Assembly: GCA_947627585.1 (NCBI GenBank)
Contig: CANQWP010000001.1
Span: 1 to 38,809 of the forward strand
Direction of reading: 5' to 3'
Length of the DNA: 38,809 bases
From: an uncultured Clostridia bacterium
GTDB taxonomy: Bacteria > Bacillota > Clostridia > Christensenellales > UBA1242
Shown here: positions 1 to 38,809 of the stretch, piece after piece
How positions within the stretch are numbered: the first letter of the stretch is position 1
How the letters are laid out: every line of letters starts with the position of its first letter
The notes under the pieces: model-generated
Databases searched by the model: none
Told to the model about the DNA's origin: nothing
Seen by the model: only the letters and a program-made list of their open reading frames with translations
Translations under genes and position numbers: made by a program

Positions 1-246
1 GACAACCAGATAGTCGCCACCGTCGTCGAGGAGGACGTAGCCTTTGCTCTTGAAAACATAGGCGTCGAGCCCGCCGTTTTTCAAAATGAAAGTTGTGTTT
101 GCTCCGCCCGAGGTGAGCTCTTGCACCATTGAGCCCGTGTATTCCGGCATCTTAAGGTCCAAAAACACTTGCAAGATGATAAGCCCCAAAATTATCGCCA
201 AAAAGAGACAATCAATGGGTTTGAAATTTTTCAGTAATTTAAACAT
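1..246 (-). CDS. ABC exporter (TMD-NBD fusion type), N-terminal fragment; start codon present, 3' part runs off the window
   Basis: Not in the ORF track because it is open at the window edge. The reverse complement of 1-246 reads ATG(246-244) MFKLLKNFKPIDCLFLAIILGLIILQVFLDLKMPEYTGSMVQELTSGG... for 82 codons without a stop. A short basic N-terminus, then TM1, then 'LDLKxPEY' is the usual opening of Firmicute type-I ABC exporter membrane domains. A consensus promoter lies upstream at 294-322. Confidence 0.6.
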   Translation of the reverse strand, partial: MFKLLKNFKPIDCLFLAIILGLIILQVFLDLKMPEYTGSMVQELTSGGANTTFILKNGGLDAYVFKSKGYVLLDDGGDYLVV

Positions 247-293
247 GTCTTCACCATTTTTCCTTGTTTTTGCATAGAAAAACAAAACAATTT

Positions 294-322
294 ATTATAA
301 AACAAATTCTTTTTCAATGCAA
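294..322 (-). promoter_or_regulatory. sigma-A type promoter for the ABC exporter gene
   Basis: The minus strand reads TTGCAT(322-317), a 17-nt spacer, then TATAAT(299-294), roughly 45-50 nt upstream of the ATG at 246. Confidence 0.6.
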
Positions 323-383
323 CAAATTTTCATATGCGATTTTCAACGTTTTTGTTTCAAAAAAAAGGTTTTTGCGCGAAAAA

Positions 384-3300
384 TCAAATTTTCTCCCACA
401 ATAACATTGGCAAGTTTGATGTTGTGTCCCAAATTGTTTCGCTGAAATTGAATTTTGAGTCATATTTTTGTGACTGTCCGCAGTTTTGCATTCTGGAGGA
501 GATTCCGTTTGCGCACAAGTCGCCTTGCTCGGTCGAAAAGCAAGAATTCATTTCGCCAAACAACGTCCCAACAAGCACGCCATATTTCAAACTGGTGTGA
601 ATTTGAACGGTGCTATATGAAAATTCAATGCTCTTTCTCAGCGAAGGAAAACTTCCATAAAGTCCGCCAATTGCCCCGCCTTGAACTTCATTGGTTGTGA
701 TTGAGCCTGAGGCATAATTGTCATGCGAAGAGCTTTGCCCATTCCCAACAAGCCCGCCGATTGTCACACTGCTTGCTCTTTCAACAAGAATTTGTGAATT
801 TGAAAAACTCTCTTCGGTCTTTGATTTTTCTTTGTCTTCGCCAATCAAGCCTCCAATTGTGGCGCGCGAAACATCTTTTGCGTCAAGCGTCCCTTTGAAA
901 GCGCTTTTTGAAACTTCCCCGCCATTTTCTCCAACAAGGCCGCCGGCAACGACATCGCTTGAATTGGTGATGACAATTTTGACTTCGCTTTCACAAAGCA
1001 TCAAAACTCCGGCATTTTTCCCGGCGAAGCCACTGACAATTTCGGCTTTCTCAATTTCGAGTTCTCCAAGCGCTACACAATTTTCAATGCTCCCAAAATT
1101 TTCACAAACAAAAACTCCAAACGTTTTTGCCTTGGTGGGTTTTATGTTTCCCTCCACAGTCAAGTTTTTCACTGTCCCATGATTTGCGCGTAAAAAGGCA
1201 TCGCTCAAATTTGAAATTTTGTGATCTTTTCCATCAAACTTTCCGTGAAAATCCGCGGCCGTCCACTTTTTCTGCGAAAAATCCAAATCGTTTCCCAAAG
1301 AAAAGTTGGCATATTGCGCATTTTGCATGAGAAGAAGATCGTTTTGCGTCGTGATTTTGATTGTTGGTGGCAAAACAAAGAATGTGATGGCAAGAAGCAA
1401 AGCGTTCAGCACGCCCAGCACGAAAAGTGTCAAAAACGTGGCGATCTTGCCCCTTGAAAGCCTTTTTTTCTTGATGAGAAAATATATCAAATTTCCGGCA
1501 GCCGCAGCGGCGGCATATGCTACTGAAATAATGAGAAATGTTTGTGAAAAATAAGGATAGACTTCTTTTGGCATGAAAATTGACAAGGCAAAAAGCATCA
1601 AAGAAAAGCAAAGCGGAATGAATTCAAGAAAAATAATCAAAAATCTCTTCAAAAACTGTTTTTTTCTCAAACTTTCGAATTGTTGTTCTCTTTTTTTCTC
1701 AACGAAGCTTTGTTTTTCTTCCGTTCTTGAAAATCCTCCCGCCTTTTCTTCAACTTGAAGAACACTTATTGAGGAATCAAGTGACAACCCCAACAAAAGA
1801 AGTCTCTCTTGAATTTTGTCATAAAGGGTCTGAAAGTCTTCAAATGTTTGCACGCTGTCAATTTTTGCGAGATATTTTTCAAAAGGCTTGAGTTGGCTCT
1901 TGAAATAGTCCAGCCCGATTTTTGCGGCGTCTTGCTTTTCAATGTCAAGTAAAATTTTTTCGTTGCGGAGCAAAAAGTTCTTCAGTTTGCTTTTAAGTTT
2001 TTCTTTGTCAAGAAGGTCGGGTTGAAAGTTTGTTTTCGTGCCGGAAAAAAGATTGTTTTTGCTGACAATTGCGCCGTATAATTCGTCGTGTGCATCGTCT
2101 CCAATTTCCAAAAGCGTTTCCCATTCCGGAAAGTCGCTTGGCTTCACTTTTGAGGCAATCACCTCTTCATCGCTTCGACAATGACATTTGATTTGAATCA
2201 ATTTCCAATAAAGTTCAGCGTTTGCCTCCGCTTTTGAAATGGCAATGGAAACATATTTCTCCGCCATTTTGAAAAATTGCATTTGTTGCAAAGCGTCAGC
2301 AATTTTTTTTAAAAGCGAAACAAGAGCAGAATTGTCTTGAATGTAGGCAAGATAAAAATCAAGTTGTTTCTCCGCCTCCTCAAGATTGAAAAATGCGACC
2401 GGCAAAATCAGGTCAACAACAGCAGAAACAAATGCAATTCGGGCTTTTTCGTCCAAAAATTGCAGCATGTTTTCAATTTCTTCACGATTGCGATAAGAAA
2501 GTTTGTCTTTTGGCGTCTCAAAATGCCTCAACATCAAGGCAATGTTGCTTTGTGCGTGGCCGGAATCGATTTCCAGAATTTTTTGATAATATTTTTTGTC
2601 GTCATTTTTCTGCGCAAGCAAAAAATAGAATCTTTCAAAACGGTCCACCACGTCTCTGCCAAAACAACTTTCAACATTTTCAATCAACTGTTGGTCATTT
2701 GTTTCAACAGCTTTGTTTTCTGCGGCGGACACAAAGTTTTCGCGATTTGGCGTCTTGAAAGAAGCAAGAAAGGTCAAATATTGATTGTAAAACTCAACAT
2801 CGTCCAACTCTTGAATCAACATTTCCCATCTGTCAACAAAGTTTTCGCCAAAACTTTTGTTTGCATATCTCAAAATGTTTTCAATCTGATCTTTGTCAGA
2901 GAAGTTTGAAATTTTTGAGAAAAATTCTTCTTCAGAGCAAATCTTTTTCTCCGCCAAAAGCTTTGCAAACAAAAGATCGCTACTGTATGGCTCATCTTCA
3001 AGTTCTTTTTCAACAAGCTCTTTTGCGGTTTGAAAATCTTTGTTTTTCAGCGCCAAAAAAATCCACTTCTTTTTTGAGTCAGAACTGCTTGGAACGTTTT
3101 GAACTTCATAGTGTCCCAAGTCGACCGGAGAAATGCTTTCCAAATCGAGATATTCTTTTTTCTTTGGCCGAGCCTTTTCGACCCTGATTGTGTCAATTTT
3201 GGCAAGTTCAGTCTTTGCGTTTTCAATTTCGTTGACAATTCTCACTTCCAAATCTTTGGAAAACGAAATTGATGTTGTGTCCATGACATTTTTTGCTTCA

Positions 3301-4088
3301 AAGAATTCTTTTGGCAAACTTTCGGCGAGTTTTGATTTTTCCGTGCACAACACAAAGCTTGAAGCCGTTTTTTTTCGCAAAGTAATAAGGTGGAAATATC
3401 GGTCAAACAAGTTTTTAAAACGACCTAGCGGGCTTTCGTCCAAATAGCAACAAACAAAAACTTTTGCTGTCTCCAAAGCGCGAAAAGAGATCTCTTCGCT
3501 TTCTTTTTGAAGCAAATCGTCACAATTGAAAACGGAAAGTTCGTTTGCGTTCAACATTTTCAAGATTTCGTTTTGAAATTGTGTTTTCTTTTCTTCATCT
3601 TTGCAAAAAATGCTCAAAATGCAATCAAAAATCTTTTTTTGTGCGCCGGCCTCATATCCTTTTTTGATTTTTTCTGTCCTTTTTGAGATGTCAACAAGCA
3701 TTTTTGCGCGCTCTGGGGGCGCAATTGATATCGCTTTTTTCGCGTCCTCGTCTTCCAACAAAGAAACAATTTTTTCACCAAAAAAACATGGGCTTTTCAG
3801 CACTCCACGTTTGTTGGGATATATGACAATTTTGTTTTTTGCAAGGGCTCGTCCAAAAAAGGCTTCAAAGGACATTGGAAAAAGTGAGAGAGTTTTGTTG
3901 AATTCGTCAAGCGCTTTTTCAAATTGCAATTCACGCAGAAAATCATATGCACGGGCGATCAAAAACTCTTCGTCTTTTGATGCTTGCTCATCGACATAAA
4001 GAGTCCCGCAAAACAAGCATTTGACCATGTTTTGCCCAACAACTTCATAGTTTTTTCCGCCACAATTGTTGCACGCTCTTTCTCTCAT
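384..4088 (-). CDS. Zn-ribbon / TPR-like helical repeat / 3-TM / extracellular GLUG-repeat protein (1234 aa; last gene of the ESCRT-like operon)
   Basis: ATG at 4088, TGA at 384. aa 6-28 form a zinc ribbon (CNNCGG-x13-CLFCG). aa ~45-810 are mostly helical with TPR-like units. Three hydrophobic helices lie at aa ~814-839, 849-872 and 882-907 (nt 1368-1649). RKKQFLKR precedes TM1 and KKKRLSRGK lies between TM2 and TM3, which gives N-in/C-out topology by the positive-inside rule. aa ~945-1190 start with FHGKFDGKDHKISNL and then repeat GGLVG/GGLIG/GGLVGN/GGLYG, which are GLUG-type repeats. Confidence 0.85.
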   Translation of the reverse strand: MRERACNNCGGKNYEVVGQNMVKCLFCGTLYVDEQASKDEEFLIARAYDFLRELQFEKALDEFNKTLSLFPMSFEAFFGRALAKNKIVIYPNKRGVLKSPCFFGEKIVSLLEDEDAKKAISIAPPERAKMLVDISKRTEKIKKGYEAGAQKKIFDCILSIFCKDEEKKTQFQNEILKMLNANELSVFNCDDLLQKESEEISFRALETAKVFVCCYLDESPLGRFKNLFDRYFHLITLRKKTASSFVLCTEKSKLAESLPKEFFEAKNVMDTTSISFSKDLEVRIVNEIENAKTELAKIDTIRVEKARPKKKEYLDLESISPVDLGHYEVQNVPSSSDSKKKWIFLALKNKDFQTAKELVEKELEDEPYSSDLLFAKLLAEKKICSEEEFFSKISNFSDKDQIENILRYANKSFGENFVDRWEMLIQELDDVEFYNQYLTFLASFKTPNRENFVSAAENKAVETNDQQLIENVESCFGRDVVDRFERFYFLLAQKNDDKKYYQKILEIDSGHAQSNIALMLRHFETPKDKLSYRNREEIENMLQFLDEKARIAFVSAVVDLILPVAFFNLEEAEKQLDFYLAYIQDNSALVSLLKKIADALQQMQFFKMAEKYVSIAISKAEANAELYWKLIQIKCHCRSDEEVIASKVKPSDFPEWETLLEIGDDAHDELYGAIVSKNNLFSGTKTNFQPDLLDKEKLKSKLKNFLLRNEKILLDIEKQDAAKIGLDYFKSQLKPFEKYLAKIDSVQTFEDFQTLYDKIQERLLLLGLSLDSSISVLQVEEKAGGFSRTEEKQSFVEKKREQQFESLRKKQFLKRFLIIFLEFIPLCFSLMLFALSIFMPKEVYPYFSQTFLIISVAYAAAAAAGNLIYFLIKKKRLSRGKIATFLTLFVLGVLNALLLAITFFVLPPTIKITTQNDLLLMQNAQYANFSLGNDLDFSQKKWTAADFHGKFDGKDHKISNLSDAFLRANHGTVKNLTVEGNIKPTKAKTFGVFVCENFGSIENCVALGELEIEKAEIVSGFAGKNAGVLMLCESEVKIVITNSSDVVAGGLVGENGGEVSKSAFKGTLDAKDVSRATIGGLIGEDKEKSKTEESFSNSQILVERASSVTIGGLVGNGQSSSHDNYASGSITTNEVQGGAIGGLYGSFPSLRKSIEFSYSTVQIHTSLKYGVLVGTLFGEMNSCFSTEQGDLCANGISSRMQNCGQSQKYDSKFNFSETIWDTTSNLPMLLWEKI

Positions 4089-4097
4089 GTTTGCCTT

Positions 4098-5240
4098 TTA
4101 ACTTTGTTTTTTCGTTCTCTTTTTGATGTAGCCGTTGATCTCTTCATTATATTTTTCAAATTCGGCAATTTCTTTTTCGGTCACGCTTGGGGGCATTTCG
4201 TCCAGAACGCGATCAAAGTCGGCATTTGAAACAAGCACAACTTTGTCGGTGGCGATGGCCTTCAAAAGCGGCTCGTCTTTTGCGCGGTCACAAAGTTCTT
4301 CCAAATCGGCACCGCTATATTTTTCGGTCTGAGTCACAATTTTGTCAACGTCAAAATTTTTGGTCACCGGAACACCTTTCATGTTTTTTTCAATCATAAA
4401 CTTTCTTGCCGGCGCGTCAGGAAGTGGAAGATAAATCTTCTGCGAAAAACGCCCTGAGCGCATTGCGGCGCTGTCGATGTCCCACGGTCTGTTTGTTGCG
4501 CCCAAAAGCAAAAGATTCGGGTTTCTGCCCGCAAAGCCGTCGATTTGTTGCAAAAATTCGTTCACACGCTTGTCGTTGTGGGTGTCAAGTCCACGTTTTC
4601 CAATCAAGCTGTCCATTTCGTCAATGAAAATGATGGCGCGCTCTTGTTTGTTGGCCTCTTCAAAAAGCGAGTTGATATTTTTTTCGCTGTCGCCCACCCA
4701 TTTGCTGACAATGTCGCTGCCTTTGACGGCATAGAACTTTGCGCCGACCTCATTTGCAATGGCTTTTGCAATCATTGTTTTTCCGGTGCCCGGCGGGCCA
4801 TAAAGCAGCACTCCTCCGCCCGTCTTTTTTCCATACATTTTGTATTTTTCCGGATATTTTGTCGGGTTGATCATTTTGATAGTGATGGCTTTTTTGACAT
4901 CTTCAAGTCCGGCGACATCGTCGAAGCTTATGTTTGGAATTTGCGCGGCCTGCCATTTTTTGAGGTCGTCATCTTCTTCATCTTGTTTTTTGTCGCTTTT
5001 TCCGGTCTTTTCTGGCGCTTTTTGAAGGTTCTCCGAAATCTTCACAAGTCCCCGCGCCCTTTCCATGCGCACGGCTTTCAGTTTCCCTTGGCTTTGCTTT
5101 GCCATTTGCATCATCGTCTCGCTGGCCAGCAAAAAATTACGCTTTGCAAGGCTGACATTTCCTTTTGCACGCGCCTCTTTGCCTTTTTTCATATAGAGGT
5201 CAAACTGTTCGGACAAAATGTTGATGTTCGTTTCTTCCAT
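4098..5240 (-). CDS. Vps4-like (meiotic-clade) AAA+ ATPase with N-terminal MIT-like domain (380 aa)
   Basis: ATG at 5240 follows a GGTGA RBS. Walker A is GPPGTGKT (aa 148-155, nt 4776-4799) and Walker B is IIFIDEMD (aa 203-210). The pore loop is SKWVGDSEK (Vps4 has SKWLGESEK). The SRH reads ATNRPWDIDSAAMRSGRF. The C-terminal PSVTEKEIAEFEKYNEEING resembles the Vps4/spastin C-terminal helix. aa ~8-75 are three helices with a MIT-like pattern, followed by a charged linker. Confidence 0.9.
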   Translation of the reverse strand: MEETNINILSEQFDLYMKKGKEARAKGNVSLAKRNFLLASETMMQMAKQSQGKLKAVRMERARGLVKISENLQKAPEKTGKSDKKQDEEDDDLKKWQAAQIPNISFDDVAGLEDVKKAITIKMINPTKYPEKYKMYGKKTGGGVLLYGPPGTGKTMIAKAIANEVGAKFYAVKGSDIVSKWVGDSEKNINSLFEEANKQERAIIFIDEMDSLIGKRGLDTHNDKRVNEFLQQIDGFAGRNPNLLLLGATNRPWDIDSAAMRSGRFSQKIYLPLPDAPARKFMIEKNMKGVPVTKNFDVDKIVTQTEKYSGADLEELCDRAKDEPLLKAIATDKVVLVSNADFDRVLDEMPPSVTEKEIAEFEKYNEEINGYIKKRTKKQS

Positions 5241-5254
5241 ATTTCACCAAATTT

Positions 5255-5848
5255 TCAGGCTTCACTGTCAATTTTCTTGCGCACTTCTTCCATTTCTTTG
5301 TCAATGTTTTCAGAAGAAAGTTCGTCTTGGCTGGCTTGCTCCATGATAAATTTTTCAAGTTCTGCATCGGTCATGCCTTTTCCGCTCTTGTCTTTGCCGG
5401 CATTGTAGAACGTCTCTTGGCTCATTTCCATGAAGTTGTCCATTTGGTCGGTTTGAGTTTCAACAGCAAGCATTGCCTCTTCAAACTGCGCTTGGATTTT
5501 TGCAAATTCTTTTGCATCGGCAAGTTTTGTCATCTCTTTTGAAATGTCGCTCATTCCGCGTAAGAATTCACTTGTCATCATGGTGACGTCTTTCATTTGA
5601 GCGGTGATTTCAAAGTTGAGAAGCATTTCTTGCGCGCGCTTTTGTTGTTGAACTGTCATCTTATAGCCCGAAAGTGCAAGATTGAACTGTGCGTCCAAGC
5701 CTTTGAGCTTCGCGCGCTTTGCGGCGTCAATGAACACCTGCTTTTGCTCTTCAAGTCGATTGATTTGCTTGTTCATTGTGTTGATTGTGCGCTTGATCAA
5801 CATCTTTTTTTCGATTTCTTTTTGTTGTTTGCTTTTGAAAAGTCCCAT
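5255..5848 (-). CDS. Snf7/ESCRT-III-like protein (197 aa, CHMP2/Vps2-like layout)
   Basis: ATG at 5848 follows a GGAGGAA RBS. The N-terminus is MGLFKSKQQK (hydrophobic then basic). A long basic helical hairpin (...IDAAKRAKLKGLDAQFNLALSGYKMTVQQQKR...) aligns by eye with CHMP2A ...IKKMAKQGQMDAVRIMAKDLVRTRRYVRK.... The central ...LADAKEFAKIQAQFEEAMLAVETQTDQMDNFM is comparable to CHMP2A LKLPQIQKIMMEFERQSEIMDMKEEMMNDAI. The C-terminus is acidic and ends in the amphipathic helix DKEMEEVRKKIDSEA. Confidence 0.7.
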   Translation of the reverse strand: MGLFKSKQQKEIEKKMLIKRTINTMNKQINRLEEQKQVFIDAAKRAKLKGLDAQFNLALSGYKMTVQQQKRAQEMLLNFEITAQMKDVTMMTSEFLRGMSDISKEMTKLADAKEFAKIQAQFEEAMLAVETQTDQMDNFMEMSQETFYNAGKDKSGKGMTDAELEKFIMEQASQDELSSENIDKEMEEVRKKIDSEA

Positions 5849-5851
5849 TTT

Positions 5852-6466
5852 TTATTCCTCCATTTTCATCTTTTTCTTTTTATTTGGTTGCGAAGGGCTC
5901 GCATTTTCCAACAACTCCTGTTCATCTTTCATGGCGCTTTCTTTTTCAAACATTGTCAAAATTTCGTCCTCTGTTTTTCCAACGCCATAAATTGGCTGAC
6001 TGACTTCATATGCCGATTGCACCTCGGCAAAAAGTTCATCGGCGGAAGTGAGCACATCTTCGCTTGCAATTCTTGTTTCAAGCGCCTTGTTCAGAAATTT
6101 TGCCAATCTTTTTTGGTCGGCCAAAAGTTCCGACAGTGGCACTTTTGTTTGTGTCTTGAAGAATGAGTTGCTGTCATATGCATCTTTCAGCTTGTTCATG
6201 AGGCGAATGTTGTAAAGAAGATACATTCCCCTTTCCATGCAAGTTTGTTTCTCTTCATTCAGGTGTGTGATTTTTTTTGCATAGAAAAGTTGCAAGTCGC
6301 GGCTCTTTTCTTTCTTCCCCTTTTCCATAAGCGCGTCAATTTCTTTGATTTTTTGCAAGACTTCCGCCTCGACAGTCCGCTCTTGGCGTTCAAGTTCGCA
6401 AATTGAATTGACCAAATCTTCACGATTGAGATTTTTGAATTTGTTTCGTCTGAATGGCCACCACAT
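5852..6466 (-). CDS. second ESCRT-III/Snf7-like coiled-coil protein (204 aa, CHMP6/Snf7-like layout)
   Basis: I place the start at ATG 6466-6464, which shares one base with the upstream TGA (TGATG) and follows a GAGGGGGA RBS. The track's first codon is an in-frame TTG at 6469. The N-terminus is MWWPFRRNKFKN (aromatic then basic, like the Snf7 MWSSLFGW or CHMP6 MGNLFGRKK membrane-anchoring ends). ...LMEKGKKEKSRDLQLFYAKKITHLNEEKQTCMERGMYLLYNIRLMNKLKDA resembles CHMP6 ...LLRDGRKERAKLLLKKKRYQEQLLDRTENQISSLEAMVQSIEF. An acidic C-terminal half is followed by a KKKKMKMEE tail. Confidence 0.6.
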   Translation of the reverse strand: MWWPFRRNKFKNLNREDLVNSICELERQERTVEAEVLQKIKEIDALMEKGKKEKSRDLQLFYAKKITHLNEEKQTCMERGMYLLYNIRLMNKLKDAYDSNSFFKTQTKVPLSELLADQKRLAKFLNKALETRIASEDVLTSADELFAEVQSAYEVSQPIYGVGKTEDEILTMFEKESAMKDEQELLENASPSQPNKKKKMKMEE

Positions 6467-6825
6467 CAATAGTTGTCCCCCTCATTTATTTTGTTGATCC
6501 TCTCCAAAAGATCGGCATATATGTTTTTTTGTTCAGCATTTGCAAATTCCAAGGCATTTTGGCATTCTGGCAAAAGCAAAACGCTCTTGAATTTGACCGG
6601 CTCAGCAAAAAGTTGATCCTCGTTGGAAATTTGAAATTTTGAAAGCATCATTCCCCACCAAGCATCGGCACACTTTTCGTCGAGTGAAATTGCACGGGTG
6701 AAATTTTGCTCTGCTTGTTCAAAAAACTCATCGCTCAAATTCAAATATCCAAGGTCAAGCTCAATTTCAACATTTCTTTTTGTTTCTTCTTCCAAGCCTG
6801 CGCTTGCAACGTGATTTCTTTTCAT
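6466..6825 (-). CDS. small soluble TPR-like protein (119 aa)
   Basis: ATG at 6825 shares one base with the upstream TAA (TAATG). FFEQAEQNFTRAISLDEKCADAWWGMMLSKF is a TPR-like helix pair of the same flavour as the repeats in the 1234-aa protein. No TM segment. Confidence 0.6.
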   Translation of the reverse strand: MKRNHVASAGLEEETKRNVEIELDLGYLNLSDEFFEQAEQNFTRAISLDEKCADAWWGMMLSKFQISNEDQLFAEPVKFKSVLLLPECQNALEFANAEQKNIYADLLERINKINEGDNY

Positions 6826-7232
6826 TATGATTGTTCGTCCTTTTTGCGCTGAACAATGTAGGCCTCAATTTCTTCCAAAACGCGAAAGCAAGTTTCTTGA
6901 GTGTTGTCTTGTGCGGTCATGATTTTCAAATCGTCCAACCTATTTGCAAGTTTGTTGTCCACCAAAAGCACTTTCGCGTTTGTTGTCGGATTGAAGAAGC
7001 GTATGTTGTCCTTCACTTCCACAAGCCTTCGGCAAAGTTCATCGTTGCCGTTTGCATAAACAATGATGCTTTCGACATTTGCCACCATGTTTTGAATTTG
7101 TTTTTTGTTTTTCATCACTCCGTGCGAGCCCGTCTCTTCCTCACTTTTTGGCCTTTTGACATATTCGCGGACCACATAGAATGTGGCAAGTCCAACAATG
7201 GCAATCAAAATTGTAACATACAAATAAATCAT
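6825..7232 (-). CDS. single-pass membrane protein (135 aa), function unknown
   Basis: ATG at 7232 follows an AAAGGAGA RBS. The N-terminal TM is MIYLYVTILIAIVGLATFYVV, followed by REYVKRPK and then a ~100-aa soluble helical part. I recognise no family. Confidence 0.7.
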   Translation of the reverse strand: MIYLYVTILIAIVGLATFYVVREYVKRPKSEEETGSHGVMKNKKQIQNMVANVESIIVYANGNDELCRRLVEVKDNIRFFNPTTNAKVLLVDNKLANRLDDLKIMTAQDNTQETCFRVLEEIEAYIVQRKKDEQS

Positions 7233-7250
7233 TTTTTCTCCTTTAAAGTT

Positions 7251-8081
7251 TTACAACTTTTGCCCGCATTTTTGGCAAAACTTTGCATCAGTCGAATTTC
7301 TCTCTCCGCAATTTGCACATCTTTTTTCTCTGGACAGCGCCTGGCCACAATTTGAGCAGAATTTTGAATTTCCTTTCACCTCGGCGCCGCAGTTTGGACA
7401 AAAACCGTTTTTCTCGGAATTTTTTGAAAGAACGCTCAGCCGTTTATAGTCCTCGCTGTCAATGATGATGTTTGCAATGTTAAACGAAAACACGGCAATT
7501 CCATATTCACTTTGAAGTTTGTGCGAAAGTTCGCTCAAAACTTTTTCCGAAATGGCTTTTTTGTGCATTGAAAGCTGATTGAATGGCACATGATTTTTTG
7601 AAATATAATCCAAAATCACCAATTCCATCACCGAAACAACGGTCGAGCGCAGCCTTTCTTGCAACAAATTTGCTGTCAAATCTTTGTCCGACCCGATGAG
7701 ATAGAGATAGCACTTTCTTGGGTCGCCAATTTGCACGTCAAAATCGCCGCTGAAGCCAACGTGATAATTTTCGTTTGAGTCTTCGTCAAAAAGCACAAGT
7801 TTTTGCGACGTTCCCCACAAAAGTTTGAGTTTTGCAGTCTTGCTCATGAAAAGCACTTCGATTTGGCTTTCAAGATCCTCTTTCATATCCAAAAAATCAG
7901 CAAGGGCATATTTGCCGGAAGAAAGCGTTTGAAGCATCTGCCCGTCTTTGATCAGAATGGCGTTGTGAGTTTCCGGAACGATCACAGAAAGTTTTTGCGA
8001 AAGAGTCTCAACTGGAACTCTGCAAAAAAGTTTGTCGTTGTTTCCAGAGAACTTGATTGTGTTTGCCTGATTTTTCTCCAT
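7251..8081 (-). CDS. SPFH-fold, YdjI-like ('virion core protein-like', COG4260-type) protein with C-terminal double zinc ribbon (276 aa)
   Basis: ATG at 8081, TAA at 7251. The core ...LLWGTSQKLVLFDEDSNENYHVGFSGDFDVQIGDPRKCYLYLIG...LRSTVVSVMELVILDYISKNHVPFNQLSMHKKAISEKVLSELSHKLQSEYGIAVFSFNIANIII matches the pattern I remember for B. subtilis YdjI-type SPFH proteins (WGT..pi.l.D...v.lrafG.y...I.DP..f......yGi.l.sf.i.ni). The C-terminus (nt 7254-7406) is FCPNCGAEVKGNSKFCSNCG...RCANCGERNSTDAKFCQKCG, i.e. two CxxC-x9-11-CxxC ribbons. Confidence 0.75.
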   Translation of the reverse strand: MEKNQANTIKFSGNNDKLFCRVPVETLSQKLSVIVPETHNAILIKDGQMLQTLSSGKYALADFLDMKEDLESQIEVLFMSKTAKLKLLWGTSQKLVLFDEDSNENYHVGFSGDFDVQIGDPRKCYLYLIGSDKDLTANLLQERLRSTVVSVMELVILDYISKNHVPFNQLSMHKKAISEKVLSELSHKLQSEYGIAVFSFNIANIIIDSEDYKRLSVLSKNSEKNGFCPNCGAEVKGNSKFCSNCGQALSREKRCANCGERNSTDAKFCQKCGQKL

Positions 8082-8111
8082 TTTTCACCCAAAAGTTGAC
8101 TTTTCTTATTC

Positions 8112-8140
8112 AGTATAACAAAAAATTTTTTCAAAGTCAA
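8112..8140 (-). promoter_or_regulatory. promoter of the seven-gene ESCRT-like operon
   Basis: The minus strand reads TTGACT(8140-8135), a 17-nt spacer, then TATACT(8117-8112) with TGT immediately upstream (extended -10). It lies ~30 nt upstream of the ATG at 8081, and a terminator lies just upstream of it. Confidence 0.6.
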
Positions 8141-8175
8141 AAGAACTTAAAGAAAAAACACAATTTTTGTCGAAG

Positions 8176-8210
8176 AAAAAACCGGGATTTGTGAGTTTTC
8201 CCGGCTTTTT
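8176..8210 (-). terminator. rho-independent terminator after the 164-aa lipoprotein gene (bidirectional shape)
   Basis: Stem CCGGGA(8182-8187)/TCCCGG(8199-8204) with an 11-nt loop, an A-run on one side and a T-run on the other. On the minus strand it reads GCCGGGAAAACTCACAAATCCCGGTTTTTT. Confidence 0.75.
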
Positions 8211-8222
8211 CACGTTTTTGTC

Positions 8223-8717
8223 TTAGGCCTCTGCCTTATAGTTTTCAAGGTCAAAGTTGACTGTGTATGTCGCGCCCTCTTCTGCATCTTTTTCTGTGAC
8301 TTTCACGGTGAAAGACTTTTCATTGCTTTCAACCACACGAACAAGTTGCAAAACGTCGTCTTTTTCTGTGTCATTTGTGCTTGTTTTGTTGTCTCCCAAA
8401 ACGCCGGTATATTCCACCTTAGATCCGGCTTTGAAATCAACTTCAACAATCACATAGGCTTTGCCCTTATATTTTGTTGTGCCGCCCCAAACCTTTGCTT
8501 GATCTTCGGTCAAAGTGTTGGCTGTTCCGCTGACAACAAAGGTGTTTTCTTTGTCTTTGGCAATTTTAAGTTTGTCGCCATTGTTGAATTTTTGCGCCGA
8601 AATTGTGACATCACCAGAAGCAAGTCTCACGGCCATTGGCTCTCCACAAGACGCAAGCGTAAGTCCGCCCACAAGCAAAATTGCAAGGCATGCCATGATT
8701 GACAAAAGTTTTTTCAT
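8223..8717 (-). CDS. small lipoprotein (164 aa), function unknown
   Basis: I trim the track ORF (TTG at 8732) to ATG 8717, which follows the GAGGAGG RBS. The signal peptide is MKKLLSIMACLAILLVGGLTLASC with the lipobox LASC. The mature part is beta-rich. Confidence 0.8.
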   Translation of the reverse strand: MKKLLSIMACLAILLVGGLTLASCGEPMAVRLASGDVTISAQKFNNGDKLKIAKDKENTFVVSGTANTLTEDQAKVWGGTTKYKGKAYVIVEVDFKAGSKVEYTGVLGDNKTSTNDTEKDDVLQLVRVVESNEKSFTVKVTEKDAEEGATYTVNFDLENYKAEA

Positions 8718-8946
8718 GTTTTTCCTCCTCAAAGATTAACACTGTGGGCCTTGCACAATCGACTTAATATGCTCCCGACTGTGTTTGAACTGCGCGGAAA
8801 GTGTCTTTTCGCGTTTAATCTAGTATGTCAAGCGGAAAGATTTTTATTCTTTGTCACATTTTTTGAGCAAAAGCAATAAATTGATAATGTGCAAAAAGTT
8901 TAAGCACATAAAAGTCGTTACATAAGAAATTTTTTAGGAGGCACAA

Positions 8947-9159
8947 ATGAACTTTTTTGGAGGCTCAAATTGTGGCAATGTAGGGGAAAATTGTGGTGGC
9001 GGAAATGACTGCTGCTCTCTCATCTTCCTGCTTTTGCTCTTGCAAAACTGCGGTTGCGGTTTTGGCGGCTTCAAAGGCGGAATCAACATCGACTGTGAAA
9101 CACTTTTGTTCTTGATTTTGCTCTCAAATCTTGGCTGCGGCTGTGGCTGCGGCAAATAA
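8947..9159 (+). CDS. Cys/Gly-rich hydrophobic miniprotein (70 aa) with internal duplication
   Basis: An AGGAGG RBS lies 6 nt before the ATG, and terminator 9184-9212 follows. The sequence is MNFFGGSNCGNVGENCGGGNDCCSLIFLLLLLQNCGCGFGGFKGGINIDCETLLFLILLSNLGCGCGCGK, which contains two copies of [C-x-S/T-L-hydrophobic8-N-x-GCG-x-G]. Confidence 0.7.
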   Translation: MNFFGGSNCGNVGENCGGGNDCCSLIFLLLLLQNCGCGFGGFKGGINIDCETLLFLILLSNLGCGCGCGK

Positions 9160-9183
9160 GCCAAAAATCACAACTTGAAACTT

Positions 9184-9212
9184 CCCCTCTCCAAAAGGGG
9201 ATTTTTCTTTTT
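9184..9212 (+). terminator. rho-independent terminator of the miniprotein gene
   Basis: Stem CCCCT(9184-9188)/AGGGG(9196-9200) followed by ATTTTTCTTTTT. Confidence 0.65.
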
Positions 9213-9391
9213 GTTTAAGAATTTTTAATCAACCACTTTCAAAATTGACTGTTTTACACATTTTCAAAATTTTGACTTTTCAACTTTCCACTTTTTTGTC
9301 TGTTTTTCATGAAAATTTGCACAAAAACGCTTGTTTTTTCGTGATTTTTGTTGTAAAATAAAATCAAATTGATGGCAAAGGAGAAATTGAT

Positions 9392-9790
9392 ATGACAGGA
9401 ATTGAAAAAAAATATGGCGAAGGCGCAGAACTTTTGTGGAAGGACAGAAAAAGATATTTCGGACTTCCGCTTTCTTTCACAAAATACAGCCTTGTGAAAA
9501 AGCCTGGCGCTTGGGTGAAAGTGTTTTTGAATGTTGGGCTTTTGTCCTCACGAATTGACGAAATCAATGCATATCGCATTTGCGACATTCGCATGAAACA
9601 GTCCCTTCTTGGCAAAATGTTCAATTATGGCGACATTGTCCTTTTGAGCAGCGACGAAAGTCAGCCAACTTTGCTTTTGAAAAATATCAAAAATCCATAT
9701 CAAGTGCGCGAATTGTTTTCGACCGTTGCAGAAGAGCAACGCAAACTCAACAACATTCGTGTTGCCGAATTTCACAGTCACGACGACTGA
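9392..9790 (+). CDS. bacterial PH domain (bPH_2/YdbT-like) protein, 132 aa
   Basis: AAAGGAGA RBS. ...INAYRICDIRMKQSLLGKMFNYGDIVLLSSDESQPTLLLKNIKNPYQVRELF is the characteristic bPH_2 core (I.d....q....r.fg.G.i.i.......l....i..p..v...i). No flanking TM helices. Confidence 0.75.
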   Translation: MTGIEKKYGEGAELLWKDRKRYFGLPLSFTKYSLVKKPGAWVKVFLNVGLLSSRIDEINAYRICDIRMKQSLLGKMFNYGDIVLLSSDESQPTLLLKNIKNPYQVRELFSTVAEEQRKLNNIRVAEFHSHDD

Positions 9791-9809
9791 TTTTGAAGAT
9801 GCTTTTGTC

Positions 9810-9845
9810 AAAAAAGCCGCAAAAATTGCGGCTTTTTGTTTTTTA
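9810..9845. terminator. bidirectional terminator between convergent genes
   Basis: AAAAAAGCCGCAAAAATTGCGGCTTTTTGTTTTTT, with stem AGCCGCA(9815-9821)/TGCGGCT(9827-9833), A-run upstream and T-run downstream. Confidence 0.8.
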
Positions 9846-9900
9846 GATTTTTTCTTCTCCCAAAATCCTCTCAGTTTTTTTGCAAAAAATTTTTTGAAAA

Positions 9901-10368
9901 TCAGTCAAGTTTTACGCCAAAATCAACAAACTCAGCGACGTTATTCAGCATTTCTTCTTTTGAAATTTCAACAATTTCAACATTCTTGTTGTCAAACTCG
10001 CCGTCAAGCCCAAGTTTTCGCTTTTTGGCGAATGACAGAAAATTGACCAGCACAATGTGCGCCTCATAGTCCACGTCAAACTCCTTTCCTTCATATCTCC
10101 ACGTGTGGACATAGTGAATGACGTCAAGCTCTTTGACAAATTCGACATGCGCGTTCATTTCTTCCATAAGCTCGCGCTTGATGGCCGTCTCGACGTCTTC
10201 GCCCTCGTCAATTCCGCCACCCGAAAGAGAATATTTGAACTTCTTGTCCTGAATTTTCAGCACCAAAAACTTGTCGCCCTTTTGAACGGCGGCATAAACC
10301 TTTTGGAATGGCAGCCCTTTTTGATAGAGTTCATATGCAAGTTTTGCTTTTTGTTCATAATAAGTCAT
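9901..10368 (-). CDS. NUDIX hydrolase (155 aa)
   Basis: I trim the track ORF to ATG 10368, which follows the AGGAGG RBS. The Nudix box is GGGIDEGEDVETAIKRELMEEMN (G-x5-E-x7-REUxEExGU). Confidence 0.85.
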   Translation of the reverse strand: MTYYEQKAKLAYELYQKGLPFQKVYAAVQKGDKFLVLKIQDKKFKYSLSGGGIDEGEDVETAIKRELMEEMNAHVEFVKELDVIHYVHTWRYEGKEFDVDYEAHIVLVNFLSFAKKRKLGLDGEFDNKNVEIVEISKEEMLNNVAEFVDFGVKLD

Positions 10369-10558
10369 GATTTTTTCCTCCTTTGTTTTCTTTTGCGTTT
10401 TCATTATATCAGTCTCAGCAAATTTTTCCAATCAAATTGGAGGTTTTGTTTTGACTTTCTCGGCAGCACATTGCAACCTTGATTTTTTGACTTTTTTCCA
10501 AATGTTTTGATGTGAAAGCATGTTTTTTTCAAATTTGTGAAGTTTTTTTGAAAAATTG

Positions 10559-10587
10559 TTGACAAAGAAAAATTTTTATGCTAAAAT
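10559..10587 (+). promoter_or_regulatory. consensus promoter of tRNA-Ala
   Basis: TTGACA(10559-10564), a 17-nt spacer, then TGC-TAAAAT(10582-10587) (extended -10). The tRNA starts 20 nt downstream. Confidence 0.75.
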
Positions 10588-10606
10588 GCAAAGGCAAACT
10601 TGTTTT

Positions 10607-10682
10607 GGGGGTTTAGCTCAGTTGGTAGAGCACTTGCCTTGCAAGCAAGGGGTCAAGAGTTCGAATCTCTTAATCTCCACCA
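10607..10682 (+). tRNA. tRNA-Ala (anticodon UGC), CCA encoded
   Basis: Manual cloverleaf: acceptor GGGGGTT/AATCTCC with G3:U70; D arm GCTC-AGTTGGTA-GAGC; anticodon arm CTTGC-CTTGCAA-GCAAG (positions 34-36 are TGC); T arm AAGAG-TTCGAAT-CTCTT; 3' ACCA. Confidence 0.95.
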
Positions 10683-10691
10683 GAGAAAAAA

Positions 10692-10714
10692 CTGCGCTGC
10701 TAGCGCGGTTTTTT
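10692..10714 (+). terminator. terminator after tRNA-Ala
   Basis: Stem CTGCGCT/AGCGCGG (one G-U pair) with loop GCT, followed by TTTTTT. Confidence 0.65.
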
Positions 10715-10798
10715 GTTGCACAAAAAATCCTTCGCTTTTCGCTTGTTTTTTCTCTTTGCGCCGGATTTGCCCGTTTGAAAATCGCAGGCATATAAAAT

Positions 10799-10830
10799 TA
10801 AAAAAACGAGGGATTATTCCTCGTTTTTCT
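10799..10830 (-). terminator. terminator after mscL (bidirectional shape)
   Basis: Stem ACGAGG(10806-10811)/CCTCGT(10819-10824), A7 upstream and T-run downstream. On the minus strand the stem is followed by TTTTTTT. Confidence 0.7.
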
Positions 10831-10835
10831 TTTTC

Positions 10836-11438
10836 TTATTTCTTTGTTGTTTTTGCAGGTTTTTCGGCCTTTGTTTCGTTTTGCTTTTTCAGCTCTTCCA
10901 AAATGCCTGTCAAAAGTTCTTCTTGAGTTGGTTTTGGAGGCTCTGGCGCTGGTTTGTTCTTTTCGCGAAGTTCAAGTGTTGCTTTTTTCACTGTTTCGCG
11001 GTCATGCATGTCAACGCCATCGGCCTTCAATTGTGCACGTTCTTCTTTTGTTGGACGGCCTTCTTTGACTTTGTCAGTCATGCCGTGTGCTGCCATGAGG
11101 GCTTTCAAAATCAAGAACAACACCATTGCAATGATAAGGAAGTTCAAAATCGCCGTGATGAATGCGCCCCAGTCGATATATATGCTGGCATCAAGATTGA
11201 CAATGCCTGTGGTCGGGTCAACGACTTTTCTGAGGAATGTGTAAGCGCCCTCCACGCCCCTTCCACCGGTGATTGCTGCAATTGCCCAATTCACAAGCGG
11301 CATGATGATTTTGTTTGTGAATGCCGTCACAATTGCGCTGAAAGCAGAGCCGATGATTACGCCAATTGCCAAGTCAACAATGTTTCCACGCGAAATGAAT
11401 GCTTTGAAATCGCTGAAAAACTTTTTGATTCTTTTCAT
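10836..11438 (-). CDS. mscL: large-conductance mechanosensitive channel MscL with long charged C-terminal extension (200 aa)
   Basis: ATG at 11438 follows an AAGGAGA RBS. The N-terminus FKAFISRGNIVDLAIGVIIGSAFSAIVTAFTNKIIMPLV is the canonical MscL TM1 region, and TM2 is WGAFITAILNFLIIAMVLFLILK. About 70 extra K/E/P-rich residues follow. Confidence 0.9.
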   Translation of the reverse strand: MKRIKKFFSDFKAFISRGNIVDLAIGVIIGSAFSAIVTAFTNKIIMPLVNWAIAAITGGRGVEGAYTFLRKVVDPTTGIVNLDASIYIDWGAFITAILNFLIIAMVLFLILKALMAAHGMTDKVKEGRPTKEERAQLKADGVDMHDRETVKKATLELREKNKPAPEPPKPTQEELLTGILEELKKQNETKAEKPAKTTKK

Positions 11439-11469
11439 TTTTTTCTCCTTTTGAATTTTGTTTACACAA

Positions 11470-11499
11470 ATTTTAGCAAACTTTCAACAAAAAAATCAA
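11470..11499 (-). promoter_or_regulatory. mscL promoter
   Basis: The minus strand reads TTGATT(11499-11494), an 18-nt spacer, then TGC-TAAAAT(11475-11470). The -35 overlaps the upstream terminator stem. Confidence 0.5.
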
Positions 11500-11520
11500 G
11501 CAAATCGCGCTTGATTTTTG
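11488..11520 (-). terminator. terminator after the lipoprotein/MGMT gene pair
   Basis: Stem ATCAAGC(11495-11501)/GCTTGAT(11509-11515). On the minus strand it is followed by TTTTTTT. Confidence 0.7.
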
Positions 11521-11590
11521 ATTTTCTTTATATTTTCATTTGTTTTGATTTTTGAAAGAATTTCATCTTAAAAATTTTTCGCTTTTCCCT

Positions 11591-11905
11591 TCACAAAGAT
11601 GGCCGCCAAAGATGTTTTTCCATGTCAACATTTCCGTTCTCGTCAAAGGTCACGCCTTCGGCAAGCAGCCTCTTTTTTTGTTCGTCCGCACCGCCAAAAG
11701 CAAAACTTCCGCTGAGAGCCCCAAATCGATTGACAACTCTGTGACACGGAATGTGTCTTGGATCAGGGTTTGCGTGCAGTGCATATCCCACAACTTGCGA
11801 AAATCTTGGCGCGCCCAAAATTGTTGCAATTTGGCCATATGTTGCCACTTTTCCGCGCGGAATATCTTTCACAACATTGTACACTCTTTCAAAAAAGGCA
11901 CTCAT
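11591..11905 (-). CDS. MGMT-family protein (methylated-DNA-protein-cysteine methyltransferase C-terminal/DNA-binding domain only, 104 aa)
   Basis: ATG at 11905 overlaps the upstream TGA (ATGA). The sequence YGQIATILGAPRFSQVVGYALHANPDPRHIPCHRVVN contains the PCHRV active-site motif. Confidence 0.85.
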   Translation of the reverse strand: MSAFFERVYNVVKDIPRGKVATYGQIATILGAPRFSQVVGYALHANPDPRHIPCHRVVNRFGALSGSFAFGGADEQKKRLLAEGVTFDENGNVDMEKHLWRPSL

Positions 11906-13884
11906 CCCAACTCCTGCGAACCCGCACTGACGAGTTTCATTTCTTCTGGCGTATCAAAATAGAAGTCAGAAAGAGGGAATTTCACAACAAGATAATCTCC
12001 GTCTTCTTCGCTTAACTCTTCGGCATCAAGTTTTCTGTTATCGTTGGCAATTGTGTTTTGAAGAATGAACCATCTGCCCTTGCCAAGAAGTTTGACATCT
12101 CCCTCTGCTTTGAGTTTGAAATACAGAACTTGACCAAAAGACATTGTTCTTTGCACAGCCACACCTCTTGAAAGATCTGTCCAAGAGGAAATCTGATCAG
12201 CACCAACTTGAGCGCTGTCAATTGCAAACTGCACCCCTGAAACACGTTCGTCAACAAGATCAAAATCAAAACTTACGAAAACGCTCTTTTCTTGAAGTTG
12301 GAAGTCATTGAAAATGAATTCCATGTCACCTTCTGGCACAAATTCGAAGTGGAACTTATCATATTTTTGCGTAGTCTCGTTGAAAATTGCTTTGAAGACA
12401 TTGCCATTTTCAAAACTAATTTCCAAATCTTGTCCGGCTTTGTCTTCGTTTCCTGATAAGATGTCTGCTACGTTCAGCACTATTTCGCCGTTGATATAAA
12501 GGTTATAGTCATAAAGCTTGTATGGTGTGATGTATTTTTCGCCGACTGATGGATATTCCCAGTCCAAAGAAGTTTTCGTTCCCTCAAAAACAATCATGTT
12601 GCCTTCGTCGTCATAGCCTGCCACAACATCTTGTTCTCCATTTTCGTCAACTGTTGAAAAATCAGGAACAATAAGTTTGATTGGGTGAGTTTCTGCCGTG
12701 CTTGCTTTTAAGGAAATTGTTTTCTTTTCGCCATAATCAATCCCTTTGAAACAAAGATCATATGAATCTTCTCCGCCGGTCGATTCTGGAGTAAGACCGG
12801 TTGGCACAAGATATGTGATTTCGTCCTCAGCATTTTCAGCATCCGGATCTTGTTCCAATTCCAAATCGTTGACAAAGCATTTGAGGTTTGAATAGTCAAC
12901 ATCTTGCAAAAGTTTTTTAAACTTGATTTTTGCAGAAGATTCAAAATTGAATGTGCTTGGAGCTTCTTTCAAAGCGGCCACATTTGCTTCCCCTGGAGCT
13001 GACGGCTCTGACGTCTCTGGGTCTTGCAAAATTTCAAAGGTGGTTTCAAACGTTTTGTTGTTTTTTTGAATGTAAAGTGGAAAATCCATCAGTTTCAAAG
13101 AACCAAAATCGGTCAACAACGTCACTTCAAGATTGTTTTCAAGATTGCCAAGTGAAAAAGTGTATGTCCCTCCATCATATGTCGGATAATCTAACGCTTT
13201 TGTGGTCGGCTCCTCCGTTCCATTTTGATATTGAATCTTAAATGGACTTTCTGCATTGATGACATAAGGATTTCCACCCTTGAATTGCATTTGGAAAGCG
13301 CCTGCGCCTTCGTCTTGCCCAACCAAGTCAATGTCGAAAGATTTGTCGTCCCCATTCAAAAAGTCATAAAAATTGACAAAATCTTCTTCCCCTGGAATTT
13401 TTATGCTTGCGTTATTCAGTCTTGCTGCAACACTTTCATCTTCAAGATTATCTACTTTGAAAACAATGTGATTTTTGTAACTTTCAGCACCCGAAACAGA
13501 GATTGTGACGTTCTCTTTCAATCCTTTGAAAAGTATGTAACCATATTTTAGTCCGCCGTCTTGTTTCAAAGGTTCATAATTGTTGTTGAATGTATAAATT
13601 TCGTTTCTTTGTTCGTTGTTGGCCTTGACAACAAGGTTTCTCATGTCAACGCCATGTTGTTTTGCATAAAACCAAACTTGAATTTCTGAATTTTCGCGAA
13701 CTTGAAATTTTCCGCTTGAATTTGCTTTGACCTCTTGCTTGTCAGCCAGGACAGAAGCCGTCACAAACTCCGGCTCCTCAAAAACAAAAGAAATAAAATA
13801 ATTTGCGCTGTCGCAAGAAGCCAACAACACTCCCGAAAAAAGCATGAAAAGCGAACAAATCGTCAAGGTGAGAAATTTTTTCAT
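11902..13884 (-). CDS. large lipoprotein (660 aa), function unknown
   Basis: ATG at 13884 follows a GGAG RBS. The signal peptide is MKKFLTLTICSLFMLFSGVLLASC (lipobox LLASC). The rest is acidic, beta-rich and extracellular-looking, with no motif I recognise. Confidence 0.8.
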   Translation of the reverse strand: MKKFLTLTICSLFMLFSGVLLASCDSANYFISFVFEEPEFVTASVLADKQEVKANSSGKFQVRENSEIQVWFYAKQHGVDMRNLVVKANNEQRNEIYTFNNNYEPLKQDGGLKYGYILFKGLKENVTISVSGAESYKNHIVFKVDNLEDESVAARLNNASIKIPGEEDFVNFYDFLNGDDKSFDIDLVGQDEGAGAFQMQFKGGNPYVINAESPFKIQYQNGTEEPTTKALDYPTYDGGTYTFSLGNLENNLEVTLLTDFGSLKLMDFPLYIQKNNKTFETTFEILQDPETSEPSAPGEANVAALKEAPSTFNFESSAKIKFKKLLQDVDYSNLKCFVNDLELEQDPDAENAEDEITYLVPTGLTPESTGGEDSYDLCFKGIDYGEKKTISLKASTAETHPIKLIVPDFSTVDENGEQDVVAGYDDEGNMIVFEGTKTSLDWEYPSVGEKYITPYKLYDYNLYINGEIVLNVADILSGNEDKAGQDLEISFENGNVFKAIFNETTQKYDKFHFEFVPEGDMEFIFNDFQLQEKSVFVSFDFDLVDERVSGVQFAIDSAQVGADQISSWTDLSRGVAVQRTMSFGQVLYFKLKAEGDVKLLGKGRWFILQNTIANDNRKLDAEELSEEDGDYLVVKFPLSDFYFDTPEEMKLVSAGSQELG

Positions 13885-13911
13885 AAAATCTCCAATTTTT
13901 TCTCTGCTTAT

Positions 13912-13920
13912 ATTTTATCA
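13912..13920 (-). promoter_or_regulatory. extended -10 element upstream of the 660-aa lipoprotein gene
   Basis: The minus strand reads TGA-TAAAAT, 27 nt before the ATG at 13884. The -35 is only weak (TTGTAA with a 16-nt spacer). Confidence 0.4.
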
Positions 13921-13974
13921 CAAATTTTCTTTATTACAAAATATTTGAATAAAATTCTGGCTTGTATATTTCCC

Positions 13975-15180
13975 CTAAAAACCTCGTTTCACTGAGTAAA
14001 AAATTTCTTCAAGTTGTTTTTCAGTGAACAAAACCGGCACGGGATAGAGCGGATTTGCCTCTTTTTCGGCAGTTTTTGCAAGATTTGGAATGTCTTTTTC
14101 ATTGATTTCGGCAATTGTATTTCCAATTTCCATGTTTTTGTTCATGTTTGCAATCTTCTCAATGAAAAGTTTTGCTCCAACATCAATTGGAGTTGATTTA
14201 TCAAAAAGTCCAGCAAAAACGCCCATTTTCCAAAGTTTTTTATGGATTTTCTTTCCATATTTTTTCAAAACGTATGGCAAAATTACAGCGTTTGCATAGC
14301 CATGTGCCACGTTATATTTCCCGCCCAAAGAATGTGCAATTGCATGAACATATCCAACATAACTTTTTGTGAAGGCGAGTCCGGCAAGATATGCCGCATG
14401 AAGCATTTTTGCCCGTGCAACATGGTTTGCGCCGTCCTCAAATGCCGCTTCCAAGTTTTCAAAAATAAGCTTTGTTGCCAAAAGAGCATCTGCGCGAGTG
14501 CTTTTTGTGGTGCTTCTGCCAATGTAGGCCTCCACGGCGTGCGTAAGCGCGTCCATTCCTGTTGTTGATGTGATGCGCTTTGGCAATCCAGTTGTGAGGT
14601 TTGCATCAAGAAGTGCAAAACTTGGAATCAACGGGAAATCGTTTATGGCGTATTTATGCCGCGTCTCGCTGTCTGTAATGACGGCTGCCAAAGTTGTTTC
14701 GCTTCCCGTGCCGGCCGTGGTCGGGACTGCAACAAGCAGTGGAATTTTCTTTCGAACTTTCAAAATCCCTTTCATTTGTTGCAAAGACTTTTTTGGCTGG
14801 ACTGCTCTTGCGCCAACTGCCTTTGCGCAGTCCATCACTGACCCACCGCCAAATGCCACAAGGCAGTCACATTGATTTTTCAAAAAAATCTCGAGCGCTT
14901 GTTCAACATTTGCCGTTGTCGGATTTGCCACCGTCTCGTCAAAAACACAAAGGTCCAGTCCTGCACCCGAAAGCGATTCTTCAAGCCCTTTTGTGAGCCC
15001 CAATCCTCGAACACCTTTGTCCGTGACAAGCAAAACGCTCTTTTTGTTGTTGTCTTTCAGGATCTTCACAAGCTCCGCATAGTCTTTCAAAATCTTTGGC
15101 TCTCTGTAAGGCAAAATTGGAAGAATTGCTCTCATGCAAATTTGATAAGCTCTGCAATATGCTTTTTTAAAAATGTTCAA
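13975..15180 (-). CDS. iron-containing (group III) alcohol dehydrogenase (401 aa)
   Basis: GGGSVMDCAKA and HAIAHSLGGKYNVAHG metal/NAD motifs. I trim the track ORF (15285) to TTG 15180-15178, which lies 5 nt after the GGAGGG RBS. The trimmed N-terminus (M)NIFKKAYCRAYQICMRAILPILPYREP looks like that of Fe-ADH homologues. Confidence 0.85.
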   Translation of the reverse strand: MNIFKKAYCRAYQICMRAILPILPYREPKILKDYAELVKILKDNNKKSVLLVTDKGVRGLGLTKGLEESLSGAGLDLCVFDETVANPTTANVEQALEIFLKNQCDCLVAFGGGSVMDCAKAVGARAVQPKKSLQQMKGILKVRKKIPLLVAVPTTAGTGSETTLAAVITDSETRHKYAINDFPLIPSFALLDANLTTGLPKRITSTTGMDALTHAVEAYIGRSTTKSTRADALLATKLIFENLEAAFEDGANHVARAKMLHAAYLAGLAFTKSYVGYVHAIAHSLGGKYNVAHGYANAVILPYVLKKYGKKIHKKLWKMGVFAGLFDKSTPIDVGAKLFIEKIANMNKNMEIGNTIAEINEKDIPNLAKTAEKEANPLYPVPVLFTEKQLEEIFYSVKRGF

Positions 15181-15278
15181 GTTGCCCTCCTGCTTTTGAT
15201 AGCATGATTTTAAACTTTTGAAATCTTTTATGTCAAATCTTTTTACACATGTTGCAATGCAAGTCTGAAAGAAAGGTC

Positions 15279-15307
15279 TTGACAAAAGAAGGAAAACATG
15301 CTAAAAT
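15279..15307 (+). promoter_or_regulatory. consensus promoter of the Lys-rich membrane protein gene
   Basis: TTGACA(15279-15284), a 17-nt spacer, then TGC-TAAAAT(15302-15307). It is nearly identical in shape to the tRNA-Ala promoter. Confidence 0.7.
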
Positions 15308-15315
15308 GTCCTTGT

Positions 15316-16434
15316 ATGAAAAAAGAACGCGCAAAAAAACAAAATCAAAAAGAGGAATTTGAAGTCGTTTTGAATGACAAAAACGCAAATTCTTTTTTGC
15401 CGCAAAACAAATATGCAAAAAAAGAAGCAAAAAAGGTCGAAAAAAAAGCAAAACATGTCATAAAAGAAAGGACCCCCAAAAAGATCCTCAAAGAAATGAA
15501 GAAAAAGACTCGGGCGCCAAAAAAATCTGTTACCGTTTTGAAATGGGCTTCCGTTGCTCTGGCAGGCGCTCTTTTTGGATATTTGGCATCAAACGCAATC
15601 CGTGCGGACAATTATAACAGCAGTCCGTTGACAACAAATCCTCACACAACCAATGATGTTTTTGACAAAAACGACAACAACATTGAAGTTGGGGATGACG
15701 ATCAGATTGTTTTTGACAAAATGACAGAACAGGAAAAAACCGTCCTTGCGCAAGCATTTGGAAATCTTCTTTTGCAAGATGCAAACTCTCGAAGCAATTT
15801 TGAAATTGAAAAAATCAAAGATGTTCTTTCTGTGTCGTTGTTGCCGTGCAATTTGGATGACAAAACAAACGAACTTGACAAATATTTCCTTTCGATTCTT
15901 TTCAGTGACGACAAAAACACATATGCTTTGAACTATTTGACAGGAAAAGATTTTGAGAGCACAAGCGAGCTGTCAAAAGATCGTTTTGCCGATTTCATAA
16001 ATTTTCTCAGCAAAGAGTGTGCGCTTGACTCATGTTCTGTCATGAGTGAAAAAGGAGAGACGTTGAAAGGCCTTTTGAATGACGACCCTGTTTTGTTTGT
16101 TGGTGACCCTTATTTTGGCTATATTGAAGGTGGGGATGAACATTATTTTGTGCCAATCTATCAAAAAGACGGCAAAGGCTTTGTTTATCATGCCTGGGCT
16201 TCGCCGTTGGACTCCTATGGACTTGACCCAATGGACGTGCTTTGCGAAGAAGTACAAAGTGATTCATCTTCCAAAACTTTTGCCACGATGGAATTCACGC
16301 CGAGCGAATCTCTCCAAAAAATTATGAAAATTTTTCACGAACAGATTTTGAGCGAAAAATCAAACTCAGAAAAACAAGCCTCAGAAAAACAAGCCTCAGA
16401 AAAACAAGCTGCCGATTTGGAAAAAAGTAAATAA
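15316..16434 (+). CDS. membrane-anchored protein with Lys-rich N-terminus (about 372 aa; start uncertain)
   Basis: The track ORF begins at 15298, but that ATG lies inside the promoter spacer/-10 region. The next in-frame ATG (15316) sits ~8 nt after the -10 and has no RBS, so the mRNA may be leaderless. There is a K-rich cytoplasmic head, one TM (WASVALAGALFGYLASNAI), an extracellular domain, and a C-terminal SEKQA x3. Confidence 0.6.
   Translation: MKKERAKKQNQKEEFEVVLNDKNANSFLPQNKYAKKEAKKVEKKAKHVIKERTPKKILKEMKKKTRAPKKSVTVLKWASVALAGALFGYLASNAIRADNYNSSPLTTNPHTTNDVFDKNDNNIEVGDDDQIVFDKMTEQEKTVLAQAFGNLLLQDANSRSNFEIEKIKDVLSVSLLPCNLDDKTNELDKYFLSILFSDDKNTYALNYLTGKDFESTSELSKDRFADFINFLSKECALDSCSVMSEKGETLKGLLNDDPVLFVGDPYFGYIEGGDEHYFVPIYQKDGKGFVYHAWASPLDSYGLDPMDVLCEEVQSDSSSKTFATMEFTPSESLQKIMKIFHEQILSEKSNSEKQASEKQASEKQAADLEKSK
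16366..16410 (+). repeat. 3 x 15-bp in-frame tandem repeat (SEKQA)3
   Basis: TCAGAAAAACAAGCC occurs at 16366-16380 and 16381-16395, and TCAGAAAAACAAGCT at 16396-16410. Confidence 0.95.
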
Positions 16435-16435
16435 T

Positions 16436-16467
16436 AAAAAAGCTCTTAAAACAAGAGCTTTTTTTTA
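16436..16467. terminator. bidirectional terminator between convergent genes
   Basis: Stem AGCTCTT(16441-16447)/AAGAGCT(16453-16459), A-run upstream and T8 downstream. Confidence 0.8.
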
Positions 16468-16469
16468 AT

Positions 16470-19400
16470 TTAATAATTCTTTAAAATTTTCTTTCGCTTT
16501 TTCATTTTTATCACCGTGATTGCCAAAGCAAAAACGCACAATGCCGAAATCACAAACACCGAAACAATCACCGCGTAATCAACCCATGCCTCGTCGTCGA
16601 TTGCAATATAAAATTCCCCAAGAGACAATGCTGAAATTATGATTTGACCGTTTGCATCTTTTTCGCTTTCAAGAAGTTCAAATGTACCGTCTTCCAGTTG
16701 TTTATAAATATATATGTTATTTTTGTCATAAATGGATTTTGGCAAATTTATTTTGATTGTAAACAAACTGTTTGTGCTGACCTCGTGAGAGCCGTTTTCA
16801 AGCCATATGCGATATTTAAGCAAAAGTCGCTGATTATGGATTTTTTTCAAGCCATCAAGGCTTTCTTTGGAATAATTAAGCACATAGTTGTCATACAAAA
16901 CCGGGTCTTTTGCAGAAACGCTGACATCTTCTTTTTCAATCTTGCCCAAAGTTATGTCGCCATAAAGGACTTCGGGCAAAATCAAATTATAGTTGTCTTT
17001 TTTCTCCCCTGAAAGAGAGATGTCGTGAACATGAACAGGAATGTTTTTGCCAACTTGTGAACTCTCAAATTCCGCACTGTTGTTTTTGTCATACAAAGGA
17101 TAAATTTCATCAATTGTTCCGGAAATGTATGGGTTTTTGAGCCAAGCACGCGTTGTGCCGTCATAAATTTTGTCATAGATTCCAGAAATTAAGTATACAT
17201 CTTTTTTCAAAATTTCAAGCTGCGCCGGAAGAAGCGTGATTTCATAATTGGAATTATAAATGCTGTTGACAAGATTATATTTCCCAACATCTTCGCCGGC
17301 TTCTCGCGTGATGATGCCATAAAGCTTGTCACCCTCCAGAAGATTTCCTTCAACAATTTCAAAATCAAAAGATGGGTCGCTTTGGCCGTATGTTTTTTCG
17401 TAGTTCTCACTTTGGATTGTAAGCTTCAGCGGACGGATTGTCACCTCGCCTTTGATGTAGGTGATGTTGTAATTCCTGTTTATTTTAAGCTTGCTTATGA
17501 TGTCATATGCACCAACCGAATTTCCCTTAACTCTTTGCAACGAGCCTTGGATTAAGTCACCATCCAAAAGTGTTCCGGAAACAATTTGATATGAAAGTTC
17601 TGGCTCAGTGTCTCCATACACAATTTCAACACTGTTTGCTTTCAGTGTGATTTCGCGTGGAAGTATCGTGAAATAATGTTCGCCAAAAACAATTTCGTAA
17701 TTTGGATTTTCAAGTGTTGAGTGAATTCTGTATTTTCCGGTGCTTTCTCTTTCAATTTTGTCTTTGTCTCTGAAAAGTCCGCCTTCAAGAACGTCTTGCC
17801 CCACAAGTTCGCCAACAAGTTGATATTCAATTTCAACATCTTCTTCGCCATATTGTTTTGAAAGCGTGATTGGCACAACTTCCACAATTTTTTTCTCAAT
17901 TTCAAAATTCTTGCTTATAAAATCAAAAGAATAGTTTTCGCTGAGATGAATGTCTCCTTGCAAAATTGCATAAAAACCGACATTTTCTCCTTCTTTTCTT
18001 GAAAGTTTACCTTCAACTTTGTCGCCAAACACCAGCCCTTCAGCAGAAACTTCAAAAGAAAACTCTGGATCGGCATCCCCATATGTCTTTTTGCTTTCAA
18101 TCGCCGTGATTGTGATGTGCCTTTTGATGATTTCAAAACTGCCGCTTTCAAAAGTGAGAACATAGTTTTTCCCAAAAGAGAAGTCCCCGCGATCGATGGA
18201 ATATGTCCCAACATTTTCGCCTTCTTCTCTTGAAAGCTCTCCTTGGGCAATATCTTCCAATCGATCGTTGTTTTTCAAGAATCCTTTTGTGATTGTGACA
18301 CTCAAAGACGGGTCTTCGTCACCATATATCTTCACTTTTTTGTCAGCCTTCACCGAAACTTCGCATGGCGTAATGGTCAAAAATGCTCCGTCCGCGAATT
18401 CAATGGCATATCTTGCATCGTTTGTTGTCCCACAAAGAAGTCTATATTCCCCCACATCTTCGCCATATTCACGAATGATATGAACGCTCAGCTTTTCTCC
18501 TTCAACCTCATTTTCGACAGAATATTCAAAAACAGGATCGTCTTCTCCATATGTTTTTGTTGAGTTTTTGCCTGTGACAACAACCGGCCTTTTCAAGATT
18601 ATGAAGTTTGTGTCGCCACTTGTTTTGAAGACATAGTTTGCGCTTGTTGAAATATGCTCAACATCATATGCATACACGCCAACAGCTTCGCCTGCTTGAC
18701 GTTCAATTTTGCCGTCAATCACTTCTTCGACTTTGTCGTCAAAACATAATTTGTCAACAATATCAAATTTGATTGTTGGATCTTCATCTCCAAAATATTT
18801 TGTTTGATTTTCCACAAAGATGCTGATTTCTCGTGGCAGAATTTCAAAACTGGATTCCACCAAATTGATGTCATAGTTCGGATTTTTGATTGCATAAGTT
18901 TCGTTTAAACGATATGCATAGCTTCCAACATTTTCGCCTTCTTGACGTGCAATTTCCAGATCAAGAGATTCGCCTTCCACAACTCTGTTTGCAGCAAATG
19001 TGAAAATTGGGTCTTGGTCTCCATATGTTTTGCTTGATGTGTCCACAAAAATGTTGACTTTGCGTTTTGAGATCTCAATTTCAGAATTAAAGTATTGATA
19101 TTTGAAGCAATAGTTCGACATTTCCTCACACGAAATTTGATAATCTTCCACACTCACTTTTGCTTTGCCGCAATCCTTGCTTTCCAGCAGAGCGTTTATT
19201 TTAAGCAAAAATTCGGCTTCTTTAATGTTGTTGAAAAATTCAACTTCGTGCTCCACATTTGTCGTTCCGTCATATTCTTTATCCAAAAAGTGAACAAGGA
19301 TGGTGATTTCTCTTGGAGTGATTTCAAGAACGTTTTCGGTGAAAACTATGTTATAGTTTGAATTGTTTAAAGTCCCCTTCAAAATTTTGTAACTTCTGAC

Positions 19401-21608
19401 ATCTTCGCCCTGTTCACGTTCAAGGCTTCCAAAAATTTCATCTCCGTCAACAAGGTTTGAGACAGAAAATGTCAGCGACGGATCTTTGTCTCCAAAAGTT
19501 TTGCTTTTTCGTTCGGCCTTCACGAAAGCGTCTCGTGGAACAATTGTGCAAATGGCACTTTCAAAACTTATGATATAGTTTGGATTTGAAAGGTTTTCTT
19601 GTTCAATCAAATGCTGACCAACATATTTGCTGTCAATCTTAAGTGAACCGGTCAAAACATCTCCTTCAAAAAGATCGCAGTCATATTCAAGCAAAATTTC
19701 TTCGCCGTATGTGAATGTGCATTCTTTCGCCTTGACAGTGATTGGTTTTGGATCGATGTTTCCAAAAATTGGCTGAACATATTCTTCCAAAACATAATTT
19801 TTGCTGTCGCTGCCATAAAGTTCTGCTTGCGTGATTTTGACATCAATTCCCTTGCCGGCATCTTTTGAGACAAACTCCCCTGAGAGAGAAACTTTGACAT
19901 CTTCGTTGTTGAAAATGTTTCTCAGTCCGGCATTTATTGTCGCTTCGCGCGTTGCATCATATTCCTTTTCTTCAACGGTGACATTCTCAAGACTGAGTTT
20001 TCTTGGTGTGATTTCAAACTGTGCGCTTGAGCTGTCAATAACAATGTTATAATTTGGATTTTTCTCTTCCAAATTTCCACTTGTGATGGCATATTTTCCA
20101 ATCTTTTCGCCTGCTTCTCTGCCAAGATTGCCCGAAAGTTGTTCTCCTTGAACAAGATTGTCGGCCTCATATTCAATCGACGAGTCAGCGTAGCCATATT
20201 CTTTTTTCGTGTCTTTTGCAACAACTTTTGCATCTCTTTTCAAAATTTCGCCATATGAATTTGGCAAATTCTGAGATTTGAGGGCATAAATTTCTGCATT
20301 TTTGCCTGTCAAAACAAGTTCCTCATATGATACATTTATCAATTTATGCTCCCCTGCATTTGGATCGCGATATGAAAGGGAAATTCCTTCCAACCCCAGC
20401 TGGTGACCTTCTTCAAGCCCGTCAAATTTCACAGATGCTGTGCTTTCATCAATGTCCACTGTGCCGTCATATACACGGCTTTGAACTTCAATGCCAGAAA
20501 TTGTTATGTTTTTTCTGAACTTGGCAAAAACGTATTTCCCGGCGCTTGTGACAAGCCTTCTGTTTTTTGAAACGTAACTTCCGTCAACATACCATCCCAA
20601 AAATTCAAAGTCTTGCTTTGGTGTCACGTTGAGGGTGATTGGTTTCCCAAAAAGATATGTGCCCGTTCCAAAAAAGTTTGCAGGATCAAAAAAGTCAGAA
20701 TCCACTTCCACGTCCACATAAATTTCTTCTGGATTTGCAATTGTGAATGTCACATAGTTTGTGGAATATATCTTTTGAGTGGAATAGGAGTTTTGATTGC
20801 AGAAAACTCGGAACGTGATTGGCTCCCCGCTTGGAGCATCTTGTTTGATGACAAAGTTGCTGCCAACGATGTTCACATATTCAGAGCCAGAAACAAACTC
20901 ATAGTGAATTTCGTGGTTGATTTTTGAGAAACTGATAAAGTTTCCATTTGAGCCCGATATTTTTGTGACTTCGTTATATGCGTTCACTTTGACAGTTTGC
21001 CCAGGAGCAACCTTTTGATTTTCACAATCAAGTGTGACGCTGTCAATAATGGTGTAAAGATGAATTGTCGGGACGTCAATGACAAATTCATTTTCTCCTC
21101 TTGGCGAAGATGTTTCAAAAGAGAATCTAATGTTTTGTTCAAAGTCTTCAATTTTAAGCAAATCCGTCTCAACATTTCCGCCGCTTGAGCTGACCTCTTT
21201 AAATTTGTCGCCAGAAGAAATTTTGATTGTCACTTTTGTGTTTTTTTCTGTTTGAATTGAAGCTGTTGCTTTTGCAAAAAGCAAGCCTTTCTCGATAAAC
21301 GGCTGCATGTCCGGTGTTGGACACAACTCGCTCCAACCCGAGCTTGTCCCGGATCCATCATCAACAATGGAATAATATTCTCCACCATTTTCTGTTGTTT
21401 TGGCATTCACAAAGGTGTCATTTTTGCTGTCATCTTTGAAAAAATGTTCTGGACTTGTGCCTGCAAGACCTGTGAGAACATATCTGTTTCCGGCCACACC
21501 ATCAATCGATGCTGCGCTTGCAATTTGGAAATTTGGCATAGGGAAAAACATGCAGGCAAAAACCAGCATAATCAAAACTATGAACATTTTGTTAAACAGT
21601 TTTTTCAT
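16470..21608 (-). CDS. giant surface protein with MBG (YGX-type) and YDG repeats and a C-terminal TM anchor (1712 aa)
   Basis: ATG at 21608 follows a GGGAGGGG RBS. The signal peptide ends ...IASA/AS. FEFLGWYVDGSYVS is a Listeria-Bacteroides-type repeat motif. By manual count there are ~11 units of K-x-YG-x-xDP...G-x-L-x-R-x-x-GE-x-VG-x-Y-x-I...NYNI....F-x-I-x-PR and ~4 YDGT-type units. The C-terminus is a TM (YAVIVSVFVISALCVFALAITVI) followed by KMKKRKK. There is no LPXTG. Confidence 0.85.
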   Translation of the reverse strand: MKKLFNKMFIVLIMLVFACMFFPMPNFQIASAASIDGVAGNRYVLTGLAGTSPEHFFKDDSKNDTFVNAKTTENGGEYYSIVDDGSGTSSGWSELCPTPDMQPFIEKGLLFAKATASIQTEKNTKVTIKISSGDKFKEVSSSGGNVETDLLKIEDFEQNIRFSFETSSPRGENEFVIDVPTIHLYTIIDSVTLDCENQKVAPGQTVKVNAYNEVTKISGSNGNFISFSKINHEIHYEFVSGSEYVNIVGSNFVIKQDAPSGEPITFRVFCNQNSYSTQKIYSTNYVTFTIANPEEIYVDVEVDSDFFDPANFFGTGTYLFGKPITLNVTPKQDFEFLGWYVDGSYVSKNRRLVTSAGKYVFAKFRKNITISGIEVQSRVYDGTVDIDESTASVKFDGLEEGHQLGLEGISLSYRDPNAGEHKLINVSYEELVLTGKNAEIYALKSQNLPNSYGEILKRDAKVVAKDTKKEYGYADSSIEYEADNLVQGEQLSGNLGREAGEKIGKYAITSGNLEEKNPNYNIVIDSSSAQFEITPRKLSLENVTVEEKEYDATREATINAGLRNIFNNEDVKVSLSGEFVSKDAGKGIDVKITQAELYGSDSKNYVLEEYVQPIFGNIDPKPITVKAKECTFTYGEEILLEYDCDLFEGDVLTGSLKIDSKYVGQHLIEQENLSNPNYIISFESAICTIVPRDAFVKAERKSKTFGDKDPSLTFSVSNLVDGDEIFGSLEREQGEDVRSYKILKGTLNNSNYNIVFTENVLEITPREITILVHFLDKEYDGTTNVEHEVEFFNNIKEAEFLLKINALLESKDCGKAKVSVEDYQISCEEMSNYCFKYQYFNSEIEISKRKVNIFVDTSSKTYGDQDPIFTFAANRVVEGESLDLEIARQEGENVGSYAYRLNETYAIKNPNYDINLVESSFEILPREISIFVENQTKYFGDEDPTIKFDIVDKLCFDDKVEEVIDGKIERQAGEAVGVYAYDVEHISTSANYVFKTSGDTNFIILKRPVVVTGKNSTKTYGEDDPVFEYSVENEVEGEKLSVHIIREYGEDVGEYRLLCGTTNDARYAIEFADGAFLTITPCEVSVKADKKVKIYGDEDPSLSVTITKGFLKNNDRLEDIAQGELSREEGENVGTYSIDRGDFSFGKNYVLTFESGSFEIIKRHITITAIESKKTYGDADPEFSFEVSAEGLVFGDKVEGKLSRKEGENVGFYAILQGDIHLSENYSFDFISKNFEIEKKIVEVVPITLSKQYGEEDVEIEYQLVGELVGQDVLEGGLFRDKDKIERESTGKYRIHSTLENPNYEIVFGEHYFTILPREITLKANSVEIVYGDTEPELSYQIVSGTLLDGDLIQGSLQRVKGNSVGAYDIISKLKINRNYNITYIKGEVTIRPLKLTIQSENYEKTYGQSDPSFDFEIVEGNLLEGDKLYGIITREAGEDVGKYNLVNSIYNSNYEITLLPAQLEILKKDVYLISGIYDKIYDGTTRAWLKNPYISGTIDEIYPLYDKNNSAEFESSQVGKNIPVHVHDISLSGEKKDNYNLILPEVLYGDITLGKIEKEDVSVSAKDPVLYDNYVLNYSKESLDGLKKIHNQRLLLKYRIWLENGSHEVSTNSLFTIKINLPKSIYDKNNIYIYKQLEDGTFELLESEKDANGQIIISALSLGEFYIAIDDEAWVDYAVIVSVFVISALCVFALAITVIKMKKRKKILKNY

Positions 21609-21626
21609 GTTTCCCCTCCCTTTGTC

Positions 21627-24600
21627 TTAAAATCTGCAAGGCCTTTTGATTGTTCTCAGTGAGCCGTCATCAACATATGATTGCCCAGGCAAAATAAATG
21701 GTTTTGCCGCCGAAATTGAAAGAATTGAGCATTCCACTGGGACCACAATCCCAAGATTCACCGCTCCAACAATATCCCAGTTTGAATATGCGCAATTTGG
21801 ATTGAGCTTTGATTTTTCAATTCTGCCATGCGATTTGTAATTAAGACCCGGAATGTCCGCCTTAAGTTTGAAAATTCCGCAGTTATAATAGGTTTTTCCA
21901 TTTTGTGTATAGGCATAATTCGTGCCCTGTCTCAAAACGATTTCTCTCACTTGTTTAAGGACTTCGTCCGAAACGAATGAAACTCCTGCATCGCGCAAAA
22001 CGGTTTCAAGGTCAACACCTTGTTGAATTTGTTCCAATGTGGACCAGTTATAGAATCTCACTTCACCTTCAAGTGTGACAACGCTGTCTTCTTCATTTTG
22101 GAATAAAACCAACTTGAAGAAAATCCCACAAAAGCCTGATGTAAAGATGCTGTCCTTGACTTTGATGTGGCAAACAACTTGTTCGCTTCTTTCAACTTTG
22201 ATGCCATACAAAAGACAGTTGCGGAAAATGCACCCTTCAATGTCCACGCTTGCGCTCAAAACTTGCATCGATGTGGCAGCATTTTCAAAGATTGAATTAT
22301 AAAGAAGAACGTTTGAGCAGTTTTGAACTGTCAATGTGTTTCCAGAATCCTTAAGCTCTGCGCCACTTGTGAACGAAACCCCTCTCAAAACCACATTGTC
22401 CAAAACGATGTTGTCGCGTTTTATCAAAAAGTGGATCCAAGAATTTCCAATTTGTGAGTGGTCAAGCATTTTTCCGTTTCCATAAATGTTGTAATTAATT
22501 TCCACAATGGCAAATTCTTTTTCGATTGCAATGTTGTTGTGCAGAACCATCGCTGCAAAACTATCTTTTCGTTGTGCGTTAAGTTTCGTCAACTCTTGAT
22601 TTGCAAGTTTAAATTGATCATATGTGTTGACATTGACGCCCTCAACCACAACAAATTCATAACTGTCGCCAACAACAACTGCCCCGTCATATGGGGATTT
22701 TTGTTGAACCGAAATCACAACCCTTCCTGTGCCGACAAATGTGACAACGCCGTTTTGGTCCACCGTTGCAATGCCCTCGTCGCTCGACTTCCATTCAAGA
22801 AGGTCTTTTGAAACTCCGTCTGGCCTCAATGCAACATTCATTGCAAAGGTTTTTACGATTGTGTTCTTTTCGTCAAAGAAACTGTTTCCAAAAACTCTGT
22901 ATCCTCCAAGTCCATCGTTGTCGCCCGAGTTGTCAAGTTCAAGTTTTATGTCGGTGATCTTGTCAAAAATGTTAAATTCTTTTGTGACAGAGATGTCTTT
23001 GCCCACAACTTTTGCAGTGACGTTCACTTTTCCGCTTGCTTTTCCAATCAAGCGATATCCCTCACCCATTTTGATGAGGTCGGCAAAAGCAGCTTCGTCT
23101 TTGCCTAAGCTCATTGTAAATTCAAAGTCCTCTGCATCAATCGGCACGCCAAAAATCATCAAATCCACGTGCTCGCCGGCATACATGTTTTCACGCGTTT
23201 GATTGAATTTGATGGCTTGAAGATCTTTTGTGTAAACAATTTTCACAACAACAAAAACTGAAGGGTTATCGGCGACGCTGACAACAATTTCGCATTCTCC
23301 AAATCGGCTGAATGTCACGTTTCCGGTTTGAGACACGGTTGCAACGCCTTCGTTTCGAGATTCAAAATGGAGCGAATTTTGATGAGAATCGCTTTCTCGA
23401 ACGTTGGCCAAAATTGTGTAATGAGGGTCAGAAACAAAGACTTCGCTGTCTCCATCAAGTTCAATTGCGGTCGCATTTCGAAGCACAATCAACGTCAAGT
23501 TCTCAAGCTTGAATCCGTTCGCATAAAGCGTGAATGAATATGTCCCGCCATTCAAAGCATAGATCATTCCGTTTTCAAAGTTTGCAACTGGCTTTTGCGA
23601 ATCGTTTCGAGATTCTGATGTGTTTGAAATTGAAAATTCAACATTTTCAATGTCGCTTGGAAGCGCTTTTTTGAGTTTAAACTCAAAGCTCTCTCCGGCG
23701 TTGAGTCTAATTGTGTTGTTTTGAATTTCTGATGTGTCAAGTTGAGCTTCAAAAAGTTCGTTCCCGACATAGAAGAAACTGTAGGTTTTTGATTTCTCCA
23801 AATTTGATGTATCTTTGCATTTGAAAGTGATGGAAACTCTTCCTTTTTGCAGGAACTTGATCGTGTTGCCCTCAATGCGCGCAATGTTAGGGGCGGAAAC
23901 TTCATATGCATAATCTTTGACTTTTGCGTCGTTTGGCTGATATACAATTTCAAATGTCAACTCTGTTCTGCTTGTGATGAACGTGCTTGAATTTTGATAT
24001 GTGTCAAGCTTTTGTCCAAATTTCACGTCAACAGAATCCAGTGGGCTGTAAACTGAAACTTTGCAATCGGCAAAGACCTCGTTTCCGTTGAAATCAAAAG
24101 CAAATGCCCTCACAATCGCTTCGCCGCTGCAAAGCGCCGTAATTTGACCGTCCGCCGACAGGTTTATCACCTGAGAACTTCCGTCATAAGCAGTTTGAGA
24201 AAGAATCTTAAACTGAACGGAATTTTCTTTTGCGTCAGTTGGATATTTGTCCGCAAACAATTTGAAAATGTCACCTTTTGTCAGCGAAAGTTCTTGCGAG
24301 TTAAGCTCAATCCTTCCCAAATAGCCCATTGTGCTTGTGACACGGACAACTTTTTCAATTCCGCTTCCATCAGTTGTTCTGACAAACACTGTCGCCGTTC
24401 CCGGTTTGATGAAATGGAGAATGTTTCCAGAAATTTGTGCGATGTCCGTGTTTTGAAGAATGAACTCCAAAATGTTGTTTGTCGCATTTTTTGGCACAGC
24501 AACAGCCTCAATTGTGTAGGTGTCGCTTGCCGTCAAAACATTCTCTTCAACTTGAATGTCAGAGACCTTGTTGACGCAAATGATTTCGACCTCTTTGACA

Positions 24601-27600
24601 ATTCCGCCGGAAAGTTCAACAAGAAGTTTAGTCTCCCCGCTGTCAACAGCGACGATTGTTCTTGTGTTGGAGTTGATTTCAATCACTTTCTTTCCTGTCG
24701 AGCTGACTTCGCGGAAGGAAATTTGTGTGTTCTTGACGTCAAATGGCAGCCATTTTGAAACACCAATTGTCACGCGTTCTCCGACGTTCATGACAAGGCG
24801 ATTTCCAACGTTGAGCTCCGCATCAAGAGCCGTTCCGCCCGTGTATCGAAGGCGCATAAATGTTGTGCAGTTTCCGTCAACCGATTTGATTTGAAGCAGC
24901 ACAGAGCCGGCCTTTGTGAAATAAACTGTCCTGTTGCTTATGTAAGCAACTCCGCCCGTTTCGCCTTCGGCGGCAACCGACTGTTCAATCGAAATCTTTA
25001 TGTCTTTGTTCTCAGAATAAACCGGATAAATTTCAAAATCAAGGTCAACAACGTCGCTTGCGACAACATATTCGTCATTGAAGAAGTCAAAGTTCCCGCT
25101 GAAAACAATGTTCTCAACAAGTTGTTTGACAACAATTTCAAATTCATAGACCCTTTCTGCCGTTCTTAAAGAAACCTTTGCTTCTCCCGCAAATGTGGCG
25201 CGCAAATATTTTTCCGCTTCCACTTGAACAACGTTTCCGCCGTCCACAATTGGGGAATTGCTTGAAATTTCCAAGGTGAAATTGTCAGAAATGTCAAATG
25301 TCAAAAGGTCGCCCTTTGAAGCTTCAACTTTTCTTTGCTCCGGAAGGACGTGGACCATGTTCTTTTCAATCTTTTCAACAAAGAATTCAAGTCTCACGTT
25401 TTCGTCCGCTTCGGAAATTGCCGTGATGTGCGCAATTCCGTTTTGTTTGAATGTCAAAGTCGAGCCTTCAACAAAAGCAATGTCGGATTCTTTGACAACA
25501 TATCTCACATTTTTGTTTGTGGCATCATATGGCAAAACTTCGCTTGTCAAATTGACAACGTTTGTCGTCACTTGTGTGTCCGCTTGTCTTACAGAAATGC
25601 TCTCCGGCTTTCTTTCAACAGAAATGGCAAAATTCAATCTTATTGAATTGGAAACATACACAACAAGTGTGGCCGTTCCGCCTGCAACGCCTTTGACAAC
25701 GTTTCCGTCAATTTCCAAAACTTTTCCAAGTGGGTCGGCAGTCCTTTGATTTGTCACTTGAATTGAAATCGGCGGCAAAACTTCATATTGCGGAATGGTT
25801 TTTGAGATTTCAATTTCAAAACTCTCGCCGGCTTCAATCTTTTCCGGAATGTTGCCTTTTTGTCCATCAAAAAGCGCTTGCACCTCTGCGTAAACAGGGT
25901 TTAAGCCGGCATAATAAATCTCAACAGAATTTGACACCTGCCCAACTGTCGCGGTGAGCGTGACAAAGCCAACCTGATTGAAAATCAATGTGTTTTTGCC
26001 CGCCAAAATTGCAATGTTTTTGTCACTGATTGACCAAACTATCTCTGTTTCTGTGGCATCGTCCGGAACAACTTTTCCAGAAAAAGTCACTTCGTTTTGC
26101 GACGTGATATATTGATCTTTATAAACTTCCAAATCGGTGAAAATTTGAATATCGCTCGGATTTCGAAGGACAGTGACGTCACAAAAATCTTCCACCATGC
26201 TGCCGTCAAAAAGTTCAAACTGTGCCTTGACTTTTGCCGTTCCGCCTCCCAAAGCATGAATTCTGCCATCTTCCAGGATCTCAATCACGTTTGAGCCTTC
26301 GACGATTGGATTGCTCTGTTCAATTGTGACAAACAAGTTTCTTATTGTTGCGTTTGTCGGCAAAACTTCATAATTTAAAGATGCCGTGTCGCCATATGTG
26401 AGTGTAAGTTTTTTGTCAAGCAAGTTGAATTTCCCCGCCCCTCCGGCAGTGTAGGTCACCTTCACGTCTTTTGAAACTTCGCTCAAATCGCCGTTTGCAT
26501 AAATTGTCACAGTGACAGTGCAAGGCTCGTCACATTTGAAAGAGACAACCCCGCTTGGCGAAACTTCTGCTTTTGACAAGTCTTCTTCGTGGAGGTGATA
26601 GAAATATTCAACGTTGAGCCCATCCGATTGTGGATTGAGTCGCGTTTCTTTTTCTGCGACCATGACGTCGTCAATGAAAATTTCGGTCGCTGGACACTCA
26701 ACGTTCACAAGAACTGTTTGTTCAAGAATTTGCCCGTCGCTTTTTTCCACCTTGACTCTCACAACGGTGTTTCCGGCTTTGAGCGCATGAATATAGCCGT
26801 TTGAGTCGACATATGCAACGCTCTCTTCGTCCGACGAGAACTCTACGTGCGTATTGTAAAGATGTTCTGGCAAAGTTGAATATTCAATATAGACAGGCTC
26901 AGAGTCAACTTGCATTGTCACGGAGTGTGTCTCCAAGACCAAGTCATATGCATAGCCGTCAGTGAAAATGTAGTGCACTTTCTGTGAAAAGTTGCCGTCC
27001 TCGGTTGTCAAAGTCACATTCACTTCCCCGGCTTTCAAAAACGTGATTGTTCCGTCATTGCTGACTTGCGCCACTTCTGGATTATCCACTTCAAACAAAA
27101 CACTTTTGTTTGATGCGTCAGACGGTTCAATCAAAAATTCAACTTTCTCCGTTTTTGACGATGTGACAATTTCGGACTTTTCTACAACAATTCCTTTGAC
27201 AGGATTGACCACTGACAAATCTACAGAGTTTTTGAACCCGCCGTCTTCCGATGTTGCCATGATTGTCACTTTTCCTTCCTGAAGGCCATGAACCAAACCA
27301 TTTGTGTCAACAGTTGCAATCTGTTCGTTGTTTGAGGTGAAAGTCACCTCTTTGTTGATTGCCTCATTTGGCGAAATTTCTACATTAAGTTGCAGCGTCC
27401 CGCCAATGTGGACATAGTTTTGTGGGGCACTGAGCTTTGTGTCCCAAACATAGAAAGAGCATTGGGCTTGTCTGTTTCCATCTTTTGTTGTTGCAATGAT
27501 GTATCCCGTGCCAATTCCGACAAATTCAACATGCCCATCCATGTCAACAGTTGCAGCCTGCTCATTGCTGCTGCTCCAAAGCACCTCTTTGTTTGTGGCC

Positions 27601-27788
27601 ATTTCAGGAAAAATGTAATATTCCATATCCATGCTTTCGCCAACTTTTGCTGAAGTTGCCGCCGGCGTCAAATTTATGTACTCAACAGAAATAAAAACAT
27701 CTCCCACAGCGACACTCGCCGTGAGCTTTACGATCAAAATCACCAAAATCGGAATTGCAACCATCAAAAACATCATCAGTTTCTTCAT
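21627..27788 (-). CDS. giant N-anchored protein: ~19 Ig-like (Big_2-type) repeats plus a C-terminal parallel beta-helix-like domain (2053 aa)
   Basis: I trim the track ORF (27884) to ATG 27788, which lies 1 nt after the permease TGA and follows a GAGGTG RBS. The N-terminal TM is MKKLMMFLMVAIPILVILIV. The repeated motif ...ATVD-x-xG-x-V-x-x-x-x-xG-x-x-x-I-x-AT... is typical of Big_2, and I count about 19 repeats by hand. The last ~450 aa (...NIYGNGKMLD...NIVLDNVVLRGVSF...NCSNVLLYNSIFENA...IEGCIFRNC...) have the periodicity of right-handed beta-helix (PbH1) repeats. Confidence 0.85.
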   Translation of the reverse strand: MKKLMMFLMVAIPILVILIVKLTASVAVGDVFISVEYINLTPAATSAKVGESMDMEYYIFPEMATNKEVLWSSSNEQAATVDMDGHVEFVGIGTGYIIATTKDGNRQAQCSFYVWDTKLSAPQNYVHIGGTLQLNVEISPNEAINKEVTFTSNNEQIATVDTNGLVHGLQEGKVTIMATSEDGGFKNSVDLSVVNPVKGIVVEKSEIVTSSKTEKVEFLIEPSDASNKSVLFEVDNPEVAQVSNDGTITFLKAGEVNVTLTTEDGNFSQKVHYIFTDGYAYDLVLETHSVTMQVDSEPVYIEYSTLPEHLYNTHVEFSSDEESVAYVDSNGYIHALKAGNTVVRVKVEKSDGQILEQTVLVNVECPATEIFIDDVMVAEKETRLNPQSDGLNVEYFYHLHEEDLSKAEVSPSGVVSFKCDEPCTVTVTIYANGDLSEVSKDVKVTYTAGGAGKFNLLDKKLTLTYGDTASLNYEVLPTNATIRNLFVTIEQSNPIVEGSNVIEILEDGRIHALGGGTAKVKAQFELFDGSMVEDFCDVTVLRNPSDIQIFTDLEVYKDQYITSQNEVTFSGKVVPDDATETEIVWSISDKNIAILAGKNTLIFNQVGFVTLTATVGQVSNSVEIYYAGLNPVYAEVQALFDGQKGNIPEKIEAGESFEIEISKTIPQYEVLPPISIQVTNQRTADPLGKVLEIDGNVVKGVAGGTATLVVYVSNSIRLNFAISVERKPESISVRQADTQVTTNVVNLTSEVLPYDATNKNVRYVVKESDIAFVEGSTLTFKQNGIAHITAISEADENVRLEFFVEKIEKNMVHVLPEQRKVEASKGDLLTFDISDNFTLEISSNSPIVDGGNVVQVEAEKYLRATFAGEAKVSLRTAERVYEFEIVVKQLVENIVFSGNFDFFNDEYVVASDVVDLDFEIYPVYSENKDIKISIEQSVAAEGETGGVAYISNRTVYFTKAGSVLLQIKSVDGNCTTFMRLRYTGGTALDAELNVGNRLVMNVGERVTIGVSKWLPFDVKNTQISFREVSSTGKKVIEINSNTRTIVAVDSGETKLLVELSGGIVKEVEIICVNKVSDIQVEENVLTASDTYTIEAVAVPKNATNNILEFILQNTDIAQISGNILHFIKPGTATVFVRTTDGSGIEKVVRVTSTMGYLGRIELNSQELSLTKGDIFKLFADKYPTDAKENSVQFKILSQTAYDGSSQVINLSADGQITALCSGEAIVRAFAFDFNGNEVFADCKVSVYSPLDSVDVKFGQKLDTYQNSSTFITSRTELTFEIVYQPNDAKVKDYAYEVSAPNIARIEGNTIKFLQKGRVSITFKCKDTSNLEKSKTYSFFYVGNELFEAQLDTSEIQNNTIRLNAGESFEFKLKKALPSDIENVEFSISNTSESRNDSQKPVANFENGMIYALNGGTYSFTLYANGFKLENLTLIVLRNATAIELDGDSEVFVSDPHYTILANVRESDSHQNSLHFESRNEGVATVSQTGNVTFSRFGECEIVVSVADNPSVFVVVKIVYTKDLQAIKFNQTRENMYAGEHVDLMIFGVPIDAEDFEFTMSLGKDEAAFADLIKMGEGYRLIGKASGKVNVTAKVVGKDISVTKEFNIFDKITDIKLELDNSGDNDGLGGYRVFGNSFFDEKNTIVKTFAMNVALRPDGVSKDLLEWKSSDEGIATVDQNGVVTFVGTGRVVISVQQKSPYDGAVVVGDSYEFVVVEGVNVNTYDQFKLANQELTKLNAQRKDSFAAMVLHNNIAIEKEFAIVEINYNIYGNGKMLDHSQIGNSWIHFLIKRDNIVLDNVVLRGVSFTSGAELKDSGNTLTVQNCSNVLLYNSIFENAATSMQVLSASVDIEGCIFRNCLLYGIKVERSEQVVCHIKVKDSIFTSGFCGIFFKLVLFQNEEDSVVTLEGEVRFYNWSTLEQIQQGVDLETVLRDAGVSFVSDEVLKQVREIVLRQGTNYAYTQNGKTYYNCGIFKLKADIPGLNYKSHGRIEKSKLNPNCAYSNWDIVGAVNLGIVVPVECSILSISAAKPFILPGQSYVDDGSLRTIKRPCRF

Positions 27789-27789
27789 G

Positions 27790-29103
27790 TCACACCTCGA
27801 TTCCGCTGTAGCGCTTTTCCAAACGGAAGAACAGCTTGAATGTTTCAATTGATGCAAACGGCACTCCAAAAGCAAACAAAACAATATACATTGCCGGGAG
27901 GCTTACGAAAAATGAGAGAACAATTCCGCCAATGCCCATCAAGAACGAAATTCCAAAACCAATTCCAATTGATGTGGAAACGTTTTTGTTGTTTGCGGAG
28001 ACCTCTCCATTTTCAAGATATTGAAATTGCGGACGTTTTATGTCCATAACAATGGAGTGGCAAATGTTTCCGGTGATGACAAACGAAAGAGAAATGGCAA
28101 TCAGTGTTGCGGCGACATAGTCAATGAATTGTGCAAACGCCAAAACGAAGCACGAAACAAAAATTGCCGGAACTGAAATGAGAAGATAGATCACAAACTT
28201 GACAAAAATTTGTTTGGTGAAGCTCACCGGAATGATTTTTGTCAAAAAGAAATTTCCCCCTTCTCTTGTCACCGAAGTGGCAGAAAAAGATGTCCCCATG
28301 CTCAAAAACATGATCAAAACCAAAACAACAATGCCCGGCAAAACGCCCTTGCCCAAAATTGGCGTGCCGACGCTTGAAGCAATTTCACTTGAAAAATAGA
28401 CCATCAGCGGCGTTGTGAACACAATTGTCAAATATTGAAAAGCATAGTTCGTTGAACGGAAGATGTTTTTAAATTCTTTTGACATAAGTGCCGCTGTGTT
28501 GCTTTGATGCACCGTTTTTGTTTTTTTCTTGAAGATTTTTTCGTTTTTGCTTGAAATGATCAGACTGAAATAGAATTTTTCTGCAAAAATGTAAATAAAT
28601 GCGCACAAAAAGCCGATTATTGCCAAATTTATCACTGCGCTTTTCCAAAAATTGTAAAGAAGCAAAGAATTCTTGAAAAGAATTGGAAGATATAAATATG
28701 AAGAAAACTGTTTTATTGCAAAAATTGTTGAACTGTCAAACACGTTTGCAAAGTTTCCGCTTTCCAAAATTCCAAGAATAAATTTCAAGGCATATATGTA
28801 AAAAGTGAAGCCGGCAATGAGAACGAGCGTATAGAAAAGCAACAAAATGAGGAATTTGTTTTTGAACGCTTTGATGATCCACATCACCGGAACCGACAAA
28901 ATGATGGAAAGCAAAAACGGGATCACCGGCAAAAAGAAAACGTTTGGAAGAAGCATCAAGAAAAAGCCCACCCCTTGGGCCGTCTTTATGCCAAACAAAA
29001 TGAATGTCGGCAAAGAGATGATGAGCGAAAACACAAATTGTTTCAAATATAAATACAAAAATTTTGCCGAAAACACATCAAACCCGCCGACCGGGAGTTT
29101 CAA
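27790..29103 (-). CDS. polytopic ABC permease, C-terminal 437-aa part of a split gene
   Basis: It starts with TTG 29103-29101, which overlaps the TGA of the 95-aa ORF (TTGA). It is multi-TM throughout and collinear with residues ~100-533 of the intact paralogue 36127-37728. Both end in ...IEV-stop. Confidence 0.8.
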   Translation of the reverse strand: MKLPVGGFDVFSAKFLYLYLKQFVFSLIISLPTFILFGIKTAQGVGFFLMLLPNVFFLPVIPFLLSIILSVPVMWIIKAFKNKFLILLLFYTLVLIAGFTFYIYALKFILGILESGNFANVFDSSTIFAIKQFSSYLYLPILFKNSLLLYNFWKSAVINLAIIGFLCAFIYIFAEKFYFSLIISSKNEKIFKKKTKTVHQSNTAALMSKEFKNIFRSTNYAFQYLTIVFTTPLMVYFSSEIASSVGTPILGKGVLPGIVVLVLIMFLSMGTSFSATSVTREGGNFFLTKIIPVSFTKQIFVKFVIYLLISVPAIFVSCFVLAFAQFIDYVAATLIAISLSFVITGNICHSIVMDIKRPQFQYLENGEVSANNKNVSTSIGIGFGISFLMGIGGIVLSFFVSLPAMYIVLFAFGVPFASIETFKLFFRLEKRYSGIEV

Positions 29104-29387
29104 AGATCCACTTTGAGAAAGAATGTCTTTGTTGCCATCGTCACGCCCGTGACAAGATGCACAATCATCATGAAAAGCGAAAAGATTATGACAAACTCAT
29201 GTTCCATGCTTGCGCTTATGAAAACATCCATGATGGTGTTGATGGCATAGAGGAAGAAAACAACAAGGCAGCCGGCCCCGACAAATGTGACAAGTGCTTT
29301 TCTGATGCGAGAAAAAATTCCGTCGTCTTTGAATCGCAACGAGTTTGCCATGAATTCAAACTTGAAAAGCGCTTTGAATTTGTTCAA
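29100..29387 (-). CDS. N-terminal 95-aa part of the split ABC permease
   Basis: TTG at 29387 lies 7 nt after an AGGAG RBS. It has two TM helices and is collinear with the first ~100 aa of the intact paralogue. It stops at TGA 29102-29100, one frame away from the continuing ORF. Confidence 0.65.
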   Translation of the reverse strand: MNKFKALFKFEFMANSLRFKDDGIFSRIRKALVTFVGAGCLVVFFLYAINTIMDVFISASMEHEFVIIFSLFMMIVHLVTGVTMATKTFFLKVDL

Positions 29388-29410
29388 ATTTTTCTCCTTT
29401 TTTATGATTT

Positions 29411-30127
29411 TCAGTCTTTTGTCAAATCTAGGAAATATTTTTCAAGAGATTTTCCGGTTTTTGCAAACTTCTTCAAATCAATCACTTCAAGAAGTTGCCC
29501 TTCGCGCATGATTCCAACGCGATCGCAAAGTTTTTCGACCAAGTCGATGTTGTGCGAGGAAAAGAAAACTGTGTTTCCAAGCCTTCGGTGCTCCACCATA
29601 TAGTCCTTGATTTCCGCCATGCTTTGCGGGTCAAGACCCATGAGCGGCTCGTCAAGCACCCAAAACTTTGGATTATGAATGAGCGCCGCAATGATGCAAA
29701 TTTTTTGTTTCATTCCGTGAGAATATGAGCGAATTTGCTTGTCCAAAAACTTTGTCATGGAAAAAAGCTTTGCAAATGTGTCAATTCTTTTTGCCAAAGT
29801 TTCCTTTTCAACGCCATAGACGTTTCCCATAAATGTGGCATATTCTCGCCCGGTCAAATTGTCATACACTGCGTGGTCGTCCGGAACGTAGCCGATGTTC
29901 ATTTTTGCACCGATTGGGTCTTTTTTGATATCGTGACCACAAATGCAAATTTCGCCGCTTTCAAAAGGAATAATTCCGGTCAAACATTTGATTGTCGTGC
30001 TTTTTCCTGCGCCATTTTTGCCCAAAAAGCCAAAAATTTCGCCATCATTAAGCGTCAAATTCAAGTTTTTGACCGAATATTTGTCACTGCTTTTATATTT
30101 TTTGCTAAGATTTTTTATCGTCAACAT
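29411..30127 (-). CDS. ABC transporter ATP-binding protein (238 aa), module 2
   Basis: I trim the track ORF to ATG 30127 (MLTIKNLSKKY, the same N-terminus as the paralogue MLKVKNLSKKY). Walker A is GKNGAGKST, the signature variant is YSHGMKQK and Walker B is FWVLDEP. Confidence 0.9.
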   Translation of the reverse strand: MLTIKNLSKKYKSSDKYSVKNLNLTLNDGEIFGFLGKNGAGKSTTIKCLTGIIPFESGEICICGHDIKKDPIGAKMNIGYVPDDHAVYDNLTGREYATFMGNVYGVEKETLAKRIDTFAKLFSMTKFLDKQIRSYSHGMKQKICIIAALIHNPKFWVLDEPLMGLDPQSMAEIKDYMVEHRRLGNTVFFSSHNIDLVEKLCDRVGIMREGQLLEVIDLKKFAKTGKSLEKYFLDLTKD

Positions 30128-30163
30128 AACATTTCCTTTGAAAACCACATGCGGCCCACTCAT

Positions 30164-30192
30164 ATTATATCACGGTGACGTCAGTTTGTCAA
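30164..30192 (-). promoter_or_regulatory. perfect consensus promoter of ABC/Big_2 module 2
   Basis: The minus strand reads TTGACA(30192-30187), a 17-nt spacer, then TGA-TATAAT(30169-30164), 36 nt before the ATG at 30127. Confidence 0.8.
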
Positions 30193-30420
30193 TACTTCTT
30201 TTTAAACAAATTTCTTCCACATTTTCGGCCGTTTTTGCGTATTTTCCTCATTTTTTTTGCTTGATTTTGTTTCTTGTTTTATTTTCGGTGTTTTGCATGC
30301 ATATTTCTGATAATAAAAAAAGAAAAAACGACAAATTTGCCGTTTTTTTTGCTTTTTTTTGATTTAATCAAAGTTTTTCTCGTTTTGAAAAAGTGTTGTT
30401 TGCTACATCTTAAAAACTTA

Positions 30421-31293
30421 TTATTCTCCCGTTTCAATGCGTTTTTGATTTCTTTCAAAATATTTTTCATATGATTTTTTGCAATATTTTTGATGTGTTT
30501 GTTCTTCTTTTTCGTCAAAATGGTCAAAATCATATGCGCCATTGACTTTCCACTTGTCAAAAAGGCCGATCTTGATGGCATTTGCTGGACAGTTGAACGA
30601 GCAGCGCATGCACATCAAGCAGTCTTTTCCAAATTTGAACTCTCCGTTTTCGATAGCGATGTTGTGTGCTGGGCATTTTTTGATGCAAAGTCCGCATTTC
30701 AGGCACTTGTCGCTGACCTTGTATCGCCTTCCGTTAAATTTCCCTCCCCAGTGCTCAACCCTGAAAATCCAAGCAAGAAATCTCCCGCAAGGCACATATC
30801 CCAGCCTTGATTTTTCTCCATCAACAATTTGTTTGCAATCAAGCGGAATGACTTTTTGTGCCGTCTCCCACATTTTGTGCGCCATGTTATCCGTGTGGCG
30901 AAAGATTATGTTATATGGCATGCAATAGTGATATTCATTTGTCAGTTTAAATCCGCGTTTTCTCAACATTGAGTTGAGCTTCAAAGACGAGATGTTGTTC
31001 AGTTTGAGTGGCTCGCCAGATGTATTGACAACAAAATACGCTTTTTTCTGCTTTTTTGGCAGTTTTTTGATTGTTTTTGCAAATTCCAAAACATTGGCTG
31101 GCGCATTGAAAGCGTGAACGGGATAAGCAATTCCAAAAAGGTCGAATTTTGAAATTTCTCCGTCAAATGGGCCGTCATCAATGTTGTGCAAAACCACTTC
31201 AAAGCCTTGTCCTTGAAAGGTTTTTGAAAATTGTTCCACAACTTTTTTTGTGTTGCCTGTGCCAGAAAAGAAGCAAATTAAAACTGATTTCAT
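30421..31293 (-). CDS. EFR1-family ferredoxin: flavodoxin-like domain plus 2x[4Fe-4S] (290 aa)
   Basis: ATG at 31293 overlaps the upstream TGA (ATGA). The N-terminus MKSVLICFFSGTGNTKKV is flavodoxin-like. CLKCGLCIKKCP and CLMCMRCSFNCP are ferredoxin cluster motifs. Confidence 0.85.
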   Translation of the reverse strand: MKSVLICFFSGTGNTKKVVEQFSKTFQGQGFEVVLHNIDDGPFDGEISKFDLFGIAYPVHAFNAPANVLEFAKTIKKLPKKQKKAYFVVNTSGEPLKLNNISSLKLNSMLRKRGFKLTNEYHYCMPYNIIFRHTDNMAHKMWETAQKVIPLDCKQIVDGEKSRLGYVPCGRFLAWIFRVEHWGGKFNGRRYKVSDKCLKCGLCIKKCPAHNIAIENGEFKFGKDCLMCMRCSFNCPANAIKIGLFDKWKVNGAYDFDHFDEKEEQTHQKYCKKSYEKYFERNQKRIETGE

Positions 31294-32828
31294 ATGTTCT
31301 CCATTTTTGCCACAAAATCTTTGTCAAAAGAATATGTTTTGTTTTCGTCTTGTCCGTGAGAGTCAAACCAAATTTGCGCATAAATTTTGTCTTTCTTTGC
31401 AAGACGGTCAAAATCCCAAACATTTTCTGCATAACTTCTGTTGAACCAATGACCCGCTTTGACAACTGTGAATGGCCTTGCCTCAAAATTTTGCCCGTCA
31501 GAATTCTGCCAAACAAGTTTTTCATATGGCGAGCTGCAATGCGTTGAAATCAGTTTGCCACCGTGCATTTTGGCATATTTTTGCAAGTCCTTTATGCTAA
31601 ACTTTTCGCTTTCAATGTCAATTCCAAAGTCCACAAGTTTTGCGCTGTTTTTGTCTTTCAGTTTTTCATAATCCAAAGGTTTTGAAAATTCGTCCTTGTT
31701 TTCCACAAAAAGCCCAAAATCTCCCCAGTTTTTTGAAATTTTTGCAAATTTTTCGCTTCCACCAAAATAGGCAGAAAGCTTTGCTTCGTCTTGATGTTTT
31801 GCCCAATATTTTGGGGAATTTGGACTTTTAAACAGCCGCTCTATTGCAAATTTTTTTATCAGCTTCTTTGGCACAAGTTTTCCAAGCTTGAAATAGGAAT
31901 TTGCTTTGCCAAGTTCCTTCCAAAAATCTTCCGTCGTCTGCAACTGATAATGAAACATGTCTTCAAGTTTGTCGCCGTCAAAGAACCACATTCCGTGGAA
32001 GTTGCGGGTGGCGTTGAAATTTGGCTCAAAAAAGTCTTTTGTGCTTCCGCCAATCAGTTTGAAGCCCTCGTTCAGTGTATCATAGCCTGTTATGCAGTTT
32101 TTAAGCCCGCCGCCAATGTTGAACACTCTTTTCCAAAATTTTTTGCTCAAATCCTCTTTCAAGTCTTTGCGAATGATGTTTGCAACAAGCACACCAGAAT
32201 CGTGTGCCGTCACCCATTCAAGCGGAGCATTGAAACAAGTGTGAAACATCAGCCCGTCGCTCATGTTGTCGGCAAGCATTCGGCTGTGAAGCATTGCTGT
32301 TTGGCGAAGGACGACAAAATTCTCTATGTCTGATTCCAAAACGCGTAACTCTCCGCGAAGTTTTGTGACGGCATAGATGTCAAAAGCACTGACAAGCAGC
32401 GGATCGCCCACTCTTCCCCAAGGGTGAAGTGAATTTCTGTTGCCATAAAGGGCCATTGTTGAAATATGTATCAGTTTTGGCTGTTTTTTCATCTTTTCAA
32501 TGACGCTGACCAGTGTGTCAACCCCAACTTGATTGCATTCAATGGCTTTTTCTGGCTGTTGATCGGAATGTGGAGGGATGACCGCCGCCATGTTGACAAC
32601 ATAATCGGCATCTTTCACAAGTTTTTCGCAAGCCGCTTTTTCAGCAAGGTTTCCAAAAACAATTTCAAATTTTTGTTTGTCCTTTTTGTGTTTTTTCAAA
32701 AGTTTTTTGATGCGCTTGTCGTCTGGAAGCACAAGCAGCCTCAATTTGTCAATTTCGTCAATTTTCAAAAGTTGTCCCACGGTGGCTTGCCCCATGTTTC
32801 CTGTTGCGCCTGTCAATGCAATAATCAT
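31290..32828 (-). CDS. NAD(P)-dependent epimerase/dehydratase-family (extended SDR) protein with ~180-aa C-terminal extension (512 aa)
   Basis: I trim the track ORF to ATG 32828, which follows a GAGGAG RBS. The Rossmann motif is MIIALTGATGNMGQ and the catalytic motif is YAVTK (YxxxK). I cannot assign the C-terminal third (...KMHGGKLISTHCSSPYEKLVWQNSDGQNFEARPFTVVKAGHWF...). Confidence 0.8.
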   Translation of the reverse strand: MIIALTGATGNMGQATVGQLLKIDEIDKLRLLVLPDDKRIKKLLKKHKKDKQKFEIVFGNLAEKAACEKLVKDADYVVNMAAVIPPHSDQQPEKAIECNQVGVDTLVSVIEKMKKQPKLIHISTMALYGNRNSLHPWGRVGDPLLVSAFDIYAVTKLRGELRVLESDIENFVVLRQTAMLHSRMLADNMSDGLMFHTCFNAPLEWVTAHDSGVLVANIIRKDLKEDLSKKFWKRVFNIGGGLKNCITGYDTLNEGFKLIGGSTKDFFEPNFNATRNFHGMWFFDGDKLEDMFHYQLQTTEDFWKELGKANSYFKLGKLVPKKLIKKFAIERLFKSPNSPKYWAKHQDEAKLSAYFGGSEKFAKISKNWGDFGLFVENKDEFSKPLDYEKLKDKNSAKLVDFGIDIESEKFSIKDLQKYAKMHGGKLISTHCSSPYEKLVWQNSDGQNFEARPFTVVKAGHWFNRSYAENVWDFDRLAKKDKIYAQIWFDSHGQDENKTYSFDKDFVAKMENI

Positions 32829-32847
32829 CTTTCGCTCCTCGAGCAAT

Positions 32848-32856
32848 ATTTTATCA
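32848..32856 (-). promoter_or_regulatory. extended -10 element upstream of the SDR/EFR1 pair
   Basis: The minus strand reads TGA-TAAAAT, 19 nt before the ATG at 32828. It is the same TGTGATAAAAT string as at 13912-13920. The -35 is poor. Confidence 0.4.
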
Positions 32857-32885
32857 CATTTCGACAAGTCAAAGCAAACAGATCA

Positions 32886-32909
32886 AAAGAAAAAACGCAC
32901 TTGCGTGCA
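32886..32909 (-). terminator. weak terminator candidate after the 1058-aa gene
   Basis: The minus strand reads TGCAC-GCAA-GTGCG followed by TTTTTTCTTTT. The stem is only 4-5 bp. Confidence 0.35.
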
Positions 32910-32947
32910 TTTTAACAAATTTTCTTTTGGTGCAAGATTTTTTAGTT

Positions 32948-35900
32948 TTAGGATTCTTCTTTCTTTGGAACAACAGCTGTTGAAAGCGCTTTGCTTGCAC
33001 TCGAAGCCGGATTCAACACATCTGCGAGAGTTGAACCGTCAGACCATGTTTTGTTCCATTTTTCATCTTCTTCGTTAAGAGAATCCTTTAGTGCCCGGAT
33101 GTGATCCGATTCAATTCCTTTCAAAGACGGGTCTCGATATGCTTGTTGCATATGCCACAAAATATGTGTTTCGTTCTTTACATCTGTTGTCTTATATTCG
33201 CAAAGAAGACGGATATAGCGTTTGTCGGTGAAAACGTTGTCTTTGTCAGCTGCGCAGGTCAACCTTATTTGGCTTGCTTCAGCAATTGTCGCGTTGTCCA
33301 AACGCACGCCATCTTCATCCAAAATTTCATATGTCCAAGCGTAAAAAGAGCCGATTATGGTGTCCATAAGATGCATGTTTTTGATTTTTGCGCCATTGTC
33401 CAAAACATTTTTTTCGGAAGCGAGTGCATATTCATTGCCATCCCAAACAAACACTTTGTCGCCCAAATCAGAAACCGCAAACACCAACACATTGACATAG
33501 AAGTTGTCAATGTCTTTGGTGCTGACTGCAGCAGTTTGATTTAGCCCATACCATTCAAAATATGGGCCAATGTTTGGCACAGCCAAGCCGTACACCATTT
33601 CAACCCATGAATTGAAATTGTTGAGCGTTGTTTTGTTGGCATAATTAAGAATGTCGGCTGAGCCTTTGAAATAAATTTTCACATCTTGTCCGCCATTTTT
33701 GGTGTCATCAACCAAAATGCCGGTGCTGCATTCAACCATGACGATATTTTCAACATAAAGTGATTGTTCTGCTTTGTAAAGTTGTATGCCCGCCTTGGAA
33801 GCTCCGAAAAATACGGTGTTTTTCGTGTAGAACACAGCGTCCTCAGGCCTAAATTTATAATAATAAGACAAATTGCAATAGTAAGCATAGGTCATTTTGA
33901 GAACCATTTTTTGATTCTGAGCGCTGATCGTCTCGACAGGGTTTGAGCATTTGATGACGGCGTTATAAGCCCTGTTGACTGCGATGCCCTCGCTTTCGCT
34001 GGAGCCGGTCATTGAAGCATTTTTTGCCTCAAAATTGACCTGATGGCCATTGCCATATATTGTTGTTTTGCCCAAGCCATCAACCTTGGTCAAGAAAAGC
34101 CCATTTTCTGTTGCGTAGTCAAATTTTTCGTCACTTTCGCCAAGTTCGCCAACGCCATAGAAATCGGTCTGAAGAACAACTTTGTCGTTGCCATAATATC
34201 CATCGGCATCAAAGACATTCACAAGCGATTCGTCGTCAAGCACATTAAAGTTGAAGTGACGATTTGTTCCGCCAACAGCACCATCGCCCGCTTCAACTCT
34301 CAAAAATGAAAATGCGTTCGGGCTTGCTGCAAACTCTCTGCCACTGTCGTCATCTGCAATTTCATTAGGTTGTGTCCAATTTTGTTCTTCTGCAAAATTT
34401 CCAAAATAATTGTTTTGAACGTCACTTTCCGAAAGCCCAGCAAATGCCCCAAAATATATGCGTGCATAGCCCGGCTCACTAAACACATCCACCCAAATAA
34501 TTTTTTGTGGATTTTTGCCGTCTTCTCCAACAACAATGGCGCCAGTTTGATCTTTCAAAACATAGCCTTCTTCGTCTTTTTCAATTGTGTAGGACAAATT
34601 GTTGTATGTCACATCATATCCAAGTTGATTTGTGATGATTTGAGTTGTGTCGTTGCCAACAATTCTTGTTAAATTCCAAGAAATCTCTTCTGGATTCACT
34701 TTTTTCTGATCAACCAAACTTGAAAGCGCGTTGAAAGGAATTTTGAAATAGTCCACAAGCTCTCCGTCATAGGAACTTTGTTTTGCATAGACGGTCACTT
34801 GTTGATAGCCTTTATAAATATCTTCTGTGTTTCCATTGTCAAAGCTTTCTGTTTCGTTTGTAAATTCAACTTGTGAAATGGCAATGCGCTTCAATTTTAA
34901 AGCCATTTCTTTTTCAGCAAATTTCAATGAAATGTCTTGTTGGAACTCGCTCAATCCTGGAAATGAGATGATAATTTGATTGTTCAAACTGTCATATGAA
35001 GCTTGATAGTTTTCCACTTCTTCGATCTTAAGCATTTCTGCAAAATTTTCGTCACTTCCAAATCCACCAATAATGTCTTCGTCGAGATTCACTTGAAGAG
35101 TGAAGCTGTCCTGAACATTTTTGGCAAGCATAATCAAAATTTCGTCTTCTTCGTTTGCTTTTTCAATGCTGTCCAAAGTTATTGTTTTTGCACCATCTTG
35201 TGCGTCAAGCGTTGCAAAAACATCCATATCAAAGCTGTCAAGATCTGCTTTTTCAAGAGAAAAACTTATTGTTTCTCCTCCACTCTTGAAAGAAATGTCG
35301 TGAACTTTGGCTATGTCAACTGTCAGTGTGCCATTTTGGATTTGTTGCCAATCACCAGCATTGTTTGTTTGATATGTAATGGTTTTTTGTCCATTTGAGA
35401 CTTCAAAAGTCAAACTGTCCAAAAAAGTCTTATATTCTTTTGCATTTTGAATTTCTTTGTCGGCACAAAAAACCTTGAAGCCATCCACCTTTCTTGCGTG
35501 GCAATTTATTGTTACTGTTTTTGAAATATCTTCGTTTCCCAAAGCGGTCACAGTGATTTTTGCTTGTCCAACGCCCACAGCTGTCACAGTTCCGTTTGCG
35601 TTCACTTTCAAAATGTCTGGTCTGTCACTTTCCCACTTTTGCGCTTTGTTTAAGGCGTCCACAGGAAATACATTGACTGAAAGTTGTGCTCTTTCCCCAA
35701 CATACATATCTGTTGGGAATTCGTTTAGTTCAAAATCATAAATCGTTGTGCCTGTGACAACAATTTTTCTCTTTGCAAGCGCAGCGACGTTTTCTTTGCT
35801 CTGGACTGTGATATAAGTTTCTCCATAAAAAACGGGTGTCACAACTCCTTCTTCATCGACTGTTGCCACGTTTTCATTGCTGCTCTTGAAAACTAAATCG

Positions 35901-36124
35901 CGATTTTTTGCATTTGTTGGAAAAACATTGATTTCATCCATGATATTGCGCTTTGGAGGATTTTCTGGATTGTCCATAACAAACACAACTGCATCTTTTT
36001 TGGAAAATTCAACATTTTCGACATAGATGTGTGTCACAAGGCTCAAAATTGCGCCATTAACCAAAAGAATTGCAAGCAAAAGCAATGGCAAGATGATGAT
36101 TGTTGATGCCATAAGTTTTCTCAT
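32948..36124 (-). CDS. N-anchored surface protein with two Big_2 repeats and a C-terminal YGNG-containing (beta-helix-like) region (1058 aa), module 1
   Basis: ATG at 36124 lies 2 nt after the permease TAA and follows a GAGGTG RBS. The N-terminal TM is STIIILPLLLLAILLVNGAIL. The Big_2 motifs are ...NVATVDEEGVVTPVFYGETYITV and ...ILKVNANGTVTAVGVGQAKITVTA. TIYGNGHQVNF is comparable to NIYGNGKMLD in the 2053-aa paralogue. Confidence 0.8.
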   Translation of the reverse strand: MRKLMASTIIILPLLLLAILLVNGAILSLVTHIYVENVEFSKKDAVVFVMDNPENPPKRNIMDEINVFPTNAKNRDLVFKSSNENVATVDEEGVVTPVFYGETYITVQSKENVAALAKRKIVVTGTTIYDFELNEFPTDMYVGERAQLSVNVFPVDALNKAQKWESDRPDILKVNANGTVTAVGVGQAKITVTALGNEDISKTVTINCHARKVDGFKVFCADKEIQNAKEYKTFLDSLTFEVSNGQKTITYQTNNAGDWQQIQNGTLTVDIAKVHDISFKSGGETISFSLEKADLDSFDMDVFATLDAQDGAKTITLDSIEKANEEDEILIMLAKNVQDSFTLQVNLDEDIIGGFGSDENFAEMLKIEEVENYQASYDSLNNQIIISFPGLSEFQQDISLKFAEKEMALKLKRIAISQVEFTNETESFDNGNTEDIYKGYQQVTVYAKQSSYDGELVDYFKIPFNALSSLVDQKKVNPEEISWNLTRIVGNDTTQIITNQLGYDVTYNNLSYTIEKDEEGYVLKDQTGAIVVGEDGKNPQKIIWVDVFSEPGYARIYFGAFAGLSESDVQNNYFGNFAEEQNWTQPNEIADDDSGREFAASPNAFSFLRVEAGDGAVGGTNRHFNFNVLDDESLVNVFDADGYYGNDKVVLQTDFYGVGELGESDEKFDYATENGLFLTKVDGLGKTTIYGNGHQVNFEAKNASMTGSSESEGIAVNRAYNAVIKCSNPVETISAQNQKMVLKMTYAYYCNLSYYYKFRPEDAVFYTKNTVFFGASKAGIQLYKAEQSLYVENIVMVECSTGILVDDTKNGGQDVKIYFKGSADILNYANKTTLNNFNSWVEMVYGLAVPNIGPYFEWYGLNQTAAVSTKDIDNFYVNVLVFAVSDLGDKVFVWDGNEYALASEKNVLDNGAKIKNMHLMDTIIGSFYAWTYEILDEDGVRLDNATIAEASQIRLTCAADKDNVFTDKRYIRLLCEYKTTDVKNETHILWHMQQAYRDPSLKGIESDHIRALKDSLNEEDEKWNKTWSDGSTLADVLNPASSASKALSTAVVPKKEES

Positions 36125-36126
36125 TC

Positions 36127-37728
36127 TTACACCTCAATCTTCCTATATTTTTTGTTTACTGTGAAATAGAAAATTAAAAAGTTAACAAGTGCATAGACAA
36201 AAGATAGTCCAATCATAAGCAAATATGCGGTGAGAGCCCCGCCTTTGAAAAATTTAGGAAAAATAATGCTTATCGTGCCAAAAATTGCGGAAATAACAAG
36301 TCCAAGCAAAAGCATATAGGTGACATTGATTTCTTCTGATTCGCCGTTTGCCTTTGGTTTAATGTTTGGATTTATGAGGTTAATGTTTGCACCGTTGAAA
36401 ACGAGCCCAAAGACGAACAATATTTCACATACAAGAATAACTATAATTTCGATTGCGTTTACAAATTGTAAAGCTGCCAAAACAATTATGCTGATCAGCA
36501 GCGCCCCAAGACTGACAGCTATGTTTATTAGTCCTTTCAAAAGAAGTTGTTTGCGATATGAGACAGGAATGAGTTTTGTGATATAAAAATTTTTGCCTTC
36601 GATGCTGAGCACAATTGCTGAAAACGAACTTATCATTGCCATAAACACAGAAACGACAAGCATTGACACCCCAAAGTTTATGCCTTGACCAATTTGTGCT
36701 TGACCGACCATGCCCACAAGTTTGTCGCAGAAAAACACCATTACAGGGGTTGCGATTGCCACGCCGAGATAAAAATATGAATAGGATTTTGTATGTAAAA
36801 TTTCCAAGAAAGTGTGTCTCAAGATTGCTTTTCCGCTTCCAAAATTGTCCAGTTTGCTGTTTCTTTTGATTCCGCCATCTCCGCCGTCCAATTGTTTTGT
36901 GCGGATGCTTTGATAAACAAACTTTGCAAGCACAATTCCCACGCCCGCAAGCACAAATGTCGCGCCGATCATTGCACCAAAGCCAATCCAAAATTTTTCA
37001 AAGAAAATGATGTTTCCAAGATAATATGCAGGATTATATGGAGTGTCCAAAGATGTGAGCAGTGTTTCCCAAATGCCAAGCGTGCCTTCCTCCCAATTTT
37101 TGTGGATAAAGAAATTTGCAAGTGCTGTCAAAACAAAATAATAAAGTGTAAACAATCCCGCCAAAAAGATGATAAACATAATAATTTGAATTACATTATA
37201 TCTTTTGAGAAGTGAACTTAAATACATTATTGGAATGGCAAGGAAAATTGAAATTGCAAAAGGGATCATTGGCAAAAAAATCACTCCCAAAACAATTCCG
37301 CAAATATATGTAAATGTTATGCAATTCAAAGCCCAGCCAAAAACAAGCATAATTGGAATAAGCAAAATTGCGGAATAAATCATCAAATCAATATAATTCA
37401 AAATCAAACTGCTGACAAAAATTTTGAAAGAGCTAAGTGGAAATCGTGCAGAAATGTGCAGATCCGCCGGGCGATACAACCTTTTGATTTGCATGCTTGT
37501 TGCAAAGACCGTCAACCCAAGCATAAGAATTGTCAAAAACAACACCGACAATCTTTTTATTGAAACGGTCAAAGTTGACTTAAGCACATATGAAAGCCCC
37601 CAAACCAATGCCAAACAAATTCCAATCGCAAACAGCATGGCAATTGAAGTCATGATTGCATTTGTTTTGCTATTGTTTTTGTTAAACCCCCACCTGAGTT
37701 TAAGTTGCAAACGGATGTAATCAAGCAT
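36127..37728 (-). CDS. polytopic ABC permease ('putative ABC exporter'-like, 533 aa), module 1
   Basis: I trim the track ORF (37839) to ATG 37728, which follows a GAGGTGGA RBS and overlaps the ATPase stop by 8 nt. It is multi-TM throughout. ...RLYRPADLHISARFPLSSFKIFVSS resembles the D-x-x-L-x-x-x-P-(V/L)-S motif region of this permease class. Confidence 0.8.
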   Translation of the reverse strand: MLDYIRLQLKLRWGFNKNNSKTNAIMTSIAMLFAIGICLALVWGLSYVLKSTLTVSIKRLSVLFLTILMLGLTVFATSMQIKRLYRPADLHISARFPLSSFKIFVSSLILNYIDLMIYSAILLIPIMLVFGWALNCITFTYICGIVLGVIFLPMIPFAISIFLAIPIMYLSSLLKRYNVIQIIMFIIFLAGLFTLYYFVLTALANFFIHKNWEEGTLGIWETLLTSLDTPYNPAYYLGNIIFFEKFWIGFGAMIGATFVLAGVGIVLAKFVYQSIRTKQLDGGDGGIKRNSKLDNFGSGKAILRHTFLEILHTKSYSYFYLGVAIATPVMVFFCDKLVGMVGQAQIGQGINFGVSMLVVSVFMAMISSFSAIVLSIEGKNFYITKLIPVSYRKQLLLKGLINIAVSLGALLISIIVLAALQFVNAIEIIVILVCEILFVFGLVFNGANINLINPNIKPKANGESEEINVTYMLLLGLVISAIFGTISIIFPKFFKGGALTAYLLMIGLSFVYALVNFLIFYFTVNKKYRKIEV

Positions 37729-38440
37729 TATCCACCTCGTTGACTTCCATAAACATTTTTTCAAGGTCAACATCTTTGCTTGTGCGCAGGTCAACTCTTC
37801 TGACAATTTGACCTTTCTTGACAAAAATAACCATATCACAAGCTTTTTTTACTGTTTCCAGACTGTGTGACGAAAACAAAACTGCGTGCTTGTCATCAGC
37901 ATATTCTTTTATGTATTTTACCAAAAGGTTCATCGTTTGTGGATCAAGCCCCACCATTGGCTCGTCCAAAACCCAAAGTGCGGGTCTGTGAACAAGTGCG
38001 CCCAAAATGCAGATTTTTTGCTTCATGCCGTGTGAATAGCTTGATATCTGAGTGTCCAGCGCATAAGCAATGTCAAACTTCTTTGCAAGAAAGTCTGTTG
38101 CATAAGCCTTTTGCTCTTTTGTTGCACCATAAAGGCTGCCCATATAATTTATGTACTCACGACCAGTCAACTTGTCATAGACCGAGTGGTCATCCGGAAC
38201 ATATCCAATGTTCTTCTTTGCTTGTTCGCTTTGTGTGACAATATCAAAGCCGTTCACCTTGATTTCTCCCTCTTGGAATGGCAAAACACCAATTATGCTT
38301 TTGATGATTGTGGATTTTCCAGCGCCGTTGCTTCCAACAAGTCCAACAACTTGTCCTGCTGAAACTTTAAAGCTGACATTTTTTGCTGAAAACTGATCAT
38401 TTGCCGGATATTTTTTTGAAAGATTTTTTACTTTAAGCAT
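37721..38440 (-). CDS. ABC transporter ATP-binding protein (239 aa), module 1
   Basis: ATG at 38440 follows an AAAGGAGA RBS. Walker A is GSNGAGKST, the signature variant is YSHGMKQK and Walker B is LWVLDEP. It is a close paralogue of 29411-30127. Confidence 0.9.
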   Translation of the reverse strand: MLKVKNLSKKYPANDQFSAKNVSFKVSAGQVVGLVGSNGAGKSTIIKSIIGVLPFQEGEIKVNGFDIVTQSEQAKKNIGYVPDDHSVYDKLTGREYINYMGSLYGATKEQKAYATDFLAKKFDIAYALDTQISSYSHGMKQKICILGALVHRPALWVLDEPMVGLDPQTMNLLVKYIKEYADDKHAVLFSSHSLETVKKACDMVIFVKKGQIVRRVDLRTSKDVDLEKMFMEVNEVDNA

Positions 38441-38477
38441 ATTTCTCCTTTGAAATTTTACATGGTCTTATGTCCCC

Positions 38478-38509
38478 ATTTTAGTATAACGGGGGGGGGG
38501 ATTTGTCAA
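38478..38509 (-). promoter_or_regulatory. promoter of ABC/Big_2 module 1 with a C10 tract in the spacer
   Basis: The minus strand reads TTGACA(38509-38504)-AAT-CCCCCCCCCC-GTTATAC-TAAAAT(38483-38478), 37 nt before the ATG at 38440. That is the same -10-to-ATG distance and the same TTCAAAGGA leader as the paralogous promoter at 30164-30192. The spacer to TAAAAT is 20 nt. The alternative -10, TATACT (38488-38483), gives a 15-nt spacer. Confidence 0.6.
38491..38500. repeat. G10/C10 homopolymer
   Basis: There are ten consecutive G on the plus strand in an otherwise AT-rich intergenic region. Confidence 0.95.
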
Positions 38510-38513
38510 GTAA

Positions 38514-38536
38514 ATTTTATATATAATATATAAAAT
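38514..38536. repeat. perfect 23-bp AT-only palindrome
   Basis: ATTTTATATAT-A-ATATATAAAAT has 11-bp arms and a 1-nt centre. It lies 5 bp upstream (minus-strand sense) of the -35 at 38509-38504. Confidence 0.9.
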
Positions 38537-38734
38537 TCGACAATTTTTATTCATTTTGTGCCGCCGATTCTTATCATCTGTGACCGATGCGAATTTATTT
38601 GCGACTTTTCAAACATGGGGATGTGTATCTCCGCTTGAAACTGATGATGAAACAGAAAAATAGAAAAACAGCCATTTCTGACTGTTAATCGCCCATAATC
38701 CCCGTAAAAAAACGGGTTCAACTATGTTCTTTTT

Positions 38735-38809
38735 TGGTGCTCCCGTCAGGACTCGAACCCGAACAAATGGTTCCGAAGACCATTGTGCTATCCATTACAC
38801 CACGAGAGC
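38735..38809 (-). tRNA. tRNA-Arg (anticodon UCG), CCA encoded; its 5' end coincides with the window edge
   Basis: The reverse complement folds manually as: acceptor GCTCTCG/CGGGAGC; D arm GTGT-AATGGATA-GCAC; anticodon arm ATGGT-CTTCGGA-ACCAT (positions 34-36 are TCG); 4-nt variable loop; T arm TCGGG-TTCGAGT-CCTGA; 3' ACCA. Confidence 0.9.

Follow-up and report, generated by a model that had tools for sequence, protein, structure and literature searches.

Could a bacterium carry an ESCRT-III-type polymer together with its own Vps4-type ATPase? Recent reviews confine the ESCRT-III and Vps4 pairing to archaea and eukaryotes. The question is raised by seven genes in a stretch of 38,809 nucleotides from an uncultured Clostridia bacterium (the window). 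From the letters of this stretch a first-pass annotation had proposed an operon for membrane remodelling, with two ESCRT-III-like proteins, a Vps4-like ATPase and an SPFH protein. We analysed the seven products, their homologues and their genomic context. The results suggest that the operon probably encodes a bacterial ESCRT-III/Vps4-type, ATP-driven membrane-remodelling module.

Operon structure and conservation

The seven minus-strand ORFs, here g1 to g7, are tightly packed from 8081 down to 384 and lie downstream of one good promoter-like site. From g1 to g7 the junctions are a gap of 18 nt, one-base overlaps at 6825 and 6466, and gaps of 3, 14 and 9 nt. The overlaps and gap sizes in the first-pass annotation agree with the ORF coordinates. 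The promoter predicted from the sequence at 8112..8140 (minus strand), TTGACT-17 nt-TG-extended TATACT, is 30 nt 5' of g1. It is the joint-best site on its strand (10/12) and the sole one with an extended -10 box. However, the scan gave 14 promoter-like sites against 11 +/- 3.5 in shuffled sequences; as this total is not above the shuffles, the assignment rests on position and not on statistics. The 5' boundary of the unit is a terminator-like hairpin of the upstream lipoprotein gene (~8205-8175, minus strand). It follows the stop codon of that gene and consists of CCGGGA, an 11-nt loop, TCCCGG and a T7 run. This hairpin was read by eye, and is absent from the terminator scan because of its long loop; the first-pass annotation had a terminator here, at 8176-8210. 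The next promoter-like site that it listed, at 294-322, is likewise present (TTGCAT-17-TATAAT, ~322-294).

The synteny of the gene set in related genomes, which the first-pass annotation had named as a check, is strong. About 50 species-level genomes, from Christensenellales-type gut bacteria, carry all seven genes in identical order, so the grouping is more than chance, and about 25 further genomes have the core. Across the syntenic loci conservation is highest for g5, g4 and g6 (71-96% identity) and lowest for g7 (33-54%). Among 46 loci, bPH_2 genes lie upstream of the operon in 31 and MscL genes in 23. No relatives on viral contigs were found. The operon is a stable chromosomal locus.

The pair formed by the Snf7-like gene and the ATPase gene reaches far beyond Firmicutes-like genomes. 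In eight distant metagenomic loci (GC 40-66%; identity to g5 24-36%) the Snf7-like gene always lies directly 5' of a homologous ATPase gene, and these ATPases carry the same N-terminal domain as g6. SPFH genes occur with the pair also in loci L090, L091 and L093. In distant relatives the SPFH gene is followed by a gene of 110-150 aa in the place of g2.

ESCRT-III-like proteins

The product of g5 (5255..5848; 197 aa) starts with the motif MGLFKSK and is a member of a large family of bacterial proteins. The top match of the family profile is human CHMP2A (7zcg_B, E 1.6e-6), covering residues 8-143 with 136 collinear residues. Weaker matches are CHMP1B, CHMP3, CdvB, Vps24 and Asgard ESCRT-IIIB; PspA and Vipp1 are not among the matches in this search of structures. 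Pfam Snf7 is matched by 27 of the 94 family members (best E 1.4e-9) and by 9 of 23 in another set. It is by far the commonest Pfam family among the members, and the sole recurrent one. Direct searches did not detect it in either coiled-coil protein of the window, g4 or g5, and family profiles were needed. By these profiles g5 sorts into the Snf7/CHMP branch within the superfamily of ESCRT-III, its nearest class being that of Vps2/CHMP2 and Did2/CHMP1, and not into the PspA branch. Family members match Pfam Snf7 and never PspA.

The C-terminus of g5 contains an amphipathic MIM1-like helix, NIDKEMEEVRKKI (5267..5314, minus strand; residues ~179-194), that follows an acidic linker and has the conserved pattern D..I[DE]KELEELKKKI. 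Of the 94 family members, 26 carry the MIM1-like motif within their final 35 residues, versus 2.3 in shuffled tails, an approximately 11-fold excess, and where present it always ends 4-6 residues before the C-terminus.

In the helical protein g4 (5852..6466; 204 aa from its ATG; identical to NCBI protein P0271) the alignment of 33 orthologues shows conservation of the N-terminal motif MW(W)PF(K/R), with basic residues after it. g4 aligns with the g5 family by hhalign at E 1.4e-4 (probability 52%, 164 collinear columns), whereas controls give E 0.04-0.4; the scores of reversed-sequence and other-helical controls are 100 to 1000 times poorer. The AF2 model has a hairpin (H15-52/H56-98) at pLDDT 85-90 and then three short helices. 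In Foldseek 13 of the 22 top matches belong to the superfamily of ESCRT-III (CdvB2/PspA/Vipp1), the best E being 0.12, below significance. These profile alignments and the model suggest that g4 is probably a divergent second ESCRT-III-fold subunit. Thus of the two ESCRT-III-like proteins claimed earlier, g5 is assigned to the Snf7/CHMP type, while the evidence for g4 is weaker.

AAA ATPase

The g6 protein (4098..5240; 380 aa) contains one AAA domain (Pfam AAA). Its motifs are Walker A GPPGTGKT, Walker B IIFIDEMD, the pore loop SKWVGDSEK and the arginine-finger region RSGRF; within the family no variation is seen in the KW pore loop, the two Walker motifs or the arginine fingers. The KW loop is of the Vps4 type, whereas RSGRF is of the classic-clade type, Vps4 having RRF. 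The N-terminal domain (5031..5225, minus strand; residues 6-70) is modelled as three MIT-like helices, 6-25, 29-49 and 53-70, at pLDDT 81-91, and a disordered acidic linker comes next (71-105). In PDB the profile of the domain matches best the MIT domain of chitin synthase 1 (2mpk, E 5.5e-5), and further MIT matches are CdvC (2w2u, E 0.045) and VPS4B (E 1.7-4). Here, too, a family profile was needed, since Pfam MIT was not detected in g6. A predicted C-terminal helix of the Vps4_C type (4104..4178, minus strand; residues 355-379) scores 19.3 bits, below the cut-off of 21.3, and PF09336 is precomputed for many orthologues.

In a limited neighbour-joining tree of 19 taxa (archaeal CdvC/Vps4, proteasomal and other AAA clades not among them) the g6 family is sister to Vps4 and katanin with bootstrap 95-98%, apart from Cdc48 D1, Cdc48 D2 and FtsH. 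The first-pass annotation had named a position outside the meiotic clade as counter-evidence, and this tree does not point to one. The CdvC model aligns with g6 from end to end, at 201 bits and far under its equivalog cut-off of 650 bits. Makarova et al. accepted neighbouring ESCRT-III genes as a criterion for naming an ATPase Vps4. The description of g6 as a Vps4-like ATPase with MIT and AAA+ domains is supported by the MIT-like bundle, the pore loop and the tree grouping. It does not fit the arginine-finger region or the raw scores, as p97/Cdc48 D2 is the closest to the AAA core both in PDB and in Foldseek, and the highest NCBIfam score belongs to the CDC48 model.

Accessory proteins

The identification of g1 (7251..8081; 276 aa) as an SPFH/YdjI-like protein with two zinc ribbons is confirmed: Pfam gives Band_7_1 (56.3 bits, cut-off 24), Zn_Ribbon_1 (E 7e-16) and DZR (E 3.4e-11), and the Cys motifs of the two C-terminal ribbons are CPNC/CSNC and CANC/CQKC. 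No TM segment was predicted in g1, consistent with a cytosolic protein. The architecture is that of B. subtilis YdjI/SamI (YdjI is listed as Band-7+ZnR). The small protein g2 (6825..7232; 135 aa) has, as claimed, a single TM helix (residues 2-20), followed by a helical tail.

The giant protein g7 (384..4088; 1234 aa) consists of a zinc ribbon (6-27), a TPR-like module, a degenerate TIR-like domain (~150-270) that the first-pass annotation had missed, a long helical region, three TM segments (~814-908) and a GLUG domain (~910-1234). The TM segments and GLUG domain had been noticed earlier, and Glug scores 25.5 bits against a cut-off of 20.5. The TM segments and their charge flanks predict that the N-terminus is inside and the C-terminus outside, with GLUG extracellular. 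g7 is homologous to a ZnR-TPR-TIR protein of Coproplasma (E 3e-12). The TIR Glu column contains Leu in g7, and Glu is lost throughout the clade that includes the window. In sister lineages the homologues score 35.3 bits for TIR_2 (cut-off 28), and the Glu of WVKNEW is conserved in 32 sequences. By these residues the domain looks active in the sister lineages and degenerate in the window.

The "TPR-like protein" g3 (6466..6825; 119 aa) does have weak TPR matches, but a more exact description is possible. Its alignment with the N-terminal part of g7 and of the TIR proteins (hhalign probability 98.8%, E 6e-17) identifies it as a free-standing paralogue of the g7 module that comes after the zinc ribbon, a relationship overlooked earlier.

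Possible mechanism and function

From the homologies, domain architectures, conserved motifs, synteny and co-occurrence we infer the following mode of action. g5, and probably g4, would assemble into polymers on the cytoplasmic side of the membrane, their N-terminal aromatic and basic motifs aiding membrane binding. g1 and g2 may form the platform on which the polymer is localised or nucleated, in parallel to SamI/YdjI with SamGH for PspA in Bacillus subtilis, where SamI/YdjI recruits PspA to the membrane. A g6 hexamer would dock by its MIT-like domain on the MIM1-like helix of g5, thread subunits through the KW pore loop and so extract them, ATP hydrolysis driving polymer turnover and membrane remodelling. 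g7 and the free module g3 may be fast-evolving, lineage-specific adaptors that link the core to the cell envelope, the TIR-like domain of g7 being dead.

One alternative is that there is no ESCRT system here: g6 would be a Cdc48-like unfoldase in membrane protein quality control, and g4 and g5 coiled-coil adaptors or substrates that have no relation to ESCRT-III and resemble it through their helical composition. Spurious profile matches arise easily with coiled-coil proteins, the window proteins lack direct Pfam matches, and p97 D2 heads the similarity lists of g6. However, the CHMP2A match is long and collinear, Snf7 is the one family that recurs, and the controls score far worse. g6 groups with neither D1 nor D2 and has an MIT-like domain in place of the Cdc48 N-domain, and the Snf7-like gene and the ATPase gene are strictly adjacent across very distant genomes. 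We consider this alternative very improbable.

The other two alternatives concern the use of the machine. As a membrane-associated conflict or immune system, its SPFH/ESCRT-III-like/AAA core would act as sensor or scaffold where phages or toxins have damaged a membrane, and then recruit or regulate effectors, such as a TIR NADase (Coproplasma-type) and elsewhere a NERD nuclease, a trypsin-like protease or FtsK/RuvB-like DNA motors; fusion to a Snf7-like domain would let an effector co-polymerise with the scaffold. The ZnR-TPR-TIR homologues of g7 in sister lineages agree with this, as do Snf7-like domains fused to RuvB-like+NERD or to FtsK motors, whose genes adjoin trypsin/Sel1 and WG_beta_rep genes and a second SPFH/Snf7-like/AAA cassette. 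Conflict systems typically have TIR domains with intact Glu, as in the sister lineages, and partners of the NERD, trypsin and FtsK types, as in the distant loci, and the accessory genes evolve fast. On the other hand, PADLOC shows nothing beyond generic AAA similarity (to IetA and TRIP13), viral relatives were not found, the chromosomal position is stable across many species, the core is conserved unlike patchy, fast-turnover defence islands, and it stays so throughout the window's clade, where the TIR Glu is lost. An immune role thus seems unlikely. Scission in the last step of division, in sporulation engulfment or in extracellular-vesicle budding, with Snf7-FtsK and Snf7-RuvB fusions of related systems clearing DNA from the closing neck, we regard as somewhat more doubtful still. 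ESCRT-III and Vps4 sever membrane necks during archaeal division and vesicle budding, one review raises abscission as a possible role of bacterial ESCRT-III homologues, and the core is conserved at housekeeping-like levels. However, division or sporulation genes are not linked to the operon in the window and the loci read, the clade of the window has no DNA-motor fusions, and the association with SPFH points to the stress paradigm of PspA.

The reading of the locus as a candidate membrane-remodelling system is thus supported, and the checks of superfamily, ATPase clade and synteny did not refute it. The most likely role, much less certain than the mechanism, is a response to membrane damage or stress, by repair or shedding of damaged membrane. 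Archaeal Meth_adaptin ESCRT loci also include an SPFH/coiled-coil/zinc-ribbon protein. Our literature search found no prior description of this operon. Contrary to the distribution given in the reviews, an operon of gut Clostridia appears to pair Snf7/CHMP-type proteins with a Vps4-like ATPase and an SPFH scaffold.

Operon structure and genomic context

The operon consists of seven minus-strand genes. Its source, a Clostridia MAG, is close to "Candidatus Caccovivens", and the window comprises the whole of a 38,809-bp NCBI contig. In the ORF listing, the genes in transcriptional order are g1, encoding an SPFH/zinc-ribbon protein (7251-8081, minus), g2, a small membrane protein (6825-7232, minus), g3, a TPR-like protein (6466-6825, minus), g4, a probable second protein of the ESCRT-III fold (5852-6466, minus), g5, a Snf7/CHMP-type protein (5255-5848, minus), g6, an AAA ATPase (4098-5240, minus), and g7, a giant protein of 1234 aa (384-4088, minus). 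These coordinates agree with the spacing given in the first-pass annotation: 18 nt after g1, one-base overlaps at the next two junctions, and then 3, 14 and 9 nt.

The promoter-like site TTGACT-17-TG-TATACT at 8140-8112 (minus) is joint-best of its strand and the sole one with an extended -10. It is preceded on its 5' side by a hairpin followed by a T-run (~8205-8175, minus), which closes the upstream lipoprotein gene. A second promoter-like site was found past the stop codon of g7. Promoter-like sites are no more numerous in this region than in shuffled sequences, so signal statistics do not carry the single-transcript reading, which is based on synteny and on how the genes are spaced.

To map the distribution of the operon, one genome of each GTDB species was scanned for a pattern from a narrow g5 alignment; the scan reached only Christensenellales-type genomes. 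Relatives of g5 were found in 143 genomes. The best 80 are without exception gut MAGs of the Christensenellales type, with the labels Caccovivens, Coproplasma, Christensenella or Catabacter. The first-pass annotation had proposed synteny in related genomes as a check of the gene set, and synteny was found: among the best 80 of the 143 genomes, about 50 have the seven genes in identical order. The identity to the window proteins in these syntenic genomes is 74-96% for g5, 72-91% for g4, 71-89% for g6, 45-78% for g1, 39-83% for g2, 42-67% for g3 and 33-54% for g7. Farther genomes keep the core (the SPFH/zinc-ribbon gene, the small TM protein, g4, g5 and the ATPase) wherever the contig suffices, and the ATPase is present in the g5 cluster of every Christensenellales-type locus with enough sequence. 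This genomic linkage is the strongest evidence of the analysis.

Two neighbours just upstream of the operon are conserved as well: bPH_2 (9392-9790, plus), a bacterial PH-domain protein kept in 31 of 46 loci, and MscL (10836-11438, minus), a mechanosensitive channel kept in 23 of 46. Because these upstream neighbours are conserved, the locus is considered a stable chromosomal one. A functional link to membrane tension may exist. A mobile island was considered and rejected, as the conserved flanks argue against it; no relative was found among the IMG/VR viral contigs.

Elsewhere in the window, two adjacent minus-strand genes encode giant, surface-protein-like products. One of them (1712 aa, 16470-21608) has nine MBG_2 repeats and three YDG repeats; its neighbour (2085 aa, 21627-27884) contains Big_2 repeats and a hyaluronate-lyase-like N-beta domain.

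The Snf7/CHMP-type protein g5

Taken alone, the window g5 protein has no match in Pfam or PDB and gave nothing useful in NCBIfam, and a family profile was required. When 1.84 billion representative proteins were searched exhaustively with HMMER (E <= 1e-3), relatives were found in 328 clusters; the profile was built from 94 diverse family members. Its best match in PDB is human CHMP2A (E 1.6e-6, residues 8-143, that is 136 residues). Weaker matches are CHMP1B, CHMP3, Sulfolobus CdvB, Vps24 and the Heimdallarchaeal (Asgard) ESCRT-IIIB; PspA and Vipp1 are absent from the PDB matches of this profile. When the members were scanned singly, Pfam Snf7 was matched by 27 of the 94 (best E 1.4e-9). It was also matched by nine of the 23 closest relatives of g5. 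No further family is recurrent in either set. The Snf7/ESCRT-III assignment of g5 made at first pass is upheld by the profile match to CHMP2A and the Snf7 matches of the members, which place g5 in the Snf7/CHMP/CdvB branch: as judged by profiles, g5 is a Snf7/CHMP-type ESCRT-III protein.

The N-terminal motif MxxFKSK is conserved across the 94 family members. Together with the N-terminal motif of g4 (see below) it is a candidate membrane-binding element. The C-terminal part consists of an acidic linker with about 10 excess acidic residues, followed by an amphipathic helix with the consensus D..I[DE]KELEELKKKI. This helix has the spacing of MIM1, the helix through which proteins of the Vps2/Did2 class bind the MIT domain of Vps4, with hydrophobic residues at positions 4, 8 and 11 and a basic residue at position 12; Glu occurs where the MIM1 consensus has Arg. 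A MIM1-like pattern is found in the final 35 residues of 26 of the 94 members, compared with 2.3 in shuffled tails, and without exception it ends 4-6 residues before the C-terminus. The g5 tail is therefore described as a putative, MIM1-like MIT-interacting motif.

An assignment of g4 and g5 to the PspA type was also considered and rejected, as PspA occurs neither among the PDB matches of the g5 profile nor among the Pfam matches of its members. PspA_IM30 (PF04012) matches neither of the two window proteins and is absent from the commonest Pfam families of the g5 relatives.

A candidate second subunit, g4

The g4 family is narrow and strongly conserved: it comprises 899 proteins, the best 120 of which are 50-100% identical. 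Its N-terminal motif is MW(W)PF(K/R) with an invariant Phe. Nothing useful was obtained with the single g4 sequence in Pfam, NCBIfam and PDB, and no relative was found among PDB sequences with the family profile. Profile-profile alignment (hhalign) of the g4 and g5 families gave 164 collinear columns with E 1.4e-4 and a probability of 52%; the controls, reversed alignments and other helical proteins of the operon, gave E 0.04-0.4 over at most 57 columns. The AF2 model (mean pLDDT 63.8) contains a helical hairpin, 15-52/56-98 (38 and 43 residues, pLDDT 85-90), followed by three shorter helices of low confidence. Foldseek found no significant match for this model (best E 0.12, TM-score <=0.42). 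Structures from the superfamily of ESCRT-III, namely CdvB2, CdvB, PspA, Vipp1, Asgard ESCRT-IIIB and CHMP2A/3, make up 13 of the 22 top matches, none of them significant.

The ESCRT-III layout first ascribed to g4 is compatible with the predicted hairpin and the three low-confidence helices; the Foldseek E-values and the hhalign probability fall short of confirming it. We consider it probable that g4 has the ESCRT-III fold and is a divergent second subunit.

The Vps4-like ATPase g6

According to Pfam, g6 (380 aa) is a classic AAA ATPase with a single AAA domain. In its AF2 model (mean pLDDT 70.9), three N-terminal helices (6-25, 29-49 and 53-70; pLDDT 81-91) are followed by a disordered acidic linker, the AAA core with the lid, and a long C-terminal helix, 355-379. 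The profile of the N-terminal domain, which drew on close and distant relatives, matched 14 PDB entries. The best is the MIT domain of Saprolegnia chitin synthase 1 (2mpk, E 5.5e-5), and the others include the MIT domain of Sulfolobus CdvC (2w2u, E 0.045) and three VPS4B MIT entries (E 1.7-4). We assign this domain with moderate confidence to MIT-like three-helix bundles. The MIT call of the first-pass annotation agrees with the bundle and with the profile match, but Pfam MIT was not detected in the N-terminus of the window protein.

The features of the AAA part are mixed. The NCBIfam CdvC equivalog aligns across the full length of g6, but its score of 201.4 bits is below the cut-off of 650, and on the AAA part alone it is slightly outscored by the NCBIfam CDC48 model. 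Vps4_C gave 19.3 bits in the window protein against a cut-off of 21.3, and PF09336 is precomputed for many orthologues. The closest solved structures in phmmer and Foldseek searches are the D2 domains of p97/Cdc48 (193 bits, 35-39% identity to the AAA core, TM-score 0.81 on isolated D2); the Foldseek list for full-length g6 was filled by p97 chains, and MIT-only entries could not appear in it. Vps4-like features are the pore loop SKWVGDSE and the PW that comes behind the ATN motif, whereas the arginine-finger region RSGRF is p97-like, p97 having RPGRL/RFGRF and VPS4B and yeast Vps4 having RRRF. With regard to the Vps4/spastin/katanin hallmarks noted for g6 at first pass, the motifs give a mixed picture: the pore loop fits the Vps4 type and the arginine-finger region does not.

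A neighbour-joining tree was constructed from 221 core columns of 19 taxa. The references were VPS4B, yeast Vps4, KATNA1, KATNAL1, D1 and D2 of p97 and of yeast Cdc48, and E. coli FtsH, with sequences recovered from PDB search alignments; the tree is distance-based only and has no archaeal Vps4/CdvC or other AAA clades. The bacterial family, Vps4 and katanin are split from Cdc48 D1, Cdc48 D2 and FtsH with 95-98% bootstrap. The bacterial ATPases are monophyletic (81-87%), and they group with D2 in at most 3.5% of bootstraps. The identity of g6 is 44% to yeast Vps4 and 39% to p97 D2; over the AAA core it amounts to 41-44% for VPS4B and yeast Vps4. The placement in the meiotic clade suggested at first pass agrees with the grouping with Vps4 and katanin; in this small tree the bacterial family is sister to the eukaryotic Vps4+katanin group and not nested in it. 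The tree is supportive, short of decisive. We describe g6 as Vps4-like in architecture and provisionally also in phylogeny.

Several relatives of g6 differ in domain composition or in catalytic motifs. Among P0391-P0396 and the ATPase genes of the loci L057, L059, L065, L067, L077, L079 and L083, some are tandems of ~700 aa with an MIT-like and two AAA domains, and others have an extra C-terminal domain of ~100 aa behind a low-complexity linker. The g6-family ATPase of the metagenomic locus L090 (13988-15154) has altered Walker motifs, GLPGNGKT for Walker A and FFDDAD instead of DE for Walker B, and may be a hydrolysis-impaired variant. Its arginine-finger region, SRFKRIIY, is closer to the Vps4 type.

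Accessory proteins

The domain assignments made at first pass for g1, g2 and g7 were all recovered. In g1 (276 aa), Band_7_1 scores 56.3 bits against the Pfam cut-off of 24, and both C-terminal zinc ribbons are present; no hydrophobic segment was found, which indicates a cytosolic SPFH protein. The 135-aa product of g2 has one N-terminal TM helix and is a single-pass protein. In g7 we found a CxxC...CxxC ribbon, three TM segments at ~814-908, and GLUG (PF07581) with 25.5 bits against a cut-off of 20.5. Positively charged flanks occur on the N-terminal side of the TM segments and in loop 2. Because of these flanks around the three segments, the N-terminal 800 residues are predicted to be inside the cell and the C-terminal 325 residues, with GLUG, outside.

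Over its first ~300 residues, g7 shows homology (E 3e-12) with short proteins of the layout ZnR-TPR-TIR-TPR, whose genes, often in tandem, are situated between g5 and the ATPase gene in Coproplasma-type genomes, for example at positions 10611-12350 and 12423-14174 of the locus L062. In the short proteins the TIR domain exceeds the Pfam cut-off, and its conserved Glu is retained (WVKNEW in 32 sequences). The corresponding region of g7 (residues ~150-270; 3279-3641, minus) is only TIR-like: in the giant Caccovivens-type g7 proteins, including that of the window, the Glu column contains L, I, Y, V or F, and the domain is degenerate in the clade of the window. The TPR-like module located behind the zinc ribbon, both in g7 and in the TIR proteins, has a paralogue in the 119-aa protein g3 (hhalign probability 98.8%); the motif (A/D)xWWGMxLSK is common to them.

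Distant loci

Outside Christensenellales-type genomes, the analysis covered eight metagenomic loci with GC content of 40-66% that carry g5 relatives of 24-36% identity. In all eight, the Snf7-like gene is directly followed by an ATPase gene, whose product is 35-39% identical to g6 and has the same N-terminal domain. An SPFH gene is present in three of the eight (L090, L091 and L093).

Other genes near the pair vary. Next to it, two high-GC loci (L084:1-1272, L089:6918-8207) encode Ser/Thr kinases that have TM/TPR or RDD domains. A conserved coiled-coil protein of ~310-350 aa is encoded between the SPFH and Snf7-like genes at L090:12350-13384, L091:4027-5055, L092:13474-14520 and L093:3840-4769. 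These coiled-coil proteins, ~345 aa in L090-L093, were considered as ESCRT-III-like candidates and rejected, since they are similar neither to g4 nor to g5 nor to any Pfam family.

Snf7-like domains of the g5 family also occur in fusions. Some are N-terminal to RuvB-like AAA+WHD proteins, part of which also contain a NERD nuclease or TnsA-like domain, and others are N-terminal to FtsK/SpoIIIE DNA-translocase motors that are devoid of the usual TM domain. Fusions with DNA motors are P0165, P0173, P0175, P0177, P0180, P0182, P0223 and P0251, and the products of L090:8001-10403, L091:245-2089 and L092:8001-9668. The fusion genes have trypsin/Sel1 genes and WG_beta_rep genes as neighbours, along with a second SPFH/X/Snf7-like/AAA cassette that is complete.

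Comparison with known systems

The closest architecture is that of archaeal ESCRT, in particular the Meth_adaptin type of Methanobacteriales (PMC10936438). There, as in the CdvB/CdvC systems, one or more Snf7-type genes adjoin the gene of an ATPase composed of MIT, AAA and a C-terminal helix, and the Meth_adaptin type has an SPFH/coiled-coil/zinc-ribbon protein of its own. The archaeal 'Main' clade resembles some distant bacterial loci in having Ser/Thr kinases nearby (PMC10936438). Makarova et al. 2024 gave as criterion ii for Vps4 that it is encoded beside ESCRT-III genes (PMC10936438); in the window g6 is the next gene downstream of the Snf7-like one, as are its counterparts in 8/8 distant loci. 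On the other hand, the host is bacterial, the ATPase contains RSGRF, and the operon encodes the accessory ZnR-TPR-TIR-like-3TM-GLUG protein, whereas the winged-helix/ESCRT-II-like, CdvA and adaptin-appendage proteins of archaea were not detected with it. The tail of g5 is a MIM1-like helix, unlike the proline-rich MIM2 of Sulfolobus CdvB.

Eukaryotic ESCRT-III provides the best solved-structure matches of the g5 family, CHMP2A, CHMP1B and CHMP3, and its Vps2/Did2 class has the MIM1-type spacing seen in the C-terminal helix of g5. The pore loop SKW(V/M/L)GE is common to VPS4 and g6. However, the beta-domain, the Vta1 module and ESCRT-0, -I and -II of eukaryotes have no counterpart in the operon, and the Vps4+katanin clade excludes the g6 family in the small neighbour-joining tree.

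The accessory part resembles the pspA-ydjGHI (samGHI) operon of B. subtilis. There, the cytosolic SPFH protein YdjI/SamI, which has a zinc ribbon, recruits together with small membrane proteins an ESCRT-III-superfamily polymer (PspA) to the membrane; g1 has the same combination of Band_7_1 and zinc ribbon. The polymer differs, being of the Snf7/CHMP type here and not of PspA_IM30. The present operon also contains two polymer genes and a dedicated MIT-like AAA ATPase, which PspA systems do not have (2025 review). The first-pass annotation had read the operon as a hybrid of a Snf7-type polymer with a dedicated Vps4-like ATPase and a PspA-type SPFH/zinc-ribbon accessory set, and the analysis supports this reading.

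Cdc48/p97/VAT D2 is the top PDB and Foldseek match of the g6 core, and the RxGRF region and the C-terminal helix are common to both. However, g6 has a single AAA domain and an MIT-like N-terminal domain instead of a double-psi barrel, is set apart from D1 and D2 in the tree, and is linked to ESCRT-III-like genes.

Liu et al. 2021 treat the Snf7 type as belonging to archaea and eukaryotes and the PspA type as belonging to bacteria, and a Vps4-like ATPase "appears absent in bacteria" according to a 2025 review. For bacteria, Ravi et al. 2024 reported genes of MIT+Vps4-AAA-ATPases (Opitutus, M. smegmatis) as well as proteins of the Snf7 clade (Archangium, Salinibacter) (PMC11237479). In the Opitutus type, a TPR and multi-TM protein behind the ATPase recalls g7 after g6, but in these ATPase cases snf7 is reported to be displaced by a TPR-TM gene. 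The Snf7 cases (SIG+TM+Snf7) have a signal peptide and a TM segment and lie beside PspA. None of the contexts in the main text and Table S3 of that paper joins two cytosolic Snf7-like proteins, an ATPase and SPFH. Literature searches, including full-text ones, turned up no account of bacteria that encode Snf7-type proteins together with a Vps4-like ATPase and SPFH in one operon.

Proposed mechanism and physiological role

The best-supported reading is polymer remodelling of the ESCRT-III/Vps4 type, in which the steps from polymerisation onward are extrapolated from the families involved. In this mechanism g5, together with g4, would form an ESCRT-III-type polymer on the inner face of the membrane. 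Its position would be set by the SPFH/zinc-ribbon platform of g1 and g2, in the way that SamI/YdjI positions PspA in B. subtilis. A hexamer of g6 would then dock by its MIT-like domain on the MIM1-like tail, thread the subunits via the KW pore loop and remodel the polymer, with g7 and g3 acting as variable adaptors to the envelope.

As to the physiological role, membrane repair or a stress response is favoured because of the SPFH link, with membrane scission as an alternative. The main rival is an immune role, kept because the partners resemble genes of conflict systems: TIR proteins, NERD, trypsin/Sel1 and the DNA-motor fusions all have this flavour. However, a PADLOC scan found nothing specific, giving only generic AAA similarity (IetA 133 bits, TRIP13) and nothing for g1, g2, g4, g5 and g7. 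The locus has a stable place on the chromosome, its core shows high conservation, and in the clade of the window the TIR active site has been lost while the core has been kept.

Implications

Judged from sequence, the operon is likely to encode a bacterial ESCRT-III/Vps4 machine that has an ATPase family and an accessory set of its own. The operon is compact and conserved, and has the core ESCRT logic of ESCRT-III-type subunits, a MIM-like tail and a MIT-like AAA ATPase, joined to an SPFH recruiter familiar from bacterial PspA systems. The host clade, Christensenellales, is prominent in human and animal gut microbiota.

A wider proposition is that bacteria own a widespread Snf7/CHMP-type ESCRT-III lineage paired with a Vps4-like MIT-AAA ATPase. 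It draws on the 328 clusters at 50% identity, the loci of 40-66% GC and the position of the ATPase in a small tree as sister to Vps4/katanin and not in Cdc48, and we regard it as conceivable, on the doubtful side. If it is true, the FtsK, RuvB-like and NERD fusions would couple an ESCRT-III polymer to the handling of DNA at membranes in a way not seen before. If, moreover, the bacterial lineage is ancient and not a recent transfer from archaea, the ESCRT-III/Vps4 partnership, that is, ATP-driven ESCRT-III remodelling, would be no archaeal invention.

The proteins are small and soluble and therefore suited to in-vitro reconstitution. The operon makes testable ATP-driven ESCRT-III remodelling in bacteria, the age of the ESCRT-III/Vps4 partnership, and the ancestry of the link between SPFH proteins and ESCRT-III.

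Follow-up and report, generated by a model that had tools for sequence, protein, structure and literature searches.

Can a bacterial locus encode an ESCRT-III polymer together with an AAA+ ATPase that recognizes its subunits in the manner of Vps4? According to two recent reviews, bacteria lack a Vps4-like ATPase, and the bacterial relatives of ESCRT-III, PspA and Vipp1, work without one (PMC7619361, PMC10936438). Ravi et al. 2024 had earlier described transfers of VPS4-like AAA+ ATPases into bacteria in which snf7 did not accompany them (PMC11237479, Text S2.2). The question arises from the DNA analyzed here, a stretch of 38,809 nucleotides from an uncultured Clostridia bacterium (the window). 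In a preliminary description, an AAA+ ATPase with an MIT-like N-domain had been reported next to a Snf7-like protein with a MIM1-like C-terminal helix, and substrate recognition of the Vps4 type had been proposed. The accompanying remark that this would be unusual for bacteria is consistent with the literature just cited, and a targeted literature search yielded no description of the operon. What is new here is a Snf7-type ESCRT-III protein beside a putatively MIT-bearing AAA+ ATPase in bacteria, an arrangement which the two reviews call absent.

The operon and its products

The seven genes running on the minus strand from position 8081 to 384 are tightly spaced or overlapping in the list of open reading frames, and they form one operon (Table 1). 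The promoter-like site in front of it agrees with the consensus at 10 of 12 positions and is, as a consensus match only, the best one within positions 1-9000. The first product, a 276-aa protein with an SPFH domain and zinc ribbons, is likely to be a membrane scaffold. For the 135-aa protein a Pfam search gave no match and thus no family, and the 119-aa TPR-like protein is missing from some related loci. The A-type gene lies upstream of the ATPase gene and ends 14 nt before it, an ESCRT-III gene alongside the ATPase gene being what criterion ii of PMC10936438 describes. In the 1234-aa product of the final gene, a zinc ribbon at the N-terminus and a repeat region at the C-terminus flank a helical/TPR region, a degenerate TIR-like segment and transmembrane helices. 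Its N-terminal 250 residues align (E 7e-19) with a ZnR-TPR-TIR_2 protein (TIR_2 match faint) that neighbors the ATPase in the related locus L081.

Table 1. Positions of the operon features in the window.
Feature	Coordinates	Strand	Basis or remark
Promoter-like site	8112..8140	(-)	TTGACT, 17-nt spacer, TG-extended TATACT; just 5' of first operon gene
SPFH (Band_7_1) protein, 276 aa, two C-terminal zinc ribbons	7251..8081	(-)	Pfam Band_7_1 4e-15, Zn_Ribbon_1 7e-16, DZR 3e-11
Small protein, 135 aa, hydrophobic N-terminal segment	6825..7232	(-)	ORF
TPR-like protein, 119 aa	6466..6825	(-)	SHNi-TPR and TPR_16, weak Pfam matches
B-type protein, 204-205 aa, start MWWPFRRNKF	5852..6469	(-)	Tentative second ESCRT-III-like subunit
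A-type ESCRT-III (Snf7-type) homologue, 197 aa, start MGLFKSK	5255..5848	(-)	hhalign, reverse HMM, Foldseek
A-type C-terminal amphipathic helix, residues 179-197	5258..5314	(-)	MIM1-like core I-x3-M-x2-V-R
ATPase ORF, 380 aa	4098-5240	(-)	All listed motifs found
ATPase MIT-like three-helix N-domain, residues 6-72	5025..5225	(-)	AF2 and profile searches
ATPase disordered charged linker, residues 73-97, KKQDEEDDDLKK	4950..5024	(-)	AF2 pLDDT
ATPase single AAA+ cassette, lid and C-terminal helix, residues 98-372	4125..4949	(-)	Pfam AAA 2e-42, AAA_lid_3
1234-aa protein, final gene of operon	384..4088	(-)	ORF; N-terminal alignment to L081 protein

The A-type and B-type proteins

The 197-aa A-type protein belongs to the ESCRT-III family, as had been claimed for the gene product adjacent to the ATPase on its upstream side. 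Its N-terminus carries an MGLF motif, behind which a long helical hairpin, further helices and a short terminal helix are predicted. The helices modeled by AF2 (residues 7-48, 52-106, 112-150, 161-174 and 179-196; pLDDT 58) fit the ESCRT-III layout of hairpin, alpha3-alpha5 and tail helix. Comparison with five eukaryotic ESCRT-III proteins by hhalign, in which residue 1 was placed on residue 1, gave 95% (E 3e-8, 151 columns) and a score of 57.4 against at most 15.7 for controls. The value stayed at 92-95% with both the diverse and the larger alignment; the five reference sequences are confirmed by Pfam at the family level only. A reverse HMM built from these references matched A-type proteins exclusively among 5262 open reading frames. 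The best Foldseek matches of the low-confidence model were nearly all ESCRT-III proteins (Asgard ESCRT-IIIB, CdvB, CHMP1B, CHMP2A/3 and Snf7), with probabilities of 0.98-0.99 and E values of about 0.1. The Pfam Snf7 model did not match the A-type protein, Pfam and NCBIfam revealed nothing meaningful for either the A-type or the B-type protein, and narrow-family profiles of both gave only noise against PDB sequences.

PspA was considered as the identity of both proteins and rejected, for lack of a Pfam PspA_IM30 match and with hhalign values below 1% against E. coli PspA and Synechocystis Vipp1, a comparison of limited power since this pair yields no more than 4% even with the ESCRT-III references.

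The 205-aa B-type protein can tentatively be regarded as a second ESCRT-III-like subunit from its sequence. With the diverse alignment, hhalign against the ESCRT-III references gave 25% (E 7.5e-4, score 30.8, controls at most 15.7) with the N-termini aligned, but with the larger alignment the signal was gone (0.9%). Searches of Pfam and PDB sequences gave no match to it. A direct comparison of the A-type and B-type proteins by hhalign revealed nothing with the larger alignments and nothing with the narrow ones, in the latter case because these are too shallow (Neff 1.3). The B-type protein carries its own conserved acidic-hydrophobic motif at the C-terminus, a helix of the form (D/E)(D/E)xLxx(F/M)E.

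The ATPase and its putative docking site

All motifs that had been listed for the ATPase were found in its open reading frame. Walker A (GPPGTGKT) covers residues 148-155 and the very nucleotides given for it before (4776-4799), the pore loop SKWVGDSEK starts at residue 179, Walker B (IIFIDEMD) at residue 203, the second region of homology (SRH; ATNRPWDIDSAAMRSGRF) at residue 248 and the C-terminal motif PSVTEKEIAEFEKYNEEING at residue 351; for residues 8-75 the sequence agrees with the one quoted earlier. The features of the ATPase and of the A-type protein are kept in hundreds of homologues and also in orthologues that come from three phyla and are 39-65% identical; they are not due to chance.

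The assignment of the AAA domain to the meiotic clade, by contrast, is not a clean one. The pore loop and C-terminal helix that had been advanced for it are present, but the two elements, SKWVGxSE(K/R) and 'PSV..E...Y', are not specific for Vps4 because archaeal Cdc48 D2 has both, as has p97 D2; they were therefore rejected as evidence for this clade. The Pfam model Vps4_C scored 19.3 bits on the window ATPase (cut-off 21.3) and 29 bits, above the cut-off, on a Chloroflexi orthologue, a similar helix occurring also in Cdc48 D2. The SRH contains MRSGRF, i.e. the RxGR type of Cdc48 and FtsH, and not the RR type, without the two-residue PG insert, of CdvC, Vps4, spastin and katanin. On the other hand, the family has an 'ATNxPW' motif like that of Vps4. 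Clustering with non-meiotic clades, which had been named as an argument against the proposal, received a divided answer: in a neighbor-joining tree the family is sister to Vps4/CdvC/katanin/spastin with a support of 86/100, outside that clade but next to it, and grouping with Cdc48 D2 was supported by 0/100, whereas with group profiles it scored equally or slightly higher against Cdc48 D2 than against the meiotic clade. The NCBIfam equivalog model of CdvC was missed by far (201 bits, cut-off 650), its alignment extending over residues 10-367 of the ATPase and 8-367 of the 370 profile positions. Foldseek with the full ATPase model was uninformative on the clade since p97 and Vps4 matches were indistinguishable. 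Judged by its sequence, the enzyme is a single-cassette classic AAA+ ATPase near the split between Cdc48 D2 and Vps4.

The view that the N-domain is MIT-like gained support, although each single step is marginal. Residues 6-72 were predicted by AF2 to form three helices (pLDDT about 80; 66, a low confidence, for the whole ATPase model). Searched against PDB sequences, the family profile of this domain gave MIT domains as its best matches, those from Sulfolobus Vps4, from a chitin synthase, from calpain-7 and from CdvC, at marginal E values of 1e-3 to 1e-2, with TPR proteins among the lower-ranked matches. Pfam MIT matched weakly in 13 of 28 family N-domains, and the window's own N-domain, used as a single sequence, had no match in Pfam or PDB. 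The profile comparison with MIT suggested in the preliminary description was made by hhalign against the Vps4/CdvC MIT domains and gave 74% (E 3e-5), exceeding shuffled and reversed controls. Behind the domain follows the linker, which is acidic, predicted to be disordered (pLDDT below 50 at residues 75-95) and different in sequence and length among family members.

With both partners described, it can be asked whether the likeness to ESCRT-III and Vps4 is superficial, the ATPase being a truncated Cdc48/VAT-like unfoldase with an unrelated helical N-domain and its neighbors PspA-like or generic coiled-coil envelope-stress proteins. The Cdc48-type SRH, pore loop and C-helix, the profile scores for Cdc48 D2, the missing Pfam Snf7 matches of both the A-type and the B-type protein and the company of SPFH and zinc-ribbon domains, as in B. 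subtilis pspA-ydjGHI (PMC10936438), would fit such an origin. Yet the preference of the A-type protein for Snf7-type over PspA/Vipp1 profiles, the specificity of the reverse HMM, the tree and the first rank of MIT among the N-domain matches make it very improbable.

For recognition of the polymer, the tail of the A-type protein (...SSENIDKEMEEVRKKIDSEA) is the candidate. Its sequence had been given correctly; the nucleotides 5258-5311 assigned to it span only the last 18 of its 20 residues, a trivial deviation. MIM1 motifs follow the consensus (D/E)xxLxxRLxxL(K/R) in a helix at the extreme C-terminus, which binds to the helix 2/3 groove of MIT. The A-type tail helix (residues 179-196 in the AF2 model) likewise follows a flexible segment and lies at the extreme C-terminus, and its core IDKEMEEVR presents three hydrophobic residues and a final K/R in MIM1 spacing. 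Of 120 close relatives, 119 show the core pattern PHI-x3-PHI-x2-PHI-[KR], as do five of nine divergent orthologues, compared to a background of 4.7% of ORF C-termini; presumably, the same relaxed pattern also matches the tails of CHMP1B, CHMP2A and CHMP3. The claim of a MIM1-like helix is thus borne out in spacing, position and terminal K/R, far above background, but not with regard to the conserved Arg before the second Leu, which is replaced by E or G in A-type tails. Putative MIT-MIM docking between the ATPase and the A-type tail is plausible from these features.

The docking logic may, on the other hand, be a different one. The N-domain would then be a generic TPR-like bundle with a binding partner other than the A-type tail, for instance the SPFH protein, the large ZnR-TPR protein or the C-terminal helix of the B-type protein. 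The A-type protein would use its terminal helix for autoinhibition or in packing the polymer. The TPR proteins among the weaker profile matches, the TPR-rich partners encoded by the operon, the separate C-terminal motif of the B-type protein, the lost Arg and the absence of the strict core in four of the nine divergent orthologues would agree with this. We hold it to be unlikely, as the best profile matches are MIT domains, those of Vps4 and CdvC included, the A-type tail is placed like a MIM, and adjacency of ESCRT-III and MIT-AAA genes is the rule in archaeal systems (PMC10936438).

Related loci, proposed mechanism and known systems

Close homologues of the ATPase number in the thousands in human and animal gut metagenomes, and the family is abundant in gut Clostridia; the function of the module therefore matters to the biology of these bacteria. 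A contig scan with generic Walker A patterns supplied the Chloroflexi and Planctomycetes loci and genuine CdvC, Cdc48 and FtsH references; the matches listed were mostly Cdc48 and FtsH, and the close Clostridia relatives were not among them. The adjacent order B-type, A-type, MIT-AAA recurs in L081, L082/83 and L084 (Clostridia-like) and in L004 (Planctomycetales), where the B-type protein is a positional counterpart. Directly 5' of the A-type gene, the B-type gene was found in L081, L082, L084 and L085. The order is partial in L085, in which the B-type gene is interrupted by the contig end, and in L086, where the upstream partial ORF is weakly A-type-like and not B-type. Of the two Chloroflexi loci, L002 has the A-type gene immediately 5' of the ATPase gene and, further upstream, a 236-aa ORF without B-type similarity, and in L001 the A-type gene is upstream of the ATPase gene at a distance of about 3.5 kb, with unrelated ORFs between them. 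An SPFH-ZnR protein neighbors the module in four loci, and the architecture of SPFH plus two zinc ribbons adjoins the ATPase in L081, L082/83 and L084. Proteins of 110-144 aa are encoded after the SPFH gene in L081, L082 and L084, the position of the window's 135-aa protein. Other accessory domains are a Ser/Thr kinase (L004), a PQQ propeller (L002) and a borderline GOLD match (L001).

The module is often accompanied by TIR, BrxL and protease genes, a hint of a link between membrane remodeling and conflict systems. TIR/TPR giants adjoin it in L082/83, and the protein with the faint TIR_2 match does so in L081; BrxL is encoded in L081, in L084 and on the P0440 contig, and a trypsin-like protease in L084. 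It could be argued from these neighbors, and from the kinship of the window's 1234-aa protein with the TIR-like protein of L081, that the operon serves mainly in anti-phage defense or conflict, an ATPase akin to IetA acting with TIR, BrxL or protease effectors and the coiled-coil proteins being sensors or effectors instead of parts of a housekeeping ESCRT machine. The PADLOC models of IetA indeed match the ATPase (3e-39). This explanation is quite improbable: the IetA matches are generic, the IteA score is far from its cut-off, the only other PADLOC match among the operon proteins is a weak one to PDC-S20 (E 0.0015, 119-aa protein), mobile elements and defense genes were not found around the operon in the window, and the ESCRT-III/ATPase/SPFH core is constant while the effectors vary. 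It is, moreover, compatible with the main mechanism and not opposed to it. As an identity for the ATPase itself, IetA/IteA was rejected, since the NCBIfam IteA equivalog gave 113 bits at a cut-off of 510 and the PADLOC matches are no better than any classic AAA protein would give.

The operon probably encodes, in our opinion, what in bacteria corresponds to the ESCRT-III/Vps4 machinery of archaea and eukaryotes, with putative recruitment through MIT and tail and ATP-driven remodeling of the polymer. In such a machine, the A-type protein, perhaps together with the B-type protein, would polymerize on a membrane, assisted by the SPFH/zinc-ribbon protein and the small membrane protein. The ATPase hexamer would be recruited because its MIT-like domains bind to the C-terminal helix that A-type subunits expose. 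The K-W pore loops would then pull an A-type subunit through, and the polymer would as a result be remodeled or disassembled at the cost of ATP. Of the original proposal of Vps4-type recognition, the MIT-like N-domain, the ESCRT-III neighbor and the MIM1-like spacing have thus been retained, but not the MIM1 Arg and a clean meiotic AAA domain. The role of the operon is likely membrane repair or remodeling, possibly tied to conflict or defense through the large Zn-ribbon/TPR/TIR-like membrane protein.

A wider reading, which appears rather doubtful at present, is that at least three bacterial phyla (gut Clostridia, Planctomycetes, Chloroflexi) own a complete ATP-driven ESCRT machine of Snf7-type subunits and an MIT-bearing AAA+ disassemblase, with an SPFH/zinc-ribbon scaffold in the Clostridia-like loci. 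The combination of 'ATNxPW' and MIT, both Vps4-like, with the Cdc48-like RxGR would then mark the ATPase family as a surviving intermediate from Cdc48 to Vps4 and not a recent copy of an archaeal Vps4. If this is true, MIT-MIM-type recruitment predates the archaeal radiation or lies outside it. A conserved bacterial operon of Snf7-type and MIT-AAA proteins would offer a simple system for studying ATP-driven ESCRT-III remodeling and MIT-tail recognition, and also an outgroup, or an intermediate, with which the emergence of Vps4 from Cdc48 could be dated.

Among the known systems, archaeal Cdc48/VAT D2 shares with the ATPase the pore loop SKWVGESE(K/R), the RxGR SRH, the 'PSV..E...Y' helix and equal profile scores. 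What separates the two are the single cassette, the MIT-like domain in place of the double-psi barrel N-domain, the Vps4-like 'ATNxPW' and a tree that excludes grouping with D2. The bacterial ATPases of Ravi et al. 2024 (PMC11237479) are also MIT-type AAA+ proteins, and Planctomycetes are among their phyla. In their operons, however, a TPR+6TM protein is reported to displace snf7, whereas here one clear and one possible ESCRT-III gene are adjacent. The pspA-ydjGHI operon of Bacillus subtilis, with the SPFH protein YdjI, resembles the present one in that a protein of the ESCRT-III superfamily is encoded together with an SPFH protein of the Band_7_1 type, with zinc-ribbon modules and with a small membrane protein, but differs from it by a polymer-former of the PspA instead of the Snf7 type and by the lack of a dedicated MIT-AAA ATPase. 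With eukaryotic Vps4 MIT and the MIM1 of CHMP1/CHMP2/CHMP3 (Vps46/Vps2/Vps24), the operon has in common a three-helix N-domain on a flexible acidic linker and an extreme C-terminal ESCRT-III helix with L-x3-L-x2-L-(K/R) spacing; it departs from them in the exchange of the MIM1 Arg for E or G, in an ATPase without beta-domain and Vta1 site and in docking that is putative. Similar, too, are the archaeal CdvB/CdvC and euryarchaeal Vps4/ESCRT-III loci (Makarova et al. 2024, PMC10936438), especially those of the 'Meth_adaptin' type of Methanobacteriales. Differences to them are the bacterial host, the RxGR SRH, the missed CdvC cut-off, ESCRT-III proteins too divergent for Pfam Snf7, and a winged-helix (ESCRT-II-like) protein, CdvA and an adaptin-appendage protein, which were not detected here. 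In both, however, one or more ESCRT-III genes lie immediately 5' of an MIT-AAA gene without beta-domain and the locus also encodes an SPFH protein that has a coiled coil and a zinc ribbon, a combination of SPFH with ESCRT-III or PspA that has precedent (PMC10936438), and the archaeal accessory domains are echoed in the related bacterial loci.

The seven-gene operon and its surroundings

Seven genes on the minus strand, from position 8081 down to 384, are separated by 18 nt at most or overlap, and a good promoter-like site (8140-8112) precedes them. Due to this tight spacing behind a promoter-like site, the genes are read as one operon (Table). Its parts could be identified, the B-type protein as a candidate only. 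The window is a piece of a Clostridia genome; the nearest homologues come from metagenome-assembled genomes labelled Candidatus Caccovivens sp. or Clostridia bacterium. The remainder of the window is ordinary chromosome with surface proteins, Fe-ADH and tRNAs. Two giant surface proteins encoded at 16470-27884 (-) are unrelated to the ESCRT-like operon; one (1712 aa) contains nine MBG_2 and three YDG domains, the other (2085 aa) Big_2 and hyaluronate-lyase-like beta domains.

Table. Coordinates of operon genes, ATPase motifs and features of related loci
Feature	Position	Strand
Gene 1, SPFH (Band_7_1) protein with two zinc ribbons		(-)
Gene 2, 135-aa protein with hydrophobic N-terminus		(-)
Gene 3, 119-aa TPR-like protein	6466-6825	(-)
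Gene 4, B-type protein, 205 aa		(-)
Gene 5, A-type protein, 197 aa	5255-5848	(-)
Gene 6, ATPase, 380 aa	4098-5240	(-)
ATPase Walker A GPPGTGKT (residues 148-155)	4776-4799	(-)
ATPase Walker B IIFIDEMD; SKWVGDSEK; second region of homology ATNRPWDIDSAAMRSGRF; C-terminal helix PSVTEKEIAEFEKYNEEING	within 4098-5240	(-)
Gene 7 (last), 1234-aa protein with zinc ribbon, TPR-like region and membrane segments	384-4088	(-)
Relatives with extra C-terminal domain: P0365, P0369, P0374, P0377, P0382, P0385, P0386, P0395, P0398, P0414, P0415, P0430, P0440	e.g. L081:3742-5277	
Ser/Thr kinase with double zinc ribbon	L004:5774-6823	
PQQ beta-propeller with TPR and zinc ribbon	L002:5297-7936	
Borderline GOLD/EMP24 match (25.6 bits, cut-off 25.9)	L001:5558-6829	

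The A-type and B-type proteins

Neither the A-type nor the B-type protein matched Pfam, NCBIfam or PDB sequences. Orthologues were recovered from contigs with divergent family ATPases (L081-L086) as well as from L004 (Planctomycetes), L001 and L002 (both Chloroflexi). Compared by hhalign with five eukaryotic ESCRT-III proteins, which were confirmed as strong Pfam Snf7 members, the alignment of nine A-type sequences gave a probability of 95% (E 3e-8) over 151 aligned columns, at a score of 57.4 versus 15.7 or less for reversed and column-shuffled controls. The match begins at residue 1 on both sides, so that MGLFKSK of the A-type protein pairs with MGLFGK of CHMP3, and it was retained (92%) with a larger A-type alignment. 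Conversely, when all 5262 ORFs of the fetched loci were searched with an HMM built from these five references, just four matches had E<1, each of them an A-type protein. The AF2 model of the A-type protein, a long hairpin followed by three further helices, is of low confidence (pLDDT 58); the best Foldseek matches to this model are nearly all ESCRT-III proteins (Asgard ESCRT-IIIB, CdvB, CHMP1B, CHMP2A/3 and Snf7), with Vipp1 ranked lower. An assignment to PspA/Vipp1 was rejected as the profiles of these proteins yielded nothing. From the hhalign comparison with its clean controls, the reverse search, Foldseek and the null result for PspA/Vipp1, we conclude that the A-type protein belongs to the Snf7-type ESCRT-III proteins as a divergent member. 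The B-type sequence begins with MWWPFRR and carries a conserved, hairpin-tip-like KGKKEK. Its hhalign match to ESCRT-III is weak (25%) and disappeared with a larger alignment; it is a candidate for a second ESCRT-III-like subunit.

The A-type gene lies directly upstream of the ATPase gene and its product ends in ...SSENIDKEMEEVRKKIDSEA. The interval 5258-5311, for which the preliminary description had proposed a MIM1-like helix, covers 18 of the 20 residues quoted. Divergent A-type orthologues possess a C-terminal amphipathic helix as well, with the aligned pattern PHI-x3-PHI-x2-PHI-(K/R)-x2-PHI, which has the hydrophobic spacing and the terminal base of MIM1 (LxxRLxxL(K/R)). A relaxed MIM1-like core was detected in 119 of 120 close A-type relatives and in five of nine divergent orthologues from three phyla, against a background of 4.7% of ORF C-termini, and in no B-type protein. 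Helix, spacing and terminal K/R are present, but the position of the MIM1 arginine is occupied by E or G. Since, in addition, one sub-branch carries a shorter F-x2-F-K motif, the tail appears to be MIM1-like in form without being a consensus MIM1.

The ATPase

All motifs previously ascribed to the ATPase were found at their positions in the ORF. As a single sequence, its N-domain had no match in the PDB, and for this reason a family profile (A4) was built from the first 85 residues of family members with at least 44% identity, taken from a library clustered at 50%. The top PDB matches of this profile are MIT domains, namely those of chitin synthase (2mpk, E 1e-3), calpain-7, CdvC (4lcb) and Sulfolobus Vps4 (2w2u and 2v6y, 1e-3 to 1e-2). 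MIT was also the commonest weak Pfam match of the family N-domains, seen in 13 of 28 with E 3e-4 at best. AF2 predicted three helices (residues 6-25, 29-49 and 53-72, pLDDT ~80) and a disordered acidic linker behind them. In the third helix, a hydrophobic residue (M59) that precedes a conserved ERA(K/R) corresponds to L64 of VPS4A. Against aligned reference MIT domains from two Nitrosopumilus CdvC proteins, human VPS4B and Vps4 of yeast, all four Pfam-verified, hhalign gave 74% (E 3e-5) with all three helices covered, while shuffled or reversed controls reached 11% at most. The NCBIfam CdvC model spans residues 10-367 of the ATPase, with a score far under the cut-off. Each of these lines is modest, but jointly an MIT-like N-domain is the best reading.

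Two of the motifs that had been likened to those of meiotic-clade ATPases are not exclusive to that clade: archaeal Cdc48 D2 likewise carries an SKWVGxSE(K/R) pore loop and a 'PSV..E...Y' C-helix. In an alignment of CdvC, Cdc48 and FtsH from fetched loci with Pfam-verified Vps4, spastin and katanin, the window's family shows 'ATNxPW' as in Vps4, whereas its second region of homology is RxGR as in Cdc48 and FtsH, and two residues associated with RxGR are missing from all meiotic-clade members. By neighbour joining (265 columns, 100 bootstraps, rooted on FtsH), the family was recovered as monophyletic (support 98) and as the sister group (86) of Vps4, CdvC, katanin and spastin; grouping with D2 received 0. 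Group HMMs, on the other hand, scored the family equally for the meiotic clade and D2 (251 and 268 for the window protein). The ATPase is best described as a family of its own, close to where Cdc48-D2 and Vps4 split and outside the meiotic clade proper.

Several variants were noticed among related ATPases. The Chloroflexota contig L002 encodes two MIT-like AAA ATPases (2244-3440 and 4146-5288), one of them a member of the same family as the window ATPase. In the second, the second region of homology lacks the PG insert and is of the meiotic type, and the pore loop reads SKYFGES; this protein groups inside Vps4/katanin/spastin/CdvC and looks like a bacterial member of the meiotic clade proper. 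Many family ATPases are extended at the C-terminus by a domain of ~110 aa (Table), the last residues of which read G(I/L)xExDxG(I/V/L/F); this domain had no Pfam match and is missing from the window ATPase. In the representative library, two AAA cassettes follow the MIT-like domain in some relatives (P0361, P0405, P0435 and P0438), and one relative, P0368, shows a fusion with a RuvB-like region; such proteins may be fusions or assembly artefacts.

Related loci, possible mechanism and known systems

The core of the module consists of the A-type protein and the MIT-AAA ATPase, the A-type gene directly preceding the ATPase gene in all loci but L001, where it lies ~3.5 kb upstream. B-type genes were found in the Clostridia-like loci, with a positional counterpart in L004, and the SPFH/zinc-ribbon protein and a small protein recur in four loci. 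More variable are the other neighbours, among them BrxL, TIR/TPR giants and a protease of the trypsin-like kind and, in the non-Clostridia loci, a kinase, a PQQ propeller and a borderline GOLD match (Table). The first 250 aa of the 1234-aa protein align (E 7e-19) with the neighbour of the L081 ATPase (L081:6766-9723), whose own TIR_2 match is faint, and clear TIR+TPR giants, BrxL and the protease adjoin the module in related loci (e.g. L082:9358-12765). This TIR-related homology and these neighbours suggest that the ESCRT-like core keeps defence-like company. A short motif is common to the 119-aa protein and the N-termini of large Zn-ribbon/TPR proteins in the window and related loci (e.g. AWWGMMLSKF versus AFFGRALAKNK, AMMGIAYAHGK and ALWGIMHSKL) and may be an adaptor repeat.

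Most likely, the operon encodes an ESCRT-III polymer that would assemble on a membrane, where the SPFH scaffold would recruit or organise it. A hexameric ATPase, docked to the tails of the subunits by its MIT-like domains, would remodel this polymer; docking and function are what we infer here. The MIT-MIM interpretation of the preliminary description is partly supported.

No description of this operon was retrieved from the literature that was searched. According to reviews, bacteria have no Vps4 (PMC7619361, PMC10936438). Ravi et al. reported scattered Snf7-like proteins in bacteria, and also bacterial VPS4-like ATPases in whose operons a TPR+6TM protein takes the place of snf7 (PMC11237479). 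The SPFH/zinc-ribbon gene of the operon matches the SPFH, coiled-coil, zinc-ribbon component of archaeal Meth_adaptin ESCRT loci, and the accessory genes of the Planctomycetes and Chloroflexi loci resemble accessory domains of archaeal ESCRT loci (PMC10936438). Together with the small protein, the SPFH/zinc-ribbon protein also matches the architecture of pspA-ydjGHI of B. subtilis (PMC10936438).

Follow-up and report, generated by a model that had tools for sequence, protein, structure and literature searches.

Recent reviews describe the pairing of an ESCRT-III polymer with a Vps4-like ATPase as absent from bacteria, from which such an ATPase itself appears to be missing, and PspA systems are likewise said to be without one (PMC7619361). 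One survey that includes bacterial MIT-Vps4-like ATPases reports that snf7 is displaced in those operons, and its supplement documents a dyad in other bacteria in which an MIT+Vps4-AAA gene is followed by a gene for a TPR protein with one or more TM segments (for example ACB74714.1 of Opitutus; PMC11237479). Recruitment of an ESCRT-III-superfamily protein by an SPFH protein bearing a zinc ribbon (ZnR) has precedent (PMC8581546, PMC11237479); in B. subtilis, the pspA-ydj operon encodes an SPFH protein made up of a band-7 domain and a C-terminal ZnR (PMC11237479), and the euryarchaeal 'Meth_adaptin' ESCRT loci also encode an SPFH+zinc ribbon protein (PMC10936438).

Here we describe a locus on contig CANQWP010000001.1 of an uncultured Clostridia bacterium (the window, that is, the whole stretch of DNA analysed, comprises 38,809 nucleotides) in which a protein assigned to the Snf7 branch (protein A), a second, probably ESCRT-III-like protein (protein B) and an MIT-like AAA ATPase are encoded side by side, as they are in at least 80 bacterial species of animal guts. 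As in archaeal CdvB/CdvB2+CdvC loci, the ESCRT-III-type genes lie immediately upstream of the MIT+AAA ATPase, and the SPFH+zinc ribbon gene recalls the Meth_adaptin loci. The present locus differs from these archaeal ones in that wH (ESCRT-II-like), CdvA and adaptin-like genes were not recognised, the host is a bacterium with FtsZ, and the ATPase domain is as near to Cdc48 D2 as to CdvC. Protein A resembles eukaryotic and Asgard A-type ESCRT-III (CHMP2A/Vps2, CHMP3/Vps24, CHMP1B/Did2) at profile level over ~140 residues spanning the alpha1-alpha4 core, and also in length, MGLF-type N-terminus, basic hairpin, acidic tail and MIM1-like C-terminal helix; in contrast to these proteins it is bacterial (gut Clostridia MAGs) and too divergent for Pfam Snf7, and its partners are SPFH+ZnR and Zn-ribbon/TPR/TIR-like proteins, with no ESCRT-I or ESCRT-II genes recognised among the annotated genes. 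The Firmicute pspA-ydjGHI operon likewise unites an SPFH (Band_7_1) protein with C-terminal ZnR, a small membrane protein and an ESCRT-III-superfamily polymer-former, and membrane-stress repair is the likely logic in common, but the polymer-former here appears Snf7-type rather than PspA-type, with two subunits and a dedicated AAA ATPase. The Opitutus dyad can be likened to our locus by architecture, as in both the gene after the MIT-like+AAA ATPase encodes a large TPR protein that has TM helices, whereas in these Bacillota two ESCRT-III-like genes precede the ATPase.

Operon layout and conservation

The operon comprises seven genes, all on the minus strand and spanning coordinates 384..8081, in the order YdjI-type SPFH+Zn-ribbon protein, small TM protein, TPR module, B, A, MIT-like+AAA ATPase and a Zn-ribbon-TPR membrane protein with a dead TIR domain. 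By consensus match, the best promoter candidate is a sigma-70-like sequence at 8112..8140 on the minus strand (TTGACT, 17 nt, TG-TATACT), which has 10 of 12 consensus positions and an extended -10 and lies ~30 nt upstream of the first gene. No minus-strand terminator-like site was found between operon genes, both minus-strand matches falling within coding sequence, and GC content across the operon showed no anomaly. Proteins A and B and the ATPase are all annotated as hypothetical.

Gene B (6466..5852, minus strand) encodes 204 aa from an ATG start, beginning MWWPFRRNKFKN, and gene A (5848..5255, minus strand) encodes 197 aa from an ATG start, beginning MGLFKSKQQK. An in-frame TTG one codon 5' of the ATG is the mechanical ORF start of B; its orthologues start MWWPF or MWPF. 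The TGA stop of the preceding TPR-like gene shares one base with the ATG of B (ATTGATGTGG), and at the B-to-A junction TAA is followed by AAA and then by the ATG of A, a 3-nt gap, with GGAGGA present 5' of this ATG. Gene B is nearly always immediately upstream of A, at a distance of no more than 5 nt in 57 of the 77 loci that carry it, so the tight coupling of the two genes proposed in the first-pass annotation is both real and conserved. Because the two proteins have hundreds of homologues (557 and 438 at E<=1e-3), the top conservation within the operon and this short conserved gap, A and B are real genes and not chance ORFs.

In gut Christensenellales-like Clostridia the operon is conserved across at least 80 species, with the SPFH+ZnR protein, small TM protein, B, A and MIT-AAA in synteny. 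Across 80 loci gathered with a 6-sequence subset, using exact peptide patterns that biased them toward one clade, the SPFH gene is present in 75, the TM protein in 67, B in 77 and the ATPase in 79. The most conserved genes are A, B and the AAA ATPase, with mean identities of 86/82/79% in close loci and 61/52/62% in distant ones, and the operon looks vertically inherited, its core under strong purifying selection.

Proteins A and B

The first-pass annotation had described two ~200-aa proteins with a hydrophobic-then-basic N-terminus, a basic helical hairpin, an acidic C-terminal half and no TM segment, and this description is confirmed for both, which are soluble and have a basic N-half. A TM-like segment is present in neither; the pI of A is 10.1 for residues 1-100 and 4.3 for residues 101-197, the corresponding halves of B have pI 9.1 and 4.9, the N-terminus of B is aromatic and basic (MWWPFRRNKFK), and both proteins are predicted to be nearly all helical, each with a long N-terminal hairpin.

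Profile comparison shows, at family level, that protein A is an ESCRT-III protein of the Snf7/CHMP branch and the Vps2/24/46 ('A') type, and not a member of PspA/Vipp1. A profile of the 95-member A family searched against the PDB gave CHMP2A as its best match (E 2.5e-6), followed by CHMP1B, CHMP3, CdvB and Vps24, with ESCRT-III chains making up 8 of the 17 matches. Pfam Snf7 (PF03357) was matched by 17 of the 95 members, at best with 1.4e-9, and one relative attains the Snf7 gathering score. Aligned with hhalign to CHMP2A, the A family reached 88% with a score of 40, as against 12 +/- 2 when the sequence is shuffled and 14 when it is reversed. The assignment rests on a profile built from metagenomic relatives: as a single sequence, A had no match in Pfam, NCBIfam or the PDB, shallow profiles found nothing, and only the 95-member profile from a 50%-representative search gave matches, for A only. 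The earlier proposal that A is Snf7/CHMP-type rather than PspA-type, with CHMP2A nearest, is therefore borne out by profile matches and hhalign, which extend it to CHMP3 and CHMP1B. Of its two by-eye CHMP2A blocks, the first (AAKRAKLKGLDAQ... against IKKMAKQGQMDAV...) has a register identical to that of the HMMER profile alignment, and the second agrees with that alignment except for a 4-residue gap. Membership of A and B in PspA/Vipp1 was rejected: PspA_IM30 (PF04012) is absent among the Pfam families listed for either family, PDB profile searches with either returned no PspA/Vipp1 chains at E<=10, and hhalign against E. coli PspA stayed at null (0.8% for A, 0.4% for B), in agreement with the initial impression that neither protein resembles it.

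The AF2 model of A, with a mean pLDDT of only 64, has helices at 7-48, 52-106, 112-150, 161-173 and 179-196 in the expected order, and a Foldseek search with this model placed CdvB at ranks 1, 2 and 4 (E 0.09-0.4). The C-terminal helix is MIM1-like (IDKEMEEVR), with Glu where eukaryotic and Asgard MIM1 has its central Arg. Within the last 30 residues, the MIM1-like pattern hydrophobic-x3-hydrophobic-x2-hydrophobic-[KR] occurs in 29 of 95 A-family members compared with 3.7 +/- 2.0 in shuffles, and the form with a central R/K in 14 of 95 compared with 0.5. Myristoylation of the MG N-terminus of A was ruled out, since N-terminal myristoylation is not expected in a bacterial host.

Protein B represents a family separate from A and equally conserved, for which modelling predicts an ESCRT-III-like hairpin fold. 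We regard it as a probable divergent ESCRT-III-like subunit because of a colinear match to the A family, the predicted hairpin with its CdvB2 top fold matches, and its presence in nearly all of the loci. The match between the two families in hhalign has a score of 28.3 (P 1.2e-3, probability 19%) and is colinear over 162 columns, against 11.8-13.8 for reversed sequences and 13.5 +/- 2.1 (maximum 18.6) for column shuffles; BLASTP of A against B and shallow hhalign found no similarity. The resemblance of B to CHMP6/Snf7 claimed in the first-pass annotation could not be reproduced: none of 31 B orthologues matched Snf7 or PspA_IM30 in Pfam, the PDB profile search with the B family returned no ESCRT-III chain, and hhalign gave <1% against CHMP2A and PspA and likewise against CHMP6, CHMP4B and Snf7, whose query sequences were hand-typed and serve as a lead only. 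In the AF2 model of B (overall pLDDT 67), a hairpin formed by H15-52 and H56-98 at pLDDT ~85 is followed by 3-4 shorter helices at pLDDT 45-75. The top Foldseek matches of this model are archaeal CdvB2 filaments (prob 0.94-0.97, TM 0.39-0.46, all E >=0.13), so that CdvB or CdvB2 heads the fold matches of both models, and 17 of the 30 best matches of B are ESCRT-III-superfamily members (ESCRT-III, Vipp1 or IST1 chains); no match of either model reached E<=1e-3. The suggestion that A and B are paralogues is thus upheld in part, by a profile match that is above null but weak, the fold matches being non-significant.

The ATPase and the partner proteins

The gene at 4098..5240 (minus strand) encodes a 380-aa ATPase with what appears to be a Vps4/CdvC-like architecture, in which a three-helix MIT-like N-terminus leads through an acidic linker to a single classical AAA cassette and, last, a helix at the C-terminus. 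Pfam AAA covers residues 144-273 (2.3e-42), intact Walker A and B motifs (GPPGTGKT, IIFIDEMD) and an aromatic pore loop (SKWVGDSEK) are legible in the sequence, and residues 10-367 align to positions 8-367 of the 370-position NCBIfam CdvC model (201.4 bits). CDC48 D2 scores 214.5 bits, over residues 100-368 only, and FtsH 196 bits. The ATPase domain is not closer to Vps4/CdvC than to Cdc48 D2: its top PDB matches are p97/Cdc48 D2, and a PDB search with the C-terminal third, intended to split Vps4 from Cdc48, ranked p97 D2 first. Vps4_C scores 21.0 bits, just under its gathering cut-off of 21.3, and 20.2 bits in an orthologue; a hand-typed VPS4A sequence, used as a lead only, matches the ATPase with 179 bits and 36% identity. 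In the N-terminal region, residues 1-102 have no Pfam match, to MIT or to any other family. Among PDB chains, this region's profile best matches 2mpk_A (Chitin synthase 1, 74 aa; E 0.0076), which we take to be an MIT domain, and hhalign against a hand-typed VPS4A MIT domain, again as a lead only, gave 8.6%.

At the head of the operon, the 276-aa SPFH protein (7251..8081, minus strand) can be likened to YdjI by architecture, as it combines a Band_7_1 domain (4.4e-15) with two C-terminal zinc ribbons (Zn_Ribbon_1, 7e-16; DZR, 3.4e-11), has no TM segment, i.e. is soluble, and is encoded beside an ESCRT-III-superfamily gene. It is followed by a 135-aa protein (6825..7232, minus strand) with a single N-terminal TM helix (residues 2-20), a candidate membrane anchor that had no family match in domain-model searches. 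The 119-aa TPR-like protein (6466..6825, minus strand), with weak TPR matches, is the module found after the N-terminal Zn ribbon of TIR/TPR partner proteins, here encoded by itself; it has the 'AxWG..LS' motif in common with them, and in blastp it matches Zn-ribbon-TPR-TIR proteins of 518-583 aa in loci L062, L063, L071, L076 and L079. The last gene (384..4088, minus strand) encodes a 1234-aa membrane protein with an N-terminal Zn ribbon, a TPR-like region, a degenerate TIR-like domain (~150-270), a long helical region, 3 TM helices within 817-906 and an extracytoplasmic C-terminal domain bearing GG[LA][IV]G repeats. Over residues 6-268 it can be aligned with a Zn-ribbon-TPR-TIR protein (E 3e-12). 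Pfam TIR has no match in this protein and the catalytic-type Glu is missing from it, the position being Leu here and occupied by L, I, V, F or Y in all 54 close orthologues.

A membrane-remodelling model and its alternatives

Taken together, we consider it probable that A and B, as its two subunits, make up a bacterial polymer of ESCRT-III type serviced by the adjacent MIT-like AAA ATPase, and the operon most likely encodes a module of this type that remodels or repairs membranes and is recycled with ATP, with a possible link to defence. In this model, by analogy with YdjI, YdjG and YdjH acting with PspA in B. subtilis, the soluble SPFH protein of YdjI type would, together with the small TM protein, recruit the polymer to the membrane's cytoplasmic face, which B may bind through its N-terminal aromatic motif, nucleating the polymer. 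Protein A would co-polymerise with B and make its C-terminal helix accessible to the MIT-like part of a hexameric ATPase, whose pulling of subunits through the pore loop (SKWVGDSEK) would remodel or recycle the polymer. The Zn-ribbon/TPR/TIR-like membrane protein could act as a sensor or site-selector, with its extracellular repeat domain directed toward the wall. The output would most likely be repair or scission of damaged cytoplasmic membrane during envelope stress, possibly including phage attack.

Protein B might instead be an unrelated helical adaptor, comparable in function to archaeal CdvA or to a partner of the ESCRT-II/Vta1 type, with A as the only ESCRT-III protein and B recruiting or regulating it; we regard this as rather unlikely. 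The lack of Snf7 or PspA matches among the 31 B orthologues and of ESCRT-III chains in the PDB profile search fits an adaptor, as do the 19% probability of the match to the A family, the Foldseek E-values of at least 0.13 and the failure to see a MIM1-like tail in B by eye, but the colinear match lies well above its shuffled and reversed controls, ESCRT-III-superfamily chains make up 17 of the 30 top fold matches, and B is like A in size, helix order, charge asymmetry and kind of N-terminal motif. It is very improbable, and already disfavoured for A, that both proteins are generic coiled coils or belong to the PspA/Vipp1 branch and bear no specific relation to Snf7/CHMP. Such an identity would account for the empty single-sequence searches and for the high compositional bias term of the CHMP2A match in HMMER; however, the reversed and shuffled hhalign controls drop to null, by which a generic coiled-coil identity was rejected, PspA gives no match despite its similar composition and fold, and 17 relatives match Pfam Snf7 and not PspA_IM30.

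Other alternatives concern physiological purpose. The operon could primarily be an anti-phage or conflict system, in which Zn-ribbon-tagged TIR (NADase-type), trypsin-like and BrxL-like proteins are regulated by the ESCRT-III-like/AAA core or have it as their membrane effector, the lineage of the window having a reduced version with a dead TIR. This possibility, which overlaps the membrane-remodelling model molecularly and differs only in purpose, seems to us fairly unlikely. Further genes appear in the operons of distant relatives, namely active-looking TIR, trypsin-like and BrxL-like ones: many distant loci have a Zn-ribbon-TPR-TIR gene within the operon, placed between A and AAA, the catalytic-type Glu is kept in 28 of 31 distant Zn-ribbon-TPR-TIR proteins, and 18 loci carry Zn-ribbon-trypsin genes and 8 carry BrxL-like genes (PADLOC BrxL, 668 bits). 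Their presence in related operons points to a conflict system and not to housekeeping repair. The swappable partners also have an N-terminal Zn-ribbon module in common, an arrangement typical of conflict systems. PspA itself is reported to be tied to phage stress and CBASS regulation (PMC11153139). Yet the window's own operon contains no active-looking TIR, protease or BrxL, PADLOC has no defence-family model that matches A, B, the SPFH protein, the TM protein or the 1234-aa protein, and its IetA match to the ATPase (133 bits) falls below the generic AAA matches of that protein. The neighbours are ordinary chromosomal genes conserved within lineages (ppk-like genes, ftsA-ftsZ) and not a defence island, the pattern of inheritance looks vertical with a core under strong purifying selection, and a scan of viral contigs found no relatives, so that a phage origin is not supported either; two metagenome scans seeded with the distant family members P0385 and P0347 found nothing. 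A role in cell division or abscission like that of archaeal Cdv, rather than in repair, is quite improbable. The operon lies directly downstream of ftsA-ftsZ in loci L067 and L068, and ESCRT-III/Vps4 is reported to drive division in Sulfolobales (PMC10017037); but only these 2 of the 80 loci adjoin ftsZ, these bacteria retain FtsZ, and in hosts with both systems FtsZ divides the cell and ESCRT-III has another role (PMC7619361).

If the biochemistry holds, the membrane-remodelling model would provide a simple two-subunit bacterial ESCRT-III/ATPase system for mechanistic work, a means of testing if the recruitment of ESCRT-III polymers by SPFH proteins is of ancient date, and a testable tie between ESCRT-type membrane repair and TIR-based immunity. 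More tentatively, and as a possibility that we hold with some doubt, gut Christensenellales-like Clostridia may carry a complete, vertically inherited ESCRT-III/Vps4-type machine, with two subunits, an MIT-AAA recycler and an SPFH recruiter, for ATP-driven scission or repair from the cytoplasmic side, which swappable Zn-ribbon-tagged partners (TIR, protease, wall-facing sensor) would couple to immunity or to vesicle cargo sorting. If this were true, the ESCRT-III+Vps4 pairing would not be limited to archaea and eukaryotes, and gut Firmicutes would either have got it from archaeal neighbours or the pairing would be older than now thought; whether the system came from gut archaea by transfer or goes back to an old bacterial lineage matters for the history of ESCRT-III. 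The strongest context for the two genes lies outside positions 5255-6466, in the downstream MIT-like AAA ATPase, the upstream YdjI-type SPFH gene and the Zn-ribbon/TPR/TIR-like partners.

Sequence assignment of proteins A and B

The family-level comparisons presented here classify protein A (5848..5255, minus strand, 197 aa, N-terminus MGLFKSKQQK), on the basis of sequence, as a Snf7/CHMP-type ESCRT-III protein. Neither A alone nor a shallow profile built on relatives of at least 84% identity matched anything in Pfam, NCBIfam or PDB. An exhaustive HMMER search across 1.84 billion 50%-identity representatives returned 352 clusters at E<=1e-3, of which 196 reached E<=1e-10. A family profile was then built from 95 aligned full-length relatives with 23-54% identity to A. 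Its best PDB match was human CHMP2A (7zcg_B; E 2.5e-6, profile positions 8-150); CHMP1B, CHMP3, S. islandicus CdvB and yeast Vps24 ranked next, and of its 17 PDB matches 8 were ESCRT-III chains and none was a PspA or Vipp1 chain. Pfam Snf7 was matched individually by 17 of the 95 family members (best 1.4e-9), PspA_IM30 was absent among the Pfam matches listed for these 95, and one further relative reached the Snf7 gathering score exactly. Profile alignment with hhalign gave a probability of 88% and a score of 40.2 against the CHMP2A fragment, compared with 14 for the reversed sequence and 12.0 +/- 2.2 for 30 shuffles, and a probability of 0.8% against E. coli PspA (from K-12). The first-pass annotation had aligned A with CHMP2A by eye, and the register of its first block is identical to that found by HMMER. 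A comparison with small CHMP sequence sets, as a lead only, favours the Vps2/24/46 'A-type' (94%, E 1.8e-7) over the Snf7/Vps20 'B-type' (53%, E 1.3e-4) as the nearer relative of A.

The AF2 model of A comprises helices at 7-48, 52-106, 112-150, 161-173 and 179-196 with a pLDDT of 64, and Foldseek placed CdvB at ranks 1, 2 and 4 (E 0.09-0.4). Because the pLDDT is modest and the CdvB matches lie in this E-value range, the predicted fold is consistent with ESCRT-III and not decisive. MGLFKSK-like N-termini recur in the family, and 29 of the 95 members carry a C-terminal hydrophobic-x3-hydrophobic-x2-hydrophobic-[KR] helix, as against 3.7 +/- 2.0 for shuffled tails. The same tail with a central R/K (MIM1 core LxxRLxxL[KR]) occurs in 14 members against 0.5 in shuffles, and A's own C-terminal motif is IDKEMEEVR. 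These conserved terminal motifs appear to fit ESCRT-III biology.

Protein B (6466..5852, minus strand, ATG start, 204 aa, N-terminus MWWPFRRNKFKN) overlaps the TGA of the upstream gene by 1 base, its TAA is separated by 3 bases from the ATG of A, and GGAGGA is found 5' of the A start. Neither protein contains a TM-like segment, and the pI falls from 10.1 in the N-half to 4.3 in the C-half of A and from 9.1 to 4.9 in B. All features originally described for the pair are present. Close homologues carry the names 'Candidatus Caccovivens sp.' or 'Clostridia bacterium'.

B forms a separate family of 438 clusters in a single-sequence search and 899 in a profile search. Its proposed resemblance to CHMP6/Snf7 was not reproduced, as no search against known families succeeded: Snf7 and PspA_IM30 matched none of 31 diverse B orthologues, the B profile retrieved no ESCRT-III chain from PDB, and hhalign probabilities were below 1% against CHMP2A and PspA and, as a lead only, against CHMP6, CHMP4B and Snf7. 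When the profile of the B family is aligned with that of the A family, the match is colinear over 162 columns (B 2-179 / A 1-173) and scores 28.3 (P 1.2e-3), against 11.8-13.8 for reversed controls and 13.5 +/- 2.1 (maximum 18.6) for 30 column shuffles. AF2 predicts for B a hairpin (15-52 and 56-98) at a pLDDT of about 85, beyond which lie helices 111-128, 137-156 and 166-188. Foldseek with this model returned CdvB2 filaments at the top (probability 0.94-0.97, TM 0.39-0.46) and ESCRT-III, Vipp1 or IST1 chains as 17 of the top 30 matches, all at E >=0.13. B lies directly 5' of A, with a gap of at most 5 nt in 57 of 77 loci, equals A in length, shares its charge polarity, and has an aromatic/basic N-terminus that reads MWPFKSKY in most lineages. 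Based on the A-family profile match, the predicted fold and this context, B is probably, though not demonstrably, a second ESCRT-III-like subunit, an assignment that we regard as weak.

Conserved operon and associated proteins

A seven-gene operon is conserved around A and B. Scanning the GTDB species representatives yielded 80 loci, with 109 tblastn-confirmed; all loci returned were gut-derived Clostridia MAGs (Caccovivens, Coproplasma, Christensenellaceae and similar), across which protein A is 56-96% identical. A was present in all 80 loci, the AAA ATPase in 79, B in 77, the SPFH and zinc-ribbon protein in 75, the small TM protein in 67, the large zinc-ribbon protein in 60 and the TPR module in 59, with some missing genes coinciding with contig-end cuts. 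Mean identities in close and distant loci were 86% and 61% for A, 82% and 52% for B, 79% and 62% for the ATPase, 56% and 38% for the SPFH protein, and 41% and 25% for the large protein, making A, B and the ATPase the best-conserved genes. A promoter-like site lies 5' of the first gene (10/12 consensus matches, extended -10), and no terminator-like site was found on the coding strand between operon genes. The genes flanking the operon are ordinary for a chromosome (mscL, NUDIX, Fe-ADH, ABC transporters, Big_2/MBG surface proteins and two tRNAs), and a scan of viral contigs found no relatives.

The ATPase (4098-5240) contains one AAA cassette (Pfam 2.3e-42), and its Vps4_C score of 21.0 bits is borderline (cut-off 21.3). 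The NCBIfam CdvC model matches it end-to-end (residues 10-367 / model 8-367 of 370), and a profile of its first 80 residues has as its best PDB match 2mpk_A (chitin synthase 1, 74-aa chain; E 0.0076), which we take to be an MIT domain. Since these features accompany an ATPase domain at least as close to Cdc48/p97 D2, the protein is called Vps4/CdvC-like in architecture only, and not a proven Vps4 orthologue. In distant loci (L056:6584-8140, L058:6613-8109, L064:6759-8243, L066-L068, L073 and L078) the ATPase reaches 480-530 aa through an extra C-terminal domain of roughly 110-150 residues, the tail of which conserves G-[IL]-x-E-x-[DE]-hydrophobic-x-[IL] or a similar motif; at L070:2364-4553 it is a 729-aa tandem double-AAA protein.

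The first operon gene (7251-8081) codes for a soluble protein that combines a Band_7_1 SPFH domain with zinc ribbons at its C-terminus. YdjI, an SPFH protein from the pspA-ydj operon of B. subtilis, is described with the same architecture (PMC11237479), and in that species the recruitment of PspA to the membrane requires YdjI together with the membrane proteins YdjG and YdjH (PMC8581546). Read from the N-terminus, the product of the last gene (384-4088, minus strand) consists of a zinc ribbon, a TPR-like module and a TIR-like domain, then a long helical stretch, three TM helices and finally an outside domain with GG[LA][IV]G repeats. Its TIR-like domain is degenerate (residues about 150-270) and invisible to Pfam. 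Together, the ATPase and large protein match the 'MIT+Vps4-AAA -> TPR+TM(s)' dyad of other bacterial phyla, in which snf7 is said to be displaced (PMC11237479).

Partners in sister lineages and proposed role

In distant loci the core is joined by extra genes that, BrxL excepted, carry the same N-terminal zinc-ribbon module as the window's 1234-aa large protein. These include zinc-ribbon-TPR-TIR genes, often located between A and the ATPase, zinc-ribbon-trypsin-like peptidases (18 loci) and short BrxL-like ATPases (8 loci; PADLOC BrxL, 668 bits); examples inside or beside the core are L061:6611-8350, L061:8423-10174, L067:9509-11698, L061:11446-12387, L064:8254-9015 and L067:8063-9499. The catalytic-type glutamate of the W-x-x-N-E-W motif is kept in 28 of 31 TIR domains of the distant proteins. 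The corresponding residue is Leu in the window's large protein and hydrophobic in 54/54 close orthologues, and the window lineage therefore holds a version without an active-looking TIR, protease or BrxL. PADLOC has no models for A, B, the SPFH protein, the TM protein or the large protein.

What the analysis shows comprises the family assignments, each at the strength given, together with synteny, conservation and motifs. In the mechanism that we infer, the SPFH and small TM proteins would bring the system to the membrane's inner face. B may anchor through its aromatic/basic N-terminus and nucleate, with A co-polymerising and presenting its C-terminal helix to the MIT-like domain. A hexameric ATPase could then thread subunits through its SKWVGDSEK pore loop, remodelling or recycling the polymer, while the zinc-ribbon/TPR/TIR-like membrane protein might select the site or sense the state of the wall or envelope.

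By analogy with PspA-YdjGHI, the role that we favour is repair or scission of the membrane during envelope stress. Because sister lineages carry TIR, protease and BrxL partners, a link to defence is a serious rival, though one compatible with repair. A role in cell division is at most suggested, the sole hint being two loci adjoining ftsA-ftsZ: ftsZ immediately precedes the operon in two Christensenella-like genomes (L067:1552-4030 and L068:24-1298), and the L067 ORF before ftsZ looks FtsA-like by eye.

A 2025 review states that a Vps4-like ATPase appears absent from bacteria (PMC7619361), and a PSP survey notes sporadic bacterial Snf7 homologues and MIT-Vps4-like ATPases without adjoining snf7 (PMC11237479). 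In our full-text literature searches no paper describing an ESCRT-III/AAA operon from Clostridia came up. This type of machine is already known; the bacterial version with these partners appears undescribed.

Fusion proteins and neighbouring genes

In about 20 relatives outside the window (P0299-P0325, P0349, P0352, P0363, P0374 and P0378), an A-like ESCRT-III domain (E about 1e-15 to 1e-24 over roughly 180 residues) forms the N-terminus of 350-800-aa proteins. Each of the ten scanned has either RuvB_N/RuvB_C domains, in some cases accompanied by a NERD nuclease, or ATPase domains of the FtsK_alpha/FtsK_SpoIIIE type; these fusions thus link an ESCRT-III-like domain to ATPases of the DNA-translocase type.

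A 200-aa MscL homologue (10836-11438, minus strand) situated about 3 kb away from the operon is matched by Pfam MscL only over residues 7-130, with a tail of about 70 residues beyond the match. Between a lipoprotein-like gene (8223-8732) and a bPH_2 gene lies a gap of about 660 bp (8733-9391) with no convincing gene and no Rfam match; its mechanical ORFs contain low-complexity PQPQPQ and GCGCGCG runs, and it includes a terminator-like hairpin at 9183-9201 (plus strand). Further along, a giant 1712-aa surface-type protein with nine MBG_2 and three YDG domains (16470-21608, minus strand) adjoins a second giant surface-type protein of 2085 aa (21627-27884, minus strand), which combines Big_2 repeats with an N-terminal beta domain resembling that of hyaluronate lyase.

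Follow-up and report, generated by a model that had tools for sequence, protein, structure and literature searches.

A poly-C tract in a promoter spacer as a probable slipped-strand switch of an ABC transporter/Big_2 operon in an uncultured gut Clostridia bacterium

Between the probable −35 and −10 hexamers that precede a three-gene operon, the window, i.e. the whole stretch of 38,809 nucleotides analyzed here, carries a perfect run of ten cytosines. We consider it probable that this run serves as a slipped-strand switch, a homopolymer placed in a promoter spacer as in porA, opc, and fetA, and that it controls an operon encoding an ABC transporter ATPase, a presumed permease, and a protein with bacterial Ig-like (Big_2) domains. 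In this reading, the spacer of a sigma-A (sigma-70-type) promoter would contain a hypermutable homopolymer, in which slipped-strand mispairing at replication could lead to the gain or loss of cytosines. Tracts of six to eight cytosines (C6-C8) would place the −35 hexamer at a functional distance of 16-18 nt from the hexamer TAAAAT, whereas C9-C10 would give 19-20 nt, misalign the hexamers on the helix, and weaken binding of RNA polymerase. Expression of the surface module could in this way be turned on, lowered, or turned off within a population, and the change would be heritable and reversible. The window copy (C10, 20 nt) would then represent a low or OFF state.

The promoter was re-read from the sequence. 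On the minus strand, positions 38509 to 38478 read TTGACA-AAT-C10-GTTATAC-TAAAAT, in agreement with the first-pass annotation, and the distances given there were reproduced as well, with 37 nt between TAAAAT and the ATG of the first gene. For a tract of n cytosines, the spacer to TAAAAT measures n+10, which equals 20 nt for C10 and would be 17 nt for C7; counted to the overlapping hexamer TATACT, it measures n+5, which equals 15 nt for C10 and would be 17 nt for C12. The positions of all elements are collected in Table 1. The homopolymer, which is uninterrupted, is of a length capable of slippage (about 7 or more). It had been described as conspicuous, and the composition of the window bears this out: no other G or C run of at least 6 occurs in the 38,809 bases, the intergenic DNA around the tract contains 32% G+C (tract excluded), and about 0.007 G/C runs of at least 10 were expected in the window (0.006-0.008), against one observed.

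Table 1. Features of the tract-bearing promoter, its operon, and the upstream region in the window
Feature	Position	Strand	Basis
−35 hexamer TTGACA	38504..38509	-	direct reading
AAT between −35 and tract	38501-38503	-	direct reading
C10 homopolymer (G10 on the plus strand), proposed slipped-strand variable element in the spacer	38491..38500	-	direct reading
GTTATAC between tract and −10	38484-38490	-	direct reading
Probable −10 hexamer TAAAAT	38478..38483	-	conserved position in tract-bearing orthologues
Alternative −10-like hexamer TATACT, overlapping TAAAAT	38483..38488	-	direct reading
37-nt leader	38441..38477	-	direct reading
Ribosome-binding site AAAGGAG inside the leader	38445-38451	-	direct reading
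ATG of the ABC ATPase gene	38438-38440	-	direct reading
ABC transporter ATP-binding protein, 239 aa, DrrA/ABC-2-like, first operon gene	37721..38440	-	Pfam ABC_tran, E = 3.4e-31
Polytopic membrane protein, 533 aa, presumed permease	36127..37728	-	strongly hydrophobic translation
Big_2 (bacterial Ig-like) protein, 1058 aa, last operon gene	32948..36124	-	Pfam Big_2, E = 7e-16
Terminator-like hairpin and T-run just past the Big_2 stop, likely operon end	32892..32913	-	consensus scan alone
Weak promoter-like match TTGTCG-18-TAAAAT (9/12); transcripts starting from it would include the tract	38514..38543	-	scan
Terminator-like hairpin after the upstream tRNA-Arg	38667..38686	-	consensus scan
tRNA-Arg gene upstream of the operon	38735-38809		Rfam

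The best NCBIfam match of the ATPase was the drrA subfamily, with a score under the curated cut-off. The permease gene starts within the ATPase gene, overlapping its end by 8 nt, and both this overlapping start and the length of 533 aa are the same in the orthologues. No Pfam or NCBIfam family was matched by the permease, and sequence searches of Pfam, NCBIfam, and the PDB returned nothing above threshold for the permease or for the C-terminal region of the Big_2 protein. The N-terminus of the Big_2 protein is hydrophobic in translation, pointing to a membrane anchor or signal sequence; its orthologues range in size from 1058 to 1417 aa. Judged from Pfam matches and translations, the cargo of the promoter is of the surface or envelope type, with an anchored Big_2 protein encoded in one operon with the ABC ATPase and permease; such a cargo is typical of promoter-spacer switches but does not strictly define them. 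Membrane-anchored Ig-like proteins of fast-changing size are commonly found as cargo of contingency loci. Upstream of the operon, the tRNA-Arg gene is followed by a terminator-like hairpin of its own, so the operon promoter should be shielded from read-through and the operon appears to depend on the tract-bearing promoter.

The window holds a second module of the same composition (module 2), whose promoter serves as an internal reference for the tract-bearing promoter of module 1. It was verified as TTGACA-17-TATAAT at 30192-30164, matches the consensus at 12 of 12 positions, and carries TG just 5′ of its −10. Since the paralogous module bears this perfect arrangement, the canonical 17-nt spacing applies in the organism. 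The −10 lies 36 nt from the likely true ATG (30127), as had been proposed from the sequence; the start reported by the ORF finder, 30163, is an ATG immediately after TATAAT. The leader of the tract promoter (37 nt) is comparable in length, and the leaders of both modules have TTTCAAAGGA in common, as previously noted. Comparison of the encoded proteins showed 49% identity between the ATPases (E = 1e-87) and 27% identity between the permeases (E = 3e-39), and the Big_2 proteins are related in their N-terminal anchor and Ig-like domains. The modules are therefore paralogous; for the promoter DNA, homology could be demonstrated in the hexamers and the ribosome-binding region only.

Orthologous operons were gathered through relatives of the ATPase, and identities of the ATPases were measured against the window. 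For the window ATPase itself, no exact-protein record was found elsewhere and no second assembly of the same strain was available; the nearest relatives were animal-gut MAG and metagenome contigs. A pure C-run occupied the same promoter position in four lineages. These comprise (i) the window, with C10 and a spacer of 20 nt; (ii) P0002 (89% ATPase identity; loci L121 and L122), with TTGACA-ATT-C9-GCTACAT-TAAAAT and a spacer of 19 nt; (iii) P0003 (86%; locus L135), with TTGACT-T-C8-GTTGTAA-TACAAT and a spacer of 16 nt; and (iv) P0016 (81%), with TTGACA-AAT-C7-ATGCACT-TATAAT and a spacer of 17 nt in locus L132, and with the same flanks but C9 (spacer 19 nt) in L134 and C10 (spacer 20 nt) in L133. 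The three P0016 loci originate from three samples and encode an identical ATPase.

The arrangement of the promoter around the tract was preserved to a high degree. The layout −35, N3, Cn, N7, −10 was found in three of the four lineages, with N1 in place of N3 in L135. Ahead of the tract, the −35 hexamer was TTGACA or, in one case, TTGACT, and a −10-like hexamer (TAAAAT, TACAAT, or TATAAT) was located exactly 7 nt past the tract in every tract-bearing orthologue. The promoter regions aligned at a mean column identity of 59%, and the C-run and key −10 positions were among the few invariant columns. In each fetched orthologous locus with a tract, the tract was the sole G/C run of at least 6.

The length of the tract, on the other hand, differed between closely related sequences. 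L132 and L134 differed by 5 SNPs in 1292 nt (99.6% identity), and the tract was their sole indel; the five A7 runs within the overlap were all of the same length. The C7 allele in L132 yields TTGACA-17-TATAAT, so the length predicted to be optimal with respect to TAAAAT has a natural counterpart. Invariance of the tract across strains, named in the first-pass annotation as an observation that would speak against a switch, was not found in the related loci, where lengths ranged from C7 to C10. The resulting spacers of 16 nt (L135), 17 nt (L132), 19 nt (L121 and L134), and 20 nt (window and L133) fall both within and outside the functional range of 16-18 nt. Length polymorphism, together with retention of the tract across lineages, supports the earlier proposal of a slipped-strand switch in the −35/−10 spacer. 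The variation observed is that between strains and samples, and because any run of C9-C10 is intrinsically unstable, length variation by itself is no proof of an adaptive switch.

The position of the −10-like hexamer in the orthologues supports TAAAAT, rather than TATACT, as the probable conserved −10 box. TATACT is absent from the orthologues and was rejected as the main −10; it was retained as a possible source of a second ON range, which could be added at C11-C13 in the window strain only. With such a second range, C9-C10 would fall into a trough between two ON ranges. The conserved layout with TAAAAT as −10 also lends support to the earlier suggestion of low expression from the C10 copy. 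Spacers of 19-20 nt were found in four of the six distinct assemblies, as might be expected of a contingency gene that is OFF most of the time; a promoter that is independent of this −35 or tolerant of long spacers would also account for them. We infer that transcription starts from these hexamers, that expression would track spacer length, and that switching would be frequent and reversible.

Several alternative explanations were considered. According to the first, which we regard as unlikely, the tract is an unstable but neutral or structural GC-rich spacer whose length drifts from strain to strain and is not a selected switch, with the operon relying on another promoter or being insensitive to spacer length. 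The prevalence of spacers of 19-20 nt instead of 17 nt among the assemblies is in line with this explanation, as is the weak promoter-like site upstream in the window; this site, however, showed no conservation among the orthologues, no second convincing promoter proved to be conserved, and the −10 box constantly lies 7 nt past the tract. The tract is, moreover, missing from many orthologues. Several orthologous operons had no tract at all, among them P0007 and P0011, in which a gene for an Xre-type HTH_26 protein is located directly upstream, and some of the tract-less operons had a TG-extended −10. The orthologue L150 carries a fixed, non-repetitive 17-nt spacer at the position of the tract, which is likewise GC-rich, so GC-richness might itself matter. 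Against a neutral spacer stands the finding that the TG-extended −10, which could make the −35 dispensable, was absent from all tract-bearing promoters examined. The optimally spaced C7 allele, furthermore, was found in nature. Finally, an uninterrupted run was kept in four lineages despite diverged flanks, in loci otherwise devoid of G/C runs, a pattern that points to selection acting on the repeat.

It is less likely still that the tract acts apart from spacing, either as a 5′UTR element pairing with the G-rich ribosome-binding site or as the site of a poly-C/poly-G regulator. The former would be possible if transcription started from the weak promoter-like match upstream of the tract, and in the minimum-energy folds the C-run did pair, its partner being a GGGG past the −10 for the window and, for L132 and L121, the ribosome-binding site (GGGG or GGG). 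The pairing partner thus varied among the orthologues, and RNA folds of the tract region were no better than those of shuffled sequence (z = −0.95 for the window, +0.50 and +0.53 for orthologues). Also, conservation was seen for the flanking −35 and −10 and not for the upstream promoter. Rfam searches of the leader and intergenic region detected the tRNA and no other family. A known cis-regulatory RNA (riboswitch or leader) was rejected on account of the missing Rfam family and the non-significant folds. An inverton was rejected too, as reading of the intergenic region revealed no inverted repeats flanking the promoter; no recombinase was found among the window ORFs screened with Pfam, which were a subset of the window ORFs.

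The reliability of homopolymer lengths in these assemblies was assessed with a control set of 13 contigs of the same species, from a lineage of 79% identity (P0022 and P0026), which has no tract and an unchanged promoter. Runs of T7, G5, and C5 were constant across the control set. A T8 run had 8 nt in ten contigs and 9 nt in one, and an A8/A9 difference tracked SNP-defined lineages. Near-identical control contigs (0-4 SNPs) from different samples had A/T runs of equal length; homopolymer calls are therefore reproducible in these assemblies, and general noise does not account for the C-tract lengths of 7, 9, and 10. In addition, L121 and L122 were identical over 4100 nt, C9 included, although they were produced by different pipelines. 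Several sequencing platforms are prone to errors in G/C homopolymers of 9-10, and the contig L151 starts right at the expected position of the tract, which suggests trouble for the assembler. The tract was nevertheless present in every independent assembly of the four lineages, with a range of 7 to 10 that is beyond the typical one-base miscall, and the tract was the only run to differ in length between L132 and L134. That the tract length, like its differences from contig to contig, reflects nothing but homopolymer errors of sequencing or assembly is highly improbable: on the basis of the indel and homopolymer controls, an artefact was rejected as the cause of the tract and of its variability. 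A miscount would leave unaffected that the tract is present and where it lies, but the figure of 10 in the window may be off by one base.

Similar arrangements were encountered outside the orthologous operons. A genome scan with a 17-mer (AAATTTACTTGACAAAT) returned 120 loci, mostly unrelated promoters, i.e. the pattern is unspecific, and no orthologue of the operon was detected among these loci by BLAST. Three of them (L102, L069, and L036) have C9 or G9 in the spacer, ahead of genes for small membrane proteins. Nine G/C runs of at least 8 were counted in 844 kb of incidental loci; three of the nine were located within 20 nt after the seed −35, where about 0.02 were expected (P about 1e-6). 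L097 carries G9 within TTGTCA-17-TATATC, and in L157 a C9 run is found with 18 nt to TATATT. A metagenome scan with a degenerate pattern of 21 nt gave one match, L149, which is not orthologous; it has C10 in the arrangement N3-Cn-N7-GATAAT, ahead of genes that resemble envelope-glycopolymer genes (judged from translations alone). A scan of viral contigs gave three matches, one of them promoter-like.

Most documented cases of repeat-tract phase variation come from Gram-negative pathogens and mycoplasmas, and work on gut commensals has centred on invertible promoters and epigenetic switches. No description of the arrangement reported here in gut Clostridia was found in the literature searched. 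As a tentative generalization, suggested by the spacer tracts ahead of unrelated genes, contingency promoters with a G/C homopolymer in the spacer may form a class that is widespread, and so far undescribed, among uncultured gut Clostridia and other Bacillota related to them. Their targets would be genes for small membrane proteins or for envelope glycopolymers, and modules of the ABC/Big_2 type. Operons might, under the same tentative scheme, turn over during evolution between stochastic control (tract) and deterministic control (Xre/HTH_26 regulator, fixed spacer).

The locus provides a sequence-level case, with natural allelic variation, for spacer-homopolymer control in uncultured gut Clostridia. 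If the switch is confirmed, tract length in metagenome reads could serve as a read-out of the surface-antigen state in unculturable gut bacteria, and consensus sequences of MAGs would conceal heterogeneity that is relevant for expression. The uncharacterised ABC/permease/Big_2 modules would, in that case, be host- or phage-exposed structures under fluctuating selection.

Very probably, the tract represents a well-known type of switch in an under-studied host group. Its closest counterparts are porA (poly-G) and opc (poly-C) of Neisseria meningitidis and fetA (poly-C) of N. gonorrhoeae, in which a homopolymer has the same placement in the spacer, ahead of a surface-protein gene. Expression of these genes is graded or ON/OFF. 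Their tracts are about 7-14 nt long, the same range as here. The unstable homopolymers between −10 and −35 of porA, fetA, and opc are thought to alter sigma-factor binding (PMC2791445). Differences concern (i) the host, an uncultured Gram-positive-type gut Clostridia bacterium here and Gram-negative mucosal pathogens there; (ii) the cargo, which is a three-gene ABC ATPase/permease/Big_2 operon instead of a single outer-membrane protein; and (iii) the second, overlapping −10 (TATACT), which might give a second ON range in the window strain.

A further counterpart is the vlp system of Mycoplasma hyorhinis, a member of a low-G+C, Firmicutes-related lineage, in which poly-A tracts are located in the −35/−10 spacer of surface lipoprotein genes. 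The vlp genes form a multigene lipoprotein family with combinatorial switching and poly-A tracts, whereas the operon described here has a poly-C tract, found on one of two paralogous modules, the other having a fixed consensus promoter. The promoter elements of fim2 and fim3 of Bordetella pertussis, which serve a surface structure, are likewise spaced by a poly-C tract within the promoter region. There, the tract spaces the site of the activator BvgA relative to the −10; here, the tract adjoins a canonical TTGACA, and no site for an activator could be recognized. The invertons found in gut commensals, and cwpV of C. difficile, have an outcome like the one proposed here, i.e. heritable and reversible ON/OFF switching of surface structures in gut anaerobes. 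They act by an entirely different mechanism, site-specific recombination between inverted repeats, whereas the poly-C tract would act through slipped-strand mispairing.

Tracts of G or C were found in the promoter spacers of several loci besides module 1, the minus-strand ABC ATPase/permease/Big_2 operon of the window, and its orthologues. The coordinates of these tracts are compiled in the table, together with those of the permeases of module 1 and of its paralogue, module 2. Three of the loci (L102, L069, and L036) are unrelated loci from gut-Clostridia MAGs. In each, hexamers of the form TTGACA...TATAAT/TATACT surround the tract, the spacer measures 15 nt in the assembled sequence, and a small membrane protein is encoded downstream of the tract promoter (144, ~135, and 169 aa, respectively). 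Across the 844 kb of incidental loci from the 17-mer promoter scan, nine G/C runs of at least 8 nt were counted, and 3/9 were located within 20 nt after the seed −35 (i.e. the −35 box matched by that scan), compared with ~0.02 expected.

Positions of the permeases and of G/C tracts in promoter spacers
Feature	Position	Strand	Description
Module-1 permease	36127-37728	-	homologous to module-2 permease
Module-2 permease	27790-29103	-	homologous to module-1 permease
L102	tract ~3811-3819	-	C9 or G9 run in promoter spacer (sequence reading)
L069	6903-6911	+	C9 or G9 run in promoter spacer (sequence reading)
L036	tract ~7154-7162	-	C9 or G9 run in promoter spacer (sequence reading)
L149	tract at 7246 of reverse complement	-	TTGACA-AAT-C10-TATGATG-GATAAT (sequence reading)
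L097	925-933	+	candidate TTGTCA-ACCCA-G9-AGG-TATATC, 17 nt; rabbit-gut Bacilli MAG
L157	promoter at 3474 of reverse complement	-	candidate TTGACA-AAT-C9-GTATTC-TATATT, 18 nt; IMG/VR contig

The L149 promoter and the window promoter have the N3-Cn-N7 layout in common. Judged by translations alone, the genes downstream of the L149 tract resemble those for (i) a UbiA-type prenyltransferase; (ii) a HAD-like protein; (iii) a small multidrug-type membrane protein; and (iv) an epimerase, and these putative genes look like the envelope-glycopolymer type.

Among orthologues of module 1, other promoter arrangements were also detected. The ABC/permease/Big_2 operons encoding the orthologous ATPases P0007 and P0011 (L123-L131) are without the C-tract; an 80-aa Xre-type HTH_26 gene lies directly upstream of the operon, and the promoter has a TG-extended TATAAT. 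The same module may in these loci be under deterministic, not stochastic, control. At the locus of the P0004 orthologue (L150), the site occupied by the C-tract in relatives reads TTGACA-CCTCGCGCGTGCGCGTG-TATAAT, ~40-70 nt before the start codon (ATG at 634), with a fixed, non-repetitive, GC-rich spacer of 17 nt. This promoter may represent a locked-ON derivative. In the C8 orthologue (L135), a perfect 11-bp inverted repeat, ATACAATTGTC...GACAATTGTAT (~234-260), overlaps the −10 box and the beginning of the leader, with z = −2.49 when folded as RNA. It is a candidate operator, and repressor control and the tract could coexist at this locus. Finally, the Logan contig with the P0006 orthologue (L151) opens at position 1 with 'CC' right before GTTC-TATAAT, 38 nt ahead of the ATG. 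It thus seems that the assembly breaks off where a tract would be expected; such a break proves nothing, but would fit a heterogeneous or hard-to-assemble tract.

The two permeases of the window share 27% identity (E = 3 × 10−39). Neither matched Pfam at E ≤ 0.001, and a relaxed Pfam scan plus NCBIfam returned nothing significant for the module-1 permease. Both look like members of an undescribed ABC-permease family in which every permease is accompanied by a giant Big_2 protein. For the module-2 ATPase ORF (29411-30163, minus strand), the mechanical start at 30163 is an ATG directly after the TATAAT box; the true start codon almost certainly lies at 30127 (ATG; MLTIKNLSKKY), 36 nt past the −10 box.

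Surface proteins are densely packed on the window contig. Module 2 encodes two giant proteins (16470-27884, minus strand), one of 2085 aa with Big_2, which matched the N-terminal beta domain of hyaluronate lyase below threshold and with no significant stretch, and one of 1712 aa with 10 MBG and 3 YDG domains. Separately, a perfect tandem repeat (3 copies of the 15-nt unit CTCAGAAAAACAAGC, 16365-16409) was noted near the 3′ end of ORF 15298-16434 (plus strand), in frame with it; its copy number could be variable.

Comparing the Big_2 protein of the orthologous operons in L121, L123, L126, L130, and L132 with that of the window (32948-36124, minus strand), lengths of 1058, 1101, 1373, 1377, 1388, and 1417 aa were obtained, while those of the ATPase and permease remained constant. 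This size variation fits an exposed, fast-evolving protein.
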